The translations under genes and the position numbers were made by a program. From assembly GCA_016188355.1 (NCBI GenBank), contig JACPHY010000016.1, forward strand, positions 66,345-130,344: a stretch of DNA of 64,000 nucleotides. The letters are read 5' to 3'. The DNA comes from Candidatus Uhrbacteria bacterium (GTDB taxonomy: Bacteria > Patescibacteriota > Patescibacteriia > JACPHY01). This document shows positions 1-64,000 of the stretch, piece by piece (position 1 is the first letter of the stretch; the number at the start of each line of letters is the position of its first letter). Below the pieces are notes generated by a model. It had not been told where the DNA came from. It did no database searches and saw nothing but the letters and a program-made list of their open reading frames with translations.

Positions 1-876
1 GAAGAGGTTGCCCGGCAACTCCCCGAGCTCCCGCAGGAACAACTGTTAATTGAACCCGTTGCTCGGGAGACTGCCGCGGCGATCGGGTACGCGGCGACCC
101 GTTTGTTCCACCGCGATCCGGAGGCGACGTTTGTCACCATCAATGCCGATGCGCATGTGGCTGATGTCGCTGCATATGAGCAGGCGATTCGGTCTGCATT
201 TGATTGTGTCGAGCGTGATCGTTTGGATGTAGCGCTGGTGGGGGTAGTGCCGGAGTATCCGGAAACGGGGTATGGGTACATAGAGCTTGCGGCCCCCGGA
301 GCGGAGAGCGGTGTCCCGACGATCGCGAGGCGCTTTGTGGAAAAGCCGGATCAGGCAACCGCAGCGGCGTATGTGGCTTCGGGGCGATATCTTTGGAATC
401 CCGCGCTCTTTACCTTCCACGCTGCTCGATTATTGGAGCGTTTTCGTGAGGTGCTGCCGCTGCACGCGGCAGCACTGCAGCGTATTGCGGATGCCCCCGA
501 AGGTCTGGATGTGCGTGCCGCGTTTGCAGAGATGCCTGCGGTTTCCATTGATTGCGGTATGATGGAGCATCTCGAGCAATTCGTCGTCGTTCCCGCGTCA
601 TTTGGATGGGCAGACATTGGGCACTGGCGCGCGGTGTATGAGACGCTTGCTCCAGGCCCGCGTGCCAACGTGGAGCGAGGCACGCATATTGGCGTGGAGA
701 GCCGCGGTAATCTCGTGGTTGCTCCGGAGGGAAAGATGGTGGTGACGTGCGGCCTCGAAGATTGCGTCGTCATCGATACGCCAGATGCGCTTCTCGTGTG
801 TCGACGCGATCATGCGCAGGAGGTGAAGCAGGCACTGGAGGAAATGCAGCGTCGTGGATTCACGCGGTATTTGTAG
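1..876 (+). CDS. Mannose-1-phosphate guanylyltransferase-like nucleotidyltransferase (5' partial; reading frame is open from base 1)
   Basis: Frame 1 is open from position 1 (EEVARQLPELPQEQLLIEPVARETAAAIGYAA...) and continues into the ORF at 103..876. C-terminal cupin-like region is typical of ManC/GMP family. Stop TAG at 874-876. Confidence 0.7.
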   Translation, partial: EEVARQLPELPQEQLLIEPVARETAAAIGYAATRLFHRDPEATFVTINADAHVADVAAYEQAIRSAFDCVERDRLDVALVGVVPEYPETGYGYIELAAPGAESGVPTIARRFVEKPDQATAAAYVASGRYLWNPALFTFHAARLLERFREVLPLHAAALQRIADAPEGLDVRAAFAEMPAVSIDCGMMEHLEQFVVVPASFGWADIGHWRAVYETLAPGPRANVERGTHIGVESRGNLVVAPEGKMVVTCGLEDCVVIDTPDALLVCRRDHAQEVKQALEEMQRRGFTRYL

Positions 877-878
877 AT

Positions 879-1988
879 ATGTACTTGCACGGACCTATTC
901 GCCATCCGCAGGGGATTTTGGGATATGAGCAGCGTCGGAAGCGGTCGCCGTGGTTGTTCGTGTTCGCCGTGCTCGGCATAGTGGCGTTCGCGGCGTCCGG
1001 TGTGTTTGTGCGGTCCATGTTCCAGGGTCAATATCCGGCAGCGATGACGCGTACGGTGGAGATTCCAGCGGATCGTGATGGCATCATTCGCGCATTACAG
1101 GAAGCGGGCGTGTTGCGATATACGGCCGCATTTCGTGTGGCGCTTGCTGCGCAACGACGAGGCCCGTTTCCTGGTCAATATGAGGTGGATGCGCGTTCTA
1201 CTGCCTGGACGCTTGCGCGCCAGTTCACGAGCGCACCGCCTCGGCGCGAGCGTGAAATTCGGGTCCTGGAGGGATGGAATATCCGTGATGTCGTGGCCTA
1301 TTTCGAGCGTGAGGGTATTGCCCGTGCCGATGCGGTCTTCTCCCTCGTCGGAATGCCGGCACTGGATTATCGCACCGCAGAATCCAATGTGGAACGTCCG
1401 ACGCATTTTTCGGTAGAGGAGTTCCCCTTGCTGAGCGAGAAACCGGTTTTTGTGAGTCTCGAAGGGTATCTTTTCCCCGATACGTATCGCATCTACGCAG
1501 ATGCACCCCTGGAGGAAATCATCCGGAAGATGCTCATGAATACCGAGCGTCGTTTTACACCGGACATGCGTCAGGAAATTGCCCGTTCGGGAAGAACGAC
1601 GCACCAGGTGCTGACCATGGCCTCCATCATCGAGGCCGAGGTGAGTCGATCGGAAGATCGGTCGATCGCCGCTGGCATTCTTTGGAAGCGCCGCGATCGG
1701 GGGATGCGGCTGCAGGTGGATTCGACGGTGAATTACCTGACCGGGAAACATGATCCACGGGTGACGCTGGGGGATACGAAAATAGATTCCGCATACAATA
1801 CGTATCAGTACCCTGGATTGCCGCGAGGACCGATCAGCAATCCGGGCATGGATGCCATTGTGGCGGCGCTGCGTCCGAAAGAGTCACCGTACTGGTTTTT
1901 CTTGACGACCAAAACAGGGGAGACCATCTTTTCGCGCACATGGGAGGAGCACAGCGCGAATGTACGGAAGCACCTAGATTCGAAGTGA
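879..1988 (+). CDS. mltG: Endolytic murein transglycosylase MltG (YceG-like)
   Basis: ATG at 879 immediately after the upstream stop. N-terminal TM helix (WLFVFAVLGIVAFAASGVFV), then a YceG-like domain (…YPGLPRGPISNPG…). Same frame as the 747..1988 ORF. Confidence 0.75.
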   Translation: MYLHGPIRHPQGILGYEQRRKRSPWLFVFAVLGIVAFAASGVFVRSMFQGQYPAAMTRTVEIPADRDGIIRALQEAGVLRYTAAFRVALAAQRRGPFPGQYEVDARSTAWTLARQFTSAPPRREREIRVLEGWNIRDVVAYFEREGIARADAVFSLVGMPALDYRTAESNVERPTHFSVEEFPLLSEKPVFVSLEGYLFPDTYRIYADAPLEEIIRKMLMNTERRFTPDMRQEIARSGRTTHQVLTMASIIEAEVSRSEDRSIAAGILWKRRDRGMRLQVDSTVNYLTGKHDPRVTLGDTKIDSAYNTYQYPGLPRGPISNPGMDAIVAALRPKESPYWFFLTTKTGETIFSRTWEEHSANVRKHLDSK

Positions 1989-2060
1989 TCACGAATAGTG
2001 TTCGATATCAAAAGGATGACCCCACCCATGCATGTGCGGGTGGGGTCAGATAGTGTTCGG

Positions 2061-2678
2061 TTATGGTTCCCGCGCGCAATCGATGTGCGGCTGCTCGAAT
2101 TGTGGTCGATGCGCCTCCCAGACGCGCGCGTGGTCTTCGGCGAAGAGCTCCCAGATCACTTCGTCGTGGTAGCTGCCATCACGGAAGAACTGGAGTCGCC
2201 GCCGTCCCGCCTCATGGTATCCGCATTTCTCGTGGATGCGATTGCTCCCGACGTTCGGGGCAAAGGCGGAAGAGTTGATTTTCCGGAGATTGAGGCCGGT
2301 GAATGCGTACCGGAGTAGCAGCATGACCGCCTCGAATCCGTACCCATTCCGCCAATGTTCCTTGGCTCCGATGACCCAGCCGCTCGTTCCGGTGCGGTCA
2401 AGCCAGTCGATGTCATGGACGCCTACCGTCCCGATGTGCGTATCGTGCTCGCGGAGCACGAGCGCGAACACGTGGTGCGTTGTCGGACGTTCCTTTGCGA
2501 CATCCGCGACCCAGGATGCTTCTGCCGGGTACGGGATGTGCGTGTGTCGCAGGAGCCAGCGCGTGACTTCGGGATCGTTCATCCAGAGATAGCATCGTTC
2601 GGTATCGGTGCGCGGATCGAGTGGTCGGAGGTAGCATCGTGGTCCGGTTCGGAATTGCGGCTGGATGATGTTGGTCAT
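2061..2678 (-). CDS. GNAT family N-acetyltransferase (RimJ/RimL-like)
   Basis: Start chosen at MTNIIQPQF (rc ATG at 2678). Acetyl-CoA binding region …VIGAKEHWRNGYGFEAV… SD-like AGGAAC lies 7 nt upstream on the minus strand. The longer 458-aa ORF upstream is non-homologous GC-frame extension. Confidence 0.65.
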   Translation of the reverse strand: MTNIIQPQFRTGPRCYLRPLDPRTDTERCYLWMNDPEVTRWLLRHTHIPYPAEASWVADVAKERPTTHHVFALVLREHDTHIGTVGVHDIDWLDRTGTSGWVIGAKEHWRNGYGFEAVMLLLRYAFTGLNLRKINSSAFAPNVGSNRIHEKCGYHEAGRRRLQFFRDGSYHDEVIWELFAEDHARVWEAHRPQFEQPHIDCAREP

Positions 2679-2726
2679 GGACGTGTTCCTTTCGTCGCCG
2701 GGAATGGCATGCGAGGCAGAACGTAA

Positions 2727-2759
2727 AACGCCCCGGCGTTCCTGCCTCGCCGGGGCGTT
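2727..2759 (-). terminator. Perfect 12-bp GC-rich hairpin (AACGCCCCGGCG-N9-CGCCGGGGCGTT) with a TTTTACGTT tract on the minus-strand side
   Basis: Inverted repeat seen directly. On the minus strand it is followed by a U-tract. It lies between a small minus ORF (2783..2989) and the GNAT gene, so it may be a terminator or attenuator. Confidence 0.4.
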
Positions 2760-2987
2760 GGGACACGGACGGGACGCACGTTTTAGGAGCGGCCCACCAC
2801 CCGGGAGAAGGAGGAACGGGGAACCAAACCCGCTGCGGAATATGCAGCGAATTCGTTCTTCATGATGGTCAATACGGGTGGGTGGCACATATACAATGCG
2901 TGCAGCGTACCACTGGCTGGCAGGGTCGTCAAGGACACGGCACAATGAAAGTCGTGCGCGGTATGGTCTCCATGAAATGCAACATGC

Positions 2988-5072
2988 ATGTCGATTCACT
3001 ACGCCAGTGAGCTCAATCCAGAGCAATGGGAGGTGGTGCGCCACGGTGATGGGCGGTGTCTCGTATTGGCGGGAGCGGGAAGCGGCAAGACGCGCACGGT
3101 GGTGTACCGGGTGGCCTATTTGCTCGAGCAGGGGGTGCTGCCGCAGGAGATTTTGCTGCTTACCTTCACCAATAAGGCAGCGCGGGAGATGTTGGAGCGA
3201 GTGGAAACACTGCTCGGTCGTCACCCGGCGGGGCTTTGGGGTGGAACGTTCCATCACATTGCCAGCCGGGTGCTTCGTCGCTTTGCCGCGCAAGTGGGAT
3301 ATTCGTCCAATTTTACGATTTTGGATGAGGAAGATACGCACGATCTCCTGCGTGCCTCGGTCAAGGCGCTCGGTATTGATACCACCGCGCGTCGATTTCC
3401 TGCGCCAGCCGTTCTGCGTGCAGTCATGAGTTTTCACAAAAATGCGCAGCGTCCGTTACCTGAGGTCCTTGAGGAGCGAAATGCAAAATTTGCACCACTC
3501 GCTCCCGCGATCGAAAACGTGATGCGGCATTACGACGCGCGAAAGCGTGCATCGAATGCCATGGATTTTGATGATCTCCTCCTGCATTTTTTGCAGGTGC
3601 TGCAAGCACCCGGGATTGCGCATTCATTTGCGCAGCAGTTCCGGTATGTGTTGGTGGACGAGTTCCAGGACACGAATCGTCTTCAGGCGGAAATAGTGTC
3701 TTGCCTTGCAGCGGCGCACCACAATCTCTTGGTGGTGGGTGATGATGCGCAATCGATCTATTCGTTCCGTGCCGCCGAAGTGGCGCACATCCTTCAGTTT
3801 CCGCAGCAGGCGCCGGGGACGCGCATGTTCCGCATTGAGACGAATTACCGTTCTACGCCGGAGATTCTGGATGTCGCGAATGCGGTGATTGCGAATAATG
3901 TGGAGCAATTTCCGAAGACGCTGCGTCCGGTGCGGGCGCGTCGGGTGCGTCCACAGCTCGTGCAGGCAACGAGCATGGAGGAAGAGGCGCGATATATTGC
4001 AAAACGCATCCTGGAGCTCCGCGATCAGGGAGTGCCACTCTCGGAGATTGCGGTGCTTTTCCGGGCGACCCACCTCTCTGAATTCCTCGAATTGGAGCTC
4101 ATGAAGCGCGATATTCCTTATGATTATCGCGGCGGCGTACGTTTCTTCGAGCGTGCCCATGTGAAGGATGTGCTCGCATTCCTGCGCATCCTTTCGAATC
4201 CGGCGGATATTGCCGCCTGGCTGCGGGTGCTGCAGCTCCAGGAGGGTATTGGCGATGCAGGGGCGGGCGATATTGCCGAGCGCATGCGATCCATGGCGAC
4301 GGCACAATCGGGTGCAGCGTGGATCCCGTGGCAGGTATCGGGGACGACACTGGTGTTGCCTCCGCGTCTCGAGCGCGGGTGGGACGCATTCTGCCGGATG
4401 GCGGGGCCGCTCCAGGCGATGGGAGATCCGGCGATATTGATTCGGGCACTGGTGCGCGGCAGTTACCGAGATCATGTGGAGGCAACCTATCCGAATGCGT
4501 CCGAGCGATTCGAAGATATTGAGCAGCTTGCGGTGTTTGCGGAGCAATACACGGATGTGGCTGCGTTCCTTGCGGACATGTCCCTGCAGGAGCGTTTTCG
4601 CGCAGAGCGGGTTGGCCCAAATGCATCAGAGCGCGAACGGGTGGTGCTCTCCACGATCCATCAGGCGAAGGGGCTCGAATGGCACGCGGTATTTGTGATG
4701 GGGCTCAATGCGAATACCTTTCCGAATCGTCGCTCCGTGCTCGAGGAGGGGGGGATCGAGGAAGAGCGGCGACTGTTTTATGTTGCGGTGACGCGCGCGC
4801 GTGACGTGCTCGCGTTGACGTACGCGCTCGCCGGGGGGCGCGATGCTGGATTCTTGGCAGCTCCCTCCATGTTTCTCCAAGAAATCGATGCCGGACTCCT
4901 CGAGCCTATTGCGGTGGGACGTCCGTTGGGGACGACTGCGTGGCATCGGCCGTCGGCGTCGCGTGCGATTACTGATTCGGATGACCCGATCATTGTGTTG
5001 GATGCACAGGGAGAACGCATGCCCGCGCCGCAGCGGCCGAGGAGTTTTTTGCGGGATGTGGATGACCTCTAA
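2988..5072 (+). CDS. uvrD: ATP-dependent DNA helicase UvrD/PcrA family
   Basis: Walker A GAGSGKT. Family motifs FTNKAAREM, DEFQDTN, VGDDAQSIYSFR, VLSTIHQAKGLEWHAVFV, LFYVAVTRAR. Confidence 0.9.
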   Translation: MSIHYASELNPEQWEVVRHGDGRCLVLAGAGSGKTRTVVYRVAYLLEQGVLPQEILLLTFTNKAAREMLERVETLLGRHPAGLWGGTFHHIASRVLRRFAAQVGYSSNFTILDEEDTHDLLRASVKALGIDTTARRFPAPAVLRAVMSFHKNAQRPLPEVLEERNAKFAPLAPAIENVMRHYDARKRASNAMDFDDLLLHFLQVLQAPGIAHSFAQQFRYVLVDEFQDTNRLQAEIVSCLAAAHHNLLVVGDDAQSIYSFRAAEVAHILQFPQQAPGTRMFRIETNYRSTPEILDVANAVIANNVEQFPKTLRPVRARRVRPQLVQATSMEEEARYIAKRILELRDQGVPLSEIAVLFRATHLSEFLELELMKRDIPYDYRGGVRFFERAHVKDVLAFLRILSNPADIAAWLRVLQLQEGIGDAGAGDIAERMRSMATAQSGAAWIPWQVSGTTLVLPPRLERGWDAFCRMAGPLQAMGDPAILIRALVRGSYRDHVEATYPNASERFEDIEQLAVFAEQYTDVAAFLADMSLQERFRAERVGPNASERERVVLSTIHQAKGLEWHAVFVMGLNANTFPNRRSVLEEGGIEEERRLFYVAVTRARDVLALTYALAGGRDAGFLAAPSMFLQEIDAGLLEPIAVGRPLGTTAWHRPSASRAITDSDDPIIVLDAQGERMPAPQRPRSFLRDVDDL

Positions 5073-5078
5073 AAGAAT

Positions 5079-6599
5079 ATGACGACCACGATTCGTTCAG
5101 CGCTGGGCGCATTGGGGGCTGGGGTATTGGTGACGCTGTTCTGGCAGATGTTTGTGCCATCCCTGCTAGGGCATGCAGATATATTTAGCGTAGGATGGTC
5201 GTATTTCCTCCTTGGATGTCTCGGGGTGCTCTTGGGACTCGCCGCGTGGTTGCGGCGATCGATTTGGGGATGGCCGCTGCTGCTGGCAGCGCCCATTGTA
5301 TTGCTGGCGATTGATGTGGCGCTCTATGCGAATCCCATTGGTGATTTTTGGGCGGGCATGGGCGGCATCGGGTTGTTGTTGGTGTTTGGATATTGGCTGC
5401 TCACCGAGCGCGCGTCGTGGACGGAGATGGGTTGGGTGGTGGGAGGTGAGGTGATTGCCGCGGGGCTTCGTACGATCCGCGGAGTCGCTGCGCTTTTTCG
5501 CACACTCGTCCTCCCTGGGGGAGAGCGTCGATGGGCGCGTGAGGTGTTGGTGGGTGTGTTGCTCGCCATCCCATTCCTGCTTCTGTTTACGGCGCTTTTC
5601 GCGAGCGCAGACGCATCCATCGAGCGGGCCATTACTCGATTGATTGACGAGGCAACGCTGGAGACGCTCGGGTTGGTGATTCGACGTACGGTGGTGGCGC
5701 TCCTGGTCGCCGGTTATCTGGGATCGTTGCTCCTCCTTCCGCGTCCGTTTTCGACAGGATCGGGAAGGGTGCGGGAGATTCGTCCGACGGTGGTGACCAC
5801 TTTTTTCCTCCTGCTCGATATATTGTTCGTGGCATTCGTGGTGTTTGAGGTGGTACAGCTCGTACGCATGCGGGGTGCGTTGGAGCAGACGTTCGTGCTT
5901 TCGGCGGTCGCGCGTCGAGCGTTTGTGGAGCTCGTGGTGGCGAGTTTGTTCGCGTATGGATTGGGCGTGCTCTGGTATCGGGTATTCCCCGAAGCGGCGA
6001 ATGATCGTGCGGGACGCCGCGCACGGGGGATGTTGATCGGATTTTTTGGCGCAACGATTGGAGTTGCAGGCATTGCGATGGCGCAGGTGCTGCAGTATAC
6101 GGCGGCGTATGGGCTTACGCGGATGCGCGTGTATGCGTGCAGCATGATTATTGCGATCACGCTCGGCATGGTGGTCATGTTGCGTGCCGCGGCTCGTCGC
6201 GTACCGTTCCTCCGACTTGGTCGGTGGTTGAGCGTGGGAATGATCGCGGCATTTGTGGTGATGATGACATTGCCGGTCGATCGATTGGTTGGCGAATGGA
6301 ACGTGCGTCGACAAGCGAAGCATCCCACGGTCCCGTTAGATGTGGATTATTTCCGACAGGATCTCTCTCTGGATGCAATGCCGGCGCTCGCGCGATACGC
6401 GCGAACCGATGCGGTGGCGCGAGCGTGGATTCTCGGTACGCGCTGTCGTGTCGTCGAGGATTTAGATCCGCAGTATTGGGATAGGCAAGTAGATAACGAG
6501 CAGGTATTGTCCGCAGATTGGCGCGCTTGGAACTACTTCGCATACCGATGGTGTGCGCAGCTGCCGCAATTGAAAGAGGAATTGCGTGCGCTGCCTTGA
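5079..6599 (+). CDS. Polytopic integral membrane protein, function unknown
   Basis: At least 10 hydrophobic helices. Starts 7 nt after the uvrD stop. No recognisable catalytic motif. Confidence 0.6.
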   Translation: MTTTIRSALGALGAGVLVTLFWQMFVPSLLGHADIFSVGWSYFLLGCLGVLLGLAAWLRRSIWGWPLLLAAPIVLLAIDVALYANPIGDFWAGMGGIGLLLVFGYWLLTERASWTEMGWVVGGEVIAAGLRTIRGVAALFRTLVLPGGERRWAREVLVGVLLAIPFLLLFTALFASADASIERAITRLIDEATLETLGLVIRRTVVALLVAGYLGSLLLLPRPFSTGSGRVREIRPTVVTTFFLLLDILFVAFVVFEVVQLVRMRGALEQTFVLSAVARRAFVELVVASLFAYGLGVLWYRVFPEAANDRAGRRARGMLIGFFGATIGVAGIAMAQVLQYTAAYGLTRMRVYACSMIIAITLGMVVMLRAAARRVPFLRLGRWLSVGMIAAFVVMMTLPVDRLVGEWNVRRQAKHPTVPLDVDYFRQDLSLDAMPALARYARTDAVARAWILGTRCRVVEDLDPQYWDRQVDNEQVLSADWRAWNYFAYRWCAQLPQLKEELRALP

Positions 6600-7320
6600 C
6601 GCGGGACGTCTTCGGTGCGATAGTGTGCGCGCGGTGACCGGTGTCACCGCAGGAGGTTTGTGTATCATGTGGGATTCCCAGATGGTTCCCTCGGAATGGT
6701 TCCCATCCGGTACGGCATTTCGATTTCTCCTGACGCGGTCGGTGGCACTGGACGTCGTGGTCCACGCGTTTGGCGATTCGGTTGCGGATTGCATCACGAA
6801 GGGCGCAGTAGCGGTGGTGGTGCGCTGTAATCCAATGATGCGCTCCTGGTCGGTGGAGTGCGATCGTCCGTTGGAGCCGTTTCACATGTTCACGGGATAC
6901 GATCCCGATACTGACTTCACCGAGTTTCTCCTGGTGCGGTCCACGTCGCTCCCGAAGGACTGGTCGCTCTTGCCGCTCCGTGATGGTGCGCCCGCGTTTC
7001 GGACGCGATTCATGCGCTGGGAGCGTTGTGGTGCCCAGCGCCATGTGTTGGATGGTGATTCCGATGATGCAGTACTGACACTCGGCGAACTCGCTGATTT
7101 CGCGGCGGCTCAGCTTGCGTTGTCCTTGGAGCATGGTGCCACAGAGGTGTTGTTCGAGTTGTATCCCGGGGAGGCCACTCTCCAGATAGGGAACAACGCA
7201 CCCTCGGCGCCATCCTCGCATTCGATCCATCGGGCGCGCGCAAACGCGCAGCAGTTCCTGTCGATGGATCTCGAGTCGTTCTACCGATCGCACGGTGCCC
7301 CACCCGCGGGAATTGCCTAA
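6586..7320 (+). CDS. Hypothetical protein (start possibly at M 6667)
   Basis: ORF with protein-like composition. A strong hairpin terminator follows immediately at 7324..7352. No family recognised. Confidence 0.4.
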   Translation: MRCLDAGRLRCDSVRAVTGVTAGGLCIMWDSQMVPSEWFPSGTAFRFLLTRSVALDVVVHAFGDSVADCITKGAVAVVVRCNPMMRSWSVECDRPLEPFHMFTGYDPDTDFTEFLLVRSTSLPKDWSLLPLRDGAPAFRTRFMRWERCGAQRHVLDGDSDDAVLTLGELADFAAAQLALSLEHGATEVLFELYPGEATLQIGNNAPSAPSSHSIHRARANAQQFLSMDLESFYRSHGAPPAGIA

Positions 7321-7323
7321 GCG

Positions 7324-7352
7324 GAAACCGACGCCCACACGGCGTCGGTTTC
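7324..7352. terminator. Hairpin GAAACCGACGCC-cacac-GGCGTCGGTTTC
   Basis: Perfect 12-bp inverted repeat 4 nt after a stop codon, ending in TTTC. It precedes mutY. Confidence 0.55.
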
Positions 7353-7370
7353 TCATGTGTCCCGCGATGC

Positions 7371-8390
7371 GTGTACGATGGGTTCGATATGCCCGAACGG
7401 TCGACGGTCCCTCCCATCGAAAAGTTGCGTGCGATGTCAGCACGGCGCACTGCATTGTTGGCGTGGTATAGGGAATACGGCCGCCATGACCTCCCTTGGC
7501 GGCATACGCGCGATCCGTACGCGATCCTCATCTCGGAGGTGATGCTCCAGCAAACGCAGGTGGATCGGGTGCGATCGTATTGGGATGCTTGGATGCGGCG
7601 ATGGCCTACGGTACAGGCGCTCGCGCGGGCGCGGCGAGGGAGCGTGATTCGTGCGTGGGCGGGACTTGGATATAATCGTCGCGCGGTGTACCTGCATCAG
7701 TGTGCGCAGTATGTCACGACGCATCCGTGGTGGGGGGAATTGTTTTCCTATTCGCACGAATTAGCGAGTAGGAGTGTGGGGAATCGGGGATTCAGTGATG
7801 CGGAGGATGTAGAGATGGGGGCGTTGATTGCGGGTGTGCGCGGAGCGTGCGCAATGTGGCGTGGTGCCGTATTGCAGAAACGAATAACAAAAATTGCACG
7901 GATGTTGGAGGAACTTCCCGGCATTGGTCCGTATACGTCTCATGCGCTCCTCGCCTTTGCGTGGAATCTGCCCGCTCCCTGCGTGGACACGAACATTCGG
8001 CGCGTCCTCGCGCACATCATTTACCATCGGCCCGACATCATGGCCATGTCTGTTCCCGAGGTGATGCGGCTGGCTGCTCGGGTCATTCCTCCCGATTACG
8101 GTCGAGAATGGAATTATGCGCTCATGGATTACGGGGCACTCGTTTTTCAGGCGCGGCATGTACCCAATCGCACGAAGCGCGTGGTGGCCCCATTCAAAAA
8201 TTCCACGCGATACTGGCGGGGACGTATCGTGGCGGTGCTGCGGGAACATCGTCGGCCGCTGCCGCCCGCCGTGGTGCGTCAGCGTCTGCGCGTGCTCGGC
8301 GAGTGCACGGAAGATGTGGATGCGTTGCTGGTGGCATTGGTTCGCGATGGAGTGCTTGCACAGCATGACGCCGGCTTTTCGCTCGCATAG
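7371..8390 (+). CDS. mutY: A/G-specific adenine DNA glycosylase MutY
   Basis: HhH-GPD motifs (LPGIGPYTSHALLAFAW). Fe-S cysteine region. The C-terminal NUDIX-like MutY domain is present. N-terminus WYREYGRHDLPWR is typical. Confidence 0.85.
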   Translation: MYDGFDMPERSTVPPIEKLRAMSARRTALLAWYREYGRHDLPWRHTRDPYAILISEVMLQQTQVDRVRSYWDAWMRRWPTVQALARARRGSVIRAWAGLGYNRRAVYLHQCAQYVTTHPWWGELFSYSHELASRSVGNRGFSDAEDVEMGALIAGVRGACAMWRGAVLQKRITKIARMLEELPGIGPYTSHALLAFAWNLPAPCVDTNIRRVLAHIIYHRPDIMAMSVPEVMRLAARVIPPDYGREWNYALMDYGALVFQARHVPNRTKRVVAPFKNSTRYWRGRIVAVLREHRRPLPPAVVRQRLRVLGECTEDVDALLVALVRDGVLAQHDAGFSLA

Positions 8391-8397
8391 GAAATGA

Positions 8398-8427
8398 AAC
8401 ACCTCCGCCAATCATGGCGGAGGTGTT
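8398..8427. terminator. Bidirectional hairpin AACACCTCCGCC-aatcatg-GCGGAGGTGTT between convergent genes
   Basis: Perfect 12-bp inverted repeat between the mutY stop (8390) and the IMPase stop (8439). Confidence 0.55.
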
Positions 8428-8438
8428 GGCGGTCATGA

Positions 8439-9353
8439 TCAACCGCGAAGCGCGCGCAGCATGCGTTCGTGCGTCTCCTGGTCGCGCGCGACGAGGAGTT
8501 GAGGAATTTTCTGTTCCGGAAAATCGAGGTAGCTCGGGATGGGGCCTCCGGTGAACGTGCTCACGATGCCACCGGCTTGTTCCACGATCCATGCCATCGC
8601 ACCCCAATCAATGAGCGGTGCGTTTGTTTTAGCGACACCCGCGATGTTTCCGGTGAGCATGTCATGCGCGGAGAGCGCCCACTGCGGTGTGGGGTGGCGG
8701 TCGTATTCTTCGATCGTCACCACATCGAATTGGGCGCGGAGTTGCTGTTCGGTGGACGGATCGCAACCCTCCAAGAAGAGGCGATTCGCTTGCGATTGCT
8801 CCGTGGTGAGCGGTGATTCCTCGCCGAGGAGCGATGACTGCAGCATCGTGAATGCGCCTTCTCCGGCGATGGCGTAATACGCGCGTCCGAATGCGGGCAG
8901 GTACACCACCGCGGCGACGATGTCGGGGCCATGCGTCAAGGTGCCGATCACATCGAAGTGGGGGAATCCTTCACGGTAGAATCGGGTCCCATTCACGGGA
9001 TCGAGCCAGAAGACGTGCTCGGCATCCGGTGGGAAGTAGCGCAGGTTGAGGGAATGTTCGGCTTCTTCTGGAGCGAATCGCACCGGAATTCGTTCTCCGA
9101 GCAGCGTGACCTCGAAGAGTGTCTGGATGGAGAGGTCGGCATCGGTGAGTGCGGCAGCGAAGAGATTGCGCACTCCTTCCTTATCGCGTGATCGGATGCG
9201 GGATTGGACGGCGAGCGCATACTCGCCTGCGGCAATGAACGTGGGGAGGAGACTTCGGATGAATCGTCCGTATTCGATGGGCACGGGGCTTCCTTTCTTG
9301 CAAAGGGCGAACAACCTGCACCGATCCTCGCACGGGAAGGAGATCGGCGTCAA
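8439..9353 (-). CDS. Inositol monophosphatase / FBPase / CysQ-family phosphatase (paralogue 1)
   Basis: IMPase signature WLDPVNGT(R/K)xY. C-terminal …WGAMAWIVEQAGG… Its start overlaps the malic enzyme stop by 4 nt (ATGA). Paralogue of 10938..11807; both end in …ALRG. Confidence 0.75.
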   Translation of the reverse strand: MTPISFPCEDRCRLFALCKKGSPVPIEYGRFIRSLLPTFIAAGEYALAVQSRIRSRDKEGVRNLFAAALTDADLSIQTLFEVTLLGERIPVRFAPEEAEHSLNLRYFPPDAEHVFWLDPVNGTRFYREGFPHFDVIGTLTHGPDIVAAVVYLPAFGRAYYAIAGEGAFTMLQSSLLGEESPLTTEQSQANRLFLEGCDPSTEQQLRAQFDVVTIEEYDRHPTPQWALSAHDMLTGNIAGVAKTNAPLIDWGAMAWIVEQAGGIVSTFTGGPIPSYLDFPEQKIPQLLVARDQETHERMLRALRG

Positions 9354-10501
9354 TGCGCTCGGGATGCGCGTGCAACCGCACGAGCGACGGTGGGAACCAC
9401 CTTTGGATCAAAGAGAGAGGGAATGATGTGTTCTGGGGTAGGACGCGACACGAGACGGGCCAGGGCGTGCGCTGCGGCGATTTGCATTGCCTCGGTGATT
9501 CGTGGAGCGCGTGCGGTAATGGCACCGCGGAAGATCCCTGGATACGCGAGTGCGTTGTTCACTTGATTGGGGAAATCGCTGCGTCCGGTGCCTACGACGC
9601 CTGCGCCTGCGGCACGGGCGAGGTCGGGCATGATTTCCGGGATCGGATTGGCCATGGCAAAGATGATGGGTTTCGGCGTCATGGTACGGACCATGTCTGG
9701 GGTGATGATGCCGGGCTTCGAGACGCCAATGCACACATCTGCCCCCACGAGCGCATCGGCGAGGGTGCCACATCGGTTTTGTTTGTTGGTGTGTGCGAGG
9801 AGTTCGCGTTTTGCGGGATAGAGGTCTGACCGTGCGTCACAGATGAGGCCGTGCGAGTCGATGAGGAGACAGTCGTGGACATGAGGCGCGAGGAGCTTCG
9901 TGATTGCGGTTCCTGCGGCTCCCGCGCCGATGATGACCACCGTGAGCGTGCGGAGTGATCGTTTTGTGGCGCGACACGCATTGAGGAGCGCAGCAAATAC
10001 CACCACTGCGGTACCGTGCTGGTCGTCGTGCATGACGGGGATACCGAGATCCTGCAGTTGCTCCTCAATGGCAAAGCAGCGCGGCGCAGCAATATCCTCA
10101 AGATTCACTGCGGCGAACGAGGGCGCGATGGCGCGTACCGTCGCAACGATTTCATCTACGTTTTGCGTGGCGAGGCAGATCGGGAATGCCCGGAGACCAG
10201 CGAAGGTCGAAAAGATGGCTGCCTTACCCTCCATGACCGGGAGTGCGGCGCGTGGACCAATATCGCCGAGGCCGAGAACCGCCGAACCGTCGGTGACGAT
10301 CGCCACGGTATCGCCAGCAATGGTGTAGCGCCGTACCTCCTCGGGATGTTCCGCGATACGCATGCATGCTTGTGCGACGCCCGGGGTGTAAGCGATGGAG
10401 AGATCGCGGCGCGATCGAAGCGGGAGTTTCGAGGTGATGCGCAATTTGCCGCCTCGATGTGCAGCGAGAATGGTGGCGAGTGCAGAGTGGGGGCGTGACA
10501 T
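9350..10501 (-). CDS. NAD(P)-dependent malic enzyme (short bacterial form)
   Basis: Malic enzyme motifs: LSIAYTPGVA, VTDGSAVLGLGDIGP, Rossmann GAGAAG, VFAMANPIPE. Confidence 0.85.
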   Translation of the reverse strand: MSRPHSALATILAAHRGGKLRITSKLPLRSRRDLSIAYTPGVAQACMRIAEHPEEVRRYTIAGDTVAIVTDGSAVLGLGDIGPRAALPVMEGKAAIFSTFAGLRAFPICLATQNVDEIVATVRAIAPSFAAVNLEDIAAPRCFAIEEQLQDLGIPVMHDDQHGTAVVVFAALLNACRATKRSLRTLTVVIIGAGAAGTAITKLLAPHVHDCLLIDSHGLICDARSDLYPAKRELLAHTNKQNRCGTLADALVGADVCIGVSKPGIITPDMVRTMTPKPIIFAMANPIPEIMPDLARAAGAGVVGTGRSDFPNQVNNALAYPGIFRGAITARAPRITEAMQIAAAHALARLVSRPTPEHIIPSLFDPKVVPTVARAVARASRAH

Positions 10502-10576
10502 AGAGAGCGGAAGAGGTCATTGCGTACTCTCTGAGCGTTTCATGGGGAATTGTGGGTCGTCAATGATATATGAAAC

Positions 10577-10600
10577 AACCCACGCCGCGTGGCGTGGGTT
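10577..10600 (-). terminator. Hairpin AACCCACGCC-gcgt-GGCGTGGGTT downstream of a small minus-strand ORF
   Basis: Perfect 10-bp inverted repeat. The minus-strand side is followed by a GTTTCATATAT tract. It separates the small ORF from the malic enzyme gene. Confidence 0.5.
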
Positions 10601-10607
10601 GTGCTAG

Positions 10608-10916
10608 CTAGCGAATGAGCTCCATGCGCGTGTCCCCATTCGCGATGAGGAGCACCGGGAACGCATCTCGGAGTGTCGTGACGAGCTTGGGGGGGACGGA
10701 GAGCATGACGACTCCAAGGGAATTCAGGGTACTGAATTGGGGGTCGAGGTCCTTTGGTCCGTGCTCCTGGAGCCATGCGGCGAGCAAGGATTGGATTGCC
10801 GCAGTTTCGTCTGCTCGCGTGGCGCATTTCGTTTGTCGTTGCGGCGCATCCGGATGGTTTCGGTCATACATGGCGACGAGACAGACGGTAGCGGCGGGTG
10901 GACTGGTGGGGGACAT
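10608..10916 (-). CDS. Small hypothetical protein (102 aa)
   Basis: ORF between two minus-strand genes with its own downstream hairpin. No family recognised. Confidence 0.35.
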   Translation of the reverse strand: MSPTSPPAATVCLVAMYDRNHPDAPQRQTKCATRADETAAIQSLLAAWLQEHGPKDLDPQFSTLNSLGVVMLSVPPKLVTTLRDAFPVLLIANGDTRMELIR

Positions 10917-10937
10917 GGGACATCTCCTTTGGGATGG

Positions 10938-11807
10938 CTATCCGCGGAGCGCGCTGATGATACGTTCGTGCACCGCGCGATCGCGGGAGCAGACGAGTCC
11001 GGGAATGCGCTGATCGGGATAATCGAGATAGTTCGGAATAGGATTGCCCGCGAAATCGCTCACGCATCCTCCCGCATGCTCCACGATCCATGCCGCCATG
11101 CCAAAATCGAGGAGCTTTGCGCGGGGCTTCACGATCGCCGCGGCATCACCAGCAAGAACGCTCGGCACGCCGTACCGCCATTGCTGTGGATTGGGACCTG
11201 GATACGTGGAACACGCGATGGTGTTGCCGTCCGCACGGAGTCTGGACATCGCCGCCGGATCGATGTGTTCGTCCCAGACAGCGATCGCGGTGCTCTCCGG
11301 GCGGAGCCGTAGTGGCTGTCCGCCCGTCGGGAGCGAGAGGGAGAGACCTTTGAGTGAGTCGAGGAGATGGATGCTGCGGGGGCCGGACAGTCCCTCCACC
11401 ATGACATACGCGCGTCCTTGGTGTGGCATGCAGTACACGCCCGCGACGATGGTGTCACGACGGAGCAGGGTGCAGGCGATACCGAAGTACGGAATGCCGT
11501 CCGCGTAGTACTTGGTGCCGTCGATCGGATCGAGGAGCATCATGTGATTCGCGTCGGATGGGAAGTAGCCAATATTGAGGGAGTGCGCTGCTTCCTCAGG
11601 ATCGAAGCGGATCGGATAGCCGGCGCTCAGGAGTTCGACCTCGAAGAAATTCTGGACCGAGAGATCCGCGTCGGTGAGCGCGCGGGTGAACGGATTGCCG
11701 CCTTTCTTTTCCGGTTGCAGTCGTACGCGGGATTGGATGGCGACGGCGTACGATCCTGCAGTGACACAGCAGCGGAGGAGGTGATTCACGAAGTTGATGT
11801 AGTTCAC
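10938..11807 (-). CDS. Inositol monophosphatase-family phosphatase (paralogue 2; GTG start)
   Basis: LLDPIDGTKYY motif. Aligns along its length with 8439..9353 (…AVAIQSRV…, …WIVEHAGG…, …ALRG). No in-frame ATG near the start; GTG at 11807. Confidence 0.7.
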   Translation of the reverse strand: MNYINFVNHLLRCCVTAGSYAVAIQSRVRLQPEKKGGNPFTRALTDADLSVQNFFEVELLSAGYPIRFDPEEAAHSLNIGYFPSDANHMMLLDPIDGTKYYADGIPYFGIACTLLRRDTIVAGVYCMPHQGRAYVMVEGLSGPRSIHLLDSLKGLSLSLPTGGQPLRLRPESTAIAVWDEHIDPAAMSRLRADGNTIACSTYPGPNPQQWRYGVPSVLAGDAAAIVKPRAKLLDFGMAAWIVEHAGGCVSDFAGNPIPNYLDYPDQRIPGLVCSRDRAVHERIISALRG

Positions 11808-11828
11808 GACTTCTTGCTTTCTCGCGTT

Positions 11829-13058
11829 TCAGGGTTGCGGATGATGCTCGGCGGTTTTCGCCACGAGCGGCGCGATGCACTTCATGTTGAGGAGCACGAT
11901 GCCGAGCGTGAGCACGCCTGCTCCGAGGCTCATGCCGAGCTGGAGGGCACTCGGGAGGCTCGTAAATTGTTCCCCCCACGCCGTGCGGGCAATGGCGTAC
12001 GCAGTAATGCCGCCGAGCGGAACATCGACAGCACACATGAGTCGGATTTCCGTATGGACGAGTCGCACGAGCAGGACGAAGAACTTCCCGAGCGCGATCG
12101 GCCAATGCCAGAGGAGGTGCGAACCGATCGCCCAGAGGCACCGGAACGACCAACGGACGATCGCGCGGAGTGCCTGCCCATAGAGCAGGATGGGCGCCCA
12201 CCAAGGCTGCAGGGAAAACGGATTACTGAGGAGATCCTGCGCGCGCATTTGGCGCTCGAAGGTGCGTGCGTCTCGCCCGATCTCTTCGCGGAGTGCGCGA
12301 AGTTCCGGGTCTTGCGCGTCGGTGGCGGGCGGCACATCCATTGCGGCGCGCCGGAGCGTCAGCCGATCTGCCCACCGTTCCGTCCACGTTTCGTTGCCGA
12401 GGATGCCCACGAAGATGCTGGGAAGAACCCAGAGGACGACCGCCCAGAGCACCGCGGCGAATACGGCAACGCCCAGCGGGCCGAATGCGCCGAACACGAG
12501 ACCGCCCAACGGGCAGGCGACGGCGATCGCGATTCCGCATCCGACAAATACCATGTAGGCTCGATTTGCTATTTTTCCTGGGAAGTCTCCCGGTGGTGCA
12601 TCGGTCGAGGCGATGCCGATGAACAGGACGAGGATCGGGATAATCCAGGGGAGATACCACCCACCCATCTCTGCTCTCATCCAACCGCCAGCTGCGGAAA
12701 ACGCGGGGACGTTCGGTACGGCGAGCGAGTAGGCGATCCATCCGGCCGCGATGGCGACCACCACGGAGTACCAGAACATGGGGCGGAACCCACGGAAGAA
12801 GGTGCGTAGCCCGCGGCGCGAGGTGGACATCGCGGCGGCGACATTCGGCATCGTTTCTCTGGCCACCTTCGGAATCGCCGCGACCACCGCGCCGGTATGC
12901 GGACCGACGTATCCAATGATTGCGCCGAGGACGATGCTGATCCCGAGGGCGGGAATCGCACCGAGCGCGGGAACGAGCGTGAGCATGCTGAGGTACACGA
13001 GCGCGCCGCCACCCACACCCGTGGCGACGACGTTGACCATGCGCGGATTCGGGTGCAT
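11829..13058 (-). CDS. Integral membrane protein, function unknown
   Basis: Start at MHPNPRMVNV (rc ATG 13058) with GGAGGG SD 3-4 nt upstream. Multiple TM helices. The longer ORF N-terminus is extension. Confidence 0.55.
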   Translation of the reverse strand: MHPNPRMVNVVATGVGGGALVYLSMLTLVPALGAIPALGISIVLGAIIGYVGPHTGAVVAAIPKVARETMPNVAAAMSTSRRGLRTFFRGFRPMFWYSVVVAIAAGWIAYSLAVPNVPAFSAAGGWMRAEMGGWYLPWIIPILVLFIGIASTDAPPGDFPGKIANRAYMVFVGCGIAIAVACPLGGLVFGAFGPLGVAVFAAVLWAVVLWVLPSIFVGILGNETWTERWADRLTLRRAAMDVPPATDAQDPELRALREEIGRDARTFERQMRAQDLLSNPFSLQPWWAPILLYGQALRAIVRWSFRCLWAIGSHLLWHWPIALGKFFVLLVRLVHTEIRLMCAVDVPLGGITAYAIARTAWGEQFTSLPSALQLGMSLGAGVLTLGIVLLNMKCIAPLVAKTAEHHPQP

Positions 13059-13231
13059 AGACCCTCCTTGGTTCTGTTGTGAACGAACCGTACGATCTGG
13101 CGCAACTGTAGGGGGAGCGACATCTGCTGTCAATGGGAGCGGCGGAGGCACGGTGTCTTCGTTTCTGTGTGGTTCGCGTTGCATTCGTCCACTGCGTTGA
13201 TGGCGCGAATGCGGTACGATGCGAATGTGCT

Positions 13232-14383
13232 ATGCGTCACCTCACCGTCTCTGAATTTTTGCAGGGCATCAACGACGTGCTCTCCGGAGTTCCCGCACTC
13301 ATTGAGGGCGAGGTTTCTGGTTTTGCAATTCGCCAAGAACGATGGGTCTTCTTTTCCCTGAAAGACGCTTCGGGAATCGTGGACTGCTTCATGCCGATTT
13401 GGAAGTTGCGACACGAAGTTGCGGATGGCATGCTCGTGCGCATTGCGGGAGTGCCGGGCGTGTATGCAAAATCTGGCCGATTTCGCATCACAGTGGAAGC
13501 ACTGGAGCCGGTGGGTGAGGGGAGTCTTCGTCGTGCGTTTGAGCTCCTCAAGCAGAAACTAGAACAAGAGGGAGTCTTTGCGGCTGCGCGCAAGCGATTG
13601 CTCCCCCGGTTCCCATCGCGGATTGGTCTCATTGCTTCATCCGAATCGGCAGCGTACACCGATTTTGTTCGCATCTTGAAAAACCGCTGGGGTGACGTAG
13701 AGATCCTGGTGCAGGACGTGGCGGTGCAGGGAGCGGATGCCATTGATGATATTTGCGGAGCTTTTCGGTGGTGGAGTACTGCGCGCGGTGATCGTCCCGA
13801 GGTGCTCGTGCTCATCCGTGGAGGAGGTTCACTCGAAGATATCCAGGCGTTTAATGCGGAGGCTGTGGCGCGCGCCATCTTTGCATCACCGATCCCCGTG
13901 GTGGTCGGTGTGGGTCATGAGCGAGACATTACCATTGCGGATTTGGTTGCAGATCTTCGCGCATCCACGCCATCGAATGCCGCGGAGCTTGTGGTCCCCG
14001 ATCGACGGGAAATTTTGGCGGCGATTAATGGACATTCGGAGGGCATGGCAATGACGCTGCGGATGCGTGTCGCGCGCTGTCGGAGTGCGGTGGATCGTTT
14101 TCTCTTTCATGGCACCGCGTTCGCGCATGCTCGTCTCGTCCGTATTGATGCACTGGTGCATGGTATCGCACACCGCGCGCGGCTGCGGATGATGGAGACA
14201 CGGACGCGGATCGATGGGGCCGAGCGGCTCCTCGAGAATTTGAACCCCCTCCGTATGTTGGCGCGTGGGTATTCGCTAACATGGGTGCGAGGCCGATTGA
14301 TTCGTTCCGCGAATACCGTGGCACGCGGTGATGTGGTCCACACGCGTTTTAGTGACGGAGCAATCGACGCAGTGGTGCAATAA
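13232..14383 (+). CDS. xseA: Exodeoxyribonuclease VII large subunit XseA
   Basis: N-terminal OB fold (MRHLTVSEFLQGINDVL…EGEVSGF…). Central catalytic region. Followed by xseB. Confidence 0.85.
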   Translation: MRHLTVSEFLQGINDVLSGVPALIEGEVSGFAIRQERWVFFSLKDASGIVDCFMPIWKLRHEVADGMLVRIAGVPGVYAKSGRFRITVEALEPVGEGSLRRAFELLKQKLEQEGVFAAARKRLLPRFPSRIGLIASSESAAYTDFVRILKNRWGDVEILVQDVAVQGADAIDDICGAFRWWSTARGDRPEVLVLIRGGGSLEDIQAFNAEAVARAIFASPIPVVVGVGHERDITIADLVADLRASTPSNAAELVVPDRREILAAINGHSEGMAMTLRMRVARCRSAVDRFLFHGTAFAHARLVRIDALVHGIAHRARLRMMETRTRIDGAERLLENLNPLRMLARGYSLTWVRGRLIRSANTVARGDVVHTRFSDGAIDAVVQ

Positions 14384-14438
14384 TCCGCTATCCACAAGGT
14401 ACGGATGCGTAGGAGTGTGCGACAATGCACGTCACGGT

Positions 14439-14696
14439 ATGACCAAGCGGAAAACAACATTTGCAGAAGCATTTGGCGAGCTCGAGGCCATCGCGCGATG
14501 GTTTGAGCGTGACGCGGTTGATATCGAGGAGGGGCTCGAGAAATTCGAGCGTGGTATGGCGCTCGCGAAGGAACTCCGGCAGCGCCTCACCGATGCGGAG
14601 GTGCGCATCCAGAAGATTGAGGAACGTTTCGCGCCTCCGGAATCACCCGACCGCGCGGATTGCGACCCCACCACCACGGAGCCTCCGTCATTTTGA
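14439..14696 (+). CDS. xseB: Exodeoxyribonuclease VII small subunit XseB
   Basis: MTKRKTTFAEAFGELEAIARWFE…LEKFERGMALAKELRQRL is the canonical XseB helical hairpin. Confidence 0.8.
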   Translation: MTKRKTTFAEAFGELEAIARWFERDAVDIEEGLEKFERGMALAKELRQRLTDAEVRIQKIEERFAPPESPDRADCDPTTTEPPSF

Positions 14697-14699
14697 GAT

Positions 14700-15518
14700 A
14701 TGGAAAGAATTCTTGTTTTTGATATTGAAACGCAGAAGGAGTTTGCGGAGGTGGGCGGCGCGCACAATCGTCATTTACTGGGGGTTGCGGTCATCGGTTG
14801 TTACGATTCCGGAACGGATACGTACCTCACCTTTGAAGAAAAAGAGGTGCTCGCATTCGGAAAATTGCTCCGCGCCGCAGATTTGGTGATTGGTTTTAAC
14901 AGCGAGCACTTCGATCTCCCGGTGCTCCAGCCGTATTTGCCGTTCGATACATCGAAAGTGCCCTCACTCGATCTCATGAAGGAGCTCGAGCGGCATCTGG
15001 GGCATCGCGTGTCTCTGGATTCGTGTGCGGAGGCGACGCTCCAGCAGAAGAAATCTGGTGATGGTCTTCAGGCGATTCGATGGTTCCGTGAGGGAAAAAT
15101 TGATCAGGTGAAGAAATACTGTTTGGATGATGTCCGCATTACGCGAGAGCTGTACGAGTACGGGTGTCAGCATGGGCAGGTGTATTTCATGGGGAAGGAT
15201 GGAGCGAAGCGCGCGGTCCCTATTGCTTGGGGTTCGGGGCCGGGGAAGAAAACTCCGGTACGTACCGTGCTCGAGGAGGCACTGCGCCGTGGGCAGCGTG
15301 TGGAGATCGAATATGTATCTACGATGGCCGCGGAGGGTGAGGATCATCGGAATCGGCGGAAGATTGATGTACTGAGCGTGCATGGTGATGTCGTAGATGC
15401 GTACTGTCATCTTCGGAAGGATACCCGACGCTTCGCGATCGACCGCATCACTGACATCGTACTCCTGAGCGAAACCACGGATGCCGCATTGCGGATGGGG
15501 CAACATGCGCTCCTCTGA
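14700..15518 (+). CDS. DEDDy-type 3'-5' exonuclease (RNase H-like fold) fused to a C-terminal WYL domain
   Basis: Exo I VFDIET. Exo II GFNSEHFDLPVL. Exo III YCLDDVRITRELY. C-terminus RVEIEYVS…RKIDVLSVHGDVVDAYCHLRKDTRRFAIDRI fits the WYL domain pattern. Starts 4 nt after xseB. Confidence 0.65.
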   Translation: MERILVFDIETQKEFAEVGGAHNRHLLGVAVIGCYDSGTDTYLTFEEKEVLAFGKLLRAADLVIGFNSEHFDLPVLQPYLPFDTSKVPSLDLMKELERHLGHRVSLDSCAEATLQQKKSGDGLQAIRWFREGKIDQVKKYCLDDVRITRELYEYGCQHGQVYFMGKDGAKRAVPIAWGSGPGKKTPVRTVLEEALRRGQRVEIEYVSTMAAEGEDHRNRRKIDVLSVHGDVVDAYCHLRKDTRRFAIDRITDIVLLSETTDAALRMGQHALL

Positions 15519-15619
15519 GCGCGATGCGTCTTGACGGTTGGGGCATGTTTGCGTACGCTCGTCGTACGTTGTTCTTTGTATTGGTATTGCGTGATGCCTG
15601 ATATCAGGCGGGAGGATCC

Positions 15620-16279
15620 ATGCGACGACCGATTCGGCGGATCATGTTCTGGGATTATAACGGGACATTGCTCCACGACTGCATGTACGTGTACGAGGGT
15701 TACGTGCACGTGTTCCGACGATTTGGAATCGCGCCGCCTCCATTCGAGGTCTGGCGAGATCAGGTGGTGCCCGCATATCCCACGTTCTACTGGGAGTGTG
15801 GAATTCCGTGTTCCGTATCCGGTGAGGAGATCAACGCGCTGCTCCTCGAGGCGCTCGCCACGATCGCGCCGCCACTCCCGTTTCCCGATGCAGTAGAGGT
15901 AGTGCAGCATTGCGCATTCGCGGGGATTACATGCATCGTGGTGAGCGGATTCCCGAAGGACCACATTATTGCGACACTCGACCGCTTGCAGTTTCGTGCG
16001 TGTTTTGCGGATGTGGTCGGCACGATTGCGCAGAAGACGCTCACGCTCCAGCGGTACCTTGCTGCATTTCAGTGCGCCCCCCACGAGGCGCTGCTCGTGG
16101 GCGATACGGTGTTCGATGCGGAGGCAGCGCATGCCGCATCCATTCCCTCCTGTATCTGTCCGCGAAGTGGCTACCATCCGCGCGATCGCATCGAGGGCGC
16201 GCGAGCACGCATCCCGAGTATGACGATTGTTGAGGATCTGCATGCAGTGCTGCGGCACGTTTTTGAGGAGGATAGTTGA
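15620..16279 (+). CDS. HAD-superfamily hydrolase (phosphoglycolate phosphatase-like)
   Basis: Motif I MFWDYNGTL (DxD-like). Motif IV VGDTVFDAEAA. Overall HAD size. Confidence 0.55.
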   Translation: MRRPIRRIMFWDYNGTLLHDCMYVYEGYVHVFRRFGIAPPPFEVWRDQVVPAYPTFYWECGIPCSVSGEEINALLLEALATIAPPLPFPDAVEVVQHCAFAGITCIVVSGFPKDHIIATLDRLQFRACFADVVGTIAQKTLTLQRYLAAFQCAPHEALLVGDTVFDAEAAHAASIPSCICPRSGYHPRDRIEGARARIPSMTIVEDLHAVLRHVFEEDS

Positions 16280-16287
16280 GGATGCAC

Positions 16288-16319
16288 GGAGGCGAGCGCA
16301 TCGCCTCCGTTTTGCTGTT
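16288..16319 (+). terminator. Rho-independent terminator GGAGGCGA-gcgca-TCGCCTCC + GTTTTGCTGTT
   Basis: 8-bp GC stem plus U-tract, 9 nt after the HAD stop. Confidence 0.65.
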
Positions 16320-16524
16320 ACGAGGGCGGTATTGACGGTGTACCGTCGGGTTGGTACGTTAGAGATCCACGCCGGAGACAGCGGCCGCCGATCTCCCGAA
16401 ACGGATTTCGGCTTAATCTGCCGCCGAGGCAAAGCTCCCACTCGCATTTGTGAGTGGATGGTCGATGCTTTGACGTGCCGGCGGGCACGTTATTTTGTTT
16501 GGTCGAATCATTCGACGAATTTGC
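16320..16524 (+). promoter_or_regulatory. Structured 5' leader of the rplJ-rplL operon (putative L10 leader / attenuator)
   Basis: About 200 nt of non-coding sequence before rplJ with several hairpins: CCACTCgcatttgtGAGTGG, and ACGTGCC-ggcg-GGCACGT followed by TATTTTGTTT at 16473..16500, 24 nt before the rplJ ATG. Position matches the autoregulatory L10 leader known in many bacteria. Confidence 0.45.
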
Positions 16525-17076
16525 ATGCCAAAGACGAAAGCACAAAAAATGGCGATTGCGGAAGGACTGTCGGATCGTCTGCGACGCATGTCGGGAGCGG
16601 TCATCGCAGATTTTGGAGGTCTCAAAATGGAGGAATTCGATGCGTTGCGCGCAAAGGGTCGCGCGGAACAGTGCGAGTACATGGTCGTGAAGAAGACGTT
16701 GTTCACGCGCGCGCTCCAGGACGCAGGCATGGCGTTCGATGCATCGAGCATGGCAGCGGGCGTTAGTGTGCTCCTGGGATTTGCGGATCCCGTTGCACCC
16801 GCAAAGCTCGCAAAGACGTTCGCAAAGGATCATCCTGCGCTTCGGGTGCTGGGTGGATTCTTGCGGGAGGATGCGGCAGTGCGCGTGTTGACGACCCAAG
16901 AAACCGTTGCGCTTGGTTCGCTCCCGAGCCGCGAGGTACTCATTGCACGGGCGGTAGGTAGCATCGCTGCTCCGCTTCGAGGAATGCTCGGTGTGCTCCA
17001 GGGCAACACCCGGAATCTCGTGGGCGTCCTACAGGCAATCGCGCAGGCAAAGGCTGGGGCAGCGTCGGCATCATAA
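16525..17076 (+). CDS. rplJ: 50S ribosomal protein L10
   Basis: [19 protein letters not shown]…[21 protein letters not shown]… is typical of L10. Confidence 0.9.
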
Positions 17077-17093
17077 ATGGTATTCATTGCAAT

Positions 17094-17501
17094 ATGGCAG
17101 ACGATCAGAAGGTTGAGGTCCCCGAGAAGTTTCAGGGCATCGTGACCGCGATTGAGCAGCTCAATGTCTTGGATCTCGCGGAGCTCGTGAAGGTACTTGA
17201 GGCGAAGTTCGGGGTATCCGCGGCGGCTCCGGTTGCCATGATGGCGGCTCCGGCGGCAGGTGGCGCGGCGGCAGAAGCAGCGGAGGAGCAGTCGGCGTTC
17301 TCTGTAGAGCTCACCGCGGCAGGCGATAAGAAGATTGACGTAATCAAGGCGATCCGCGCGCTCTCGGATATCGGTCTCAAGGACGCGAAGGATCTCGTGG
17401 ACGGCGCCCCGAAGATGATCAAGGAGGGCGTCCCCAAGGCGCAGGCGCAGGAGTGGAAGAAGAAGCTCGAAGAAGCGGGAGCGAAGGTGACGCTCAAGTG
17501 A
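17094..17501 (+). CDS. rplL: 50S ribosomal protein L7/L12
   Basis: Ala-rich hinge and the C-terminal domain …[50 protein letters not shown]. Confidence 0.9.
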
Positions 17502-17612
17502 TCACGTCGCAACAGAAAAATAGTTTCCTTCCCGACGTGATCATCCTGAGGATCTGCAAGATCCGAAGGATCTCACCCGACCCGACGTGATCATCCTGAG
17601 GATCTCACCCGA
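17499..17612. repeat. Tandem direct repeat (2 x 25 bp CCCGACGTGATCATCCTGAGGATCT at 17531 and 17581; 50-bp period, second copy carries an 18-bp deletion) with nested inverted repeats
   Basis: Seen directly. Also TGATCACGTCG (17499) / CGACGTGATCA (17533) inverted repeat, GGATCT/AGATCC palindromes, and GGATCTCACCCGA twice. Sits where rpoB normally follows rplL. Confidence 0.7.
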
Positions 17613-17766
17613 TGAGATGGAACGTTCGGTCTCAGGGTCGTCCTGCTCGAGCGGAGCGCGCGGAGTTTTCCGCACGACATGAGAGAAGCAGCAACCGTGC
17701 CATCGAGGCACGGTTGCTGTGTTTTGGCAACGAAGCGCCCCACTCATCGAGGAGTGGGGCGGACGG

Positions 17767-18939
17767 CTATGCGACCGAAGTGGTGGCGGGAAGCTCGAGC
17801 ACAGGCGCGGATCGCGAGAGGAAACGTTCGATCGTCGCGTCGATCGTGTGGGTATTGGTGCCGTCGTGTGATGACGCCGCGAGGGCGGCCTGGATGCCTG
17901 CGTGGAGCAGCGCGTCGTGTATTTGGCTGCCGAATTGTGCGGTGCGGTGGAGAATGGTTCCGGTGGATTGCTCGAGCGCAGCATGGAGACGCACCCCGAG
18001 TGCATCGTCGGCGGCCTCCACCCGTGCGAGGCGTTCGTATTGGACGATGTCCTCGATTTCTGGGGCGAGTCCCCGGATGTATGCGCGGCACTGCTCGTAG
18101 AACGTCCGTATTGCGGCGATCGATTGTTCGAGGCGCTGCCGTTTCTCTGCGAGGCTCTTACAGCGGAGCTCGGCGCGATCGTATGCCTCCGTCACCGCGC
18201 TCGGTGCGAGATCGCCGGCTGCTGCGGCGCGTGCGCGGAAGTGCGCGTGTACCTCTTCCGCAGTCGTGAGCTCCTGCTGGATGGTCGCGAGGAGCCGTGT
18301 GAGTTCGCTGCCCTCGCCGACGAGATCCGCCTCTTCCTCGGCGACGATCCCGAGAAGCACCGAAGGGAGTGCGGCAACAGGGTTGCTGATGTCCTGGGGC
18401 GGTGCATGTAATCGGCGATGGAGCTCCGCTCGCGTTGCGGCAATGACGCGCGGGATGCGGGGTTTCCCGTAGGAATGCAGAGCAACCCCCAGGCAGAGTG
18501 GCCAGAGTATGAGCAAGCACCCCACACCAAATCCACTTTCGACTGCGTCGTTTGATACTGATCGATGTAGTAAACGGTACAACTTGAAGAAGTTCCAGCT
18601 GGTCAAGCTCAGTAGGAGTCCGCCAGTTGAGAGGAGTGCCCATAGGGGAGGGTTTGCCAGGGCCGCGAAGGCAACGGTGGCCCACAATGCACTGCCGCCT
18701 ATGACGCCTCGTGACACGAGAGTTGCATCCTCGCGATCGACGGGTGCGCCGATTGCTCGGAGTTCCTGGAGGAACGGCGATCGTTCGGGTGGGTCCTTTT
18801 TTGCGCGCTGGAGCAGTACCGGCACGGATGATGACGGCGAGATGCGCGATGATCGTTTTGTCATGCAACCTCCTCGTTCCCGGGAGACGGGGTTTGGAAG
18901 GAACGACCGCACCGTAGCATGCACGTGCGGGTGCGTCAA
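17767..18939 (-). CDS. Hypothetical membrane / coiled-coil protein (start may be MTKRSS at 18864)
   Basis: Two TM helices then an Ala/Arg/Glu-rich helical region. A 4-nt ATGA overlap with the upstream gene suggests an operon. Confidence 0.5.
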   Translation of the reverse strand: MTHPHVHATVRSFLPNPVSRERGGCMTKRSSRISPSSSVPVLLQRAKKDPPERSPFLQELRAIGAPVDREDATLVSRGVIGGSALWATVAFAALANPPLWALLSTGGLLLSLTSWNFFKLYRLLHRSVSNDAVESGFGVGCLLILWPLCLGVALHSYGKPRIPRVIAATRAELHRRLHAPPQDISNPVAALPSVLLGIVAEEEADLVGEGSELTRLLATIQQELTTAEEVHAHFRARAAAAGDLAPSAVTEAYDRAELRCKSLAEKRQRLEQSIAAIRTFYEQCRAYIRGLAPEIEDIVQYERLARVEAADDALGVRLHAALEQSTGTILHRTAQFGSQIHDALLHAGIQAALAASSHDGTNTHTIDATIERFLSRSAPVLELPATTSVA

Positions 18940-21170
18940 TGGGATTCCGAAGGCTTCGGGGGGACAATGGCACTCACCGTATCGTCGTGGAGGATGTAGA
19001 GCGAGTCGCCATTTGGATGAGGGAGGATGCGGCGGAGTTCCCGGAGTGTGTCGGATTGGATTTGGCCGATGAGTTCACCGACTACGGAAATAGCAGCAAT
19101 GCGGCCATCGGTAGAATCCCCAACATAGATGGTGCCGCCATCCATTGATGCGGCAATGGTGGGTGCGGTATGGAGTGGAGGATCGACGTCGCCCAGGAGG
19201 CGTACCTCTTTCCGTCGACCGTTCACGTACTCGGTGAGCGTCCCATCGCCTGCGCCGATGATGGTGGCAGTTTTCGTCATCCACATGCTCGTTCGACTGG
19301 TGACCGAGGAGTTGGTCTGGGCGAGGACTGCTGTGCCACGTCCAAATCCCGCTGCGGTGCGTGCGTGGCTGGTGATGGTGCCGTTCGGATGGAGCAGCTG
19401 GAGACGTCCTCGCACCATGAACGCGTCGAGAATGATCGCGGGCGGCTGCTCGATGGTCACGGTGGTCGCGGCGCCGGTTTGGGTATCCACGGTCACCCCG
19501 TGCCCTTGGCGGTCGAGGAGCATCAGCCACCGATCATTGAGGGCCAACGTCCGGAATATGGTGAGGGAGGGTTTGGGGGTGATTGCGCGCACGGTCACGG
19601 CATTTGTTTTTGGTTGGAGGAGGGCAAATTGACCCCCATCCGCGGCAACGATAACCAATTGTTGCTTCAGGAGTGCGATATCGCCGAGTGGACCAATGGG
19701 TGGCGTATTTGCACTCGGGTAGATGGTGAGCGGAGTGGAGAGACGAGTGAGGAGCCGAGCACGATCGAGCGCGGCGCGAAGTTCGCGATCCAATACCGCT
19801 GCGCGTTCCCGACGAGCGCGGGTGCTCGTCGGGACGGTGGCGAGGTAGCCGATGGCGTCCTGGAGTGCGACGCGTGCGGTTGCGCGATCGCCAAAGAGGA
19901 GTCGTGCTTCTGCATTCGATCGCAAATCATCAATACGAGCGATCGTGGTGTTGTATGTTGCAATTTCCTGCTCGCCTAAGCGCCGGCGCCAGAGCGCAAT
20001 GGTTGAACCGCTAAAGAGTATAGCGAATATGCACGCGAGCAGGAGGAGTATGCGACTCGAGCGAGGGAGTGTGTGGTATCGTGTGCGAAGTGCTTGGGCA
20101 TGCGCATGCGCATGTCGGATGATCTGAGCAGGCGCGTAACGGGCAATGAGCGTGCGACGATCGGTCCGGAGGAGCCGGATGCCTTGCCGGGTGAGGAAGA
20201 TGGCGCTACGGGCAACGGTCACGCCAAAGATGCGTGCAGCGTCGAGGAGCATCGCGGTTCCACTGCGCAACGCGAGCCGAATGGTGCGCACCGCCAGTTG
20301 GAGTGCGGTGGTGCCTCGATGGGAGGATGTGCGTTTGGTGGCTGTGCGAAGACGGCGCGGGGTTCGCTGGAGGAGCGCGGCGAGCGTGATGTGTGTCTGA
20401 CGGAAATATTCGCGAAATGCGGGTCCGAGTTTCGGGGTGAGGAATCGTTCCGTGGATGCGGCTGTTTCGAGGAATGATTCCATGGATGCGTGCGAGTGCG
20501 GTGGCGTTGCGGGAGGATTCCCCTGGAGGAGAACCAGCGCGCCAAGTGCGGTGCGGATCGCCTCAGCGTGACGTCGGAGCGCATCGATGCCTTCCGGAAG
20601 GGGACGGTGCGCAAACATGGGGCGAAGCGTGGTGTCGGGAAGCGCAGTGGTCCCTGGGGGGGCGGTGACCAGGAGTACGTCATTGGTGTGGATGATGCCA
20701 TCCAGGACATGATCAAAGTGCAGTAGGGGTGTGGCGGGTTCGGACGTGGGTTCGGTGATGCGGGTGATGTGCAAGTGTGCGGCATCCCCACTGAGCACGC
20801 GCACGAGTATTGCGCCGGTGGCGGCACAGCTGATGCGGGTGGTGGCATCCTGATCCACTGCGATGCCGCACCACGCGGCGGTAATGGCGGGAAGTTTGGG
20901 CAGCGCGCGGAGCTCTCCATTGAGTCGTTGCACGAATGCGGTGAACCAATCAGCTGGAGTAGCCGCTTCCGTAGTTAGGGCGATATTCTCCATGACCACC
21001 GCAACGCGATCGAGCGGGGTGTGCTGGTGAGGATCGGGGACCGTTTCGGCATGAAGGACGGCAAGAAAGAGCGCAGGGTTCGGGTGGAATGCGCGGATGG
21101 CGACCCTCATGATGCTGCTGGTGGTGACGCGGTGCGCATCCGATCCGGAGAGCGCGATGGCATCGGGCAT
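18936..21170 (-). CDS. Large hypothetical membrane protein: cytoplasmic N-domain, central TM helix, extracytoplasmic beta-propeller-like C-domain
   Basis: Single strong TM (ILLLLACIFAILFSGSTIALW). C-terminal repeated DGG/NGT-containing strands. Start uncertain (MPDAIALSG at 21170 or up to 21263). Confidence 0.5.
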   Translation of the reverse strand: MPDAIALSGSDAHRVTTSSIMRVAIRAFHPNPALFLAVLHAETVPDPHQHTPLDRVAVVMENIALTTEAATPADWFTAFVQRLNGELRALPKLPAITAAWCGIAVDQDATTRISCAATGAILVRVLSGDAAHLHITRITEPTSEPATPLLHFDHVLDGIIHTNDVLLVTAPPGTTALPDTTLRPMFAHRPLPEGIDALRRHAEAIRTALGALVLLQGNPPATPPHSHASMESFLETAASTERFLTPKLGPAFREYFRQTHITLAALLQRTPRRLRTATKRTSSHRGTTALQLAVRTIRLALRSGTAMLLDAARIFGVTVARSAIFLTRQGIRLLRTDRRTLIARYAPAQIIRHAHAHAQALRTRYHTLPRSSRILLLLACIFAILFSGSTIALWRRRLGEQEIATYNTTIARIDDLRSNAEARLLFGDRATARVALQDAIGYLATVPTSTRARRERAAVLDRELRAALDRARLLTRLSTPLTIYPSANTPPIGPLGDIALLKQQLVIVAADGGQFALLQPKTNAVTVRAITPKPSLTIFRTLALNDRWLMLLDRQGHGVTVDTQTGAATTVTIEQPPAIILDAFMVRGRLQLLHPNGTITSHARTAAGFGRGTAVLAQTNSSVTSRTSMWMTKTATIIGAGDGTLTEYVNGRRKEVRLLGDVDPPLHTAPTIAASMDGGTIYVGDSTDGRIAAISVVGELIGQIQSDTLRELRRILPHPNGDSLYILHDDTVSAIVPPKPSESH

Positions 21171-21279
21171 ACCCAAGACGGTAGTGTGGCGGATCCTGTT
21201 TCTTGTTGGTTGTGTCTGACTAGTATACCGTGAGAAGGGAAAGTGTGGCGTTGTTCGATGCACGATTCATCTGACTTGC

Positions 21280-21897
21280 ATGCTCGAACACCTCTTTGGT
21301 TCACGAACGCGCGTCAAGTTGCTCCGGGTGTTTCTGGGAAACCCGGGTTCCTCGTATTTCGTTCGCGAGCTCGCACGAAAAGTGGGCGCGCAGATTCATG
21401 CCGTCCGAAGAGAGCTAGAGAATTTAGAGCGCCTTCGGATCATTCGTGGTGCCGCACAACCAGAGGCATCCGCTGCAGAGCTGCGTGCGCAGTTGCGAAA
21501 ATACTACACACTGGAAGAGAGTTTCTTTCTCGTCAATGAGCTCCGGGCGCTCGTTTTGAAGTCCCAGTTTCTCCTGGAAGAGGACTTTACCCGACGCGTG
21601 CGTCAGCTCGGAGAGATTCGATACTTCGTGCTTCTTGGGTCTTTTGTGGGGGCGACCGATGCCTCCGTCGATGTGTTTATCGTGGGGCGGTTGAATCGTA
21701 ATCGATTGGCGGAGTTGATGGCAGATTTTGAGCGTGAGTTGGGGAATCCGCTCAATTACGCGGTTCTCACTGATCGTGAGTTTGAATATCGTTGGAAGGT
21801 GGGTGATCGATTTCTGTATGGCATTCTCGACGGGAAAAAGGTCGTCGTCATTGACGAACTTACGCCTGCCGGACGGGAAACGCCCACTGCGGCGTGA
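21280..21897 (+). CDS. Winged-helix DNA-binding protein with C-terminal nucleotidyltransferase-like region
   Basis: MLEHLFGSRTRVKLLRVFLGNPGSSYFVRELARKVGAQIHAVRRELENLERLRII is a wHTH. The C-terminal part (…RYFVLLGSFVGATDASVDVFIVG…) resembles minimal nucleotidyltransferase folds. Confidence 0.55.
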   Translation: MLEHLFGSRTRVKLLRVFLGNPGSSYFVRELARKVGAQIHAVRRELENLERLRIIRGAAQPEASAAELRAQLRKYYTLEESFFLVNELRALVLKSQFLLEEDFTRRVRQLGEIRYFVLLGSFVGATDASVDVFIVGRLNRNRLAELMADFERELGNPLNYAVLTDREFEYRWKVGDRFLYGILDGKKVVVIDELTPAGRETPTAA

Positions 21898-22273
21898 GGG
21901 GTCCATATCCTGGAGCGTGGATCCCACCGGAGATCCGGCGGTGGTGACGCTTCGCGTGGGTGAGGAGATATGGTCTGCGGAGGTGTCGCTCCTGCATCGC
22001 GCACCTCCAGGAGCATTGCTGCGAACAATGCAAGTGCTCGCTCGCCGCGCTCGCATTCAGTTGTTGGACGCGCAGCGCATTGCGATCATTCCCGGACCAG
22101 GACGATTCAGCGTCCTACGGTCCGGAGTGGTATTGGCGAACGCACTGAGTTGGGCGAGTGGGGTGCAGTTGCAGAGTCATGGGCGATCAGTGCGCATCGT
22201 TCGACCGGAGTACGGACGGGAGCCGCATATACAAATTCCTCAGTCCGTCCGTGTGGATAACGAAATGCGTTGA
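21898..22273 (+). CDS. tsaB: TsaB/YeaZ-like protein, N-terminal half only (about 125 aa; start codon unclear, no in-frame ATG after the upstream stop)
   Basis: …IAIIPGPGRFSVLRSGVVLANALSWASGVQL matches the TsaB GPGSFTGLRIG…A…L…IPL region. Only about half the usual length. Confidence 0.45.
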
Positions 22274-22372
22274 GTGGTGGGCATGCGCTATACTGTGGAT
22301 GTCGTGATCCACAAAGGTCGCGCGCTGTGGGTATCAGCGCAGCAGGATTTGAGTAATTAATCGTACATCTAC

Positions 22373-23062
22373 ATGCCGCAATCCAGTGTGACCACGTGGG
22401 TTGACCTCCTCGTGGCATCCGTCCAGAATCTCTGGGCAACATTTTTTGAATTCGTTCCTCGTTTTCTGGGAGCGGTCATTGTCTTCGTGATTGGCTGGGT
22501 GATTGCGTCCGCATTGGGGAATGTCGCCCGTCGGGTGGTTGAGTTCACCCAAATCGATCGGGTCGTTGAAAAGCTCAATATCCACAAGGTGTTCGAGCGT
22601 GCGGATGTGGAGCTTTCCATCGCAAAACTCATCGGTTGGCTCGTGCGATGGTTCCTGATCGTCGCGTTTCTTATCGCGGCAGCAGATATTCTCGGCTGGC
22701 AGCAGGTGACCGAATTCCTGCGTGAGGTGGCGCTCTACATTCCGCAGGTGTTCGTTGCGGTGATCATCCTCGTTGCGGGAATGGTGGCAGCGGATTTCGT
22801 GCACCGAGTGGTTGCGAATGCGGTGCGAACGACTGGATTATTGAGCCCGCACTTTGTGGCCGGGGTAGCGAAGTGGGCCATTCTGGTGTTCAGTGTGCTG
22901 GTAGCGCTGGACCAGCTCGACATCGGACGGACGTTGCTGAACACCCTCGTGCAAGGATTCGTAGCGACCATCGCTATCGCCGCAGGACTCGCCTTTGGTC
23001 TGGGAGGAAAGGAGCATGCTGCAAAGTTTCTCGACCGTTTGCGAAAAGATTTGTCGGGTTAG
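22373..23062 (+). CDS. Small-conductance mechanosensitive channel-like / conserved-TM-helix-repeat membrane protein
   Basis: Repeated TM helix modules (…VIVFVIGWVIASALGNVARRVV… and …ILVAGMVAADFVHRVVANAV…) as in MscS-like TM_helix repeat proteins. Confidence 0.55.
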   Translation: MPQSSVTTWVDLLVASVQNLWATFFEFVPRFLGAVIVFVIGWVIASALGNVARRVVEFTQIDRVVEKLNIHKVFERADVELSIAKLIGWLVRWFLIVAFLIAAADILGWQQVTEFLREVALYIPQVFVAVIILVAGMVAADFVHRVVANAVRTTGLLSPHFVAGVAKWAILVFSVLVALDQLDIGRTLLNTLVQGFVATIAIAAGLAFGLGGKEHAAKFLDRLRKDLSG

Positions 23063-23121
23063 TGCGGTGCGGGGGTAGGAAGCGGGTGGGTTGCCCCCAC
23101 CCGCTTCCATTTTTTTGCAAA

Positions 23122-24684
23122 ATGCGGTACGGTACCGCTGCTTCCACGCGAATCGTCTTGGGTATGTTGCCATTGCCTACGACCACTGCATTGCGTCGCA
23201 CACGTATTTTTCGCGTATTTGAAATGATCCCAGGAGCGGTCCTGTGGTCGACGTTTCTCGTGGGACTGGTGCTTTCCTTCGTGCGCCCGCTCTGGGTGGT
23301 GCTCTTCATGGTCTGTTTTAGTTTTTACTGGCTGCTCCGAGTTATTTATTTTGTCGTGTACGTCTCGGTGGCATGGCGTCGATTTCGGAGAGAGTCGCAG
23401 CGCGATTGGTTCGCGCAGCTCCATGCGGAGGATGCGACGGACGCGTGGAAGCGGGTGCATCATCTCATTTTCCTGCCCACCGTACGGGAATCGACCGAAG
23501 TATTGCGGCAGACGTTCCGTGCGTTGGCCGCAAGCACGTACCCGAATGACCGATGTACGATTGTGCTGGCCGGAGAAGAGCGGGCGGGACGCGATGCATT
23601 CCTCGAGCGCGCACGTGTGATCCAGGAGGAGTTCGGCGGAATCTTTGATATCGTGGTGACCGTGCACCCGAGTGATTTGCCGGGTGAAGTGGTTGGCAAG
23701 GGATCGAATCTCCATTTCGCAGCGCAACAGGCGATTACGCATATGGATGCGCGTGGCATCCCCCACGAGAACATCATCGTGTCCGCGTTTGATGTGGATA
23801 CGGTCGTGCATCCACAGTACTTTGCCTGCCTCACGTGGACATTCCTCCATCATCCAGATCCCCTGCGGACGAGCTATCAACCAGTTGCGCTCTACAGCAA
23901 TAACATGTGGGAGTCGCCCGCATTTCTTCGTGTCGCGGCATTTGGGACGACATTTTGGCTGCTCACCGAACTCGTGCGTCCGGATCGGTTGTTCACATTC
24001 TCCTCTCATGCGATGCCGCTTCCCGCGCTTTTGGATGTGGGATTGTGGGAAAAGGATATCGTGACCGAGGATTCTCGCATTTTCCTCCAGGGTTTTATTC
24101 GGTACGGTGGTGCGTACACGGTGACCCCGTTGTTTGTTCCGGTTTCCATGCATACGGCGAAAGCGGAAACCCTTTGGGGGAGTGCGGTGAATCTCTACAA
24201 ACAGCAACGGCGATGGGCGTGGGGCGTGGAGCACTTCCCGTACATGTGCTGGCACTTTTTTCTCGGGTCGGGACGCGCGATTCCTTTGGGAAAAAAGGTG
24301 AAGTATTTGTGGAACTTGAGCGAGGGTATGTACTCTTGGGCATCCGCTCCGATTCTCCTGTTCCTGTTTAGTCGTCTCCCGCTCAGCGTGATTCATGGCA
24401 GTACTGCGGATGCGACGGTTCTCGCACAAACCGCTCCTTTCGTCTTGCAGTGGCTCCTCGGCATTGGCATGCTCGGCATTATGGTGTCTGCGCTCTTTTC
24501 GTTGCCCCTTATGCCGCCGCGGCCCGGAGCGCGTCATCCGTTGACGATACTGGGATTACTCCTGCAGTGGACGCTCCTGCCGGTGACCTTGCTGGTGTTC
24601 GGTGCGATTCCGGCGGTAGAGGCGCAGACGCGGTTGTTGCTTGGGAAGTATTTAGGTTTCTACGTCGCGGAAAAGAGTCGGTAA
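23122..24684 (+). CDS. Family 2 glycosyltransferase, membrane-embedded processive type (cellulose-synthase-like)
   Basis: Q(Q)xRW motif (YKQQRRWAWG). DxD-like SAFDVD. N- and C-terminal TM helices. Confidence 0.8.
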   Translation: MRYGTAASTRIVLGMLPLPTTTALRRTRIFRVFEMIPGAVLWSTFLVGLVLSFVRPLWVVLFMVCFSFYWLLRVIYFVVYVSVAWRRFRRESQRDWFAQLHAEDATDAWKRVHHLIFLPTVRESTEVLRQTFRALAASTYPNDRCTIVLAGEERAGRDAFLERARVIQEEFGGIFDIVVTVHPSDLPGEVVGKGSNLHFAAQQAITHMDARGIPHENIIVSAFDVDTVVHPQYFACLTWTFLHHPDPLRTSYQPVALYSNNMWESPAFLRVAAFGTTFWLLTELVRPDRLFTFSSHAMPLPALLDVGLWEKDIVTEDSRIFLQGFIRYGGAYTVTPLFVPVSMHTAKAETLWGSAVNLYKQQRRWAWGVEHFPYMCWHFFLGSGRAIPLGKKVKYLWNLSEGMYSWASAPILLFLFSRLPLSVIHGSTADATVLAQTAPFVLQWLLGIGMLGIMVSALFSLPLMPPRPGARHPLTILGLLLQWTLLPVTLLVFGAIPAVEAQTRLLLGKYLGFYVAEKSR

Positions 24685-24685
24685 T

Positions 24686-26662
24686 ATGACCGCGCATCGT
24701 ATTCGTTGGTATCACTTCGGCGGCCTCGTCCTCATGATCGCTTTTGTGTTGGCGGCGATCGTGTTCGTGCGCGCTACATCGGACATGGTGCAGGCACGGC
24801 GCGATGTTGCGCTCGTGCGCCAGACGCTGTCCCGCGCGGGTACCGAATGGCGGAATGAGGGAATGCGCGCGCTGCCGCGTATTGCCGAGGAACTTCGTGA
24901 TGCCGAAGATGCGATACAGCGCACGCACGCACTCCTCACGACGTATCGGCCCTTGGGGGTAGTGCCGCTCCTCGGGGAGGATGTGGTATTTGCGACACAG
25001 ATGACCACATCCGCCGCAACCATGATCACTGCGGCGCGACAAATGGTGGCAGTCGCACAGGACGGCGCCCTCCTTTTCGACCAATTTCGTGATCGATCAC
25101 CGCGTGATTTGACGCTCCGCGAGCGAACCTCCATTGCCTTTGCGCTGACCGGAGGCATCACGCGTATGCGTGTTGGGGTGACGGCGATTGCGCAGGAATT
25201 AGAGGCACTTTCGCGATTGCGGTGTCCGCGCTTCGCTGCTCGCGCGGTGACGTGTACTGCGTCGGGCATGTTGGATGTGGAGGGAGTATTCGGCTCCACG
25301 CTTCAAGAATTCCGCGGTATCGAACAGCGGGTCGCTGCTGCGTTGCGGAGTGCGGATGCGCTCGCATCGCTCGTCGGCGCTGCAGGCCCCACCGATGTGC
25401 TGGTGCTGCTGCAGAATAACACCGAACTTCGACCTTCCGGTGGTTTCTTGGGAACATACGGATTGATGACCGTCCATCATGGCGAAATCGTGCGCATGAT
25501 GACGGACGATGTGTATACGCTCGATCGTGCAGCAGCAGATCGCCTCCACATTGCACCGCCAGAACCATTTCGTCGGTACGGGATCGCGCCGTGGTGGTTC
25601 CTCCGTGATGCGAATTGGTCGCCCGACTTTTTCGTGTCCGCAACGCAGGTGCTGGATTTCTATCGTCGTGAGGGCGGTCCGGGGTCGCCGACGATCGTCA
25701 TTGGCATCACGCCCACCTTTGCGTCCGCGCTCCTGCGTATCGTGGGTCCCGTGACCATCCAGGGGGTACGATTCACCCCCGAGCACATTGCCGATGAACT
25801 CGATTTTCAGGTCGAAGTCGCATATGCGCGCAAGGGGATTCCCACGGCGCAGCGAAAAGCAATTATTGCGCCTCTCACCCAAACCGTCGTGGATCGATTG
25901 AGCGGGATTCCATTTCGATCCTGGGGTCCCGTTCTGGAGAGTGTGCGGACGGCGGTGCAGGAACGACATTTGGTGATTGCAGCGGTGCATCCGCAAATTC
26001 AGGAAGCACTGGATGCGGTGGACGTGACCGGCCGCGTGCGTCCGCTTCCGGTCGGCACGGATGGCCTTCTCGTCGTCGACGCAAATTTGGGGAGCCTGAA
26101 GACGGATCCGTTCGTGGAGCGTTCGTACCGATATTCCATCACACCGGCGGGGAGCGGGTATCGCGGTCGGCTGGATTTGCGCTACCGCAACACCGGGACG
26201 TTCACCTGGAAGACGAGTCGATATCGTACCTATGCGCGAATGTATTTGCCGCAGGGGACGCATATTCGAGAGGTGCGGGGGGCAATGCAGGGGGATCGGT
26301 CCGGCGCACCGGGCACTGTGGACCAATCTGAGGAATTCGACCGAATGGTCGTGGGTGCATTTCTCAGTGTGGAGCCGGGAACGGCACGAACGCTCACGAT
26401 CGAATTTGATCTCGCGCCAGCAATTGTGCAGCAGATTCGGTCTGGCCGATATACCCTTGTGGGGCAAAAGCAGCTCGGTACGATCGCGACGCCGTTGACG
26501 CTCGACCTCCGCTTCGGTACACCTGTGAGAGCGGCGAGTCCACCGGAAGTTCGTTCCGCCTGGGGAGATGATCGGTATGTACTGACGACCGATCTTCGCA
26601 TCGATCGTACGTGGAACGTACGGTTGGACTCGGCTACACTGCCATCGGCAGCATTGCCCTAA
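24686..26662 (+). CDS. DUF4012-domain protein (N-terminal TM anchor)
   Basis: LLQNNTELRPSGGFLGTYGLM is the hallmark DUF4012 motif. Starts 2 nt after the GT2 stop. Confidence 0.7.
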   Translation: MTAHRIRWYHFGGLVLMIAFVLAAIVFVRATSDMVQARRDVALVRQTLSRAGTEWRNEGMRALPRIAEELRDAEDAIQRTHALLTTYRPLGVVPLLGEDVVFATQMTTSAATMITAARQMVAVAQDGALLFDQFRDRSPRDLTLRERTSIAFALTGGITRMRVGVTAIAQELEALSRLRCPRFAARAVTCTASGMLDVEGVFGSTLQEFRGIEQRVAAALRSADALASLVGAAGPTDVLVLLQNNTELRPSGGFLGTYGLMTVHHGEIVRMMTDDVYTLDRAAADRLHIAPPEPFRRYGIAPWWFLRDANWSPDFFVSATQVLDFYRREGGPGSPTIVIGITPTFASALLRIVGPVTIQGVRFTPEHIADELDFQVEVAYARKGIPTAQRKAIIAPLTQTVVDRLSGIPFRSWGPVLESVRTAVQERHLVIAAVHPQIQEALDAVDVTGRVRPLPVGTDGLLVVDANLGSLKTDPFVERSYRYSITPAGSGYRGRLDLRYRNTGTFTWKTSRYRTYARMYLPQGTHIREVRGAMQGDRSGAPGTVDQSEEFDRMVVGAFLSVEPGTARTLTIEFDLAPAIVQQIRSGRYTLVGQKQLGTIATPLTLDLRFGTPVRAASPPEVRSAWGDDRYVLTTDLRIDRTWNVRLDSATLPSAALP

Positions 26663-26674
26663 CGACCACGCCCT

Positions 26675-27682
26675 GTGTTTTCTTCTAAGGTCGGCATCGA
26701 TCTCGGCACGACGAACGTGCTCGTCTACATACCGAAGCGGGGGATCGTCATTAACGAGCCCTCGGTGGTTGCGATTTCCGTACTCGATAAGAAGATTCTC
26801 GCGGTCGGGCGCGAGGCGAAAGAGATGCTCGGGCGGACCCCGGACACCATCATCGCGTCGCGTCCGTTGAAGGACGGGGTTATTGCTGATTATCGGACCA
26901 CGGAAACCATGATTCGATATTTCATCAATAAGGCGCTTGGTGGATTTCGCATCATTCGTCCGGAGGTCATGGTATCCGTCCCTGGGGGCATTACGTCCAC
27001 GGAACGTCGCGCGGTGATTGATGCGACGCTCGCCGCAGGCGCAAAGGCGGCATACATCATTAAGGAGCCGATCTGCGCAGCGATTGGAGCGGACATCCCG
27101 ATCGGAAGTGCATCGGGGCATATGATCGTCGGGATCGGCGGCGGAACGGCGGAGATCGCCGTGCTCGCCCTGGGCGGCATCGTGACTTCGCGTTCGGTTC
27201 GCATTGGGGGCAATCGATTGGATGCATCCATTCAGGAACACATTCGTCGTAAGTACAGCCTCGCCATCGGGGAGCGTACTGCGGAGGATATCAAAATCGG
27301 CGTCGGGTCGGCGCTCTATCTCGAGGACCGTCTGCAGATCGATGTGCGCGGGCGCGATATGATCAGTGGTCTGCCCAAGACTATTACGGTGAGTTCTGAT
27401 GATGTGACCGATGCCATTCAGGTTGATCTGCAGGGTATCATTGATGCGGTGAAGGAGGTGTTCCATGAGACGCCACCGGAACTCGCGGCAGATATTGTGG
27501 AGCGGGGGATCGTGATGTCGGGAGGAACTTCGCTGCTCCGCAATATCGATCAGCTGCTGAGTCGTGCCACTGGTGTGCCCACCCGTGTCGCCGATGATTC
27601 ATTGCTCTGCGTGGCAAAGGGGACGGGCATCGCGCTCGAGAATTTGGAGGTGTACAAGCGTGCGCTGATCGGTACACGCTGA
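26675..27682 (+). CDS. mreB: Rod shape-determining protein MreB
   Basis: VGIDLGTTNVLVY…, …DIGGGTAEIAV…, and …SGGTSLLRNIDQLL… are actin-fold signature segments. Confidence 0.9.
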   Translation: MFSSKVGIDLGTTNVLVYIPKRGIVINEPSVVAISVLDKKILAVGREAKEMLGRTPDTIIASRPLKDGVIADYRTTETMIRYFINKALGGFRIIRPEVMVSVPGGITSTERRAVIDATLAAGAKAAYIIKEPICAAIGADIPIGSASGHMIVGIGGGTAEIAVLALGGIVTSRSVRIGGNRLDASIQEHIRRKYSLAIGERTAEDIKIGVGSALYLEDRLQIDVRGRDMISGLPKTITVSSDDVTDAIQVDLQGIIDAVKEVFHETPPELAADIVERGIVMSGGTSLLRNIDQLLSRATGVPTRVADDSLLCVAKGTGIALENLEVYKRALIGTR

Positions 27683-27689
27683 AGACTGT

Positions 27690-28157
27690 ATGGCTACCAT
27701 TGGGGCGTTCGGGGTCATTTTTGATGCGGATGGTCGTGTCCTGCTCTGTCATCGGACCGATCGGGATCTTTGGAATCTTCCTGGGGGTACTATGGAATCC
27801 GGCGAGGTGCCATGGATGACCGTGATCCGGGAAGTGGAGGAAGAGGTCGGAGTGCAGGTAGTGGTTGAGCAGTGGTCGAGCATTTCTTTTAAGCCGCAAA
27901 ATGATGATTTGGTGTTCACGTACATCTGTCGTGTGGTGGGTGGCGCATTACGTACATCGGCGGAAGCGGACGAGATCGCCTATTTTCCGGTGGACGCCAT
28001 TCCCGAGAACACCTCTCCTCGTCAGGTGGAGCGCATCCGGCATGCCGCGCGAGATCGGGCAACCTGTGTGGTGAATGTGCAGTCACCCACAACGGAAACA
28101 ACCATCGCGCGTGCGTTCGGTGCACAAACCGCGACCGCGGATTGGCCGCGTGTATGA
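27690..28157 (+). CDS. NUDIX hydrolase
   Basis: Nudix box GGTMESGEVPWMTVIREVEEEVGV. Confidence 0.8.
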   Translation: MATIGAFGVIFDADGRVLLCHRTDRDLWNLPGGTMESGEVPWMTVIREVEEEVGVQVVVEQWSSISFKPQNDDLVFTYICRVVGGALRTSAEADEIAYFPVDAIPENTSPRQVERIRHAARDRATCVVNVQSPTTETTIARAFGAQTATADWPRV

Positions 28158-28363
28158 TCGAAACGCTCGTCAGTGAATTGGTGGGCCAGTTACTGGTGGA
28201 CCCGGTCATTCGTTGGCCGGGTGCGTTGGTCATATGGATGATGAAGGGCGGGCGGACGTCATTTTGGAAGGAAGAGGTCGCCCGTCATCCGCGAAGAAAT
28301 TTGTTGGTGGGTATGGGGCTCGACGTCGGCATTCTGGCCGTAGTCGCCTGGTATTTTTTGTAG
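28142..28363 (+). CDS. Small membrane protein (73 aa), hypothetical
   Basis: Two hydrophobic segments. Overlaps the NUDIX 3' end by 16 nt. Co-directional in a tight block. Confidence 0.35.
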   Translation: MAACMIETLVSELVGQLLVDPVIRWPGALVIWMMKGGRTSFWKEEVARHPRRNLLVGMGLDVGILAVVAWYFL

Positions 28364-28367
28364 CGGT

Positions 28368-29513
28368 GTGCTCATCGCCATCGATGCGTCGCGAGCGGCG
28401 GAGCCCCAAAAGACCGGAGTTGGATGGTATTGCGTGCATCTCCTTCGTGCGCTCCAATCCGTGATCCCGAATGACGTTCGGGTTCGGTTGTATTCGGATC
28501 GACCGCTGCCACCGGAACTGCGGCAGCTGCCCGCGCACTGGGAGGAACGAACCCTTGCCTGGCAGGTGCCGCTCCCATCGCCAGGAGCGGGGTGGCGCAA
28601 GCGGTTGCCGTTGTGGTCGCAGATCCGTTTTGCGATACAGGTGCTTCGCGACCGTCCGGAGGTTGTTTTTATTCCGGCGCATGTTATTCCGGATTTGTTG
28701 GCCGTGTATCGTACGCAGTGCCATACCGCGCCGCGCATCGTCACCACGGTGCATGATGTGGCATTCCGATCACATCCCCATACGTATCCGGCGCGCGAGC
28801 GATGGTATGCGGATCGCGCAACTCGTCTGGCGCTGCGCGCGGCAGATACGGTGATCGTTCCGACGGAGGCAGTGCGGGAAGAGGTGATGCGGTACTACGG
28901 TGCATTCGCAGCGCGTATCGCGGTGATTCCGCACGGGGTGGTGACTCGGCCGTTGGGGGGGGAGCAGCGGTGCGCATCACGGGATCCATTTTTGTTATAC
29001 GTGGGTCGGCGAGAACGCAAGAAAAATGTTGCCCGCATGGTAGATGCGTTTTCTCGTATTGGCGCAGAGTTTCCGCAACTGCGTTTCGTATTAGTGGGTC
29101 CCCCGGGATACGGATACGAAGAGGGAGAGCAGGCGATGGCGCGATCGCCGGTTCGAGATCGCATCCTGGTGCACGGATGGATTCCACCGGAGCAGTATGA
29201 TGTGCTTCGGGCGACTGCAGACGTATTGTGTTTCCCGACGCTGGCGGAAGGATTTGGGCTCCCTATGCTGGAGGCGATGGCAGTCGGCACGCCCGTCCTC
29301 ACCAGTCGTGGGGGCGCGCATGAGGAGGTTGCCGGCGATGCCGCGGAACTCGTGAATCCGTGGGATGTGGAATCCATTGCCCACGGCCTTCGACATCTCC
29401 TGTCCAGTACTGCGCTTCGGGATGTATATCGTGCACGGGGACGATTGCGGGCATCCGGATATACCTGGAATCGCGCGGCGCGAGCAACTTGGGACGTGCT
29501 CCGGGCGTATTGA
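28368..29513 (+). CDS. GT4 (group 1) glycosyltransferase
   Basis: C-terminal …LLYVGRRERKKN…, …FPTLAEGFGLPMLEAMAVGTPVL… EX7E-type retaining GT-B signature. Confidence 0.8.
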   Translation: MLIAIDASRAAEPQKTGVGWYCVHLLRALQSVIPNDVRVRLYSDRPLPPELRQLPAHWEERTLAWQVPLPSPGAGWRKRLPLWSQIRFAIQVLRDRPEVVFIPAHVIPDLLAVYRTQCHTAPRIVTTVHDVAFRSHPHTYPARERWYADRATRLALRAADTVIVPTEAVREEVMRYYGAFAARIAVIPHGVVTRPLGGEQRCASRDPFLLYVGRRERKKNVARMVDAFSRIGAEFPQLRFVLVGPPGYGYEEGEQAMARSPVRDRILVHGWIPPEQYDVLRATADVLCFPTLAEGFGLPMLEAMAVGTPVLTSRGGAHEEVAGDAAELVNPWDVESIAHGLRHLLSSTALRDVYRARGRLRASGYTWNRAARATWDVLRAY

Positions 29514-29552
29514 TAACTGGTGGCGAGACGCGGACATGCATCTGTCGTGTTT

Positions 29553-29588
29553 TGTTGGCTTGACAACAGATTTGGTGGCGCGTATGAT
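29553..29588 (+). promoter_or_regulatory. Sigma70-type promoter (TTGACA-17-TATGAT) overlapped by palindrome TGTTG-GCTTGA-CAACA
   Basis: -35 TTGACA at 29560..29565. 17-nt spacer. -10 TATGAT at 29583..29588, about 30 nt before the TrmB-like ATG. The inverted repeat 29553..29568 overlaps the -35. Confidence 0.55.
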
Positions 29589-29618
29589 TATTCTGCAACC
29601 TTTCACTTCGCGCGGTGT

Positions 29619-30413
29619 ATGCACCCCATTCTCGAACGTGAACTGCAGAAGTTGGGACTCACGGAAAAAGAAACGCGAGTGTATCTTGCGGCGCTCGAAC
29701 TCGGTCCGCAGCCGGTGCAGGATATTGCTCGGAAAGCAGGAGTGAATCGTGCCACGACTTACGTGATGATCGAGAGCCTCACCCAAAAGGGGCTCATGAC
29801 CTCGTTTGAGCGCGGCAAGAAACGGCTGTTCAATCCGGAGCATCCCGATCGTCTCCTCTCCATGATTCGGGTAAGAGAGCGAGAGTTGCAGGAGCAAGAG
29901 CGAGAATTCTCGCAATTTTTGCCGCAGCTGCGTGCAATTTCCTCGTCCTCGGGGGAGCGTCCGCGTGTGCGATTTTTTGAAGGTCCAGAAGGACTTCGTG
30001 CGATCCGTGAGGAAATTTTAGCAACCGAGGCATCAGAAATGTGGGCGGCGATTGAGTTTAAGGAGTTGCCGCACGTCCTCTCGCCTGCGGAAAATGATGA
30101 GTTTGAGCGGCGACTCGCGGAGCGTGGCGTGCGGCAGTATGTGTTGTGTACAGGAACAATTGCTCCGGATGCGGTACAGAAACACATGGAACGATATCCG
30201 AACTTTTCCCTTCGGAGCGTCCCTGTGGATCGTTTTCCATTTACGGGAGAGGTGACCGTGTTCGGAAATAAGATTTTTGCTTTCTCGCATCGTGGAAAGT
30301 TGATTGGCGCAGTCATAGAGAGCGAAGAAATTGCGAAGATGCTTCGTTCGGTGTTCCAGCTCGCCTGGGAGGGTTCCCAGCATGTGGGCGCCACTGAACC
30401 TGCGAAGAAGTAA
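29619..30413 (+). CDS. TrmB-family transcriptional regulator
   Basis: N-terminal HTH ILERELQKLGLTEKETRVYLAALELGPQPVQDIARKAGVNRATTYVMIESLTQKGL plus the TrmB C-terminal domain. Confidence 0.7.
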   Translation: MHPILERELQKLGLTEKETRVYLAALELGPQPVQDIARKAGVNRATTYVMIESLTQKGLMTSFERGKKRLFNPEHPDRLLSMIRVRERELQEQEREFSQFLPQLRAISSSSGERPRVRFFEGPEGLRAIREEILATEASEMWAAIEFKELPHVLSPAENDEFERRLAERGVRQYVLCTGTIAPDAVQKHMERYPNFSLRSVPVDRFPFTGEVTVFGNKIFAFSHRGKLIGAVIESEEIAKMLRSVFQLAWEGSQHVGATEPAKK

Positions 30414-30439
30414 TGCAGAACATTACGGACAACGATCAT

Positions 30440-30475
30440 CCCCCACAGTGTTTGTACTGTGGGGGTCGTTGTTTG
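30440..30475 (+). terminator. Rho-independent terminator CCCCCACAGT-gtttgt-ACTGTGGGGG + TCGTTGTTTG
   Basis: Perfect 10-bp stem with a U-rich tail 27 nt after the TrmB stop. Confidence 0.7.
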
Positions 30476-31029
30476 ACGAAGAGGCTGTGGCGCAAGGAGC
30501 GTGCGGTGCTGGGTGCGCGGGTGCGCGTGTGGTATCGCCGTCACGAGGGGACGGCTAGTTGAGTGCGGTGCGTGCGACTCGGGAGCGAATCGGACGCGGG
30601 ACCGTGTCGGATGTCTTCGGCGACGCCGAAGGGCATCCGATGTCCACGTCCGGTCGGGACGAGCATCCGCCGAGTCCGGCGGCCGATGCGCATCGCCAGG
30701 CCGGCGTCTGCTTTGGTTGCGGCGCGTCCGTGGGGGAGGGCGGAGTGATCCTCCCATCCCACCGCACATGCCCGAATCGGCTCGGTGCCTCTCGTCGCTC
30801 ATTGACGAACATGGGAAACCTCCTCTCTGCACGAGGAGACGCGGTCGTGCTTTCGATGCCACACGCTACCTCGTTCACTCGCGCGAAGCCTGACTCTCGA
30901 CCAGGTAAGGTGCGAATGGAGTCATGGATTGCACTCGTACCGTAGCGCATGCGTGGTTATCCTGTCAAGTGTTGCCGACGTTTGTGTATACGTTATTTGC
31001 TCATTATGGCCAATATTGTCATGCTGTTG

Positions 31030-31058
31030 TTGACATTATCGGCGCTATCTGCTACGTT
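31030..31058 (+). promoter_or_regulatory. Sigma70-type promoter TTGACA-17-TACGTT upstream of the tmRNA-like element
   Basis: -35 at 31030..31035. -10 at 31053..31058, 11 nt before the GGGG 5' end at 31070. AT-rich UP-like region 30990..31029. Confidence 0.5.
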
Positions 31059-31069
31059 GCGCACCAATT

Positions 31070-31179
31070 GGGGACGATCGGCTTCGACGGTGGATGGAGG
31101 TGCTCGAATGGAGCGCTCCGGCATCGCTCGCCGCGGTGCGTATCTGCCGGACGCGGGTTCGACTCCCGCCGTCTCCATC
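31070..31179 (+). ncRNA. ssrA: tmRNA (ssrA)-like tRNA-like domain; unusually compact (about 110 nt), no tag ORF detectable
   Basis: 5' GGGGACGATCGGCTTCGACGG matches the tmRNA 5' acceptor + D-loop-analogue consensus. 3' GGACGCGGGTTCGACTCCCGCCGTCTCCA matches T-arm + acceptor. The 7-bp acceptor pairing has a G3-U70 wobble and A73 discriminator (alanine identity). There is no stop codon in any frame across the 65-nt middle segment. Confidence 0.5.
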
Positions 31180-31416
31180 GGATCGTGGGGGAACCTTCCG
31201 GTTTCCCTCCCGTGCCCCCTTCCCTCCAACCAGGTCACTTGCTCCCTCCGTATGTGGGGTCGGGCAAAGCCCTTCTTCCCCCACATACTCCGGTCGCTGC
31301 GCTCGGGATCGGATGGGGTCCATGATGGGCATCTTGAGGAATCCTCTTGTTTGGATTCCTCTTTTTTATTCCATGCACACGGGTTGTTTTGGTATTTGGT
31401 ACGATACAGGAAACGT

Positions 31417-32352
31417 ATGGTCGAACCCATTGGCCACGATGCGATACTTCGGGCGTTTGATCGCATGATTACGGGCAACCGCTTGGGGCATGCCTATCTT
31501 TTTGTTGGCCCTACGGGTGTGGGAAAAACGACCGTCATGGATTGGATTGCGCATCGTCTCTGGTGTGTGGACTTGATCATGCAGCCAGATGGCTATCGAG
31601 TGCCGTGTGGCGTGTGCGCGACGTGTCGGGCAATCAGTCAGGGGACGCACCCGGATATTCGTCGTGTGGTGGGTGATGCGGATGGGGTGGATGCGATTCG
31701 AGAATGGCGCACCGCATTGCAACGGACTTCGTTGTTTTCCGGGTGGAAGATTGGTATGGTGGAGAGTGTTGATGCGTTGTCGGAGTCCGCGGGGAACGCG
31801 ATGCTCAAGATGCTCGAGGAGCCGCAGGAGCGGACCCTCCTGCTCCTCACCGCTCGGCATGCGCGCGCGCCGCTCGCGACGATCGCGTCACGATGTGCAC
31901 TGGTGCAATGCCACCGGATGCCCGCGGCGGTATTGGAGCGCGTCATGCGGGAGCGCGTGGATGATCCAGAGGTTGCCGCAAACTACGCACAAGAGGCGGA
32001 GGGGTGCCTGGGACGCGCCGTGCGGAGGTGTCTCCCCGAGGAGCGTGCGCGCGAGGCGCAGGAAGATGTTGCGATGCTGTTTCAGGGGAGCATGGTCGAT
32101 CGTTTGCATGCGATCGAGCGCGTGCTGCATGCAGCACCGGAACATCGGGAGGCGGTACGCGCGGAATACGTTCAGATCATTGATCGCTGCCGGCAGTACG
32201 CGCGGATACTGGTGCGGAGAGAGGCGGGCCATCCGCATCGTGTCGCGGCGTTGCTCCCCTGGTTGCGGGTGTTGGCGCAGGGAGAGCGGTATGTGGCGGC
32301 GCATTGTCCTCCGCGTACATTTTTAGAAACATTGAGCGCTTGCTATCCGTAG
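31417..32352 (+). CDS. holB: DNA polymerase III delta' subunit HolB
   Basis: …GNRLGHAYLFVGPTGVGKTTV… Zn-module C-x-C…C-x2-C. …LKMLEEPQERTLLLLTA…IASRC is the clamp-loader signature. Confidence 0.8.
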   Translation: MVEPIGHDAILRAFDRMITGNRLGHAYLFVGPTGVGKTTVMDWIAHRLWCVDLIMQPDGYRVPCGVCATCRAISQGTHPDIRRVVGDADGVDAIREWRTALQRTSLFSGWKIGMVESVDALSESAGNAMLKMLEEPQERTLLLLTARHARAPLATIASRCALVQCHRMPAAVLERVMRERVDDPEVAANYAQEAEGCLGRAVRRCLPEERAREAQEDVAMLFQGSMVDRLHAIERVLHAAPEHREAVRAEYVQIIDRCRQYARILVRREAGHPHRVAALLPWLRVLAQGERYVAAHCPPRTFLETLSACYP

Positions 32353-32357
32353 TTTGC

Positions 32358-33428
32358 ATGCCATCTATGCGATCCGTTTTCCGTGTGGTTGGTTGCATGA
32401 GCTTGTTGGTGTTCCTGGGTGCGGGGTGCATTACGATTAGCGGAACTGGGAAGAAGGCGGATGGAGGACTCTTTGCCTCCGCGAATCGTGGCGAACAATG
32501 GGCGCAGCGGGGGAGTATACCAACCACGACAGGCACGCCACGCTCCATGGCGAATACGGATGTACGCATGATGGTACAGGACCCGCAAGATCCAAAGGCG
32601 CTCTACGTGTCTACGGATGCGAGCGGTGCATTTTATTCCTGGGACGGTGGAGCGGCGTGGTGGTCGTTTGGCGGTCCGCTCGGACAGGGCACGGTGGAAT
32701 TGGTTGCCGTGCATCCGCGGGAAAAGTGCACGATCTATGGAGTTGCGGGACCGAAGATTTTCCGGACCTCGGACTGCTTGCGGAGTTGGCAATCGAGCGA
32801 CTTTGACTTCGCGGTCACCGCATTCGCCATTGATCCGAGCGCTCCCGCCACCATGTATGCCGGAAATGCGCGCGGCGATATCTTGAAGAGCGTTGATGGC
32901 GGACGCGGCTGGCGGGCGGTGTTCCGGGTGAACAACCCCATCACCAAGATTCTTGTGCCGTCTTCAGGTGATGCGGCTGCACCGTCGGTCATCTACGTGG
33001 CGACACGATCGAATGGACTACTGCGGAGTTCGGATGGCGGAGCATCGTGGCAGGAGTTGCGCACTGCATTTGATCAATTCTCTGGCGCATTGGAATTCCG
33101 AGACCTCGTTGCCGCGCCGGCGACACCGGGTACGCTTTTCCATGTGTCGAAGCATGGCATTCTCCGTTCGATGGACAGGGGAACGACATGGGATGCATTA
33201 ACGCTCATTACGGCACCCGGAACGGTAGACATTCTCGCGTTCGCGGTGAATCCAAAGAAGAGTGACGAGTTGATGTACGCCACTGCGTCGACATTCTATA
33301 AGACCAATGATGGTGGTCGGGTGTGGGTATCGAAGAAGCTGCCGACTGCTCAGGCTGCGAGTGCGTTGCTTGTGGATCAAGTCGATGGTAACCTCCTCTG
33401 GCTGGGTGCGCGACGGGTGAAGAAATAG
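32358..33428 (+). CDS. Lipoprotein with BNR/Asp-box (Ycf48-like beta-propeller) repeats
   Basis: Signal peptide + lipobox LVFLGAGC. Repeated S-x-D-G-G-x-(S/T)-W motifs (WDGGAAWW, SVDGGRGW, SSDGGASW, SMDRGTTW, TNDGGRVW). Confidence 0.6.
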   Translation: MPSMRSVFRVVGCMSLLVFLGAGCITISGTGKKADGGLFASANRGEQWAQRGSIPTTTGTPRSMANTDVRMMVQDPQDPKALYVSTDASGAFYSWDGGAAWWSFGGPLGQGTVELVAVHPREKCTIYGVAGPKIFRTSDCLRSWQSSDFDFAVTAFAIDPSAPATMYAGNARGDILKSVDGGRGWRAVFRVNNPITKILVPSSGDAAAPSVIYVATRSNGLLRSSDGGASWQELRTAFDQFSGALEFRDLVAAPATPGTLFHVSKHGILRSMDRGTTWDALTLITAPGTVDILAFAVNPKKSDELMYATASTFYKTNDGGRVWVSKKLPTAQAASALLVDQVDGNLLWLGARRVKK

Positions 33429-33462
33429 TTCGGATTTTTTGATGGAGCACCGTTGTACTGGT

Positions 33463-34011
33463 ATGACGCTAGATTCCTATCGTCCAGAATTTGAAAAAGT
33501 AGTGACGCATTTGGCGCACGAACTCGGCAGCGTGCGTACGGGACGAGCGACGCCGGCGCTGGTAGATGGAGTGGTCGCGGAAGCCTATGGGTCGCAGATG
33601 AGTTTGCAGCAGCTCGCGACGATCACCACCGTGGATGCACGGACGCTGCTCATCGATCCGTGGGACAAGACCGTGCTGAAGGAAATTGAGAAAGCGATTC
33701 GTCTTGCGCAGCCGTCCTTGAATCCGGTGAGTGACGGGAAGATGCTCCGCATTCCCATGCCGCAACTCACGGAGGAGGCGCGGAGAGATTTGACGAAACT
33801 CATTGGCCAAAAAGTGGAACAGGCGAAGCAGGGGATTCGGAAGATTCGTGACGATGCGCGTACCGCTATTCTTGCGGCGGAGCGAGCAAAGGAATTGGCG
33901 GAAGATGACCGGTATCGACTCCAGAAGAAACTCGATGAACTGACGGAGGAGTACGCCGCGAAGTTGAAGGAGTTCGGGGAGAAGAAGGTGGCAGAAATCA
34001 TGACCGTATAG
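33463..34011 (+). CDS. frr: Ribosome recycling factor
   Basis: …LIDPWDKTVLKEIEKAIRLAQPSLNPVSDGKMLRIPMPQLTEEARRDLTKL… is canonical RRF. Confidence 0.9.
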   Translation: MTLDSYRPEFEKVVTHLAHELGSVRTGRATPALVDGVVAEAYGSQMSLQQLATITTVDARTLLIDPWDKTVLKEIEKAIRLAQPSLNPVSDGKMLRIPMPQLTEEARRDLTKLIGQKVEQAKQGIRKIRDDARTAILAAERAKELAEDDRYRLQKKLDELTEEYAAKLKEFGEKKVAEIMTV

Positions 34012-34026
34012 CGGGGGCAGGGGCGA

Positions 34027-34070
34027 AGATCCTCCTGATCGTTTTCGCGATCGGGAGGATGCGTTGTTTC
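34027..34070 (+). terminator. Long hairpin GATCCTCCTGATCG-ttttcg-CGATCGGGAGGATG + CGTTGTTTCC
   Basis: Near-perfect 14-bp stem with a U-rich tail 16 nt after the frr stop. Confidence 0.6.
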
Positions 34071-34150
34071 CTGATGCGGGTTTGTGGTGGGGCGTTCGGT
34101 TGCGCAAATGACCAACGCTCGGTACGCTGATGGTCGGTATTCGTTGTACT

Positions 34151-35491
34151 ATGGATGACCGAATGGAGAAATTGATTTCGCTCTGCAAACGGCGTGGTTT
34201 CGTGTTCCCCAGCTCCGAACCCTATGGTGGTGTCGGTGGATTTTATGATTTCGGTCCGCTCGGTGTGGAGCTGCGCAATAACATCAAGCGCGCGTGGTGG
34301 AGGCGAGTGGTGCAGGAGCGTGAGGACATGATGGGATTGGAGTCCTCGCTCATCATGCATCCAAAGGTGTGGGAAGCATCCGGGCACATCGCACATTTTT
34401 CTGATCCGCTCATTGATTGCCGACGGTGCAAGTTTCGATTCCGTGCGGATGAAGTGCCGATGGTGCCTGGTACGCCACCGGCGTGTCCGCAGTGCAAGAG
34501 CGAGGATCTGACGGATGCGCGCCCCTTCCAGATGATGTTCAAGACTTTTGTGGGTCCGGCAGAGGATACGGCTTCCACTGCATTCCTGCGACCCGAAACG
34601 GCACAGGGGATGTTCGTCGATTTCCCCGTGCTCCAGAGTATTGCGCGCAAGAAGTTGCCGTTCGGTGTCGCGCAGATCGGGAAAGCGTTCCGCAATGAGA
34701 TCACCCCAGGGCAACTCCTCTTCCGTCTCCGTGAATTTGAACAGATGGAGATTGAGTATTTCGTGCGACCGGATGATGCACCGCGCGCATTTGAGGAGTG
34801 GCTCGCGTTTATGCGGGACTGGCTTCGGGTCTGCGGTATTGCGGAGGAGCGCGTTGTTTTTCACGAAATTCCGGATGGCGAACGCGCGTTCTATAGTTCG
34901 CGGACGGTGGACATCGAATATCAGTATCCCTTTGGACAAAAGGAGTTGTACGGACTGGCGAATCGCGGCTCGTACGATCTCGAACGGCACGCGGCGATAT
35001 CGAAACAGGATTTCACGTATTATGATCAGGAAGCGAACGCGCGATTCTTGCCGCACGTGATCGAGCCTACGTTTGGTCTTGACCGAACCGTACTGGTGGT
35101 ATTGCTGGAGGCGTATCACGAGATCGAAGGGGGACGAACGACCACGACGGAGTCCAATAAGGAGGTGGAGGTGGTCCTGAAGCTGCCAAAAGAATTCGCA
35201 CCATACAAGGTTGCCGTATTGCCGCTCTCCAAAAAGGAGCCGCTCATGCAGGAGGCGCGCCGTATTACGCAGGAATTACGGAAGCGATGGATGGTGGCAT
35301 ACGACGATGTGGCCTCCATTGGTCGGCGCTACCGACGGCAGGATGAGATTGGCACGCCGTATTGTGTGACCGTTGATTTTGCCTCCGTAGAGGATCACTG
35401 CGTGACCGTACGTGATCGAGATTCCATGCAGCAGGAACGTATCCCAATCGCAGAACTCTCCGCGTACTGCGGTAGTCGACTGCCCGTGTGA
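34151..35491 (+). CDS. glyQS: Glycyl-tRNA synthetase, alpha2 (class II, eukaryote/archaeal-like) type
   Basis: …LCKRRGFVFPSSEPYGGVGGFYDFGPLGVELRNNIK…, …FRNEITP…LFRLREFEQMEIEYF… and the anticodon-binding C-terminal domain. Confidence 0.9.
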   Translation: MDDRMEKLISLCKRRGFVFPSSEPYGGVGGFYDFGPLGVELRNNIKRAWWRRVVQEREDMMGLESSLIMHPKVWEASGHIAHFSDPLIDCRRCKFRFRADEVPMVPGTPPACPQCKSEDLTDARPFQMMFKTFVGPAEDTASTAFLRPETAQGMFVDFPVLQSIARKKLPFGVAQIGKAFRNEITPGQLLFRLREFEQMEIEYFVRPDDAPRAFEEWLAFMRDWLRVCGIAEERVVFHEIPDGERAFYSSRTVDIEYQYPFGQKELYGLANRGSYDLERHAAISKQDFTYYDQEANARFLPHVIEPTFGLDRTVLVVLLEAYHEIEGGRTTTTESNKEVEVVLKLPKEFAPYKVAVLPLSKKEPLMQEARRITQELRKRWMVAYDDVASIGRRYRRQDEIGTPYCVTVDFASVEDHCVTVRDRDSMQQERIPIAELSAYCGSRLPV

Positions 35492-35494
35492 TCA

Positions 35495-35528
35495 CCAATG
35501 CCCCTCCGCTACCACGGAGGGGCATTGG
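35495..35528. terminator. Perfect 14-bp hairpin CCAATGCCCCTCCG-ctacca-CGGAGGGGCATTGG
   Basis: Starts 4 nt after the glyQS stop. No clear U-tract (followed by TTGCGG). Confidence 0.5.
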
Positions 35529-35561
35529 TTGCGGTACAATGGACTTGTTCTGCAGCATTCT

Positions 35562-36065
35562 ATGCGCGCATCGCTTCGTTCAATTTGGTTTCGGAATGCT
35601 ATTTTTGGAGTAGAGGACAGTCTCATTTCCACACTTGGGCTCCTTGCGGGTCTTGCGGTAGCGGACGCGGAACGGGCAACCATTATCCTCACGGGAGTGG
35701 TGCTCATTGCGGTGGAGGCGTTCTCTATGGGCGTAGGCAGTCTGCTCTCGGAGCATTCCGTGGAGGAGCTCGAATCACGTCGTACGCTTCCGATGCGAAA
35801 GGCGGCAAGTGGGGGAGCGGTGATGTTCGTGTCCTACGTGGCTGCGGGATTTATTCCGCTTGGGCCATATGCGATATTTCCGGTGTCGCACGCGCTTTGG
35901 TATTCAGTGATCGGTACGCTGGGCGCGCTCTTCGTGCTCGGCGTTTTGGTTGCTTGGGAATCGCGTACCCGCATGATTCGGCACGGGTGCGAGATGCTGC
36001 TCTTTGGTGGTGCGGCGATCGCGGTAGGCATGATTGTGGGAAGGCTCGCACAGATCGCGATGTGA
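35562..36065 (+). CDS. VIT1/CCC1-family (DUF125) putative iron/manganese transporter
   Basis: …FGVEDSLISTLGLLAGLAVA…ILTGVVLIAVEAFSMGVGSLLSE… plus the C-terminal TM helices typical of VIT family. Confidence 0.65.
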   Translation: MRASLRSIWFRNAIFGVEDSLISTLGLLAGLAVADAERATIILTGVVLIAVEAFSMGVGSLLSEHSVEELESRRTLPMRKAASGGAVMFVSYVAAGFIPLGPYAIFPVSHALWYSVIGTLGALFVLGVLVAWESRTRMIRHGCEMLLFGGAAIAVGMIVGRLAQIAM

Positions 36066-36090
36066 TCGGTCATGGTGGTGCCGTGGTATA

Positions 36091-37857
36091 ATGAGATCTG
36101 TGCGTATCACCAACTGGGACATTTTTCACGTGCTGCTGCGGCATGCGCTGCGGCATCGATGGGGCGCATTGGCGACGTTAGCCGGAGCGAGTATTGCGGC
36201 GGTACTCGAGACAACGGTTCCTTGGTACTACCGTCAGTTTATTGACGTGCTCGGCGCGACCATACCTGGGATTTCGGCATCCGCAGATGCATTTCGCATT
36301 CTCGGGATTATTATTTTTCTCAATTTCGGTGCTTGGTGTGGACGTCGCTTGCAGGGCTTTGCATCGAGTGAGTTTCAGCCACGAGTCATGGCGGATTTAG
36401 AGCGAGAGAGCTTCTCGTATGTGCTCGGGCATTCGTACAAATTTTTTTCCGATGCATTCGCCGGTTCGCTGGTACGCAAGGTACATCGCATCAGCCGTGC
36501 ATTTGAAGTTATCGTGGACGAGGTGCAGTACCAATTTCTTCCGCTCGCAATCATACTGATCGGCGCAACCATCGGTCTCGGATTGCGGCATCCGACGTTC
36601 GCGATAGTTTTCGTGCTTTGGGCGGCCATGGTACTTGTTCTGAACTATGTTGCTTCTCGTTGGAAATTACGAATTGATGTCCAACGCGCAAGTGCTGACT
36701 CGGCGGTTACCGCAGCGCTTTCCGACGCGCTCACCAATGCAATCACCATCAAACTATTCACCGGAGCGTCATACGAAACAGATCGATTCGGCGCTGCGAA
36801 AGATACATGGCGCACGCTCCAGTCTTGGGCGTGGCGTCGGGGAGAAATCATCAGCTCCGTACAGGCAGCGCTCATGATGGGCATTGAGTTCGGCTTCTTG
36901 GCATGGGGGTTGTCGCGATGGTCACAAGGGCTGCTTTCCGTGGGGGACATTGTGCTCATGCAGGCATACCTTGGAATTATTTTTGGTAAGTTGTGGGACA
37001 TCGGACGTTCCTTTCGGCACATGGTAGAGGCGCTGGCCGATGCGCGCGAAATGGTAGAAATTCTTGAGCTGCCGCATGATGTTCGTGATCAGCGCAGCGC
37101 AAAGCCGCTTCGCGTCAAGCGGGGCGGGATCGTATTTCGTGACGTTTCGTTTTCATTTCAAAAGAAGCGCGTGGTGTTGGATCATTTCGTACTCTCCATT
37201 GCACCGCAAGAAAAAGTGGCCCTGGTGGGTCCATCAGGAGCGGGGAAGTCGACGATTACGAAGCTCCTGTTCCGGCTTCATGATATTTCGAGCGGATCAA
37301 TTCTCATTGATGGTCAGGACATCGCGAAGGTCACGCAGGAGAGTTTGCGCGATGCGATCGCGCTGGTGCCGCAGGAGCCCATCCTGTTCCATCGGACGCT
37401 CATGGAGAATATTCGATACGGGCGCCGAGATGCAACGGATGACGAGGTTATTACTGCAGCACGACAGGCGCACTGTGATGCATTTATTCGTGCGTGCCCG
37501 CAGGGGTACGAGACGTATGTGGGCGAGCGTGGCGTGAAGTTATCGGGTGGCGAGCGTCAACGCATTGCCATTGCGCGTGCCATCCTCCGCGACGCGCCAA
37601 TCCTCGTCCTTGATGAGGCGACCTCCAGTCTGGATTCCGAGTCCGAGCAGCTCATTCAAGATGCGCTGCGGGTGCTCATGGCACGAAAGACGGTCATGGT
37701 GATTGCGCATCGACTCTCGACCATCATGCTCATGGATCGGATCGTGGTCGTGGAGGCGGGCCGGGTCACTGCGACCGGCACCCACGAAGAACTGCTGGCC
37801 GGCCGAGGTACCTATCGGCGACTCTGGGACATACAGGCGGGCGGATTCATTGCATGA
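36091..37857 (+). CDS. ABC transporter, fused permease/ATPase (MsbA-like exporter)
   Basis: Six-TM domain, then Walker A GPSGAGKST, signature LSGGERQRIAIARA, Walker B ILVLDEATSSLD, H-loop IAHRLST. Confidence 0.85.
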   Translation: MRSVRITNWDIFHVLLRHALRHRWGALATLAGASIAAVLETTVPWYYRQFIDVLGATIPGISASADAFRILGIIIFLNFGAWCGRRLQGFASSEFQPRVMADLERESFSYVLGHSYKFFSDAFAGSLVRKVHRISRAFEVIVDEVQYQFLPLAIILIGATIGLGLRHPTFAIVFVLWAAMVLVLNYVASRWKLRIDVQRASADSAVTAALSDALTNAITIKLFTGASYETDRFGAAKDTWRTLQSWAWRRGEIISSVQAALMMGIEFGFLAWGLSRWSQGLLSVGDIVLMQAYLGIIFGKLWDIGRSFRHMVEALADAREMVEILELPHDVRDQRSAKPLRVKRGGIVFRDVSFSFQKKRVVLDHFVLSIAPQEKVALVGPSGAGKSTITKLLFRLHDISSGSILIDGQDIAKVTQESLRDAIALVPQEPILFHRTLMENIRYGRRDATDDEVITAARQAHCDAFIRACPQGYETYVGERGVKLSGGERQRIAIARAILRDAPILVLDEATSSLDSESEQLIQDALRVLMARKTVMVIAHRLSTIMLMDRIVVVEAGRVTATGTHEELLAGRGTYRRLWDIQAGGFIA

Positions 37858-38105
37858 GCGCCATGCTCGAAAAGCACCCACCAGCGCATTGCTGATGGGT
37901 GCCGTGGATCCGCTACGCGCGAGTGACCATACGACGGCGCTTCGCTGTTTTTGGCATGGGGACTTTTGGTTCGTGCTCGCGCCTCCGGGGCGTCAGTGGT
38001 GAGGAAGATCTCCCGGAGAGCGTTGGCGAACTCCTCGATTGCAGGTAATGCCTTGTGCTCGAGTATCTCGTCGTGTGGCTGCAGCCGTTCGGCGAGCTCC
38101 TCCAT
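37812..38105 (-). CDS. Small hypothetical protein (97 aa) divergent from arsR-family gene
   Basis: rc ATG at 38105 preceded by AAGGA 9 nt upstream. N-terminal 50 aa helical-looking. Overlaps the ABC 3' end by 45 nt. Confidence 0.3.
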   Translation of the reverse strand: MEELAERLQPHDEILEHKALPAIEEFANALREIFLTTDAPEARARTKSPHAKNSEAPSYGHSRVADPRHPSAMRWWVLFEHGAHAMNPPACMSQSRR

Positions 38106-38180
38106 CGCTTTTCCTTAGTGGTGTGGACCGAATTCAAGTAGTGGCTTCTTTTTTGTTTTTGGTTGGGGGTGCCCAATCTC

Positions 38181-38196
38181 TTATTCGTACGAATAA
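38181..38196. promoter_or_regulatory. Perfect 16-bp palindrome TTATTCGTACGAATAA (putative operator) upstream of the ArsR-family gene
   Basis: About 22 nt upstream of the ArsR ATG. TATACT -10-like hexamer follows at about 38205. Near-identical copy at 58873..58886. Confidence 0.55.
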
Positions 38197-38217
38197 ACGA
38201 ATGGAAGTATACTATGC

Positions 38218-38538
38218 ATGAGGTGGGCGGAGCTTTTGTTTTTGATGGCACATGATATGAATGATGCACGACTGCGGGATGCGACGCGTACGCTGAAGGC
38301 ATTAGCGAATGATCGGCGGTTATGGATTGTGCGGGAGCTTGCGCGGGAGAAGGAGCTTACGGTGGGGGACATCGCAAAGCGAATTAAGCTATCCTACAAA
38401 AGCACTTCGAAGCACCTGCAGAAGCTCTCCGAAGCAGAGTTGCTGCATCGCGAGCAGCGATCGCTGGAGGTGTACTGCTCGCTCGACCGGCGGAATGCGC
38501 TGCTGCAGGCGCTCCTCCCGCACCTCCCCTCGATGTAG
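38218..38538 (+). CDS. ArsR/SmtB-family transcriptional regulator
   Basis: …LKALANDRRLWIVRELAREKELTVGDIAKRIKLSYKSTSKHLQKLSEAELL… is a winged HTH of the ArsR family. Confidence 0.75.
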   Translation: MRWAELLFLMAHDMNDARLRDATRTLKALANDRRLWIVRELAREKELTVGDIAKRIKLSYKSTSKHLQKLSEAELLHREQRSLEVYCSLDRRNALLQALLPHLPSM

Positions 38539-38700
38539 TCGGCATGCATGGAGAGTGCCCACCATTTTTGTACGCTTTGGAGTCGTTTCTTGCGAAACGA
38601 CGCATTTCGGCATGCCGCGACATGACTCATGATCATTGGGTGTGGAGGAATGCAAGATATCCATTAGCTATCATGGAAGTATACAAATGACGGGGTTTGG

Positions 38701-39444
38701 ATGTCTATGCAAAAATATCGGGCGACCATGCTGGTGTGCTTCACGCCCCTCGTGACGCTCGCCACATTTGCGATTGAGTATGCGCTTGCGGCGTTCGTTT
38801 TCCTTCGGTATGGGCATCGTCCATTTGGGCGTCTCGTGAGCGTGGTACTGCTCCTCCTCGGTACCTTCCAGTTGGCGGAGTATCGGATCTGTCTCGGGGA
38901 CCGTACGGAGTTGTGGACGGTGATTGGATGGATGGCAATTACCCTGTTGCCGTCCGCGAGTGCGCATATCGCTGCTTGGGTGACGCGACGGACGACACTG
39001 CTCGTTCCGATGCTCCATGCGGTTGCCGCGATATTTGCGGGCATTATTCTCTGGCGACCCGCGGTGGTCCAATTGGGAACCTGTACGGGTAAATTTGTGA
39101 CCTTTTCCTATCACAGCGCGTTCGGCGCGGCGTATTCCCTCTACTATGGCGCAGGTCTGGCAATCGCGCTCGCGTGGCTGATTGCGGCGCTCGTTACCAA
39201 GTCCGGTCATCGATCGCTCGTTGGGTGGACGCTGGTGGGGTACTGTTCCTTCCTGGTCCCCGTCGGCGTGCTCACGGTATTTTCCTTGATTACTCGGATG
39301 AATGTGCCGTCCATTTTGTGTGGATTTGCCGTACTGCTCGCGGTGATCCTTACCGTTCGCGTGGTGCCGCTGGAAGCGCAGCTGCGTCAGACGGTTCGCG
39401 CACATCGGCGTACGCGTGCCCCGCATGCATTCCGTACTTCGTGA
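38701..39444 (+). CDS. Integral membrane protein, hypothetical
   Basis: Seven hydrophobic helices. Co-directional downstream of the ArsR-family gene. Confidence 0.5.
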   Translation: MSMQKYRATMLVCFTPLVTLATFAIEYALAAFVFLRYGHRPFGRLVSVVLLLLGTFQLAEYRICLGDRTELWTVIGWMAITLLPSASAHIAAWVTRRTTLLVPMLHAVAAIFAGIILWRPAVVQLGTCTGKFVTFSYHSAFGAAYSLYYGAGLAIALAWLIAALVTKSGHRSLVGWTLVGYCSFLVPVGVLTVFSLITRMNVPSILCGFAVLLAVILTVRVVPLEAQLRQTVRAHRRTRAPHAFRTS

Positions 39445-40138
39445 TCTCCGCGCGGAACTCCGCGCGGCTGCATGTCCGGCAAGGGCGGCCATTGCGCAGC
39501 GTTTTTTTCAAACGGGCGTTGGCGGGTATGCGGAGGGTGATCAATTTTTTGGTATTCGGGTTCCCGTGCTCCGGCAGCTCGTTCGTCGATATCGCAACCT
39601 CCCCATCGCTGCGGTGGAGGAGTTGTTCTGTTCGCCAATGCATGAGGAGCGGTTTCTTGCGATCAATATCTTAATCGATCAGTACCGTCGCGGAGATGAC
39701 CGTGCCCGAATGCGGATCGTGGACTGCTATCTCCGCAATATCGCGTACGTCAACAATTGGGATCTCGTCGATGGTTCTGCGCATCATCTCCTGGGAGCAT
39801 TGTTGGTGACACGGTCGCGTCGAATATTGTATCGGTTGGCGCGCTCCAGAAATTTTTGGAAACGAAGAATCGCCATTGTGGCAACCATGGCGTTCATCAC
39901 GCGTGGCGAATATGCGGATACGTTTGCGATCGCGCATATCCTGCTTCGCGATCCGCATGATCTCATCCAGAAAGCGGTCGGATGGATGTTGCGAGAGGTG
40001 GGGAAGCGTGCACGTCCTGCGGAGGAGGAATTTTTGCGTGCGCACTACCGGGAGATGCCGCGTACCATGCTTCGGTACGCGATCGAGCGTTTTCCTGAGG
40101 CGCGTCGTCAGGCGTATCTCCGGGGCACGGTCACGTAG
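39425..40138 (+). CDS. DNA alkylation repair enzyme (AlkD/AlkC-like HEAT-repeat glycosylase family)
   Basis: …AQRFFQTGVGGYAEGDQFFGIRVPVLRQLVRRY…NNWDLVDGSAHHLLG… matches the DNA_alkylation (AlkD-like) family pattern. Confidence 0.65.
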   Translation: MHSVLRDLRAELRAAACPARAAIAQRFFQTGVGGYAEGDQFFGIRVPVLRQLVRRYRNLPIAAVEELFCSPMHEERFLAINILIDQYRRGDDRARMRIVDCYLRNIAYVNNWDLVDGSAHHLLGALLVTRSRRILYRLARSRNFWKRRIAIVATMAFITRGEYADTFAIAHILLRDPHDLIQKAVGWMLREVGKRARPAEEEFLRAHYREMPRTMLRYAIERFPEARRQAYLRGTVT

Positions 40139-40158
40139 CCATGCCTTATTGGGTGGTG

Positions 40159-41448
40159 CTACGCCGCAACGGAGGAAAGGGTTGGATAGAGTGGGTACGC
40201 ATCCGCGATTGCGCGGATGGTTGCTTGGGTGCGATGGAGGAGGAGTGCGTCATCCGGGCTACGAAGGACTTCCGCGATGCACTGGCCGATGGTGCGCATG
40301 TCTTCCGGGGTGTAGCCTCGGGTGGTGAGGGCGGGGGTGCCGAGACGGATACCGGATGGGTCGAATGGTTTTCGTGGATCGTTCGGAATCGCGTTGAAGT
40401 TCACGGATATCCCGATTCGGTAGAGGGCCTCCGCGGCGATGCGCCCCGTGGTGCCGAATGGGGTGACGTCCATGAGGAGGAGGTGGTTGTCGGTGCCTCC
40501 GGTGATAAGCCGGCCGCCAGCGGCCGCGAGTGTTTCAGCGAGTGCGCGGGCATTTTCAATAATGCGCTGCGCATAGGTGCGGAATTCGGGTTGTGCGGCC
40601 TCGTGGAGCGCTGCCGCAATTGCGGCGGTTTGATGGTCATGCGGTCCCCCTTGGAGTCCCGGGAATACGGCGCGATCGATGAGCGAGGGGAGATGGTCGC
40701 GCGTGCGTTCGGGCGGCGCTTTCAGCGGATCGGAGGGTAATCCATTGCAGAGAATCATGGCGCCGCGCGGCCCGCGGAGCGTCTTATGGGTGGTGGTGGT
40801 CACGACGTCGGCATGGCCGACGGGGGAAGGATGGGCATCGCCCGCCACGAGGCCAGCAATGTGCGAGATATCCGCCACGAGGAAGGCATCTACCTCACGC
40901 GCGATGGATGCGAGTTTCGCGAAGTCAATGATTCGGGGATACGCCGTGGCACCGCAGAAGATGAGTTTCGGGCGTTCGGTACGCGCCTGCGTCGCAATCG
41001 CGTCGTAATCGAGCCACCCCTCGGCGTTGGTGATATAGGGGACGGAACGGTAGTAGATGCCGGTGGCGCTCACCTTCCATCCGTGGGTGAGGTGCCCGCC
41101 GTACCGGAGGTCGAGCCCCATGATGGTATCTCCCGGATGGAGGAGGGCGAGACATACCGCAAGATTGGCCGGAGATCCGGAGTACGGCTGCACGTTGACA
41201 TGGGAAACATGAAACAACTCGCGAGCGCGTGAGCGCGCGAGTTCCTCAATGGCATCGATGATCTCGTTGCCGCTGTAGTATCGTTTTCCCGGGTATCCTT
41301 CCGAGTATTTATTCGTGCACACGCTGCCGGTTGCCGCGAGCACCGCCGGAGAGACGTAGTTTTCGCTCGGGATCATCGCGAGCACGCGCCGTTGGCGATC
41401 CAGCTCTTGATCGAGGAGCGGAGCGAGTTGTGCATCGATCGTGTGCAT
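40159..41448 (-). CDS. glyA: Serine hydroxymethyltransferase
   Basis: …MIPSENYVSPAVLAATGSVCTNKYSEGYPGKRYYSGNE…, …TTTTHKTLRGPRGAMIL… PLP-lysine motif. Start at MHTIDAQ (rc ATG 41448); the upstream ORF extension is non-homologous. Confidence 0.9.
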   Translation of the reverse strand: MHTIDAQLAPLLDQELDRQRRVLAMIPSENYVSPAVLAATGSVCTNKYSEGYPGKRYYSGNEIIDAIEELARSRARELFHVSHVNVQPYSGSPANLAVCLALLHPGDTIMGLDLRYGGHLTHGWKVSATGIYYRSVPYITNAEGWLDYDAIATQARTERPKLIFCGATAYPRIIDFAKLASIAREVDAFLVADISHIAGLVAGDAHPSPVGHADVVTTTTHKTLRGPRGAMILCNGLPSDPLKAPPERTRDHLPSLIDRAVFPGLQGGPHDHQTAAIAAALHEAAQPEFRTYAQRIIENARALAETLAAAGGRLITGGTDNHLLLMDVTPFGTTGRIAAEALYRIGISVNFNAIPNDPRKPFDPSGIRLGTPALTTRGYTPEDMRTIGQCIAEVLRSPDDALLLHRTQATIRAIADAYPLYPTLSSVAA

Positions 41449-41470
41449 GGGAAGGAGGGGGACGGGTGAC

Positions 41471-41650
41471 TCATGGTTGCTTCTGCGGCAACGGAATGAG
41501 TCGGACCACATTGAGCCCGAGTAGGAGAACAAGGAGACGGACCGCGAATCGGATGCCGCCATGCTCAATACCGCTCACGACATCATCAAAAATCGTGATC
41601 GGGATGAGAATGATGAAAACGAGGACAACGTAGCGGAGCCAGCCAAGCAT
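41471..41650 (-). CDS. Small hydrophobic protein (59 aa), hypothetical
   Basis: MLGWLRYVVLVFIILIPITIFDDVVSGIEHGGIRFAVRLLVLLLGLNVVRLIPLPQKQP. Two TM-like segments. 22 nt upstream of glyA on the same strand. Confidence 0.3.
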   Translation of the reverse strand: MLGWLRYVVLVFIILIPITIFDDVVSGIEHGGIRFAVRLLVLLLGLNVVRLIPLPQKQP

Positions 41651-41824
41651 ACATGGGGCTCCAGTCGACCGACCACCGACTACACGTGCGCGCTGCGATG
41701 GTCGCAGCGCGGTAGTCTGCAGTCGGACAACCGGAGGAAGAGTACTCGCTCTTGGGTTGTGCTACGCTTCGAACGTAGCAGTTGCATGGACATTCGTCAA
41801 GCTGCGGACAACGCAGGGTGGGGT

Positions 41825-43162
41825 ATGAATATCGCACAACTACGCGACGCGTATCTGATTGGGATCAAGGGGGCCGGAATGACCGCGCTCGCCATTATTT
41901 TGCGCGAGCGCGGTGTGCGGGTGACCGGGTCGGATGTGCCGGAGCGATTTGCCACGGATGCGGTGCTCGCGGCACGGTCGATTCCGGTTCATGCCGGATT
42001 TGCCGCGTCGCATGTCCCCCCGACGACGGATGTGGTGATTCGATCGACCGCATATGGAGATGCGCATGTGGAGGTGCAGCGTGCGCGATTGCTCGGACGA
42101 ACGGTGCTGACGTATCCGGAGGCCGTGGCATCCCTCTTCAACTCCGGACGGGGGATCGCGGTGTGCGGCAGTCACGGCAAATCCACCACGACCGCACTTT
42201 TGGGATTTGTACTCGCCGCGGGCGGATATGATCCGACGGTGATCGTGGGTGCCGTGGTGCCGCAATTTGAGGGGAATGCGCGGGTGGGGCATTCTGCATA
42301 CGTGGTCCTCGAGGCGGATGAGTATCAGAATAAGCTGGCGCATTACCAGCCGTTCGGCGTGATCCTTACGAATATTGAGTACGACCACCCGGATTTTTTC
42401 CCGACGCCCGCATCGTATGTGGATGCGTTCCGTGCCTTCGTGCGTCGCATTCCGGCCGATGGATTCTTGGTGGCGTGCACGGACGATCCAGTGGTTGCCG
42501 ATGTCGTGCGCGATGCGCGCTGTGCGGTGATTCCTTACGGGCGGTCGCAGGGCGTTCCCGAGGATTTGCATCTCCAATTAGTGGGAGCGCATAATGCGGA
42601 AAATGCGTTGGGCGTACTCGCGGCTGCCCTGCATCTTGGGATGTCGCGCACCGATGCGCTCGCAGCGATTGCTGCATTCACCGGCACGCGACGTCGGTTC
42701 GAGATCATCGGAACGGCCGCGGGGAGTACGGTGATCGATGACTATGGGCATCATCCCTCCGAGATTCGTGCCACGTTAGCCGCAGCGCGTACGCGGTATC
42801 CCGGACAGCGTATCCTCTGCGCCTTCCATGCGCATACGTTCAGTCGCACCGTGGCGCTCAAGGATGGTTTTGCCGCTGCCTTTCGTGACGCAGACCAGAC
42901 ATACGTCATGGATATTTTTGGATCTGCGCGTGAGCCGCACGGAGGTATCACCGCGGCGGAGCTCGCGGCGGCAATTGCGGTGCAGAGTCCGGCGGTGGCG
43001 AGTGGGAATGTCGCCGAAACGACTGCCGTGCTCCTCCGTGATGTTCGTCCGGGGGATGTGGTCATCTGCATGGGTGCCGGAGAGAATGATCATGTTGCCC
43101 GAAATGTAGTGACGGGATTGCAGATGCGCGCATCAGGAGACGAGCCGATGCGCGCGCGGTAA
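41825..43162 (+). CDS. murC: UDP-N-acetylmuramate--L-alanine ligase MurC
   Basis: …AYLIGIKGAGMTALAIIL…, …IAVCGSHGKSTTTALL…, and the Mur ligase middle and C-terminal domains. An alternative start lies at 41786. Confidence 0.85.
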   Translation: MNIAQLRDAYLIGIKGAGMTALAIILRERGVRVTGSDVPERFATDAVLAARSIPVHAGFAASHVPPTTDVVIRSTAYGDAHVEVQRARLLGRTVLTYPEAVASLFNSGRGIAVCGSHGKSTTTALLGFVLAAGGYDPTVIVGAVVPQFEGNARVGHSAYVVLEADEYQNKLAHYQPFGVILTNIEYDHPDFFPTPASYVDAFRAFVRRIPADGFLVACTDDPVVADVVRDARCAVIPYGRSQGVPEDLHLQLVGAHNAENALGVLAAALHLGMSRTDALAAIAAFTGTRRRFEIIGTAAGSTVIDDYGHHPSEIRATLAAARTRYPGQRILCAFHAHTFSRTVALKDGFAAAFRDADQTYVMDIFGSAREPHGGITAAELAAAIAVQSPAVASGNVAETTAVLLRDVRPGDVVICMGAGENDHVARNVVTGLQMRASGDEPMRAR

Positions 43163-43172
43163 TGGGAATGCT

Positions 43173-43850
43173 ATGTTGCCGATTCGCGATCACGAGCGTC
43201 CGTCCACCGTGCCGATCGTCACCATCGCGCTGGTCGTGGTGAATGTCTTCGTATTTGTGCAGGAGCTGCTCGCTCCGAATCTCGACGCGTTCATCCGGCA
43301 GTGGGCACTCGTGCCCGCGGCCATGGACCTCACCCGTCCCGCGTCGCTCCTCCCATTACTCACGTCGCAATTTTTGCATGCAGGGTTTGCGCATATTGCG
43401 TTCAACATGTGGTTTCTGTGGATTTTCGGGGACAATGTCGAAGCGGCGTTGGGGCGATTCCGATTTTTGTTCTTCTATCTCCTCTCCGGAGTGGTTGCGG
43501 CGTTGGTGGAGCTGCCGTTTATTGCGGGCACGAATATCCCCATGCTCGGAGCATCCGGTGCGGTTGCGGGGGTGTTGGGGGCGTACTGGGCGTGGTTTCC
43601 CCGGCATCGGATTGACGCACTCGTGCCGGACCTCTTCATTGGATTCCCGATGCGCGCCACGCTTCCGGCGGGCGTCGTGCTCCTGTTTTGGTTTGTCGGA
43701 CAATTACTAAATGGTGTTGCTTCGGTCGCGACTGGCACTGCGGCCATTGGCGGGGTTGCCTTTTGGGCGCACATTGGCGGGTTCGTATTCGGTTGGTCGG
43801 TAGCGCGGATGATTGGCATGCATCGCGGAGTTCGCGTGATTCGGCAATAG
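43173..43850 (+). CDS. Rhomboid-family intramembrane serine protease
   Basis: …FLHAGFAHIAFNMWFLWIFG…GASGAVAGVLGAY… with catalytic GxSG and a downstream His-containing helix. Confidence 0.8.
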   Translation: MLPIRDHERPSTVPIVTIALVVVNVFVFVQELLAPNLDAFIRQWALVPAAMDLTRPASLLPLLTSQFLHAGFAHIAFNMWFLWIFGDNVEAALGRFRFLFFYLLSGVVAALVELPFIAGTNIPMLGASGAVAGVLGAYWAWFPRHRIDALVPDLFIGFPMRATLPAGVVLLFWFVGQLLNGVASVATGTAAIGGVAFWAHIGGFVFGWSVARMIGMHRGVRVIRQ

Positions 43851-43862
43851 GAGGAGCCCTCT

Positions 43863-44867
43863 ATGGAGTACCCCACGATACTGGCAGAGCGATTTGGGCC
43901 GCGGTTTCGCACGCAAGAGCCGATGCACGTGCATACGAATTTTCGTATTGGGGGACCGGCGCAGTACTACGTCGAGGCGCGATCGGTGGATGAGGTGCGC
44001 GCGACTATTGCGTTCGCCACGCAGCAGCGTATCCCTTGGGTCGTTTTCGGCGGGGGATCGAATACATTGGTTGCCGATGCGGGGTTTCCGGGAATCGTGA
44101 TCCAGCTCGCCAATCGTGAGGTGACCATCTCGGGTACGCAGGTAACGGCGGGCGCCGGAGCAATTACCGCTGCCGTTGCGCGACAAGCGGGAGAAGCCGG
44201 TCTGACGGGATATGAGTGGGCGGTGAGTCTTCCGGGAACGATCGGCGGAGCCGTCCGAGGAAATGCGGGGTGCTTTGGAGGGGAGACGAAGGACGTGGTC
44301 CGGGAGGTACAGGTGCTCCGCTGCTCCCGTGCGGGGGAGTGGCAGATCGACGTGCTGCCTGCGGCGGATTGTGGATTTCGGTATCGTCATTCCATATTTA
44401 AAGAACAGTCGGAGTGGGTGATTGTCGCGGCGGTACTTGCGCTTGCTCCCGGAGATGCCGCGCAGAGTCGCCAACGCATGGCGGATTATTTGGCACGGCG
44501 AAAAGCAAAGCAGCCGCTCGAGCGCCCCAGCGCGGGCTGCCTTTTTACGAACGTCGAGCTGCATCGGCTGACGGAGGCGCAGTGCGCGCAACTGGATGCG
44601 GCAACGGGCGGCACATGGCGGGCGGTGGCGCACGATGGCCAACTTCCGACCGGTTGGATTGTGGAGCAATCGGGTTGCAAGGGACTCCGGGTCGGGGATG
44701 CGATGATTTCGGAGAAGCACGGGAATTTTGTCGTGAATCTCGGCCATGCGACCGCTGCGGACGTTATGACGTTATCTGACCTCGTACGGGAACGGGTACG
44801 CGCCGCGTGGGGCATTGATCTCCATGAAGAGGTACAGCGGCTGGGCGATGGAGCGTCCGCGCATTGA
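43863..44867 (+). CDS. murB: UDP-N-acetylenolpyruvoylglucosamine reductase MurB
   Basis: FAD-binding …TNFRIGGPAQYYVEA…VFGGGSNTLV…, and …GYEWAVSLPGTIGGAVRGNAGCFGGE…. Confidence 0.85.
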   Translation: MEYPTILAERFGPRFRTQEPMHVHTNFRIGGPAQYYVEARSVDEVRATIAFATQQRIPWVVFGGGSNTLVADAGFPGIVIQLANREVTISGTQVTAGAGAITAAVARQAGEAGLTGYEWAVSLPGTIGGAVRGNAGCFGGETKDVVREVQVLRCSRAGEWQIDVLPAADCGFRYRHSIFKEQSEWVIVAAVLALAPGDAAQSRQRMADYLARRKAKQPLERPSAGCLFTNVELHRLTEAQCAQLDAATGGTWRAVAHDGQLPTGWIVEQSGCKGLRVGDAMISEKHGNFVVNLGHATAADVMTLSDLVRERVRAAWGIDLHEEVQRLGDGASAH

Positions 44868-45703
44868 CCTGCGGCGCGGGTTGTGAGAGAAGGGAGAGGC
44901 GGAAGGAGTCTGGTCGCATGGGTCGAAAACAGAAGATACGGATTGGACGTCGCGTGGGCGCGCATCGGGAAATGCTGATGAGCCGGGTGCGCCGCTACTA
45001 TGGGGAAGAACGGGTGGCGGATGGACTTCCCGAGATGCTGGACGATGACCTGCAGCGGCAGTACACGGAAGCGGCGATGGCGATTTATCGGCAACCGTGG
45101 GCGACGGAGGAAGAGCTGGAGCGCATCAATGATCGACTCGCCCCGCACTGGCTTTCCGGCATGCATTGGGATGATTTGCATGGCGCCGTGCTCGTGGAAC
45201 TTGCGTGCCAGATAGCGGCATCGCGACCGAAGCTGGTGCTCGATGCGGGCTGCGGAGTGGGATTGGATAGTGTGTTCCTTGCGCTCCAGTTTCCGGACGT
45301 GCAGTTCGTGGGCACGGATCTCTCCGCGCGGATGATCGGATATGCCCAAACACGGGCGCAGCGGAGGCAGAGAAGGGTGCAGAATGCACGGTTCCTGGTT
45401 GCGGCCCATCGGGAGCTCCCGGCATGTTTTCCGGATACGCGATTCGATATGGTAGTCACCCATGGATCGTGTGTGTATGTGGATGCGGATCACCTCGCGC
45501 AGCACTGCGCCGCATTTGCCGCGGTGCTGCGTTCCGGGGGGCAGTGGTTTACGGAAATGCCCTTCGAACAGCCGCCAGATCATTTTCTCGGAGCGATCAC
45601 CGCGCTTGCGCCGCAATTCGATCTTCCGAACGGAAACGCAATCCGCACGCTCCGTCTGCACGGCGAGGAAGTCTGCTGGAACGCGGTGTTTCGTCGGAAG
45701 TAA
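44864..45703 (+). CDS. Class I SAM-dependent methyltransferase
   Basis: Motif I LVLDAGCGVGLD. An acidic residue after beta-2 (…FVGTDLS…). ATGA overlap with murB (an alternative start lies at 44918). Confidence 0.6.
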   Translation: MTCGAGCERRERRKESGRMGRKQKIRIGRRVGAHREMLMSRVRRYYGEERVADGLPEMLDDDLQRQYTEAAMAIYRQPWATEEELERINDRLAPHWLSGMHWDDLHGAVLVELACQIAASRPKLVLDAGCGVGLDSVFLALQFPDVQFVGTDLSARMIGYAQTRAQRRQRRVQNARFLVAAHRELPACFPDTRFDMVVTHGSCVYVDADHLAQHCAAFAAVLRSGGQWFTEMPFEQPPDHFLGAITALAPQFDLPNGNAIRTLRLHGEEVCWNAVFRRK

Positions 45704-45721
45704 TTCCGTGTGTCGCTCGCT

Positions 45722-45755
45722 AGCGCGCGGCCCCTCGAGGCCGCGCTTTTCGTAT
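45722..45755 (+). terminator. Rho-independent terminator AGCGCGGCC-cctcga-GGCCGCGCT + TTTCGTAT
   Basis: GC-rich stem followed by a U-tract 19 nt after the methyltransferase stop. Confidence 0.65.
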
Positions 45756-45955
45756 CCATTGCCAGGACGTCGTCCCCGTGGCATCCTACCCCCATATGTC
45801 CCGTTCTCGACTTCCGAAGAGCATCCGCAAGTACCTCCGTGCGGAAAAGTCGCGCATTCGCCATACTTCGGATCGAAACACAGCGGAAATGTCCATCCGT
45901 GCGTTGATGGCGAAGTATCTCCACGACCCCCGTCGTGGTATGCTGAAGTAGTTCT

Positions 45956-46807
45956 ATGGCACAACCTTCCTCACGAACCTCCGATTATCGGGGGGAGGGG
46001 GGAGAGCGGGATCTCCGCCCCTACTTTTTCCGGCGAGAGGAAACCGACGTGCTCCGAGAAGCGCTTGAAGAGCTGCTCGTGCATCGGGTTGCCACGCGAT
46101 CGCAGGAGTCCGCGCGTGGATTTGAACGCGAGGTGCTTCGCGAACAGCGGCAGACGCTCTTCGCGTATGACACCGCAATGCAGCATCTCTTCCATGGGGA
46201 CGTAGATGCATTTTGTGCGGCGCTTGATGACCCGCGATTGATGCATGAGCGGCTTGCAGCAATGTACCGATCGCTGCACGAGCATCCCGGTACGGAAGAT
46301 GCGGCGTCTTGGCATACCCGGTGGCAAGAAGAGCACGCGGAGCATCATGCGTGGGGGACCGCGCAGGAGCAGAGTGCCCCACCGGAACATGTGCCTTCGC
46401 TTGACGACGACCCCGTATACGACCTCGCATTCCGATGGTCATGCCGCGTCGATCGTTGGAGTCGTCGATTATACCTCGACCAGCGCGTGCACGATCGAGA
46501 CCTTTTTCGGGTGGTGGTGAATGCCGCATTGATCCCCGCGAAAGTCGCATTCGGTTTTTCGGGAGCTCTGGATCATGATGCTTCGGGGATGGAGGCGGCG
46601 CTCATTGGGTACCGTCAGGCCGCGATTTTCCTCGTGCGCGTACTCGAGTCGCTTGCCAATTGTTACGGGAAGCGCGTGGGGCGCACGCCCATGGTGCATG
46701 AGCTGCTGGACGAGGGGCGAGAACTCCTCGCGGACATTGAGATGAAAATTGCAGAAATTGAATCCCACTTGCGACACCGTGGTCGTTCTCGACCGTCACA
46801 TGGGTAA
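45956..46807 (+). CDS. Hypothetical protein
   Basis: 283-aa ORF with helical, charged composition, followed by a terminator at 46827. No family recognised. Confidence 0.45.
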   Translation: MAQPSSRTSDYRGEGGERDLRPYFFRREETDVLREALEELLVHRVATRSQESARGFEREVLREQRQTLFAYDTAMQHLFHGDVDAFCAALDDPRLMHERLAAMYRSLHEHPGTEDAASWHTRWQEEHAEHHAWGTAQEQSAPPEHVPSLDDDPVYDLAFRWSCRVDRWSRRLYLDQRVHDRDLFRVVVNAALIPAKVAFGFSGALDHDASGMEAALIGYRQAAIFLVRVLESLANCYGKRVGRTPMVHELLDEGRELLADIEMKIAEIESHLRHRGRSRPSHG

Positions 46808-46826
46808 TTTTTGGGAGATGACGCAC

Positions 46827-46860
46827 AACGACCTGCCCATTCGGGAGGTCGTTTTGTGTT
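46827..46860 (+). terminator. Hairpin AACGACCT-N-AGGTCGTT + TTGTGTTTCATTG
   Basis: Stem plus U-rich tail 20 nt after the stop at 46807. Confidence 0.55.
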
Positions 46861-46885
46861 TCATTGCGGCAAAATTTGGAAATTC

Positions 46886-46930
46886 TTGACGGAGCTAGGA
46901 ATTTTGCGTTAGGATTCGGATATTCCGAAT
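46886..46930 (+). promoter_or_regulatory. Putative promoter (TTGACG -35 at 46886) and 17-bp perfect palindrome ATTCGGA-TAT-TCCGAAT (46914..46930) upstream of the Rrf2 regulator
   Basis: Seen directly. The palindrome sits between the -35 and the first gene of the isc-like operon, the position expected for an autoregulatory Rrf2/IscR-type operator. Confidence 0.45.
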
Positions 46931-46969
46931 CTCCACTTGGATTTTTTCTCGACTGGTTTGGTTGCTCCT

Positions 46970-47464
46970 ATGGAAACTCTGGAAATCCCCTCCGAGACCA
47001 CGACGCAGGCGCCTGCAGAGCTTGCTCGGTATTTTCGCATTTCGAGCCGCACGCATCACGGTATCGTGTTTGCGGCGGAGCTCGCGCGCGCGACGGCGCA
47101 CGAACGACCGGTGGCCATTGTAACCATTGCGGATCGCATGGGGCTTTCGGCGGGATATCTCGAGGAGCTTGCGCGGTGCCTTCGTGAGGGTGGCATCATT
47201 CGTGGGTCCCGAGGACGGCACGGCGGGTATCGACTCGCGAAATCTCCGGAGCGGATAACGATGGGGGAGTTAGTGCGCCTCCTCGATGGTCCGGTGCTGC
47301 TGGCGCACTGCCAGGATACGGGCATCTCCATGCCATGTCCGGCGCAGGCGTCTTGCGCGAGCCGCTTCTTCTTCCATCGTCTAAAGATGGTGATTGATCG
47401 GGAATTGGATGCGACCACACTCGCAGATCTCTTTGCTGGAGAAGGATCACATCGGAGCGTATGA
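46970..47464 (+). CDS. Rrf2-family transcriptional regulator (IscR-like, with Cys cluster)
   Basis: …ARYFRISSRTHHGIVFAAELAR…IADRMGLSAGYLEELARCLREGGIIRGSRGRHGGYRLA… with C-x5-C-x5-C near the C-terminus. Confidence 0.75.
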   Translation: METLEIPSETTTQAPAELARYFRISSRTHHGIVFAAELARATAHERPVAIVTIADRMGLSAGYLEELARCLREGGIIRGSRGRHGGYRLAKSPERITMGELVRLLDGPVLLAHCQDTGISMPCPAQASCASRFFFHRLKMVIDRELDATTLADLFAGEGSHRSV

Positions 47465-48768
47465 TGTTGCCCGAGGCTTCACCACGAAACGTTTATCTCG
47501 ATCACGCTGCAACGACACCCATGGACGCACGGGTGTTGGATGCCATGCGTCCGTATTTTATTGAGGAGTACGGGAATCCGTCGTCGCTCTATGCGGCGGG
47601 TCGACGGGCAAAGGAAGCCATGGATGATGCGCGTCGCCGGGTTGCGGCAGTGCTCCAGTGCAGCCCCGAGGAGCTGGTATTTACCGGGAGCGGAACGGAG
47701 AGTGACAACATGGCGCTGCTCGGTGTCGCGCGGCACTACCGCCCCCGAGGTAACCACGTGCTCGTTTCTGCGATTGAGCATCATGCCGTATTGCATGCGG
47801 CGGAGCAGCTCCGGAAGGAGGGATGCGCCGTCGATCTTCTGCCGGTGGATTCGTATGGTGTCCTCGATCCCCTGCAGGTGCGTTCTGCGCTTCGGCCAGA
47901 AACCTCGATTGTTTCCGTCATGCTGGCGAATAACGAAATTGGCACCATCGAACCCATCTCGGCGATTGCACGCGTCATTCGGGAATGGAAGCAGGAGCAC
48001 GATCGGAAGCCAAATGATCCGCCATTCCTCCATACGGACGCCTGTCAGGCAGCAGGTGTGTTGCCGCTCCACGTGTCGAAGCTTGGCGTCGATCTCCTCA
48101 CCATGAACGGCGCAAAGATCTACGGACCAAAAGGAACCGGATCGCTCTACGTGCGTCGCGGCGTGCGGCTGGAGCCGCTCGTATTCGGTGGTGGGCAGGA
48201 GCATCGGTTGCGTTCCGGTACGGAAAACGTGGCCGGGATTGTCGGATTTGCGACCGCGCTCGAAATCGCGGAATCCCTGCGCGTGACCGAATCGGCGCGC
48301 CTGCAGGTGCTCCGGGATGCGCTGATCACGGGGATCATGGAGCGTATTCCGAAGGTGGTGCTCAACGGCCACCCTACGGAGCGTTTGCCGAATAATGTGA
48401 ACGTGTCCGTGCTGGATATTGAGGGAGAAGCGATGCTGCTCTATCTCGACGCGCACGGCATTGCTGCGGCGACGGGATCCGCGTGTGATTCGCAATCCCT
48501 CGATCCTAGTCACGTCATCCTGGCGATTGGACGGCCGTATGAATATGCGCACGCGAGTATTCGATTCACGTTAGGGCGATCGACCACGGCGACGGATATC
48601 GCCTACGTACTCGAAGTATTGCCGGGTATCGTCGAGCAATTGCGGAAGATTTCACCGGTCCGCCTCGCGCTCCATGAAGAGCGTCGCGTGGTGGGATCAG
48701 GCGGAACCCCGGACACGTCGCGCGCGTTCGTGGGCCAAGGACGGCCACATTGGGAGGGGCGGAAATAA
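47461..48768 (+). CDS. iscS: Cysteine desulfurase (IscS/NifS class)
   Basis: …VYLDHAATTPMD…, PLP Lys in …NGAKIYGPKGTGSLYV…, active-site loop …SGSACDSQSLDPSHV…. Confidence 0.9.
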   Translation: MMLPEASPRNVYLDHAATTPMDARVLDAMRPYFIEEYGNPSSLYAAGRRAKEAMDDARRRVAAVLQCSPEELVFTGSGTESDNMALLGVARHYRPRGNHVLVSAIEHHAVLHAAEQLRKEGCAVDLLPVDSYGVLDPLQVRSALRPETSIVSVMLANNEIGTIEPISAIARVIREWKQEHDRKPNDPPFLHTDACQAAGVLPLHVSKLGVDLLTMNGAKIYGPKGTGSLYVRRGVRLEPLVFGGGQEHRLRSGTENVAGIVGFATALEIAESLRVTESARLQVLRDALITGIMERIPKVVLNGHPTERLPNNVNVSVLDIEGEAMLLYLDAHGIAAATGSACDSQSLDPSHVILAIGRPYEYAHASIRFTLGRSTTATDIAYVLEVLPGIVEQLRKISPVRLALHEERRVVGSGGTPDTSRAFVGQGRPHWEGRK

Positions 48769-48778
48769 TCATAGCCAT

Positions 48779-49456
48779 ATGGATGGGACGAAACCGGTGA
48801 CGACACGGGACATGGCGGGATCTGCCGTCGTCAATCAACATACCGGGGAGAAGTGGGTCTATTCACCCATCGTGAAAGACCATTTTTTCCATCCGCGCAA
48901 TCTCCTCCTCGAGGATCCGAAGGAGGGGGAGTTTGATGCGGTGGGCATGGTGGGGTCGCCCGCGTGTGGCGATGTGATGAAAATTTGGATTTCTGTGGAT
49001 CCGATGACCGAGCGCGTGACACAGATGAAGTGGCAGACCTTCGGATGTGGTTCCGCGATTGCATCGACGTCGATGTTCTCCGTCATGGTGACGGAAGATG
49101 GTGGCATGCGTCTCGTGGATGCGTTGCGGATTAAGCCGCAGCAGGTCATGGAGCGGCTCGCGGGATTGCCGGATCGGAAAATCCACTGCTCCGTGTTGGC
49201 GGACAAGGCATTCCGAAAAGCCGTGAATGAGTATTTTCGACTCACCGCACAACATGAGCGCGTTATGGTGGAGGGAGCGCGGGTGATGGATGCGCGACTC
49301 CACATCACCGATCACGATATCGAAGAGGCGGTGCTGGAAGGGGCGCAGACCTTGGAGGAGGTGCAAAAGAAATTGAAGGTGGGTGTCGGTGATCCGGAGG
49401 CGATACCTGCCATTGAGGAGCTTATCCGGTTCTACAAGGAAAAGTACTTTGGTTAG
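48779..49456 (+). CDS. Fe-S cluster scaffold, IscU/NifU N-terminal domain with C-terminal extension
   Basis: …VKDHFFHPRN…GSPACGDVMKIWISVD…QTFGCGSAIASTSMFSVM…KIHCSVLADKAF shows the three conserved scaffold Cys. Confidence 0.8.
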   Translation: MDGTKPVTTRDMAGSAVVNQHTGEKWVYSPIVKDHFFHPRNLLLEDPKEGEFDAVGMVGSPACGDVMKIWISVDPMTERVTQMKWQTFGCGSAIASTSMFSVMVTEDGGMRLVDALRIKPQQVMERLAGLPDRKIHCSVLADKAFRKAVNEYFRLTAQHERVMVEGARVMDARLHITDHDIEEAVLEGAQTLEEVQKKLKVGVGDPEAIPAIEELIRFYKEKYFG

Positions 49457-49466
49457 CACGGCATGC

Positions 49467-49709
49467 ATGGACACCGCATCACCCACCATTCGAGCACAAG
49501 TGGAGGCGATCCTCGAGGAGGTTCGTCCGAATCTGCGGGCGCACGAGGGCGATGCACGGCTCGCTGATGTTGATGATCAGGGGAACGTCACGCTGAAAAT
49601 TGAGGGCGCCTGTCGCGGGTGTCCGATGTCGGCGTTGACGTTCGGACTGGGCGTTGAGAAAATGATTCGGGAACGCGTGCCCGAAGTGAACGAAGTGTAC
49701 TATTCCTAG
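49467..49709 (+). CDS. NifU C-terminal (Nfu-type) domain protein
   Basis: …LEEVRPNLRAHEGDARLADVDDQGNVTLKIEGACRGCPMSALTFGLGVEKMIRERVPEV… with a CxxC motif. Confidence 0.65.
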   Translation: MDTASPTIRAQVEAILEEVRPNLRAHEGDARLADVDDQGNVTLKIEGACRGCPMSALTFGLGVEKMIRERVPEVNEVYYS

Positions 49710-49720
49710 CGCAATGTGGT

Positions 49721-49957
49721 ATGGCGAGAATCGCAAAGATCGTGATTGATCGGGATCTCTGTATTGGTGCGGCATCGTGCGTCACGATCATGCCGACCGT
49801 GTTTCAACTGGACGAGGAAAATAAGGCGGTGCTCGTGGCGGGGAGTGATGCGCAATGGGAGGATACGGAAACGGTTCTCATGGCTGCACAATCCTGTCCC
49901 ACGAAGGCGATTTTCCTCTACGACGAGGCAGGCAATCAGCTGTACCCCGAATCGTAG
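49721..49957 (+). CDS. Small ferredoxin (single [3Fe-4S]/[4Fe-4S] cluster type)
   Basis: …IVIDRDLCIGAASCVTIMPTVF…AQSCPTKAI: C-x4-C…CP pattern. Confidence 0.65.
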   Translation: MARIAKIVIDRDLCIGAASCVTIMPTVFQLDEENKAVLVAGSDAQWEDTETVLMAAQSCPTKAIFLYDEAGNQLYPES

Positions 49958-49959
49958 GT

Positions 49960-50253
49960 GTGCAGCAAATTGCAACCATCGCGGAACTCGCGCGTATTCC
50001 CTGGAAGGAGTTCGTGTATCGCGGCCGGCCGGCGATCCTTGTGCAGAGCGAGGACGAGATTCGTGCGTTCTACAATATCTGCACGCATGATGGGGGGTGT
50101 TGTGCGCTGATTGGTCGTGATTTGGTCTGCGAATCGCACGGCGCCCGTTTTAATCCCGTAAGTGGAAAGGCGCTCTCTGCGCCGGCGCCCATGGGTACCT
50201 TTCTCACAAAAATTTCTGTTCGGATCGAAATGGGCGCAGTCTTCGTTGATTAA
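49960..50253 (+). CDS. Rieske [2Fe-2S] domain protein (GTG start inferred)
   Basis: …FYNICTHDGGCCAL…CESHGARFN… CxH…CxxH Rieske ligands. No in-frame ATG after the ferredoxin stop, so GTG at 49960 is proposed. Confidence 0.55.
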   Translation: MQQIATIAELARIPWKEFVYRGRPAILVQSEDEIRAFYNICTHDGGCCALIGRDLVCESHGARFNPVSGKALSAPAPMGTFLTKISVRIEMGAVFVD

Positions 50254-50264
50254 TTAATGGTGCT

Positions 50265-50897
50265 ATGGAACATACTGCATCGAGTACTTCGTACGAGCCA
50301 AAGCCGCTCCCATTCCAGCAGAGTTTGATTGGTATTTCCGAGAAGGCGATGCAGATCCACCATGACAAGCTGTACGCGGGGTACGTGCAGAAGATGCAGG
50401 AGATCGGCGAGAAGCTCAAAGTCATGTGCGCGAACGGCGTCGGTCTCGACTCCGCGAACGCGACCTATTCCGAACTTCGTGCACTTCGGGATGGGGAGAC
50501 ATTTGCCGTGAATGGCGTCTACCTGCACGAGTACTACTTCAACGTCCTTGGTGGAAATGGGAAACCGGAGGGATCGCTCGTGGATGCGATTGTGGCGAAG
50601 TACGGGACGCTCGAGCAGTTTGTGGCATTTTTTTCCGCAACGGGAATGGCGGTTCGTGGCTGGGTGGTGCTCGCGTGGGATACGCACGCCGGTCGATTGA
50701 AAATCTACGGCGCGGATAGTCACAACCAGGGTGGCGTGTGGGGGGCGATGCCGATCATTGTGCTCGATGTGTACGAGCATGCGTATTTCATGGATTACGG
50801 ATCGGATCGAAAGAAATACATTGAGGATTTTTGGACGAACATGAATTGGGCTGCGGCCACTGCGGTGTACGAGCGTGCGCGGGGGACGGTGCGGTAG
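50265..50897 (+). CDS. sodA: Fe/Mn superoxide dismutase
   Basis: …IHHDKLYAGYV…, …WGWVVLAWD…, …VLDVYEHAYFMDYG… metal ligands H, H, D, H present. Confidence 0.9.
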   Translation: MEHTASSTSYEPKPLPFQQSLIGISEKAMQIHHDKLYAGYVQKMQEIGEKLKVMCANGVGLDSANATYSELRALRDGETFAVNGVYLHEYYFNVLGGNGKPEGSLVDAIVAKYGTLEQFVAFFSATGMAVRGWVVLAWDTHAGRLKIYGADSHNQGGVWGAMPIIVLDVYEHAYFMDYGSDRKKYIEDFWTNMNWAAATAVYERARGTVR

Positions 50898-50971
50898 CCC
50901 ATGTGGTGGGAGGATCGTACGGGGTGCCGGGGTGTGGTAGACTGAGAAAGTCTCTTGTTTCCCATAACCAT

Positions 50972-51508
50972 ATGATCCACGTCGGTCAATCAGCTCCTGC
51001 GTTTGCGCGGGTCACGGCGTATCAGAGGAATTATGAGGGATTCCGGCAGGTGAGTCTCGCGGATTATCGCGGAAAATGGGTAGTGCTATTCTTCTACCCG
51101 CGCGATTTTACGTTTATTTGCCCAACGGAGATTGAGGGATTTGCGCAGCAAGAGGAGGCATTCCGAAAGCTCGGCACGGAAATTCTTGCGGCGTCCACCG
51201 ACTCGGAATGGAGTCATCAGGCATGGTTCACCACCGATCCACGACTCCAGCAGGTCGCGTACCCGGTGCTTGCCGATACGAATCATCGCCTCGCGCGTGA
51301 GTACGATGTGTACAATGAGGAAGCGGGTCTTGCCGAGCGCGGGCTCTTCATTATCGATCCACAGGGAGTGGTGCAGTATGCGTTGGTGAGCGCGGGCGCA
51401 GTGGGTCGTTCGGTGGAGGAGACATTGCGCGTCGTGCAGGCGCTGCAGAGCGGCGAACTCTGTCCCATCAATTGGCGACCAGGGCAAAAGACACTGGGGA
51501 AGGCGTAG
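50972..51508 (+). CDS. 2-Cys peroxiredoxin (AhpC/Tsa family)
   Basis: …LADYRGKWVVLFFYPRDFTFICPTEI… peroxidatic Cys motif. A resolving Cys is present near the C-terminus. Confidence 0.85.
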   Translation: MIHVGQSAPAFARVTAYQRNYEGFRQVSLADYRGKWVVLFFYPRDFTFICPTEIEGFAQQEEAFRKLGTEILAASTDSEWSHQAWFTTDPRLQQVAYPVLADTNHRLAREYDVYNEEAGLAERGLFIIDPQGVVQYALVSAGAVGRSVEETLRVVQALQSGELCPINWRPGQKTLGKA

Positions 51509-51536
51509 GTGCATTGCGAATATACGGATCCGTTTC

Positions 51537-51764
51537 GTGATGTTGCAGGAGCATGCATATATGGATCCCTACGAAAAGTACATCGCATCCAATCCGTCGA
51601 AGTGTATCGTTTGTGGCAGCGCCTTCGCCTCGGAGCGATCGGCGATTACGAAGGAGTTCACTGGAGAGTACTACTCGTTCTGTTCGTCGAGCTGTCTCGG
51701 GACGTTTGAGGCAGATCCAGAAAAGTTCGTGCGATTTGAGGAGGAAGAAGAGAACGGTCACTAG
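51537..51764 (+). CDS. TRASH/YHS-like metal-binding domain protein (75 aa)
   Basis: C-x2-C-x22-C-x3-C (CIVCG…FCSSSC) with an acidic C-terminal tail. Confidence 0.55.
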   Translation: MMLQEHAYMDPYEKYIASNPSKCIVCGSAFASERSAITKEFTGEYYSFCSSSCLGTFEADPEKFVRFEEEEENGH

Positions 51765-51851
51765 TGGGGGCGCATGTGGAGGAATGCCCTTGCATCATCA
51801 CTGCGCCGCAGCGTACGCTGAATGCTGGTCCATGTAACGTGTAACGTGTCT

Positions 51852-52091
51852 ATGGCACCGCAGATTACTGTTTACTCGACTCCGTCCTGTCCGTATTGCA
51901 AGCTGGCAAAAGAATATTTGCACGCGAAGAATTTCGCATACACAGAAATCGATGTCGCGGCCGATTCGGAGAAGGCCGAAGAAATGATTCAGAAATCCGG
52001 TCAAATGGGTGTGCCGGTCATCGATATCGGGGGTACGATCATTGTGGGTTTCGACAAGCCGAAGATGAACGCAGCGCTCGGCATTGCATGA
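51852..52091 (+). CDS. Glutaredoxin (CPYC, NrdH/Grx-like)
   Basis: …ITVYSTPSCPYCKLAKEYL… and …GVPVIDIGG… thioredoxin-fold motifs. Confidence 0.75.
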   Translation: MAPQITVYSTPSCPYCKLAKEYLHAKNFAYTEIDVAADSEKAEEMIQKSGQMGVPVIDIGGTIIVGFDKPKMNAALGIA

Positions 52092-52111
52092 GCGGACGTC
52101 GTGCAGGAGAA

Positions 52112-52142
52112 ACGCCACCGGCGATATGATCGCCGGTGGCGT
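52112..52142. terminator. Bidirectional hairpin ACGCCACCGGCGAT-atg-ATCGCCGGTGGCGT
   Basis: Perfect 14-bp inverted repeat between convergent genes (+ stop at 52091, - stop at 52150). Confidence 0.55.
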
Positions 52143-52149
52143 GGTGTTG

Positions 52150-52992
52150 CTATGGGACGGGTTGCGCGGCGGCGACCTTCATGAACGGCGCGACGTCGTG
52201 CGCGATGATCGCGGCGAGTTCCATGAGGCAGCGCGCACCGGCGACCTGGTCGCGATCCGAAAGTTCTTGGGGCGCGAGCGCAATACCCGCCCGAACCTGA
52301 ATGCGCCAGAGATCTTCGCGGAGGCGATCGACGGATCCAGGCATATCTCGGAGATGCTCCTGGGAGAAGAAGCGGCGTTCCCATTCGTCATCCGCGGTCA
52401 TTTGCTGCCAGCCATCCCACGTCAGCGCTCCGGTCCCGGTGCGGAGGTGTGGGGAGTTTTCGCGGAGTGCATCGAAGAGCATGGGGATCGCCATGAGCAT
52501 GCGGTGCGATGTGAGGAATTCGTAGTACCCGATGCGCATCGCAAGGAGCGCGAGCAGTTGTCGGAGGTCACGATGGTGGGAGGTGTGTCGCTCGTGCGTG
52601 CATGCGATGAATTCCGCCAATCGATGGAGATCCTGCCCGTTGAGGCGTGACACGTGTCGGGGATTGCTCGTGAAAAAGACGAGGAGCTTGGTGCTGGCGT
52701 TCATGTGCTGGAGCAGCGATTTGTCGGTCGCGAATTGCCGAACGAGCACTTGCCGTGCGAGGAGACGTTGTTCCTCGTCCCAGAGTGCGGGCGTTGCTTG
52801 GCGCGTTTCGTCACCGACGCGCATGAGGAGCGTCATGCTCCCATCGTCCTTTCGGCGTCCGATCTGCATGAGGAGTCCCGCGACGATGTCGTGGGGTGTT
52901 GCGGGGTTTTCGAGCATTGCGGCCAATTCGGGGATGGTCAGTGTCGGGCGGGTGGTGCGTGCATCGGATGATGACATCGTCGTTTCGGCCAT
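52150..52992 (-). CDS. Hypothetical protein (280 aa)
   Basis: ORF with plausible composition flanked by hairpins. No family recognised. Confidence 0.45.
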   Translation of the reverse strand: MAETTMSSSDARTTRPTLTIPELAAMLENPATPHDIVAGLLMQIGRRKDDGSMTLLMRVGDETRQATPALWDEEQRLLARQVLVRQFATDKSLLQHMNASTKLLVFFTSNPRHVSRLNGQDLHRLAEFIACTHERHTSHHRDLRQLLALLAMRIGYYEFLTSHRMLMAIPMLFDALRENSPHLRTGTGALTWDGWQQMTADDEWERRFFSQEHLRDMPGSVDRLREDLWRIQVRAGIALAPQELSDRDQVAGARCLMELAAIIAHDVAPFMKVAAAQPVP

Positions 52993-53124
52993 GAGGGTGC
53001 TCCATTTCTTGCGCCCCTATGTTCGAGGGAGCGCGGAGTACGTTGGGAAGGCGCGTCCCTGCTTTACCGCATTGACGCACGGGGACCGTATCAGAGGAGT
53101 TGTGGATCGTCAAGAGGGGCAAAA

Positions 53125-53150
53125 CCCCAGCCGGTGAGCTGGGGTACGTG
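53125..53150 (-). terminator. Hairpin CCCCAGC-N6-GCTGGGG with TTTTGCCCC on the minus-strand side
   Basis: Located 15 nt downstream (minus sense) of the stop at 53165. Confidence 0.5.
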
Positions 53151-53164
53151 TACGTGAGGGGTGT

Positions 53165-53611
53165 TTACTGGACGCTGTCCACGAGGGATTGGATTTCCGC
53201 GGCGTATCGGGTGTTCACCCATGCGATCGCCCAGAGCACGCCGCACGTCCACCCGGAATGCCAGGCGATGCGGAATCGTTTCCTTGAGGGATATCCCAGG
53301 AACGAGACGAGTGCGAGCGCACAATTGATTGCCGCAAGCCACTTGAAGAAGGGAAGGAATGCCTGGAAAATTTCCAGGTCCAATTTCGCGAGCATGATCG
53401 CGAGACTCCACATCATGGCGCGGAGTTCCGTAATGAGATCCCAGATTATCCAGAGGAGGAAGAGCGAGATTGTGGCGTTTTGGAGCAGTTGCCCTGCGCG
53501 ACGCCAGGACCATCGTTCCCGAAGCGCATCGAGTTCCTCCGCGACGACGGCGATCCATCCGAGATCGATCGGGAGGAATGATTCCAGCTTCGCCTTCACG
53601 AGGATGAGCAT
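53165..53611 (-). CDS. Small integral membrane protein, hypothetical (start uncertain)
   Basis: Hydrophobic helices (…ISLFLLWIIWDLI…, …FLPFFKWLAAINCALALVSFLGY…, …WTCGVLWAIAWV…). Longer ORF forms would overlap the upstream terminator. Confidence 0.4.
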   Translation of the reverse strand: MLILVKAKLESFLPIDLGWIAVVAEELDALRERWSWRRAGQLLQNATISLFLLWIIWDLITELRAMMWSLAIMLAKLDLEIFQAFLPFFKWLAAINCALALVSFLGYPSRKRFRIAWHSGWTCGVLWAIAWVNTRYAAEIQSLVDSVQ

Positions 53612-53695
53612 TGATTGTTTGGGAAGGGGCACATCGTCCACGCGGAGAGCATGCCATGATACGCCGCGCGTGTCGAGTGCTGGGGAGAATGAAAA

Positions 53696-53726
53696 GGCCC
53701 CCAACCGAATCGATCGGTTGGGGGCC
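53696..53726 (-). terminator. Perfect 13-bp hairpin GGCCCCCAACCGA-atcga-TCGGTTGGGGGCC with a U-tract on the minus-strand side
   Basis: Follows (minus sense) the stop at 53748. Minus-strand tail TTTTCATTCTCC. Confidence 0.6.
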
Positions 53727-53747
53727 TGAGATGTATGGGTTATCGCG

Positions 53748-54743
53748 TCACACCCACTCCTGATCGGAGGCGATCTGATGGTGGATCGAGGCAAGGATCC
53801 GGATCAGTGCTTGTGCGCAGGCGGTGATGTCGTGATCCTGAGAGCCTCCCACCTCGGCGCACAGCGCGAGGATGCGATGCTGATCGACCTCGAAGCTGTT
53901 GCGCTGCTTGAGGACCCCCCGGGCAGCGTCCGCGATGGTCAGCTGGGTTCCGTGGGGTGGCAGCGTGAGGAGCGTGGTGATTTCGAGTGGCGAGCGCCCT
54001 TCCGGGAACCAGGTGAGTCCGTCCGAGAACTTCTTGTGCGGCCAGATACCGCGTACGTGCTCCGCGAGCCACTGGTAGAGGAGGGGAACTGCGTCGTGAT
54101 CGCCGTTGCCGAGACACGCGAATCCGCGAGCGTGTACGAGCGCACGGAATGCGATTGCTTCGTCGGGTTCGCTAGTATCACCGGGCATGCGGAGTATCTC
54201 TTGCGTGGCGCAATCGCGATCACGTGCACGGACGCCCTGACGGAGTCGTTGCTCGAGGAATTGCTGCACCTTCGTGAGGTCCTGAGAACCGAGTCCGCGT
54301 ACGTGCTGTTCGGTAGCGGCGTAGAAGGCGGTCAGGTGTTGTTTTGCGTTGATGATCGCCGCCGACATCGCCCCGACGTGATCGTCCTTATCCAGGCGGG
54401 AGCGGTAGTATTTGTGGTGCCATTCCGTGATGGGTTCGAGGCCGTACCGCGCGAGCGTTGTGCGAGCTGCCTCGCGGAGGCGTCGGTCGGGTTCCTGGAT
54501 GTCCGTTTCGGAGCCGATCTCGGTGAGAAATCCAGCCATCTGGAGGAGTCGCTCATGGGTATGCTGGACGGGGGAGCATGTTCCGTTCCACGGAATTTCT
54601 GCGGATCGACTCGCGTGGATGAAGCCGATTCTGCTCTCGTAGTCCCCGTAGCGTCGATAGCGGTCTCGCAGTTCATCCCAGGAGATGCGCGGCCGCGACA
54701 GTTCCGAGGGTTTCGGCTGCCGTCGGGCATGTGCAGTTGCCAT
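53748..54743 (-). CDS. Hypothetical protein (332 aa)
   Basis: Start MATAHARR (rc ATG 54743) with AGGAG 7 nt upstream. No family recognised. Confidence 0.5.
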   Translation of the reverse strand: MATAHARRQPKPSELSRPRISWDELRDRYRRYGDYESRIGFIHASRSAEIPWNGTCSPVQHTHERLLQMAGFLTEIGSETDIQEPDRRLREAARTTLARYGLEPITEWHHKYYRSRLDKDDHVGAMSAAIINAKQHLTAFYAATEQHVRGLGSQDLTKVQQFLEQRLRQGVRARDRDCATQEILRMPGDTSEPDEAIAFRALVHARGFACLGNGDHDAVPLLYQWLAEHVRGIWPHKKFSDGLTWFPEGRSPLEITTLLTLPPHGTQLTIADAARGVLKQRNSFEVDQHRILALCAEVGGSQDHDITACAQALIRILASIHHQIASDQEWV

Positions 54744-54888
54744 GTTCCCGCTCCTTTGTGCGCGCGTCGTTATTTCGAAACGCGCAGATTGGGAATGTGC
54801 AGTTCCCTGCATCCGGCAGGTACGGATCCCATGTGCTGCGTGATACGCTGTACGCGAGACGAGCGTACGGTACTACGAATTTTATTTT

Positions 54889-55566
54889 ATGTCAAGTCAG
54901 GAACAATCGGCGCGAACGCGCGCTGTCGCCGTTATTCGGGTTTTGCGGCGGGAAACTGCCGCACTTCCAAAGCCAATGGGTACGACCATGGTGTTCGAGC
55001 GACGGACGTTGTTCCAGTTGCTCGTGGCGACCATTTGCTCCGCGCAGACGCGGGATGTGGTGACGTACCCAGTGATGCGGCGGTTGTTTCGAACGGTCCG
55101 AACACCAAAAGAACTCATCGCGATTTCCGAGGACGCACTCGCGCAACAGCTGTATCCGATCAGTTATTACCGCACGAAAGCGAAGCATCTCCGGGCGATG
55201 AGCCACATGCTCATCGACCAATTTGATGGACAGGTGCCGACCACGATGGCAGAGCTCCTCACATTGTCCGGTGTCGGCAGGAAAACGGCGAATCTGGTGT
55301 TGGGGGAGGGAATGGGTCAATCGGAGGGCATTTGCGTTGATACGCATGTACACCGCATTTCCAATCGCCTCGGCGTTATTCGGACCAAAACGCGGGCGGC
55401 TACGGAGCGTGCGCTCATGCGCATCCTGCCGAAAAAATATTGGACGCTTTGGAATCCTTTGCTCGTGATGTGGGGGCAGAACATCTGTGCGCCGATTTCT
55501 CCGAAATGTTCGCAGTGTGCCATCCGGCCATGGTGTGCGCGGCGAGGGGTGACGGTGAGCCGATGA
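54889..55566 (+). CDS. nth: Endonuclease III (Nth)
   Basis: HhH-GPD …LLTLSGVGRKTANLVLGE…, catalytic Lys/Asp, and C-terminal [4Fe-4S] C-x6-C-x2-C-x5-C (…CAPISPKCSQCAIRPWC). Confidence 0.85.
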   Translation: MSSQEQSARTRAVAVIRVLRRETAALPKPMGTTMVFERRTLFQLLVATICSAQTRDVVTYPVMRRLFRTVRTPKELIAISEDALAQQLYPISYYRTKAKHLRAMSHMLIDQFDGQVPTTMAELLTLSGVGRKTANLVLGEGMGQSEGICVDTHVHRISNRLGVIRTKTRAATERALMRILPKKYWTLWNPLLVMWGQNICAPISPKCSQCAIRPWCARRGVTVSR

Positions 55567-55584
55567 GGTGAATACAAAAGTTGA

Positions 55585-55613
55585 ACACCCCGACCATTGC
55601 TGGTTCGGGGTGT
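55585..55613. terminator. Bidirectional hairpin ACACCCCGA-N11-TCGGGGTGT between convergent genes
   Basis: Perfect 9-bp stem between the nth stop (55566) and the minus-gene stop (55622). Confidence 0.5.
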
Positions 55614-55621
55614 CCGTTCGT

Positions 55622-56218
55622 TCATGCGAACATCCACGTGCTGCGGACCCACGTCCACAGGCGCGTGAGCGGTCCGGCGGGACGCTCGTGCGCCTGCGTC
55701 CGACGGTGCCGCTCGCGGTAGAGGGGGTCGGCCAATGCGTGGCAGTCGCGGAGGCGGTCCGAGTACCAGAGCCGCCTGCGGGGGTCGGCGCTCGCGCCGT
55801 TGTCGAGCTCCCACCGGATGTGGGCGATCGTCCTCCCCACCACCTCGATCAGCAGATGGAGCTCATCGGTCGCCCGCGTGCGCGCGAGCGCCGCTGCCGA
55901 CACGTTGCGCATCTGGAGCTCCGACCTCAGCCCCATGCACTCCCACTCAATTCGCTCGCCGTGCTCGCCCTGGAGCTGAAACCGACCGCTGTGATCCGTC
56001 GTCGAGAGGAACGACAGCTGATCGGTCAGATCTCTTGCCGCGAACGTGTCGATGTGGCCGTACGGGTTCTTCCCGAGGCGTCGGAGCGCCTCGCACAGAC
56101 GATCGCACGCCTCCCGTTCCCGATTCGCCGCATCCCACTTCCTCGGGAATGCCCTCGCCTTGTTTTCGTTGCCGGTGTTGACGACCGTCGGAGCCTCACT
56201 CCCAATCATTGCGTCCAT
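55622..56218 (-). CDS. Hypothetical protein (198 aa)
   Basis: ORF ending at a hairpin and starting at the AT-rich island. No family recognised. Confidence 0.4.
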   Translation of the reverse strand: MDAMIGSEAPTVVNTGNENKARAFPRKWDAANREREACDRLCEALRRLGKNPYGHIDTFAARDLTDQLSFLSTTDHSGRFQLQGEHGERIEWECMGLRSELQMRNVSAAALARTRATDELHLLIEVVGRTIAHIRWELDNGASADPRRRLWYSDRLRDCHALADPLYRERHRRTQAHERPAGPLTRLWTWVRSTWMFA

Positions 56219-56269
56219 GGTCCCTCGCTCCTTCTTCTCGCGAATCCTTCGCGAAGAAATCCATTTGGA

Positions 56270-56420
56270 AGATACGTTGACTTGTACCTCACTGGTACAA
56301 GTATATTAATGACATAAAATGTAATTTTTGTCAAACATAAAATACTGTATTTGGCTAAATTTACATATAAATTTAGGAATACACTACAGGACATAAATGG
56401 CGTTCTGTTCAGTCCTCGCG
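56270..56420. promoter_or_regulatory. AT-rich island with palindrome CTTGTACC-tcact-GGTACAAG (56281..56301) overlapping a TTGACT…TATATT promoter-like pair, and three ACATAAA(A)T direct repeats
   Basis: Seen directly. Local base composition contrasts sharply with the GC-rich surroundings. Lies between divergent genes 55622..56218 (-) and 56495..56995 (+). Confidence 0.5.
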
Positions 56421-56494
56421 CCACAATCCGTTCGACGACTGTTGTATTTTGTGGTATCTTAGAGCAGATCTCTTCATGAGACGCGTCCTCACGT

Positions 56495-56995
56495 ATGCTC
56501 GTCCGTGATGTCATGCGAACCGAGATTGTGAGCGTGTTGGTGGGAACTAGTTGGCGGCAGGTGGCACAGCTACTCCTCACGCATCACATTAGCGGCGCGC
56601 CCGTGATTACCTCCGAAGGGCGCGTGATTGGCGTTGTTTCGGAGAAAGATGTATTTCGTGCGATCTATCCGAGTTATCAGGAGTGGTACGAAGGGCCGCA
56701 CGCGTTCACGGATTTTTTGGCGCTCGAAGAGGCCGCTCGTGTGGCGCCAGACAAACCAGTAGAGGAGTTCATGTCCACGCGTCTCGTCAGCGTGGAGCCG
56801 ACCACCCCGGTGCTGCAGGTGGGCGCGCTGATGGTGGCAACGGGAATTCATCGCGTGCCGGTGATCGAGCGCGGGAAGTTAGTGGGCATGGTTGGGCGTC
56901 GCGATATTTTCCGCGCGATTCTGCGCGTGCATTTTGCGCTCGAGGAGTCCAATGGCACGAAAACAACTACGGGCGCTCATGAACGGACGGGGTAA
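56495..56995 (+). CDS. CBS-domain pair protein
   Basis: Two CBS motifs (…VMRTEIVSV…HHISGAPVI…GRVIGVVSEKDV… and …FMSTRLVSV…HRVPVIERGKLVGMVGRRDI…). Confidence 0.7.
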   Translation: MLVRDVMRTEIVSVLVGTSWRQVAQLLLTHHISGAPVITSEGRVIGVVSEKDVFRAIYPSYQEWYEGPHAFTDFLALEEAARVAPDKPVEEFMSTRLVSVEPTTPVLQVGALMVATGIHRVPVIERGKLVGMVGRRDIFRAILRVHFALEESNGTKTTTGAHERTG

Positions 56996-57742
56996 TTGCA
57001 TACACCTATGCCGGGGCATCTCTCCATTATTGCGACCCCAATCGGCAATCTTGAGGACATCACGTTCCGCGCACTCCGGATTCTCCGTGAGTGCGATTGC
57101 ATCCTTTGCGAGGATACGCGCGTCACCGCAAAATTACTTGCCGGTCATGGCATCTCGGGTAAATCGCTCATTCGATTTGATGCATTTGCGACCCCGCGTA
57201 AATTGCATGCGGTGCTCGACGTGCTCCGTGCGGGGCAACACATCGCGCTCGTGAGCGATGCGGGAACTCCGGGCGTCAGCGATCCGGGCAATTTTCTGGT
57301 TGCTGCGGTGGTGCGGGAGCTTCCTGGGGTGGTCATTGATCCTATCCCCGGCGCATCGGCATTGACCGCGCTCGCGAGTGTGTGCGGAATTCCTACGGGG
57401 CAGTTCCTGTTCCTCGGATTTCTTCCCCTCAAGCAGCATCGCAAAAAGGCGTTGGAACGCATCGCGCAATCCGCAGAGACCGTTTTCTTTTTTGAGTCGC
57501 CGCATCGCATTGTGCGAACGCTTCGGGAGTTAGATCCGCTGCTTGGCGATCGCATGACGGTGCTCGGTCGAGAGCTGACGAAGCGCTTTGAAACGATCTA
57601 CCGAGGCTCGGCGCGGATGGTGCTCCATGAGCTCGAGCAGTCGAGCGGAAAAATACGAGGAGAGATTGTGGTGGCAGTGACCGGTTGCAAGAGTGGGCAC
57701 GGCCATGCCGAGCGTGCGCAGCCCGCGGAAGTGGCCTCATGA
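56996..57742 (+). CDS. rsmI: 16S rRNA (cytidine1402-2'-O)-methyltransferase RsmI
   Basis: …LSIIATPIGNLEDITFRALRILRECDCILCEDTRVT…ALVSDAGTPGVSDPG… is the tetrapyrrole-methylase-fold RsmI signature. Confidence 0.85.
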   Translation: MHTPMPGHLSIIATPIGNLEDITFRALRILRECDCILCEDTRVTAKLLAGHGISGKSLIRFDAFATPRKLHAVLDVLRAGQHIALVSDAGTPGVSDPGNFLVAAVVRELPGVVIDPIPGASALTALASVCGIPTGQFLFLGFLPLKQHRKKALERIAQSAETVFFFESPHRIVRTLRELDPLLGDRMTVLGRELTKRFETIYRGSARMVLHELEQSSGKIRGEIVVAVTGCKSGHGHAERAQPAEVAS

Positions 57743-58057
57743 GCTCAGGAGGAATGTCATGAGGAGGAGGTTGCGAATACGAGAGCGTCCGTTGGTTGGC
57801 GCGAAGATATTCTCGGGAGTATGAGTACGTTCGGGAGCATCAAGGCCAGGGTGGATCGTCGCCTCCTCCCGTTGACGCTCCGTTGCCTCTTGGACGTCAT
57901 CTTCAAATGTTCGGAGGAGTGTATCGAGCTTGAAGAGCAGGTCGTACCGATGCTCGATACGGGTACGGAGATCGGCGCGCGGATCTTCTTCCGCAAATGC
58001 GGCAGTTGGCCAGACGAACCAGCCGAAGGTGACGATGAGTGCGATGGACCCAGCCAT
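57737..58057 (-). CDS. Small secreted hypothetical protein (signal-peptide-like N-terminus)
   Basis: MAGSIALIVTFGWFVWPTAAFAEE… then charged helical region. Divergent from greA. Start uncertain. Confidence 0.3.
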   Translation of the reverse strand: MAGSIALIVTFGWFVWPTAAFAEEDPRADLRTRIEHRYDLLFKLDTLLRTFEDDVQEATERQREEATIHPGLDAPERTHTPENIFAPTNGRSRIRNLLLMTFLLSS

Positions 58058-58147
58058 TCGCCCGTACGTATGCAATGAGTGGCGCATATGCCCCATGAGC
58101 TTGCTGAGTACACATACGATATTCATCCACTGATTGTTTCGAGTAGT

Positions 58148-58657
58148 ATGCGCGTTCCGCAGCGACGTAGTGAGCGAGACCGTGAACTCCGTGAACGCGT
58201 CGATTACCATCTGACTCCGGATGCGATCGAGCGGCTCCAGCGTGAGTTGGCGGATCTCAAGGATCGGGCACGTCCGAAGGCAATTGCGGAAATGCAGCGG
58301 ACCTCCGAAATGGGGGACCGCTCAGACAATGCCGCATACACTACTGCAAAGGCGCAGCTCACCCGCATCAATTTCCGCATCCTCACGATCGAGGATCGAT
58401 TGAAATACGCAATACCCATTGCGCAGGGCGCGGATAGGTTCGGTCGTGTGCAGGTTGGCTCTCGGGTGACGGTACAGGTGCATGGCAGTGAGCGTTCGTT
58501 CGCGATTGTGGGATCACAGGAAGTAAACCCGGGGCGTGGTCGGATTTCTCATCATTCACCGCTGGGCGCGGCATTGATTGGCCGAGCGGTGGGCGATATC
58601 GTGCGGATCGAGGTGCAGGGTCGGAGTACGGAGTACTGTATTGTGCGAGTGGAGTAG
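58148..58657 (+). CDS. greA: Transcription elongation factor GreA
   Basis: Coiled-coil N-domain (…LTPDAIERLQRELADLKD…SEMGDRSDNAAYTTAK…) and FKBP-like C-domain (…SPLGAALIGRAVGDIVRIEVQGRSTEYCIVRV). Confidence 0.85.
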   Translation: MRVPQRRSERDRELRERVDYHLTPDAIERLQRELADLKDRARPKAIAEMQRTSEMGDRSDNAAYTTAKAQLTRINFRILTIEDRLKYAIPIAQGADRFGRVQVGSRVTVQVHGSERSFAIVGSQEVNPGRGRISHHSPLGAALIGRAVGDIVRIEVQGRSTEYCIVRVE

Positions 58658-58872
58658 TGGCAGATGTGGAATGGAGAGGGACGTGTAGCGCTCCTGATCA
58701 TTCGGGAGCAGGAACGTTGTGGCACTGTTTTGTATGGGGTGGATAGCTAGCTCGGTCTAGTTTATTGCGAGGGAAGCGACAAGAGAGATTGCTGGTTAGC
58801 GCTATTGGTTTTGGGAGGTTTTTGTTTCTGAAGAGATTCTTCGTGCGTTGTTTTCCGAGGGGCCATGTCTCC

Positions 58873-58886
58873 TATTCGTACGAATA
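58873..58886. promoter_or_regulatory. Second copy of palindrome (C)TATTCGTACGAATA(AG) about 100 nt upstream of metG
   Basis: 15 contiguous identical bases shared with the arsR-family upstream site at 38181..38196 (TATTCGTACGAATAA), with similar T-rich upstream context. Confidence 0.5.
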
Positions 58887-58987
58887 AGCGATTATGCGTG
58901 CGGTGCATCGGCCCGGGTGATGGCGATGCGAGCGATGTGATCGTTGCGATAGGAATCATGAGGTGATACGTTTGAGGGTCGAACGAC

Positions 58988-60538
58988 GTGAAATCTATGG
59001 CAAAGTTCTACTGCACCACGCCCATCTATTACGTGAACGACCGGCCGCATATTGGACATGCGTATTCCACGTTTGCCGCGGATGCGCTCGTCACGTGGCA
59101 TCGACTTTCTGGGGAGTCGGTGTTTTTTCTCACGGGAACGGACGAGAATGCACAAAAGAACTCCGAGGCGGCGGCGAAGCGGCTCGGGGTAACTCCTGCG
59201 GAGACCTCCCGTGCGCAAGTACAGGCGTACGTCGATGAGATGTCGGCGGTGTGGCAGCGTACGTGGGATACGTTGGGGATCCGCTATGACCGTTTTATTC
59301 GTACCACCGAGCCTGCGCACCTCCGTGGCGTGGAGCAGTTCATCGCCGCGGTGCAGGAACGGGGAGACATCTACAAGGGGACATATCGCGGATGGTACTG
59401 CGTGGGATGTGAGGCATTCGTCCCGGAGGGTGATCTGGTGGAGGGAAAGTGTGCTACCCATTTGCGCGTCCCGGAGCGGATTGAAGAGGAGAACTATTTT
59501 TTTCGTCTCGCCAAATACCGCGATGCGCTGCTCGCGCATATCGAACAACATCCGGAGTTCATTCAACCGGAATCGCGACGGAATGAAATCGTCGCGTACA
59601 TTCGTGACCACCTTGCGGATATCAGTATTTCGCGCCCGATGCGGAATTGGGGCATTCCGTTCCCCGGCGATCCCGCGCAGGCGGTATACGTGTGGTTTGA
59701 TGCGTTGGGGAACTATCTGACGGGCGTGGGGTATGGTACGGATGCAGCGCAGTTTGCGCAGTGGTGGCCCGCAGATCTCCATCTCATTGGAAAGGACATC
59801 ATCAAATTCCATTGCGCGCTCTGGCCGGCCATGCTCCTGAGTGCAGGCATTCCGCTGCCGCGGCGGGTGTTTGCACATGGATTCTTTACGATCGATGGGC
59901 AAAAGATGTCGAAGTCACTCGGGAATGTAGTGGATCCGGTCGTATCAGCGCAACGGTACGGATTGGATGCGCTGCGATTCTTTCTGTTCCGTGAAATTTC
60001 GTTCGGCGGGGATGGCGATTTTTCCGAAGCGCGTCTCGCGGAGCGTTACGCGGCCGAACTCCAGCACGGCATTGGCAACTTCGCCGCACGAACGATTGCC
60101 ATGGTGCGGAAATATACCGACGGGCGAGTACCGGCAATCGGGGATCGTAATCTCGTGGGGGATGTGTGGGCGCGATATGCGGATGCCTTCGATCGTGCGC
60201 AGCTCCACGAGGCACTTGCGATTGCAACGGAGCTTGTTCGCGTAGGAGATCAGCTCATCGAGCAGGAGCGTCCATGGGAGCTCGCGAAGCGTGGCGAAAC
60301 CGATCGGCTCCATCGTGTGCTCGGGGAGCTGGTGGAGCTGCTCCGGCATCTCGCGCTCCTCCATGCGCCGTTCACGCCTGCGACCACAGATCGCATTTTG
60401 ACGGCATTGGGTCAGGAGGATTGGCGTTCGCATGCGTGGACCGAGTTGCAGCAGTGGGGTCGCCGCACCGAAGGAGCGGTCCTCCGTGAACTGCCGCATC
60501 TCTTCCCGCCACTCGAAGGTGTGCCGGTGCGGGGATAG
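58988..60538 (+). CDS. metG: Methionyl-tRNA synthetase
   Basis: HIGH (…DRPHIGHAYSTFAAD…), Zn knuckle (…CVGCEAFVPE…GKCATHLRVPE…), KMSKS (…GQKMSKSLGN…). Confidence 0.9.
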   Translation: MKSMAKFYCTTPIYYVNDRPHIGHAYSTFAADALVTWHRLSGESVFFLTGTDENAQKNSEAAAKRLGVTPAETSRAQVQAYVDEMSAVWQRTWDTLGIRYDRFIRTTEPAHLRGVEQFIAAVQERGDIYKGTYRGWYCVGCEAFVPEGDLVEGKCATHLRVPERIEEENYFFRLAKYRDALLAHIEQHPEFIQPESRRNEIVAYIRDHLADISISRPMRNWGIPFPGDPAQAVYVWFDALGNYLTGVGYGTDAAQFAQWWPADLHLIGKDIIKFHCALWPAMLLSAGIPLPRRVFAHGFFTIDGQKMSKSLGNVVDPVVSAQRYGLDALRFFLFREISFGGDGDFSEARLAERYAAELQHGIGNFAARTIAMVRKYTDGRVPAIGDRNLVGDVWARYADAFDRAQLHEALAIATELVRVGDQLIEQERPWELAKRGETDRLHRVLGELVELLRHLALLHAPFTPATTDRILTALGQEDWRSHAWTELQQWGRRTEGAVLRELPHLFPPLEGVPVRG

Positions 60539-60556
60539 TTGGATCATGAACAGGAT

Positions 60557-60587
60557 AAAGGACTCCGGCATATGCCAGAGTCCTTTT
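60557..60587. terminator. Bidirectional rho-independent terminator AAAGGACTC-CGGCATATGCCA-GAGTCCTTTT
   Basis: 9-bp stem with an internal palindromic loop and a U-tract, between convergent metG and 60593..60832. Confidence 0.7.
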
Positions 60588-60592
60588 GGTGA

Positions 60593-60832
60593 CTAACGAC
60601 GCGGAATCTGCGCCAGGGCGCCGTTGAGGCGATCCTGACTCTTCTTGGAGAGCGCGCCGCCGGCGAGTACCCCGAGGAATGCGAGGAATCCGATGGCGCC
60701 GGCCAGGCGATCGATCTGCTTCACGGTGGCTGCGGCGTCATTGGTGCGTGTTGCCGTTTTGTAGCGTCCGACGGACGAGACGATCCTGCTCGCAATCATG
60801 CCCACGATGAGGGCAACGAAGAACGACTTCAT
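60593..60832 (-). CDS. Small membrane protein (79 aa), hypothetical
   Basis: MKSFFVALIVGMIASRIVSSVGRYK… and a second hydrophobic segment. 4-nt overlap with the upstream gene. Confidence 0.35.
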   Translation of the reverse strand: MKSFFVALIVGMIASRIVSSVGRYKTATRTNDAAATVKQIDRLAGAIGFLAFLGVLAGGALSKKSQDRLNGALAQIPRR

Positions 60833-61829
60833 GGGGTTGCTCCTTGCATCTGCGGGGTTGGTGCTGCCGTGGGTGGGGTGGCGGGTGGGGCCGATGGCGC
60901 CGCAGACGGTGCGGGCACCGCAGGCGATGCTCCGGCGGCACGCGTGGTGGTCGTCACGGGTAATGCTGTGGTCGTTCCCGTGGTGCCGTGTGCCTGATCG
61001 AGTGCACGTGCAACGAGGAGGTGGCGATCCGCGTACACCGCTGCGAGGTGCTCGGCATCCGCATCCCAACGTTCCGCCTGTGCGGTGAGGCGATCAATCG
61101 TGGTGCACGCCTTCCGATGTGCGTGCTCCGCGTGTGCGATCTGCCGTTTGCAGAGTTCCTCCTCGCGGAGCAGCTGCAGCCCCGGCGTGAGCCGTTGCAT
61201 GAGCAGGTGGACTAACCAGGCGATGCCTGCGGTGAGAAACATGAGCACGAGCGCGGCAGAGATGCCGTACATTGGAGAATCCGTTGTCGGTGCATCGGGT
61301 GCGTCCGCACGTACTTCGTCCGCGCGGAGGATGGTCATCGCGATCACGAGGAGGCAGTAGGCGATGAGGATGATGACGATGAGATGGCGCCGCAGGAAGA
61401 CCACGACTGGAGACGGAGGCACCGTCTGCGCGCCGGGATTCCATCGGCTCAGCTCCGCAGTTTGATGGGTGAGCACGATGAGCACTGCCGCAAACATGAT
61501 TCCGAAGACCGTGCGTTGCGGGTTCTCAATGCCCATGCTGTCGAGGAGCAGACTGCAGCTGATTCCCTCAACGAGGATGAGGATCCCGACCACCACCGCG
61601 AGCGGCCGCGGAGGCCAGTGCTTGATGAGCTCCTGCTGAATCTGCTCGAGGCGCTGCTGCAGGGGTGCCACATTCGGTGCGGGAGGCCGCGGCGGTGTCT
61701 TGGGACGGGCACCGAGCTGCGACACGGTGTACGCGGTGACTGCCTGAGTGGCGGGAATGTTGAGCAATGCGGCTTGCGTGGCATCGCGAACGATGCGGCG
61801 TTCTCGAAATGCGCGATTCTTCTTCATGG
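60829..61829 (-). CDS. Hypothetical membrane protein with Pro/Ala/Thr-rich C-terminal tail
   Basis: Start MKKNRAFRERR (rc ATG 61829). Three TM helices. C-terminus is low-complexity …TTTALPVTTTTRAAGASPAVPAPSAAPSAPPATPPTAAPTP. Confidence 0.45.
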
Positions 61830-62666
61830 CTGCTCCGTGGAGATCGGTGGGGGCATGAGTCGGGAGTGGAACGTGATATCGATGGCGCCGGCGGTGGCTC
61901 CTGCGGTTTCCCAGAGCGTGCGCACCTGCTGGAGGTGTGCGAGCGTCATCGGTGGACACCGCGGCGGCTGTGCGACGCGCGGTTCCACGAATATGAAGAC
62001 GAGGTGCGTGGCAGCGAGTGATCCGGGAGCGAACGCGCCGCGTCGTTGGAGTTTCCGGAGGAACCGATCGGGTGTCGGCAGTGGTCCGCATTCGAAGTCC
62101 CCGTAGTGCGGAGATACTTCCAGGGCATCCGTGAGGATGATGAGATGGCGCTCGGTTTCGGGAGGGAGGGACGGAGGGAGCGATTGCTGCGTGGTCCAAC
62201 TAGCGGTCTCCGCAATGGGAGAGTTTCTCCAGGCGCGCTGCTGTGCCACCGTCGACTGCAATGCAGGAAGGAGACGCGCGCGTTGCGCGGCGATGAACTG
62301 TGCGCGATGCGCCGCGCGGCTTCGGCGGTGACGTCGCGGCGGCGTGGTGCTTATGATGGTGCCGATTATGGCGGCGTCGAGTGCTCGGGCACCTTGCAGG
62401 GTGATACGGAGCATACTGCCGGGAGCGTCCGCGATTGCACCCAGGAGCGCATCGATTGCCGCGGCGTGGTAGTCGATGTTCCGACCGCTCGACCCCTCGG
62501 ATACATCGATGATGAGATCAATGGCGATGGGTCGTGGTGGTGGCGTATCGAACACGCCGACCTCACGTCCGAATTGCACGAGTGCATCACGTGATTCCGG
62601 CAGCGCAACCGCCGTACCAATACCGAGCACCGCAACGGCGGTGCCAATGCCCGTCAAGAGCTGCAT
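61824..62666 (-). CDS. Hypothetical protein with N-terminal TM anchor
   Basis: MQLLTGIGTAVAVLGIGTAVAL anchor then soluble domain (…IAIDLIIDVSEGSSGRN…). Overlaps the downstream gene start, suggesting an operon. Confidence 0.45.
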   Translation of the reverse strand: MQLLTGIGTAVAVLGIGTAVALPESRDALVQFGREVGVFDTPPPRPIAIDLIIDVSEGSSGRNIDYHAAAIDALLGAIADAPGSMLRITLQGARALDAAIIGTIISTTPPRRHRRSRAAHRAQFIAAQRARLLPALQSTVAQQRAWRNSPIAETASWTTQQSLPPSLPPETERHLIILTDALEVSPHYGDFECGPLPTPDRFLRKLQRRGAFAPGSLAATHLVFIFVEPRVAQPPRCPPMTLAHLQQVRTLWETAGATAGAIDITFHSRLMPPPISTEQP

Positions 62667-62678
62667 GGGTAAATCTCC

Positions 62679-63551
62679 TCATTCTGCTCCGGTGTGCACA
62701 GTGGAGCGATGTGTGGGCGATCGTGATTCCCCTGATCCGTGTGCATGAGTGCGCGCGGATTCTCGCCAAAGCACCTCAAACATTAAACGCATGATGCTGA
62801 CTAATGGTCCGCCGCGGAGAACGAGGCCGAACGTTTCGGTGGTGGTCCAGATGAGCGCTGCTTCATCTCCGTAGAGGTAGACCGAGCAGGGGAATGAGGT
62901 GTCCGGTGGAAGGAATTGGGTCGTCCGGAGCTCCTGGGCGTCGGTGGCGGCGAGGCGGGTGGCGTACGCATCGTGCCCGATGTAGAGCACGCGCGCGGCA
63001 ATTTGTCGCTCCAGTCGTTTCGGAATGTAGTAATCATCGTCGTATCCGGGGTTCTCCGGTGGATGGAAGTAATTCGAGAACTCGATGTAGCAATTTGTGG
63101 ATCCCACCGGCACCTGGAGCGTGCGTTCCGAGATTCGGTAGAACACATCGTCCCCGAGAAAGTAGAGGACATCCCCAATGGCCTCGGATGGACTGCGGGT
63201 GCCTGCAGCGCGGGTACGAGCGAGTTCGGGGATGAGCTCGGCAATGTTCCAGCGAAGTCGGGTGGCGCGTTTTTGTGATTCATGAGCAAGTTCCTCCAGT
63301 CGCGCAAGCGGGGCGGCATGGACGCGGCGCGCGCGTCCGCCGCCCTCCCATTCGAGGAGCCCGCGTTCTCTGAGCGCTTGAATGGCGCTGTACGCATGGA
63401 CGCGGTGAATGGTCGCAGCGGTGGCGAGTTCGCGCACCGTTGGCGCCTCAAGTTGCAGCGCGGCGAGATAGCAAGACGCTTCTGCGTGCGAGAGTCCTAA
63501 TTTTTCAAGGAGCGCGACAGTCGATCGGCGCGATCGTGCAGCGTTGCTCAT
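62679..63551 (-). CDS. TrmB-family transcriptional regulator (second copy in window)
   Basis: HTH …ALLEKLGLSHAEASCYLAALQLEAPTVRELATAATIHRVHAYSAIQALRERGLL… is the same fold as 29619..30413. Confidence 0.65.
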   Translation of the reverse strand: MSNAARSRRSTVALLEKLGLSHAEASCYLAALQLEAPTVRELATAATIHRVHAYSAIQALRERGLLEWEGGGRARRVHAAPLARLEELAHESQKRATRLRWNIAELIPELARTRAAGTRSPSEAIGDVLYFLGDDVFYRISERTLQVPVGSTNCYIEFSNYFHPPENPGYDDDYYIPKRLERQIAARVLYIGHDAYATRLAATDAQELRTTQFLPPDTSFPCSVYLYGDEAALIWTTTETFGLVLRGGPLVSIMRLMFEVLWRESARTHAHGSGESRSPTHRSTVHTGAE

Positions 63552-63650
63552 AAGGGTACGGCAAGGGACGCCATTGTAAATTTTTGTGCTATTGCAATCG
63601 ATTGTATCGAGTATGTTGATCTCAGTAAAGAGCAATCATGATCCCTTCAA

Positions 63651-63671
63651 TTGTAGTTGATCGAACTACAA
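63651..63671. promoter_or_regulatory. Perfect palindrome TTGTAGTT-gatcg-AACTACAA in the divergent TrmB-family / cvpA intergenic region
   Basis: Seen directly. Same TTGTA-N11-TACAA architecture as the palindrome at 56281..56301. Confidence 0.5.
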
Positions 63672-63721
63672 CTCAAAGGAGTTTCGATTCCTTTACGTCT
63701 GCGATACGATGGAAGAGCCAT

Positions 63722-64000
63722 ATGTCGCTTCTCGATATCGCACTACTCACCATTTTGGGAGGATTCGTGCTCTATGGATTCCTCCTTGGATTCATTCACG
63801 CGCTCGGCGTGGTTGTAGGTATTGTCATCGGCGCATATGTCGCGGGGCACCTGTTTAATCCCATCGCGTTGTATATTGCCACCTCCCTCGGATGGAGCTT
63901 GAACGTGCTGCGCGTGATCGTATTTTTGCTCCTCTTCGGCATCGTGAATCGTCTCGTCGGATTTGGTTTTTCGTTGGTGCACAAGTTGTTTCAGATGCTT
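63722..64000 (+). CDS. cvpA: CvpA-family membrane protein (3' partial, runs off window)
   Basis: MSLLDIALLTILGGFVLYGFLLGFIHALGVVVGIVIGAYVAGHLF… No stop before the window end. Confidence 0.6.
   Translation, partial: MSLLDIALLTILGGFVLYGFLLGFIHALGVVVGIVIGAYVAGHLFNPIALYIATSLGWSLNVLRVIVFLLLFGIVNRLVGFGFSLVHKLFQML

Follow-up and report, generated by a model that had tools for sequence, protein, structure and literature searches.

A DEDDy 3'-5' exonuclease-WYL fusion of Candidatus Uhrbacteria with a putative clamp-binding tail

Mycobacterial DnaQ is an additional proofreader that is bound to DnaN through a C-terminal Q[Y/L]ALF sequence (PMC11348249), and the consensus of β-clamp-binding motifs is QL(D/S)LF (PMC6511837). 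MrfA/YprA helicases together with MrfB-like exonucleases have been described as DNA-repair modules (bioRxiv 10.1101/2025.09.15.676423). For WYL domains of the Pif1 and PafBC type, binding to single-stranded DNA (ssDNA) has been shown or modelled (PMC9964779; PMC11804915), and in the Pif1 helicase of Thermotoga elfii (TePif1) the domain is an accessory ssDNA-binding module. Makarova et al. 2014 (PMC4012209) had already listed a fusion of a WYL domain to a 3'-5' exonuclease, with the nuclease labelled "exoRNase". Beyond that one line, our search of the literature on WYL domains with exonucleases, DEDD proteins or Patescibacteria found no study of the family. Here we describe a member from Candidatus Uhrbacteria, encoded in a 64,000-nucleotide stretch of DNA that was analysed as a whole and is referred to as the window (Table 1).

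The protein combines an N-terminal DEDDy exonuclease with a C-terminal WYL domain and is encoded next to the genes for exonuclease VII, xseA and xseB, as a preliminary description of this DNA had proposed; both the fusion and the physical link were borne out. The strings FDIET, NSEHFDLP, YCLDDV and AYCHLRKDTRRFAIDRI are all found in the translation of the open reading frame, and an identical protein from Candidatus Uhrbacteria is deposited at NCBI as "ribonuclease H-like domain-containing protein". Pfam recovers both domains above their gathering cutoffs, RNase_H_2 (PF13482) over residues 7-154 (E 5.6e-10; 39.8 bits, cutoff 22) and WYL (PF13280) over residues 189-253 in the C-terminal part (E 7.1e-07; 29.6 bits, cutoff 21.8). 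DNA_pol_B_exo2 (PF10108) also passes (26.3 bits, cutoff 24), and no NCBIfam model matches the protein. The same description had called such a fusion unusual, a view that does not fit its spread: the family comprises 1,970 clusters at 90% identity, occurs in at least 568 GTDB species and had been listed in 2014. Its carriers are mainly Patescibacteria, Omnitrophota and Aerophobetes, in which the gene is chromosomal.

Table 1. Coordinates of the exonuclease-WYL gene, its parts and its neighbours in the window.
Feature	Coordinates	Strand	Basis or remark
xseA, exodeoxyribonuclease VII large subunit	13232..14383	+	TIGR00237, 342.9 bits (cutoff 180)
xseB, exodeoxyribonuclease VII small subunit	14439..14696	+	TIGR01280, 53.3 bits (cutoff 35); Pfam Exonuc_VII_S
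Exonuclease-WYL gene	14700..15518	+	272 aa plus stop
DEDDy 3'-5' exonuclease core, residues 1-179	14700..15236	+	Pfam, alignments, Foldseek
Exo I motif D8-x-E10 (FDIET)	14721..14729	+	Invariant in A1 and A2
Exo II motif N67...D72 (NSEHFD)	14898..14915	+	Invariant in A1 and A2
Exo III motif Y140-x3-D144 (YCLDD)	15117..15131	+	Invariant in A1 and A2
WYL domain, residues 187-259	15258..15476	+	Pfam PF13280, PADLOC, profiles, Foldseek, model secondary structure
C-terminal peptide Q268-H-A-L-L272, β-clamp-binding-motif-like	15501..15515	+	Motif enrichment, low-pLDDT tail
Weak terminator-like hairpin 3' of the exonuclease-WYL gene	15551..15569	+	Consensus scan only; count not above chance
HAD-family phosphatase gene, downstream	15620..16279	+	Pfam HAD_2 and Hydrolase

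The exonuclease core is of the type found in family-B polymerases and PF13482 and closes with two strands and a conserved P174..W177. In an alignment of 40 family sequences (A1) and in a second of 20 exonuclease domains from other architectures (A2), all six catalytic-motif residues (D8, E10, N67, D72, Y140 and D144) are invariant, and the invariance of Tyr140 in Exo III places the domain in the DEDDy subtype. An AlphaFold2 model of the 272-residue protein has a mean pLDDT of 90.4 and a pTM of 0.77, with an RNase H-like alpha/beta fold in the exonuclease half. When its N-terminal half was compared with known structures by Foldseek, it matched the exonuclease domains of family-B and T7 polymerases with a probability of 1.0 (rmsd 3.1-3.6 Å over about 200 columns), the top matches being those of Thermococcus, Pyrobaculum, Pol delta and Pol epsilon. 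The top PHROG match is "DNA polymerase exonuclease subunit" (E 5e-18). The invariant DEDDy residues, the likeness of the predicted fold to proofreading exonucleases and the PHROG match suggest that the core is most likely catalytically competent.

The C-terminal domain has the WYL fold that the preliminary description had expected. In the AlphaFold2 model, a helix at residues 187-197 is followed by five strands within residues 199-259, which make up a five-stranded Sm-like barrel, and Foldseek matches the C-terminal half to the WYL domains of BrxR, PafBC and CapW with a probability of 1.0 (for BrxR 7qfz, rmsd 2.5 Å over 84 columns). In profile searches against solved structures, the WYL regions of the Pif1 helicases (8BNV, E 2.5e-6; 8BNS, E 6.8e-6) and of PafBC (E 3e-6) score best. 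R220, R239 and R243 never vary across the 40 family sequences, and at least 90% of these sequences have R249. Three of these arginines (R239, R243 and R249) align with R491, R495 and R501 of DdPif1; at position 246, the counterpart of DdPif1 R498, the window protein has Ala where most family members have Arg or Lys. The conserved arginine patch suggests that the domain most likely binds ssDNA. Some lineages have the exonuclease without a WYL domain, which implies that the WYL domain is not essential for the core function. Neither Pfam nor the model places an HTH or a WCX domain in the protein, and 13 residues follow the WYL domain.

Those last residues form a tail in which the pLDDT drops to 66 and then 46, and which is presumably flexible. 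Of the 76 family members taken at species level, 58 end in a sequence of the form Q-x-[S/T/A]-L-[F/L], compared with 3 of the 374 conserved ORFs in their neighbourhoods (Fisher p 6e-53, which is not a true probability since the sequences are related). Although position 3 was left free in the search pattern, it is S, T or A, in agreement with QL(D/S)LF. The motif is found in 71 of 152 fusions, compared with 1.8 of 152 shuffled tails, and in 18 of the 33 standalone exonucleases that bear a tail; none of the 47 helicase-fused or N-terminally extended forms has it. Among the Uhrbacteria relatives the C-terminus reads QYALF, QHALF or QGALF. The motif of the window protein itself ends in L-L, not L-F, and clamp-binding motifs are short and degenerate. 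By analogy with the known motifs, the QHALL peptide would most likely dock in the hydrophobic cleft of the β sliding clamp. In one subgroup, labelled mainly Omnitrophota, Aerophobetes or Planctomycetales, the tail is also conserved but reads P-x-DFVPTA-x-x-E and contains no clamp motif. The preliminary description had passed over the conserved C-terminal motif.

We took the gene context from public gene calls because greedy longest-ORF calling produces long shadow ORFs in this window, which has a GC content of 59%. The public calls start xseA at an alternative ATG at 13133 (416 aa) and xseB at an alternative GTG at 14415 (93 aa); the xseA product shows Pfam Exonuc_VII_L plus an OB fold. Between the end of the xseB stop codon and the ATG of the exonuclease-WYL gene lie 3 nt. 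The promoter and terminator scan, which yields weak, consensus-level hints and a number of terminators not above chance, placed no terminator-like site between these two genes and a second, stronger hairpin after the HAD-family gene, at 16286-16310. That phosphatase gene may be the last of the transcription unit, and xseA-xseB and the exonuclease-WYL gene are probably co-transcribed and translationally coupled in Uhrbacteria. Genes for a UvrD-like helicase and an HhH-GPD glycosylase lie 6-10 kb upstream of the exonuclease-WYL gene in the window, and rplJ-rplL adjoin it.

We surveyed the wider family in 76 of 80 GTDB loci, those in which the gene could be placed, and in the gene tables of nine further loci. 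Small genomes commonly carry the gene, and its position is stable inside each lineage. Much of the context is ordinary housekeeping synteny (FolD, YchF, DoxX and the ribosomal proteins L10 and L12), with YchF a frequent neighbour. In Kerfeldbacteria the same-strand upstream neighbour encodes a PD-(D/E)xK nuclease of the Cas4/RecB-like kind, and in other lineages the gene precedes a PF04308 gene. The large neighbouring ORFs encode ClpB, Lon, a Ser/Thr kinase-TPR-GAF protein, an M28 peptidase and a glycosyl-hydrolase-like protein.

Our results are consistent with a model, which we hold with moderate confidence, in which the family is a three-part DNA-end-processing enzyme: a clamp-tethered DEDDy 3'-5' DNA exonuclease with an ssDNA-binding WYL domain. 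The β clamp would tether the enzyme at a primer-template junction or a gap, the WYL domain would grip the neighbouring ssDNA and the exonuclease would trim a 3' end that is possibly mismatched, damaged or displaced. Such an enzyme could act as an accessory proofreader or as a 3'-end repair nuclease in Patescibacteria and their relatives. The domain identities, the conserved catalytic and arginine residues, the enriched tail motif and the gene contexts are observed, whereas DNA as the substrate, the binding of ssDNA and of the clamp, and the biological role are inferred. The kinship of the core with the exonucleases of MrfA-type helicases (see below) and the upstream genes for XseAB, a UvrD-like helicase or a PD-(D/E)xK nuclease also favour the model. 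The clamp-like tail points away from phage defence and towards a role of the family in replicating or repairing DNA. Of the earlier suggestion of a DNA-damage or phage-responsive factor, the DNA-damage part is compatible with our findings and the phage part is not supported by them. A bolder version of the model, which we regard as unlikely, holds that most trans-acting proofreading or 3'-end editing at the Patescibacteria replisome falls to this family. The β clamp would recruit the family-B-polymerase-type exonuclease, template ssDNA bound to the WYL domain would activate or position it, and the enzyme would stand in for a canonical DnaQ epsilon subunit in these reduced genomes. Genes for a polymerase, the clamp or the clamp loader are not among the conserved neighbours in the surveyed loci, and the large neighbours are ClpB, Lon and the others named above rather than replisome components, which leaves the idea of a proofreader without support from gene context.

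An unlikely alternative, although it overlaps with the clamp-tethered model because clamp tethering and cooperation with a helicase are not mutually exclusive, is an excision-repair exonuclease like MrfB. Such an enzyme would be paired with a UvrD/PcrA-like helicase and degrade the displaced strand in adduct or mismatch repair, and would not work at the clamp or the replisome. The window protein belongs to PF13482, a domain named after YprB/MrfB in InterPro. Its core shares 44% identity over 181 aa with the exonuclease at the C-terminus of P0204, an MrfA-type helicase; helicases of this type consist of DEAD, Helicase_C, WHD_HRQ1 and MrfA Zn-binding domains followed by the exonuclease. The preliminary description did not remark on this close kinship. 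In 19 of 76 loci the gene is preceded on its own strand by that of a UvrD-like helicase, often at a distance of 15-50 nt. The structural neighbours of MrfB, like those of the window protein, are family-B polymerase exonuclease domains and NrnC (PMC11194089). However, MrfB joins a DEDDh exonuclease to a TPR domain, whereas the window protein joins a DEDDy exonuclease to a WYL domain. Moreover, no match to the MrfA-type helicase regions of P0204 and P0218 came up when the window and the fetched loci were searched by tblastn. Profiles built from A1 and A2 did not find the B. subtilis MrfB chain at E ≤ 10 in a copy of the PDB sequences whose inclusion of that chain is unconfirmed, and on this account we do not count the protein among the MrfB orthologues. 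Three other marks of these orthologues are missing as well: a His general base, a C-terminal TPR domain and MrfA itself, whether fused or encoded alongside.

Somewhat less probable again is a 3'-5' exoribonuclease resembling RNase D, RNase T or NrnC, whose WYL domain would bind RNA and which would serve in RNA processing or turnover. The label "3'->5' exoRNase" given to the WYL partner in 2014 would suit such an enzyme, as would the weak profile matches to NrnC and nanoRNase C (E 0.03-0.13), the adjacency of rplJ-rplL in the window and the frequent presence of YchF near family members. Moreover, the WYL1 domain of Cas13d binds ssRNA (PMC6547453). However, the nearest relatives of the core are fused to MrfA-type DNA-repair helicases, and its top structural and profile matches are the proofreading domains of DNA polymerases. 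A tail resembling a clamp-binding motif suits a DNA enzyme rather than an RNA enzyme, and the functionally suggestive neighbours, XseAB, UvrD and the PD-(D/E)xK nuclease, are DNA enzymes. DNA is the substrate that we favour.

The exonuclease might instead serve exonuclease VII as a dedicated partner or a third component, with the coupling in the operon reflecting a physical or functional complex with XseAB, but we consider this very unlikely. Consistent with such a partnership, the short gap in the window recurs as gaps of 2-26 nt in four other Uhrbacteria loci (L081, L083, L087 and L088), and no terminator-like site separates xseB from the exonuclease gene. In the Uhrbacteria clade, xseAB is directly adjacent in 6 of 8 loci and within two genes in 7 of 8, and the link noted in the preliminary description stands there. 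It does not extend to the family as a whole: adjacency is seen only in this clade, xseAB lies within 6 kb of the gene in only 4 of 80 species-level loci, and the majority of the family sits beside unrelated genes. Even within Uhrbacteria, one locus (L082) has no xseAB, and in another (L089), which has a HAD gene downstream, a decarboxylase gene separates xseB from the exonuclease gene. Co-variation with xseAB across the family was not seen. The grouping with xseA-xseB, which encode another ssDNA exonuclease, may rather represent a lineage-specific ssDNA-degrading set than an obligate partnership.

Least probable of all is the proposal of the preliminary description that the protein is a ligand-gated nuclease within or responding to phage defence, its WYL domain sensing a nucleotide or oligonucleotide as in BrxR, CapW and CRISPR-associated regulators: WYL domains are frequent in defence regulators, Foldseek finds BrxR and CapW, and the CRISPR-associated WYL models of PADLOC match the C-terminal domain (E 1.4e-10), but these models are generic for WYL, the protein is an enzyme and not a regulator, the characterised WYL regulators CapW, PafBC and DriD sense ssDNA and not a second messenger, and a defence-island context is found in none of the 88 surveyed loci, where FolD, YchF, UvrD, ribosomal genes, ClpB and Lon are found instead. 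PADLOC found nothing in the flanking xseA and HAD genes, and no known defence gene or island lies near the family in the 76 GTDB loci and nine gene tables. A defence role was rejected, with generic WYL matches alone from PADLOC and, in the phage and plasmid collections searched, no close relatives and one weak partial match each.

The Patescibacteria, or candidate phyla radiation, make up a large part of bacterial diversity and have minimal genomes. To our knowledge, the means by which they secure accurate replication and repair their DNA are largely unknown. The clamp-tethered exonuclease proposed here is a concrete, testable candidate for a 3'-end editor associated with the replisome or with gaps. 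It would widen the view of the WYL domain as an ssDNA sensor, so far drawn from transcription factors and Pif1 helicases, to nucleases, and if the main-proofreader version were true, it would be the first such sensor within a nuclease. Should either the clamp motif or ssDNA binding fail, an ordinary DEDD exonuclease with an accessory domain would remain.

Compared with described systems, the core is most similar in structure to the exonuclease domains of family-B polymerases, with Exo II and Exo III motifs that align with those of Pol delta, but sequence identity is 14-21% and the window protein has no polymerase domain. The standalone "PolB-exo-like" proteins of PF10108 are a further likeness, as seen in the Pfam match. 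With MrfB/YprB it shares the PF13482 match and its structural neighbours; it differs in its invariant Tyr140, where MrfB has His258 as the general base (DEDDh; PMC11194089), in carrying WYL instead of TPR and in having no MrfA nearby. The exonucleases fused to MrfA-type helicases, in turn, have neither a WYL domain nor the C-terminal motif.

The WYL fold and the arginine patch are shared with the wHTH-WYL-WCX factors PafBC, DriD, CapW and BrxR, whose characterised ligand is ssDNA arising from DNA damage, but the window protein has neither HTH nor WCX, is not built like a regulator and is not found in the context of a defence or SOS-like regulon. In the Pif1 helicases TePif1, DdPif1 and SsPif1, as here, the WYL domain sits on a DNA-processing enzyme rather than on an HTH, and the window family retains the arginines to which ssDNA binding has been attributed. 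The catalytic partner in Pif1 is an SF1B helicase rather than an exonuclease, and the WYL domain comes last, without the tail motif that follows it in the window protein. The resemblance to mycobacterial DnaQ is one of analogy, with no homology beyond the superfamily level and with clamp binding putative here: DnaQ is DEDDh with a BRCT domain, whereas the window protein is DEDDy, of the family-B polymerase/PF13482 type, with a WYL domain. Nonetheless, both combine a DEDD 3'-5' exonuclease, an accessory domain and a clamp-binding-type peptide at the extreme C-terminus (PMC11348249), Q[Y/L]ALF in DnaQ being matched by QYALF or QHALF in the relatives and QHALL in the window protein.

Our results confirm that the 272-aa protein encoded directly after xseA-xseB is a genuine fusion of a DEDD exonuclease to a WYL domain, as the preliminary description had proposed: Pfam, alignment and AlphaFold2/Foldseek each recovered both domains. 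RNase_H_2 (PF13482) covers residues 7–154 (39.8 bits against a Pfam gathering cutoff of 22) and WYL (PF13280) covers residues 189–253 (29.6 bits against 21.8); DNA_pol_B_exo2 (PF10108) also scored above its gathering cutoff (26.3 bits against 24), and an NCBIfam search with the protein matched no model. In an alignment of 40 homologues with 42–73% identity to the window protein, the full DEDDy set (D8, E10, N67, D72, Y140 and D144) is invariant, as it is in a core alignment with 19 exonuclease domains of other architectures. On the WYL side, Y205, R220, C236, R239, R243 and F245 are invariant and H237 and R249 nearly so. An AlphaFold2 model from the same alignment (mean pLDDT 90.4, pTM 0.77, with low confidence over the final ~12 residues) consists of an alpha/beta exonuclease core, two linker strands, and a helix with a five-stranded barrel at residues 187–259. 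Foldseek against the PDB paired the N-terminal half with the proofreading domains of family-B and T7 polymerases; for the C-terminal half it returned the BrxR, CapW and PafBC WYL domains, and all of these matches had probability 1.0. When the family sequence profile was used as the query, the Pif1 helicases 8BNV and 8BNS, PafBC and PafC all matched in their WYL regions (E 2.5e-6 to 2.6e-5). R239, R243 and R249 align with R491, R495 and R501 of the bacterial Pif1 helicase DdPif1; at position 246, the counterpart of DdPif1 R498, the window protein has Ala and most family members have Arg or Lys. Sequence conservation and structure matches for both domains thus show that the WYL domain is recoverable by profiles and that no DEDD residue is missing. 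The proofreading-type DEDDy active site is shown by these comparisons to be intact, as is the WYL fold with its conserved arginines.

The protein also carries a clamp-motif-like peptide at its extreme C-terminus, where the family consensus, Q-x-[S/T/A]-L-[F/L], matches the bacterial β-clamp-binding motif. The published consensus for that motif, QL(D/S)LF, tolerates variation and usually lies in flexible termini (PMC6511837). The last residues are GQHALL in the window protein and GQHALF, GQYALF or GQGALF in close relatives. Of 76 members from species-level loci, 58 carry the terminal motif, versus 3 of 374 conserved neighboring ORFs (Fisher p 6e-53; because the sequences are related, this value serves as an index rather than a true probability). 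It was likewise found in 71 of 152 exonuclease-WYL fusions, versus 1.8 of 152 when the last 25 residues were shuffled. Position 3 is S, T or A although it lay outside the search pattern, and the motif is fixed at the terminus while the ten residues before it vary. Among standalone exonucleases bearing a tail of 8–45 residues, 18 of 33 carry the motif, some with hexamer-like endings such as LTLPF, LTLPL or QMTLGV; none of the 47 forms with a fused helicase or an N-terminal extension has it, and most of these end no more than a few residues past the last strand of the core. In a further subgroup, whose labels are mainly Omnitrophota, Aerophobetes or Planctomycetales, the clamp-like motif gives way to another well-conserved tail, Y-x-[IV]-P-x-DFVPTA-x-x-E (loci L002, L009, L016, L018, L020, L022 and L028, and ~49 proteins such as P0052-P0121).

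A representative search placed the ~178-residue exonuclease core in four settings: standalone (about 180–200 aa); followed by a WYL domain; preceded by ~100–200 residues, which include the MrfA Zn-binding domain in the cases scanned; and at the C-terminus of ~800–1,180 aa proteins with DEAD, Helicase_C, WHD_HRQ1 and MrfA Zn-binding domains, which are MrfA/YprA-family helicases. One such fusion shares 44% identity with the window protein over 181 aa, and one standalone form shares 49%. In a rough neighbor-joining tree, forms that are helicase-fused or extended at the N-terminus fill one half; in the other, WYL-bearing and WYL-less standalone forms interleave, which suggests that a single clade has lost the WYL domain repeatedly or contains fragmentary gene calls. 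Modules in which an MrfA/YprA helicase is linked or fused to an MrfB-like exonuclease are considered to act in DNA repair (bioRxiv 10.1101/2025.09.15.676423), and a helicase-coupled, MrfB-like repair exonuclease is a reading that overlaps with the one we prefer, although we consider it unlikely. Identification of the window protein as MrfB itself was dropped, as profiles, architecture and context all disagree with it. Searches of the PDB sequence copy with the two family profiles yielded no B. subtilis MrfB chain, MrfB is a DEDDh enzyme with a TPR domain (PMC11194089) whereas the window protein combines DEDDy with WYL, and no MrfA helicase lies near any exonuclease-WYL gene examined. For these reasons we treat MrfB as a functionally suggestive relative only.

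The preliminary description called such a fusion downstream of exonuclease VII genes unusual; rarity of the fusion itself is not supported. At E<=1e-3, a word-indexed search returned 1,970 clusters (90% identity); nearly all of the best 120 are 265–295 aa long, and most have the same two Pfam domains. An exhaustive profile search of 1.84 billion representatives returned 5,125 proteins at E<=1e-3, of which 510 also reached E<=1e-30. At least 568 relatives were confirmed in a scan of one genome per GTDB species; among the GTDB matches listed, most record titles name Omnitrophota, Aerophobetes or Patescibacteria lineages (Uhr-, Sung-, Komeili-, Kerfeld-, Giovannoni- and Niyogibacteria, and Parcubacteria). 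Two different exonuclease-WYL genes (L040 and L049) occur in a single metagenome-assembled genome, CAYXAG01, and are either paralogues or the product of a mixed bin. We found no study of the family in the literature; a WYL domain fused to a "3'->5' exoRNase" does appear in a one-sentence listing (Makarova et al. 2014, PMC4012209). An RNA exonuclease is nonetheless quite improbable: the relatives fused to helicases, the matches to polymerase domains and the clamp-type tail speak against it. Curated phage and plasmid collections yielded one weak partial match each and nothing more, and, given this near-absence together with the cluster and species counts, exonuclease-WYL proteins are a chromosomal, lineage-wide family rather than a rare fusion. 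A phage-responsive, defense or signal-gated nuclease, also raised at the outset, is poorly supported, since there is no HTH domain, no defense context and no mobile-element association.

To survey gene neighborhoods, we clustered the products of crude gene calls in 80 species-level loci and annotated cluster representatives with Pfam. The tight xseA-xseB linkage seen in the window is real but confined to the Uhrbacteria clade, whose members are 62–73% identical to the window protein; across the family, only 4 of 80 loci have xseA or xseB within 6 kb, and this missing linkage contradicts a dedicated ExoVII partner. Within the clade, xseB is directly upstream in the window and in L001, L081, L083, L087 and L088, with gaps of 2–26 nt where a public gene call exists, and the arrangement is probably an operon with translational coupling. 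An ornithine/arginine decarboxylase gene intervenes in L089, and no xseAB was found in L082; all Uhrbacteria-clade loci compared lie just upstream of rplJ-rplL. Elsewhere, 19 of 76 loci carry a same-strand UvrD-like helicase gene upstream, as in the order YchF(-), UvrD-like helicase(+), exonuclease(+), FolD(-). A PF04308 "RNaseH_like" (DUF458) gene is immediately downstream on the same strand in 22 of 76 (for example, L003-L006, L010, L013, L014 and L021), as in the order DoxX, exonuclease, PF04308. The latter often overlaps the exonuclease gene or starts within ~35 nt and is also downstream where the WYL domain has been lost (L056, L057 and L075); a functional pairing is possible. The Kerfeldbacteria order is xseA, a LytR-family gene, a PD-(D/E)xK Cas4/RecB-like nuclease gene, exonuclease. 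That nuclease (PF12705, 131.5 bits, with a weaker Cas4 match), which has a C-terminal Cys cluster, is directly upstream in L025, L058 and L073 (Kerfeldbacteria and a Patescibacteria record; gaps -20 to +16 nt), with xseA two to three genes further upstream in L058 and L073. No defense, polymerase or clamp genes recur in the surveyed neighborhoods, and the contexts are shown to be chromosomal housekeeping or DNA-repair ones.

Features of the window around the exonuclease-WYL gene and elsewhere
Feature	Position	Strand	Remarks
UvrD-like SF1 helicase, 694 aa	2988-5072	+	6-10 kb upstream of xseA, with the glycosylase
HhH-GPD DNA glycosylase	7371-8390	+	same strand as xseA
Inositol-monophosphatase-family paralogue	8439-9284	-	
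Inositol-monophosphatase-family paralogue	10938-11807	-	
Long ORF, 480 aa	11367-12809	+	opposite 451-aa membrane protein gene
xseA	13232..14383	+	TIGR00237, 342.9 bits (cutoff 180)
xseB	14439..14696	+	TIGR01280, 53.3 bits (cutoff 35)
Exonuclease-WYL ORF, 272 aa	14700..15518	+	starts 3 nt past xseB stop codon
Long ORF, 346 aa	15407-16447	-	opposite HAD gene
HAD-family phosphatase gene	15620-16279	+	3' of exonuclease-WYL gene
Terminator-like hairpin	16286-16310		region's strongest; beyond HAD gene
tmRNA match (Rfam RF00023)	31070-31180	+	70.2 bits (gathering score 47); model positions 1-374 within only 111 nt
tRNA-Ala (ARAGORN)	31095-31179		85 nt, anticodon cgc; no tmRNA

Public gene calls on the identical contig start xseA (13133) and xseB (14415) earlier, and a deposited Candidatus Uhrbacteria "ribonuclease H-like domain-containing protein" is 100% identical to the window protein. 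The HAD gene, also present in L089 (5023-5670), may share a transcription unit with the exonuclease-WYL gene. The upstream helicase and glycosylase genes form a loose DNA-repair neighborhood, with a similar layout in L083 (both) and L087 (glycosylase; the locus ends before any helicase). Just upstream of the xseA region, the inositol-monophosphatase paralogues flank a malic enzyme gene. The two long ORFs, lying opposite real genes in a window of 59% GC, are for that reason probably shadow ORFs and not genes. The tmRNA match could be a lone tRNA-like domain, a permuted or two-piece tmRNA, or an odd tRNA.

Taken as a whole, the evidence tips modestly toward a clamp-tethered, ssDNA-gripping 3'-5' exonuclease; we have far less confidence in any specific pathway for it. 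The β clamp would tether the enzyme at a primer-template junction or gap, the WYL domain would grip the adjoining ssDNA, and the exonuclease would take off 3' nucleotides, making the enzyme an accessory proofreader or a 3'-end or flap trimmer in repair, possibly in cooperation with a UvrD-like helicase or ExoVII in lineages where the genes adjoin. Published work has established that the WYL domains of PafBC, DriD and CapW bind ssDNA via these conserved arginines (PMC11804915) and that the WYL domain of Thermotoga elfii Pif1 (TePif1) serves helicase activity as an accessory ssDNA-binding module (PMC9964779). The stronger proposal of a clamp-recruited, ssDNA-sensing proofreader replacing DnaQ in the candidate phyla radiation is improbable. 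None of the components is new in kind, and the fusion itself was already on record in 2014; what appears to be previously undescribed is the family, how widely it occurs in Patescibacteria, its relationship to MrfA-fused exonucleases and its putative clamp-like tail. The architecture parallels that of mycobacterial DnaQ, which requires a C-terminal Q[Y/L]ALF to bind the clamp DnaN (PMC11348249). The family tail is nearly identical to that sequence, and the layouts correspond, with exonuclease, WYL domain and clamp-like motif here and exonuclease, BRCT domain and clamp motif in mycobacterial DnaQ.

Follow-up and report, generated by a model that had tools for sequence, protein, structure and literature searches.

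How a tmRNA gene (ssrA) can come to consist of little more than its tRNA-like domain (TLD), and whether what is left of it still serves the cell, are the questions raised by a short element in the 64-kb stretch of DNA analysed here (the window), which comes from a Candidatus Uhrbacteria MAG, that is, from an ultra-small groundwater bacterium of the Parcubacteria group of Patescibacteria. The documented exceptions to the near-universal bacterial tmRNA-SmpB system are, to our knowledge, a few extreme endosymbionts and organelles. A sequence-only reading of the window had described the element as a minimal tmRNA-like gene with an authentic tRNA-like domain and its own promoter but no tag ORF, and had considered for it, among other origins, an internally deleted ssrA and a different Ala-accepting tRNA-like RNA.

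The Rfam tmRNA model (RF00023), the standard of two covariance models that this reading had proposed for checking it, matches positions 31070-31180 (+) with 70.2 bits against a gathering score of 47 and with an E-value of 2.7e-25 in the 64-kb window; the match is therefore far above chance, and the authenticity claimed for the tRNA-like domain is borne out. The alignment runs end to end (model positions 1-374), with 42 nt standing in for 304 model positions, and RF00023 is the only Rfam family at or above its gathering score in the window. The tmRNA 5' end, T-arm, 3' acceptor, G3-U70 wobble and A73 that had been read from the sequence are all present: the element starts with GGGGACGAUCGGCUUCGACGG from G1 at 31070, its acceptor stem has seven pairs, including G3.U70, the discriminator at 31177 is an A, as expected for alanine identity, and the D-loop analogue that a TLD should carry is in place (GGCUUCGAC). 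The predicted MFE fold consists of the acceptor stem, helix P2a (8 pairs), two hairpins and the T-arm (Table 1), with a stability that is not significantly greater than that of shuffled sequences (z = -1.6 to -1.9). CCA is not encoded after A73, where the next bases are UCG, and the ssrA genes of relatives do not encode a full CCA either.

Table 1. Features of the ssrA locus in the window, followed by the full-length tmRNA genes of three relatives (coordinates within each relative's locus).
Feature	Positions	Strand	Description	Basis
TrmB-family regulator gene	29619..30413	+	upstream synteny anchor	ORF
ssrA promoter	31030..31058	+	-35 TTGACA (31030-31035), 17-nt spacer, -10 TACGTT (31053-31058)	sequence
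Truncated ssrA	31070..31177	+	tRNA-like domain (TLD) only, 108 nt to discriminator A73	RF00023, MFE fold, position-orthologous to ssrA of L003/L035/L036
Acceptor stem, 5' strand	31070..31076	+	GGGGACG, pairs with 31170-31176 CGUCUCC, including G3.U70	sequence, RF00023, fold
D-loop analogue	31077..31087	+	AUCGGCUUCGA, with conserved GG and UUCGA	high posterior alignment to Rfam consensus GAucuGGaUUCGAC
Helix P2a, 5' strand	31088..31095	+	CGGUGGAU, pairs with 31142-31149	MFE and centroid folds, Rfam alignment
Hairpin A	31096..31119	+	GGAGGUGCUC-GAAUG-GAGCGCUCC, spans the deletion junction	fold, alignment with relatives
Hairpin B	31121..31139	+	GCAUCGC-UCGCC-GCGGUGC; anticodon arm CGC according to ARAGORN	fold, ARAGORN drawing
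Helix P2a, 3' strand	31142..31149	+	AUCUGCCG	Rfam alignment, folds
T-arm	31153..31169	+	GCGGG-UUCGACU-CCCGC	sequence, RF00023
Acceptor stem, 3' strand, and discriminator	31170..31177	+	CGUCUCC (31170-31176) and A (31177)	sequence, RF00023
3' trailer	31178..31335	+	strongly structured; hairpins 31187-31208 and 31250-31288	fold
Intrinsic-terminator-like hairpin	31336..31371	+	9 pairs, then TTTTTTATTC	terminator-like signal in sequence
holB (DNA polymerase III delta')	31417..32352	+	downstream synteny anchor	100% identical to NCBI HYV74_04690 (P0001) of a Candidatus Uhrbacteria bacterium, encoded on a 175-kb contig; Pfam PF13177
L003 tmRNA	4558-4910		353 nt, 199 bits, tag ANNDSIPLAA
L035 tmRNA	738-1091		354 nt, 162.5 bits, tag GNQPVLAAA
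L036 tmRNA	527-881		355 nt, 166.8 bits, tag GNQPVLVAA

The messenger part is missing altogether. As had been stated, there is no stop codon in any frame between the D-loop analogue and the T-arm (31091-31154), nor is there one anywhere in 31070-31322, and no tag ORF: ARAGORN reports neither a tmRNA nor a tag, even at a relaxed threshold, and the resume codon and tag reading frame are absent. The same is true of pseudoknots PK1-PK4, since the predicted fold has only two hairpins and only 42 nt take the place of 304 model positions. With a complete TLD and no messenger domain, the element has the make-up of a CDS-less or TLD-only tmRNA.

The promoter that had been proposed, TTGACA-17-TACGTT, is present with 11 nt between its -10 box and G1 at 31070, and the promoters of the full-length ssrA genes of relatives share its layout (TTGACA-17-TAACAT in L003, TTGACA-17-TACCAT in L035 and L036). 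With only three of the six bases of TATAAT in its -10 box, the element's promoter goes unlisted in a generic sigma-70 scan; the window's own holB, in turn, is preceded by a -10-like TACGAT at 31400-31405, and in the light of this box and of those of the relatives' ssrA genes TACGTT fits a local TACNNT type of -10. At the other end, the terminator-like hairpin closes the ssrA transcription unit ahead of the holB promoter, and the region 31181-31375, which includes this hairpin, folds with a z of -3.1, a stability that 0 of 200 shuffles attain. Local alignments of the trailer to the relatives' sequences score at shuffle level, and it holds no tag-like ORF, its sole stop codon lying at 31323.

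Two other arrangements of the gene were considered and rejected. The two-piece permuted tmRNAs (RF04321) have in common with the element a non-standard tmRNA gene layout, but the order in the window is the standard one, 5' to 3', and the permuted covariance model, the second of the two models proposed, gives no support, scoring 18.7 bits against a gathering score of 47 (E 0.18), mostly from the T-arm, next to a chance GGGGUCG at 31257 that lacks a D-loop analogue. The idea that the messenger domain has moved into the trailer fails likewise, given the lack of a tag-like ORF, the lack of similarity to the relatives' tmRNAs and the weak match to the permuted model.

The gene order MreB-NUDIX-GT4-TrmB-(gap)-holB-BNR protein-RRF-GlyRS is common to the window and its relatives, by which we mean the contigs encoding the nearest holB homologues; a TrmB gene (PF01978) lies at the equivalent position in L001, L003, L004, L076 and L077. 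The flanks of the element are colinear with those of the relatives, and its neighbours are housekeeping genes that are conserved in them, none of which is an integrase or phage gene. Upstream of holB, and thus at the orthologous position, L003, L035 and L036 carry a normal tmRNA with a tag ORF (Table 1). Compared with this standard form, the element has the same locus, promoter type, TLD with G3.U70 and A73, D-loop analogue, P2a and T-arm, but it is only 111 nt long as against 353-355 nt in the relatives, its messenger part being wholly gone. In an alignment of the window with the three full-length genes (A2), the window retains the 5' end through GAGGUGC, the entry to P2/pseudoknot 1, with which the 5' half of hairpin A aligns, as well as the final ~49 nt ahead of the T-arm (UCGAAUGG...GGAC); it is ~240 nt shorter, and what is missing is the remainder of pseudoknot 1, the tag frame with its resume codon, and pseudoknots 2-4. 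The differences between the retained stems and those of the relatives are compensatory double changes: at acceptor pair 5:68 the window has A-U where the relatives have G-C, and at the pair that closes the T-stem it has G-C where they have C-G. The covariance model, the synteny with three full-length ssrA genes and the homologous promoter together argue that the element is very probably the lineage's own ancestral ssrA, shortened in place by an internal deletion, which is one of the options that the sequence-only reading had left standing.

At the same locus, several relatives have no ssrA at all. In the closest of them, L001 (GCA_016206015.1; holB 60% identical), the TrmB-holB gap yields neither a tmRNA, even at E <= 1, nor any TLD motif; the TrmB-holB gaps of L004 (GCA_030646955.1), L076 and L077 are likewise without a tmRNA or TLD motif, and no tmRNA is found in the 441 nt available upstream of holB in L078. 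For the stretch of L001 upstream of holB, an independent Logan assembly gives an identical sequence, and there the counterpart of the ssrA promoter has decayed to TGGACA-17-TTTGTT. The intergenic regions of the window and L001 are 66.6% identical over a 329-nt BLAST match, and a tblastx comparison of the two supports a conserved minus-strand frame; small ORFs between TrmB and ssrA of the relatives have no significant tblastn match in the window. A remnant of the short form in L001, hinted at by a MAFFT alignment, was rejected, as local alignments score at shuffle level. On a neighbour-joining tree of holB, a single fast-evolving protein of low resolution, the ssrA-less lineages are interspersed with ssrA-bearing ones, and this scatter, taken at face value, implies several independent events. 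The distribution points to a clade that has repeatedly lost, or relocated, ssrA at the TrmB-holB locus; the absence of ssrA from the gap of these relatives does not prove its absence from their genomes.

In order to place the short form among known sequences, we scanned for a pattern made of a tmRNA 5' end, 40-70 nt and then a T-arm. In GTDB, with one genome per species and 185,579 species (the genome of the window is not a representative), 23 loci carry the pattern, none of them from Patescibacteria, and the window's short form occurs in none of the species representatives. Among JGI metagenome records, 39 contigs have the pattern, none resembling the element, and in IMG/VR it is found on 7 viral contigs. 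With no counterpart in GTDB, in JGI or in the relatives, the window's short form is therefore a singleton among the genomes and metagenomes scanned, and a reduced form retained in related genomes was found neither in the gaps of L001, L004, L076 and L077 nor in the GTDB and JGI sets. TLD-only relatives of tmRNA are, as a class, not rare; chromosomal ones are globally very rare. All 14 TLD-only RNAs that we tested match RF00023 over model positions 1-374 with 57-103 bits, and ARAGORN detects none of the 16 that were scanned with it. Dozens of TLD-only genes lie on virus-like contigs, and a Poribacteria TLD-only RNA of ~85 nt is found in 21 species in a conserved chromosomal context; it shows 98.9% pairing with 6 covarying pairs and scores 64.6-71.4 bits on RF00023 (five loci scanned), and its conservation in 21 species and covariation place it clearly under selection. 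The GTDB scan also returned another internally deleted ssrA, in L030 (Pseudescherichia), which is likewise from a MAG.

Among the systems described so far, the element is best filed, judging by its sequence, with the CDS-less or TLD-only tmRNAs, as an apparently clean internal deletion that is unique so far. Tag-less tmRNAs of this kind are known from jakobid and oomycete mitochondria (RF02544), from Mallomonadaceae plastids, with genes of ~65 bp, and from mycobacteriophage DS6A (PMC4131195, PMC11915505, PMC3590771). Like them, the element has little beyond the TLD and no tag reading frame; they are, however, organellar or phage genes, the organellar ones conserved together with SmpB and that of DS6A thought to be an inhibitor, whereas the element is bacterial and chromosomal, lies at the ancestral locus, is known from one genome and is longer, owing to P2a and two hairpins. 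The Poribacteria RNA comes closer in being chromosomal and in having an acceptor stem, D-loop analogue, P2a, internal hairpin and T-arm as well as a similar Rfam score, but it is shorter, has a single hairpin and is conserved, whereas the element stands without conserved relatives. Tag-less tmRNAs possibly occur also in Nasuia and one further group of bacteria, 9FT-COMBO-53-11 sp001772805 (PMC11915505, PMC4131195). Of the lineages whose genomes are reduced and which have cut back or given up trans-translation, Carsonella PC erased its ssrA in place by substitutions, in contrast to the clean internal deletion in the window. The tmRNA pseudogenes and fragments of genomic islands (PMC4131195) are also incomplete ssrA genes in bacterial chromosomes; they lack one end of the gene, typically being 3' duplicates at att sites, whereas the element has kept both of its ends, which pair with each other, and has lost what lay between them, and there is no integrase in its vicinity.

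The explanation that we favour, at roughly even probability, is that the element is a recent loss-of-function allele, an intermediate in the loss of ssrA within the Uhrbacteria clade, where the majority of the relatives sampled lack ssrA at the locus. An internal deletion would have removed all four pseudoknots together with the resume codon and the tag frame, and would have left the promoter, a complete TLD, two short hairpins closing P2a, and the terminator. Transcription, cleavage by RNase P, 3' trimming and CCA addition would remain possible, as would charging by alanyl-tRNA synthetase followed by binding of SmpB and EF-Tu, but the short RNA would be unable to tag proteins or to complete trans-translation alone, as it has no template for resuming and terminating translation. 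The uniqueness of the short form, the global rarity of chromosomal TLD-only genes and the presence of nothing at the locus in the sister L001 and others speak for such a relic. In E. coli, the endogenous tmRNA is inhibited by expression of a TLD-only RNA (PMC4131195, PMC11915505), and a cell should therefore tolerate an expressed copy only where it can already do without trans-translation; with several loss events in the sample, moreover, it is not improbable that one of them was caught at a recent, intermediate stage. What speaks against it is that every retained feature is intact (a perfect -35, a lineage-typical -10, the TLD nucleotides, stems, P2a, hairpins and terminator), and that the sister L001, which is ssrA-less, has lost everything at the locus. 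If the intergenic DNA, at 66.6% identity, is neutral, a TLD under no constraint would be expected to acquire changes after a small fraction of the branch, and the deletion would have to be recent. In addition, selection can maintain TLD-only RNAs in bacteria, a Poribacteria family showing covariation.

The same intactness is the starting point for regarding the element as a functional tag-less rescue RNA kept by selection, which we consider possible but doubtful. An alanyl-TLD would enter stalled ribosomes with SmpB and EF-Tu and accept the nascent chain, and the peptidyl-TLD would be released by an ArfB-type hydrolase or by drop-off and peptidyl-tRNA hydrolase, a scheme already put forward for CDS-less tmRNAs in some plastids and in the mitochondria of jakobids and oomycetes. 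Besides the intact promoter, TLD, P2a and terminator, it would account for an interior that closes P2a neatly and for the fact that all acceptor- and T-stem differences from the relatives are compensatory; the architecture resembles that of other TLD-only RNAs scoring 57-103 bits, including the Poribacteria family, and CDS-less tmRNAs conserved together with SmpB do exist in mitochondria and plastids (PMC11915505, PMC3590771). The compensatory changes could, however, predate the deletion, and the fold shows no significant gain in stability over shuffled sequences. The single occurrence, with no relative, GTDB representative or JGI contig sharing the short form and nothing at the locus in L001, weighs in the same direction; for smpB, tblastn with E. 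coli and Thermus SmpB queries finds no match in the 64-kb window or in any of the fetched loci. The stricter claim, that the 108-nt RNA is the cell's only ssrA and is kept by selection for tag-less rescue with SmpB, we regard as unlikely. That the element is instead a decaying extra copy, with a normal full-length ssrA elsewhere in the genome after relocation or duplication, would agree with the near-universal presence of tmRNA in bacteria (PMC4131195, PMC11915505), and relocation could also explain the gap without ssrA in several scattered relatives. It is nevertheless improbable: RF00023 finds no second tmRNA in the 64-kb window, no duplicate ssrA was seen in any of the fetched loci, and, given that a TLD-only RNA inhibits full-length tmRNA when expressed in E. 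coli (PMC4131195, PMC11915505), the cell would pay for a short copy whose promoter is intact.

An assembly or binning artefact, in which a full-length ssrA at the locus would have lost ~240 nt in metagenome assembly, has to be considered for a single short-read MAG with no independent assembly on record, the more so as the other internally deleted ssrA, that of Pseudescherichia, also stems from a MAG. We find it very improbable, because there is no repeat to cause a collapse: blastn of the element, the trailer and the upstream sequence against the window returns only chance 12-14-mers. The retained interior, moreover, forms hairpins of its own rather than merely joining the ends of P2, and the flanks are colinear with the relatives. 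Least probable of all, and extremely so, is a different tRNA-like gene, either a tRNA-Ala(CGC) or an inserted TLD decoy, mobile or phage-borne, like that of DS6A. TLD-only RNAs are indeed common on virus-like contigs, and ARAGORN does call an 85-nt tRNA-Ala(CGC) at 31095-31179, with hairpin B as the anticodon arm and the loop CUCGCCG. This tRNA was rejected on account of its alternative acceptor pairing (UGGAGGU with GUCUCCA), its D-stem of only 2 pairs, and its identities at 3:70 (G-C, not G.U), 1:72 (U-A) and 37 (C, not a purine). The best match within Rfam clan CL00001, which we take to include the tRNA family, is tmRNA, and both the place of the element and its promoter correspond by orthology to chromosomal ssrA, among neighbours that include neither integrase nor phage genes; the different Ala-accepting tRNA-like RNA that had been put forward as an option thus finds no support.

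One locus in one Patescibacteria family presents full ssrA in three lineages, the TLD alone in one and nothing in four, a series which indicates that free-standing ultra-small bacteria have repeatedly lost or relocated ssrA. The locus also has a bearing on annotation: Rfam labels such remnants 'tmRNA' with a full-length model match, and pipelines can therefore score trans-translation as present even though tagging is impossible, while ARAGORN gives a spurious tRNA-Ala. The element further offers a natural minimal tmRNA for testing what the TLD is capable of without a messenger part, and two side findings, the covarying Poribacteria RNA and the TLD-only genes of virus-like contigs, may matter more widely than the locus in the window. 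Should the short RNA after all be the only ssrA of its cell and be kept by selection, this would be a bacterium outside the insect endosymbionts that rescues its ribosomes with a TLD-only tmRNA and SmpB, and the element would be a bacterial counterpart of the CDS-less tmRNAs of mitochondria and plastids, in a candidate phyla radiation clade whose members have repeatedly done away with ssrA altogether.

The short ssrA, the truncated tmRNA gene of the window that comprises a tRNA-like domain (TLD) and no tag ORF, is labelled in part as tRNA-Ala(cgc) by ARAGORN and as a tmRNA by Rfam, the latter through a match to the full-length model. Either label, if taken into automatic annotation, would misstate the capability of the locus. 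Genes of similar build are found in several other settings. One such gene is a conserved TLD-only tmRNA relative of about 85 nt shared by 21 species of Candidatus Poribacteria (loci L012-L014, L016-L029 and L031-L034 of the scan of GTDB species representatives; representative sequence GGGGGUGAAAGGAUUCGACGGAGGACGAAAGCGUGGUUGCUUUCAAUUUUCUCCGGAAGUGGGUUCAAUUCCCACCACCUCCA). Pairing is found in 98.9% of cells, with double changes at 6 pairs, and the observed value was matched by none of 500 shuffles. In the five Poribacteria loci scanned, the RNA scores 64.6-71.4 bits on RF00023, the standard tmRNA model of Rfam (gathering score 47); ARAGORN did not detect it. In two species the gene for a PLP-dependent decarboxylase flanks the Poribacteria RNA on one side and that for a Na/Ca exchanger on the other, so the RNA is chromosomal and inherited vertically. 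We found no paper on it in the literature.

On viral and virus-like contigs, both from IMG/VR (L005-L011) and from JGI metagenomes (L037-L075), TLD-only tmRNA-like genes are diverse and number in the dozens; they measure about 85-115 nt, and some keep a pseudoknot 1-like stretch. The seven IMG/VR elements score 57-78 bits on RF00023, and one marine group, starting with GGGGGUGAAUAGGUUUCGAC, was found again on at least 12 contigs. Two of the viral contigs bear further structured RNAs, a Pistol ribozyme and a HEARO RNA (see table).

Two additional short genes were collected, the first of which is an internally deleted ssrA of the E. coli type, in which GCAUGCCGA is fused directly to CCGAGGAUGUAG; this could be a genuine deletion or an assembly error. 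The second is a TLD-only gene on a contig that binning assigned to a Candidatus Caldarchaeales archaeon; this contig is probably viral, or bacterial and misbinned.

Coordinates of the short tmRNA-like genes and of features in the TrmB-holB gaps
Feature	Location	Strand	Remarks
ARAGORN tRNA-Ala(cgc)	window 31095-31179		part of short ssrA
TGTCAAG	window 30963-30969		
Putative ORF	window 30555-30812	-	
3' trailer of short ssrA	window 31181-31375		fold z = -3.1
Trailer hairpins	window 31187-31208, 31250-31288		
Trailer terminator	window 31336-31371		
Poribacteria RNA, example	L021:4650-4735	+	
Poribacteria RNA, example	L013:5099-5184	-	
Pistol ribozyme	L011:13481-13542		~200 nt upstream of TLD-only gene
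HEARO RNA	L007:794-1003		elsewhere on contig with TLD-only gene
Deleted ssrA	L030:4791-4892	+	Pseudescherichia MAG, 102 nt, 103.5 bits
TLD-only gene	L015:1726-1832	+	107 nt, CCA encoded, 93.2 bits
Gap without ssrA	L001:2747-3456		
Gap without ssrA	L004:4284-5000		
Gap without ssrA	L076:1046-1888		
Gap without ssrA	L077:986-2460		enlarged
Long G+C-rich hairpin	L077:2008-2093		within enlarged gap

Downstream of the short ssrA, the 3' trailer is unusually structured; nothing in the relatives corresponds to it, and Rfam gave no match. On the other strand, the 7-mer TGTCAAG, common to the TrmB-holB gaps of the window and seven relatives, reads as CTTGACA, i.e., a -35 box, and TACGGT sits 18 nt beyond it on that strand. 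The two together resemble a divergent promoter, which may drive a small putative minus-strand ORF. The DNA of this ORF is G+C-rich, and in tblastx the window and the relative L001 share 45% identity over 88 aa, stop-free; the small putative ORFs of two other relatives, L003 and L077, have the motif GGAAxPLxDGxxRxWCPD in common.

In four syntenic relatives (L001, L004, L076 and L077), both ssrA and the TLD motif are absent from the TrmB-holB gap, the region covered by this comparison. The hairpin in the L077 gap gives many weak Rfam matches of the miRNA-precursor type. Since these four gaps belong to relatives dispersed over the holB tree, they mean, as judged from this gap, that ssrA has been lost or relocated repeatedly within the Uhrbacteria-like family.

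Follow-up and report, generated by a model that had tools for sequence, protein, structure and literature searches.

The window, by which we mean the whole 64-kb stretch of DNA that was analysed, has a G+C content of about 59% and a GC skew that is positive throughout. A gene for an ArsR/SmtB-family regulator lies on its forward strand at 38218–38538, as recognised by Pfam HTH_5, NCBIfam NF033788 and a structure model. Alternative starts for this gene are present at 38245 and 38257; as the orthologues are about 88 aa long, the start at 38257 is favoured, and the regulator is taken as a 93-aa protein. It is followed on the same strand by genes for a 247-aa membrane protein (38701–39444) and a DNA-alkylation-repair (AlkD-like) protein (39416–40138; Pfam DNA_alkylation, E = 1.9e-63). 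The order of regulator, membrane protein and AlkD-like protein is kept in the contig of a 97%-identical strain (L001), and the three genes are probable operon mates that would be co-transcribed. No metal-efflux or detoxification gene adjoins the regulator gene. A link to a defence system was considered and rejected, as the PADLOC matches reach only the generic HTH of Csa3/CasR. Two further genes on the forward strand are relevant here, namely a mutY-like adenine glycosylase gene (7371–8390; TIGR01084 in two stretches, residues 27–118 and from about 179) and metG (58997–60538). The latter encodes a methionyl-tRNA synthetase (MetRS) of 513 aa without the C-terminal tRNA-binding domain (Pfam tRNA-synt_1g, E = 8e-92), which is 100% identical to a Candidatus Uhrbacteria protein at NCBI. 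This identity places the window in a Uhrbacteria genome and hence within the Patescibacteria (Candidate Phyla Radiation, CPR).

An exact 14-mer palindrome, TATTCGTACGAATA, is present in two copies in the window, at 38182–38195 and 58873–58886, and with their flanks the copies read TCTTATTCGTACGAATAAACGA (38179–38200) and TCCTATTCGTACGAATAAGCGA (58870–58891). The first-pass annotation had described a near-identical palindrome of 15–17 bp upstream of the regulator gene and metG. The two near-identical copies and the shared perfect palindrome are real, but the second interval, given as 58871–58892, was 1 nt off, and the common part is the 14-mer, the perfect palindrome reaching 16 bp (TTATTCGTACGAATAA, 38181–38196) only at the first site. 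For the exact 14-mer, the chance expectation is about 2e-4 per extra copy in 64 kb. When up to three mismatches were allowed, six matches were found in the window against a shuffle mean of 1.1, and six were reached in none of 100 shuffles. Scoring of the window with a 32-bp matrix built from relatives gave 39.7 bits (centre 38189) and 32.9 bits (58880) for the two copies, and 32.5 bits for a third site within the mutY-like gene (7756); the best remaining match scored 6.6 bits, and the maximum in 20 shuffles was 6.2 bits. Two weaker candidates, at 26335 (ATTCGACCGAAT) and at 51101, were discarded because their full-matrix scores were at or below the shuffle maximum. The small copy number in the window might suggest a chance coincidence or a functionless local duplication. 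This explanation is hardly credible, given the shuffle counts, three sites above 30 bits, flanks that are unrelated and an element that is conserved across hundreds of species.

The full 32-bp element at the first site, CCAATCTCTTATTCGTACGAATAAACGAATGG (38173–38204; hereafter operator 1, as a predicted function), has its right outer half-site ACGAAT at 38197–38202 and is also present in the 97%-identical strain. The palindrome lies 21 nt before the ATG at 38218. A candidate −10 hexamer for the promoter of the regulator gene, TATACT, can be read on the forward strand at 38208–38213, 4 nt past operator 1. Operator 2, CATGTCTCCTATTCGTACGAATAAGCGATTAT (58864–58895), has its core at 58872–58887 and the outer half-site GCGATT at 58888–58893. 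It is located inside the 340-nt spacer between greA and metG, 100 nt before a GTG at 58988 and 109 nt before the ATG at 58997, the annotated MetRS start. A candidate −10 hexamer, GATTAT (58890–58895, forward strand), overlaps operator 2 and matches TATAAT at four of six positions, including A2 and T6; with this hexamer as the −10, the metG leader would be about 95 nt long. Operator 3, TTGTTTTCCTATTCGCACGAATTAGCGAGTAG (7740–7771), lies in frame inside the mutY-like ORF. The T-rich stretch that had been reported before each intergenic copy was confirmed, with 43–45% T at −60 to −17 compared to 22% window-wide; for operator 1 (45%), the tract lies at 38146–38162 on the forward strand and is possibly an UP-like element. 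In a canonical sigma-70 promoter, the −35 and −10 hexamers are 16–18 nt apart. A consensus sigma-70 scan around both intergenic copies found no −35/−10 pair, and for this reason the two −10 boxes in the window are only inferred.

Beyond ±16 nt, no flank similarity was detected among the three window copies in five of six comparisons (p = 0.17–0.71). The flanks are thus unrelated, indicating that the common part is an element of about 30 bp and not a duplicated segment, and a local duplication or a MITE was rejected on the same evidence. The sixth comparison, between the right flanks of the arsR and mutY copies, gave z = 2.9 and p = 0.02, owing to a short GC-rich stretch that is about 60 nt out of register. 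None of the three sites matched an Rfam family, the sole Rfam match in the window being a tmRNA at 31070–31180. The only terminator-like match at the sites, at 38161–38178, was within chance expectation and was set aside.

To place the element in a wider context, relatives of the regulator were sought with one genome per species. A relative was encoded by 360 genomes, from which 80 loci were retrieved, and the locus comparison covered about 20 kb per genome and 1.14 Mb in total. The homologues are highly conserved proteins of about 88 aa from Paceibacterota and related groups, with the consensus ...LKALANxRRLAIL...VGDIA..I.LSFKATSKHL...EQRSL.... In nearly all 80 loci, TTCG-NN-CGAA stands directly 5ʹ of the gene. 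When sites were required to score at least 15 bits and, if upstream, to lie within 220 nt, one was found upstream of the regulator gene in 75 of the 80 loci, immediately downstream in 69 and on both sides in 66, while 441 kb of shuffled sequence yielded none at this threshold. Sites that do not flank the regulator occur once per 26.8 kb in these loci. The strict core ATTCG-N2-CGAAT was counted 172 times in the 1.14 Mb, compared to about one expected by chance; 72 of these cores precede the regulator gene, about 60 directly follow it and 40 are at other positions. The genes neighbouring the bracketed regulator differ between genomes.

The consensus from the orthologue loci spans about 32 bp and contains four GAAT half-sites, TATTCTCTAATTCG-NN-CGAATAAGnGAATAG, or, with the centre written out, TcTATTCTCTAATTCG-CG-CGAATAAGnGAATAG. 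The inner half-sites form the ATTCG-NN-CGAAT core around a 2-nt centre, and the outer pair lies 8 nt further out, a layout near the 12-2-12 type of ArsR/SmtB operators. The element has dyad symmetry, the outer half-sites being kept on both sides, with the right one more conserved than the left. The right outer half-site often reads TAGAAT after TGG, which makes a good extended −10, and the ATG of the regulator gene follows 6–9 nt past the hexamer in 12 of the 18 TAGAAT-type sites; such a distance implies a leaderless mRNA. Sites are usually located immediately 5ʹ of an ORF, and the orientation relative to the downstream gene is the same in 95 cases and opposite in 17.

These features are compatible with the alternative raised in the first-pass annotation, a conserved promoter-associated element. 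In its strict form, this alternative sees a core promoter that RNA polymerase and sigma recognise by themselves, with the ArsR-family gene as one user of many. The TGG-TAGAAT hexamer with its nearby ATG, the many unrelated genes that are preceded in a consistent orientation and the T-rich tracts before both intergenic window copies all fit a promoter. However, recognition by sigma does not call for dyad symmetry, and conservation extends to the left outer half-site, for which a promoter has no use; in relatives, only 2 nt separate the core palindrome from the −10-like hexamer, which is not the −35 spacing. A promoter read by sigma alone also leaves unexplained why 66 of 80 genomes have the element both before and after the regulator gene, why a copy is kept inside the mutY coding sequence without a conserved downstream start, and why all four half-sites become GACT exactly where the helix of the adjacent regulator changes (see below). 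We therefore regard a promoter without a dedicated binding protein as quite unlikely.

Another alternative is that the element acts through structure or mobility, either as a hairpin (terminator, processing site or cruciform) or as a REP/MITE-like or recombination repeat. Copies can be numerous, with up to 10 in 4 kb in one contig (L124); one window copy lies at the edge of the mutY insertion; and the two intergenic window copies are placed at the ends of 21 kb that separate an ABC-transporter gene from metG by comparison with two related loci (L084 and L087). In the L035/L038 lineage, individual sites are perfect 34-bp palindromes whose arms carry site-specific, mutually compensating differences, an outcome that simple half-site recognition does not predict. 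Such sites might have arisen by template switching that 'perfected' quasi-palindromes, or might have a structural role particular to this lineage, and they too would suit a structural element. When 338 distinct sites were considered together, however, the arm complementarity was barely above the expectation from column composition, and at two positions beside the core it was significantly below it (z = −6.7 and −4.9), which a stem could not tolerate. A hairpin was rejected on this arm-covariation test, which was negative overall with the L035/L038 sites as the exception, and no T-run follows the element at the family sites. As for mobility, the flanks of the three window copies are unrelated, the copies usually stand 5ʹ of an ORF and favour one orientation, none of the neighbouring ORFs inspected was recognised as a transposase or integrase gene, and a search of 2.9 million viral contigs gave no match to the element. 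The first-pass annotation had held that a motif at many positions would be a repeat rather than an operator. The element is indeed frequent, but its placement 5ʹ of ORFs, its preferred orientation, its unshared flanks and its co-variation with the protein speak for an operator, and a role through structure or mobility appears highly improbable.

The regulator itself was assigned to the ArsR/SmtB family by Pfam HTH_5 (34.2 bits, cut-off 22) and NCBIfam NF033788 (64.2 bits, cut-off 55), and a PDB profile search gave HlyU as the best match (E = 1.4e-13, residues 4–86). The AlphaFold model (pLDDT 93) has helices at residues 3–16, 19–30, 36–42 and 47–59, strands at 63–68 and 71–76, and a helix at 81–89; this order, α1-α2-α3-αR-β1-β2-α5, is the full ArsR/SmtB topology. 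The best Foldseek matches were HlyU, NolR, CadC, PagR, SqrR and CzrA, with TM-scores of 0.75–0.85. Metal- and thiol-sensing members of the family (ArsR, CadC, SmtB, CzrA, BigR and SqrR) carry an α3N Cys motif, an Asp/His/Glu site in α5 or a reactive Cys pair. No such ligand set was found among 21 members of the regulator family. Their invariant columns contain no Cys and one His, H53, which lies within the recognition helix; the position of the metal-binding ELCVCDL motif reads VGDIA, and the single Cys of the window regulator is not conserved. The equivalog models for BigR, CmtR and TsoR were all far below their cut-offs, and the SdpR-family model NF033789 (42–49 bits, cut-off 100) and the PagR equivalog model (37 bits, cut-off 170) also fell short. 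The regulator thus has the ArsR/SmtB fold but no sensory site that can be recognised. It is nearer to NolR, HlyU and PagR than to the metal sensors, and no signal is evident for it because there are no conserved ligand residues. The first-pass proposal of a metal- or redox-sensing repressor is accordingly not supported. The regulator probably acts as a repressor.

The recognition helix and the element change together. In three orthologues from two genomes, the helix reads RIGLSLKSTSKHI in place of RIKLS[FY]K.TSKHL, and the L004/L005-type protein has the helix IGLSLKSTSKHI; two of the three also carry EQKS instead of EQRS in the wing. These orthologues belong to the nearest relatives that the window regulator has in GTDB. 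All six sites at the altered-helix loci read AGTCG-N2-CGACT with outer half-sites of the GACT type (occasionally GAGT), none being of the GAAT type, while essentially no genuine GACT-type site was present in the other 77 loci. That all four half-sites switch when the adjacent protein changes argues most strongly for the regulator as the reader of the element, although this GAAT-to-GACT co-variation represents a single evolutionary event in one clade. The autoregulatory position that had been proposed from operator 1 is thus borne out, since it holds in 75 of the 80 orthologue loci and the half-site changes together with the recognition helix.

Alternatively, the element could be the operator of another DNA-binding protein, with the ArsR-family gene as merely a conserved member of its regulon. 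The protein is assigned to its site by adjacency, no sensor is obvious in the regulator and its regulon would be a broad one, all of which leave room for such a protein. Nevertheless, the element brackets the regulator gene in 66 of 80 genomes despite differing neighbours, and among the matches listed in a metagenome sample that was led by the motif, 32 of 149 stringent sites still flank a regulator gene. Furthermore, the substitutions in the recognition helix track the half-site change, and a 12-2-12-like repeat fits known ArsR/SmtB binding. A different binding protein is therefore assigned a low probability.

The metG copy is a good second instance of the element, as indicated by its matrix score and its outer half-site. 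None of the four closest MetRS relatives sampled (66–71% identity) has the element before metG; in three of the four, metG directly abuts an ABC-transporter or rsmI gene, and in the fourth it follows a 270-nt spacer. No metG was found within the 80 orthologue loci or among the downstream genes in the metagenome matches listed. As the closest relatives have no metG site, the 340-nt spacer of the window and its operator are lineage-specific, and metG was rejected as a conserved target. The 21-kb arrangement relative to L084 and L087 suggests how this may have come about: the metG operator plausibly supplies a promoter made necessary by rearrangement. Control of metG by its leader RNA was also considered. 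The leader matched no Rfam family, and with regard to T-box-like control, 58896–59000 folds no better than shuffles (z = +0.73), so leader-RNA control was set aside. A small regulon linking the regulator to metG, as the first-pass annotation had proposed, is not supported, because the metG genes of relatives have no site, the element precedes dozens of unrelated genes and no other sampled site lies before metG.

Relative to the MutY models, the mutY-like protein carries about 55 additional residues (roughly 119–178); operator 3 lies at the 5ʹ edge of this insertion, and its in-frame translation is FSYSHELAS. The homologues in related Uhrbacteria also carry an insertion here; it is hypervariable, but they retain FSYS[H/Y]EL. 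A site is present at the same place in L208, whose MutY is 66% identical (32.7 bits), and in L210, whose MutY is 58% identical, it is a perfect 32-bp palindrome of 56.7 bits. The DNA around the site is not conserved in L208 and L210, and the persistence of the copy points to selection on a DNA element inside the coding region. An internal leaderless start was rejected, as the GTG 6 nt past operator 3 is conserved in neither L208 nor L210. Without a conserved downstream start codon, a role as a roadblock or a binding site is likelier at mutY than an internal promoter.

Beyond the window, a pattern scan of metagenome contigs returned at least 120 loci. Among the matches listed, 149 sites were stringent, of which 32 flank a regulator gene, 87 do not and 30 could not be assigned a call; as most of them lie away from the regulator, each genome must hold many sites. 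The downstream genes are heterogeneous and encode ABC-F ATPases, a PIF1-like helicase, TatD, a methylpurine glycosylase (MPG), a GIY-YIG nuclease, TrpRS, YchF, ClpP, an M24 peptidase, PGK, topoisomerase I, TGT, MscL, RbfA, a CsaA-like tRNA-binding protein and many small uncharacterised ORFs. In contig L124, a small gene follows each of the 10 copies, and the array has the regulator gene at its centre. With targets so heterogeneous and metG not conserved among them, no coherent physiological role emerges.

Taken as a whole, the element, its conservation and position, its co-variation with the protein and the fold of that protein make it probable that the palindrome is the autoregulatory, multi-target operator of the ArsR/SmtB-family protein encoded at 38218–38538. 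Here the binding is assigned from adjacency and co-variation, and the physical contact, the sign of regulation, the oligomeric state and the −10 boxes of the window are predictions from sequence. We propose that a regulator dimer, or two dimers, would bind the four-half-site element, which abuts or contains the −10 box; the four half-sites suggest binding by one dimer or by two. As the element lies against or over the −10 box, the bound protein should block RNA polymerase at its own promoter, resulting in negative autoregulation. The same module of promoter plus operator would repress a variable set of other promoters in Patescibacteria. In the window, the predicted targets are the unit of arsR, membrane-protein and AlkD-like genes, together with metG, with binding also within mutY. 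The metG copy would both supply and control the metG promoter; relatives would not require one, since their metG is joined to the operon before it. The mutY copy would serve as a roadblock or binding site and not as a promoter.

ArsR/SmtB proteins are known to bind 12-2-12 inverted repeats, and two-dimer binding has been reported for some members. The autorepressors SmtB, CzrA, CadC and ArsR resemble the regulator in fold (TM-scores of 0.75–0.85 to CzrA, SmtB and CadC) and in the use of a long inverted repeat, centred on 2 nt, that lies against or across their own promoter, and by analogy the four half-sites here are compatible with the two-dimer binding of some of them. Unlike these proteins, the regulator has no α3N or α5 ligands, no Cys pairs and no adjacent efflux or detoxification gene, and its element instead recurs at numerous unrelated promoters and flanks its own gene on either side. 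A closer precedent is NolR of Sinorhizobium (PDB 4omy, 4omz and 4on0), a structural neighbour with a TM-score of about 0.8. NolR has an ArsR fold without a metal site, autoregulates and controls many unrelated genes via a short dyad operator. That operator, (A/T)TTAG-N9-A(T/A), differs from the ATTCG-N2-CGAAT core with outer half-sites found here, and the two proteins share about 28–30% sequence identity and come from unrelated lineages. HlyU of Vibrio (PDB 3jth, 4k2e and 4ooi), which gave the best profile match, and PagR of Bacillus anthracis (2zkz) are, like the regulator, small non-metal members of the family (TM 0.83), and both are dimers that bind promoter palindromes; HlyU, however, is an anti-silencer or activator with redox-sensing Cys residues that are not conserved in the regulator. 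A purely functional analogy may be drawn with LexA-type autorepressors, in which one autoregulated repressor acts on a promoter-overlapping palindromic box with a regulon that drifts between lineages. Several DNA-repair targets recall this system, namely mutY and the AlkD gene of the operon in the window, and MPG, TatD, GIY-YIG and PIF1 in relatives; the fold of the regulator is nevertheless unrelated, it has no self-cleavage domain and DNA-repair genes do not predominate among its targets.

As a kind, autoregulated ArsR-family proteins with 12-2-12-type operators are well known, with NolR as a precedent for a sensor-less, multi-target member. A full-text literature search returned nothing on the motif or the regulator in CPR/Patescibacteria. 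Apparently new are the CPR-wide subfamily and its operator rule, a half-site that also serves as the −10 and goes with leaderless starts, the sites on either side of the regulator gene, and a copy conserved in frame within mutY.

Most CPR bacteria have not been cultured; their genomes measure roughly 1 Mb and apparently encode very few regulators. To our knowledge, almost nothing is known about the regulation of transcription in the CPR (Patescibacteria). The present analysis offers a candidate regulator–operator pair that is conserved in at least 360 species-level genomes, with a clear sequence rule and a natural GAAT/GACT specificity variant. The predicted pair can be tested in vitro without culturing, with short DNA duplexes and a protein some 90 residues long. 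A further-reaching reading, that the sensor-less protein of 88–93 aa and its 32-bp element form a portable master module throughout the Patescibacteria and are their main global regulator, is possible but doubtful at present. If it were true, the module would provide leaderless or short-leader promoters for dozens of unrelated genes per genome, the bracketing of its own gene would possibly allow DNA looping, the element would persist in frame in mutY, and its copies may mark rearrangement junctions. In the window, the prediction is that arsR with the membrane-protein and AlkD-like genes, metG and mutY would be under one common control input. For the family at large, the operator rule permits the prediction of a regulon in each genome, and in metagenome assemblies of the CPR the element may help to locate promoters, leaderless starts and operon boundaries.

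In other genomes, the operator copies at L016 1150, L035 9016 and L038 487 are each located 5ʹ of a gene for a stand-alone CsaA/Trbp111-like tRNA-binding protein, which corresponds to the domain absent from the C-terminus of the MetRS encoded in the window. Two further copies are followed downstream by TrpRS (cluster represented by L196_5216).

The densest arrangement was found in L124 (JGI Ga0193751_1000051), where ten operator copies lie inside 4 kb (1990-5830). Three of these form a tandem trio at 1990, 2061 and 2141, most of the copies outside the trio have a small ORF just downstream, and the regulator gene, encoding the predicted reader of the operator, is located mid-cluster at 3744-4010. 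The cluster resembles a regulon-gene island.

Variant forms of the operator were also observed. In the L035/L038 lineage, every listed operator (L035 1884, 4555, 9016 and 9930; L038 1230 and 2372) is a perfect 34-bp palindrome, and the outer arms differ among sites within one genome through mirrored, compensating changes, as in CTACACCCC...GGGGTGTAG versus TTACATCCC...GGGATGTAA. This compensating-arm pattern of L035/L038 was not seen in the family-wide covariation test. In L073 (~9950-10000), a 25-nt G+C-rich palindrome interrupts the operator core 5ʹ of the regulator gene (CTCTAATTCGCCTGCCTGTGCGTCGCACGCAGACAGGCGCGAATTAGAG). Outside the operator itself, a DnaA-box-like motif, TTTCCACA, was located 19-24 nt 5ʹ of the core in L009, L012, L059, L062, L070, L072 and others; it was present at the fixed distance in 8 of 71 regions upstream of the regulator gene, compared to 1 of 100 other sites.

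The mutY-like gene (7371-8390) that contains a window copy of the operator has a hypervariable insert, approximately 55 aa long (~7725-7905), flanked by the LGYNRR and LPGIG motifs. At this position the mutY genes of related Uhrbacteria carry inserts that vary in both length and sequence, and FSYS[HY]EL, encoded by the operator stretch, is the only conserved part. Elsewhere in the window, an Rfam tmRNA match (31070-31180; 70 bits) is only 111 nt long, yet spans model positions 1-374, and overlaps with a tRNA-Ala (CGC) of 85 nt predicted by ARAGORN.

Window regions 36034-37857, 58997-60538 and 63700-64000 were compared with the relatives L084, L086 and L087. In two relatives, metG directly adjoins the ABC-transporter gene and is followed by cvpA, and the gene order in L086 is different again (nth-CBS-rsmI-metG-cvpA-ABC). 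In the window, the ABC-transporter gene and metG are 21.1 kb apart, with operator 1 and arsR at the start of this stretch and greA and operator 2 at its end, and a further ~3.2 kb separates metG from cvpA.

Beside operator 1, a 97-aa ORF on the minus strand (37812-38105) points away from the arsR promoter region, its start being 76 nt from the operator. It had no match in Pfam, NCBIfam or PADLOC. If this ORF is real, the palindromic operator 1 could control it too.
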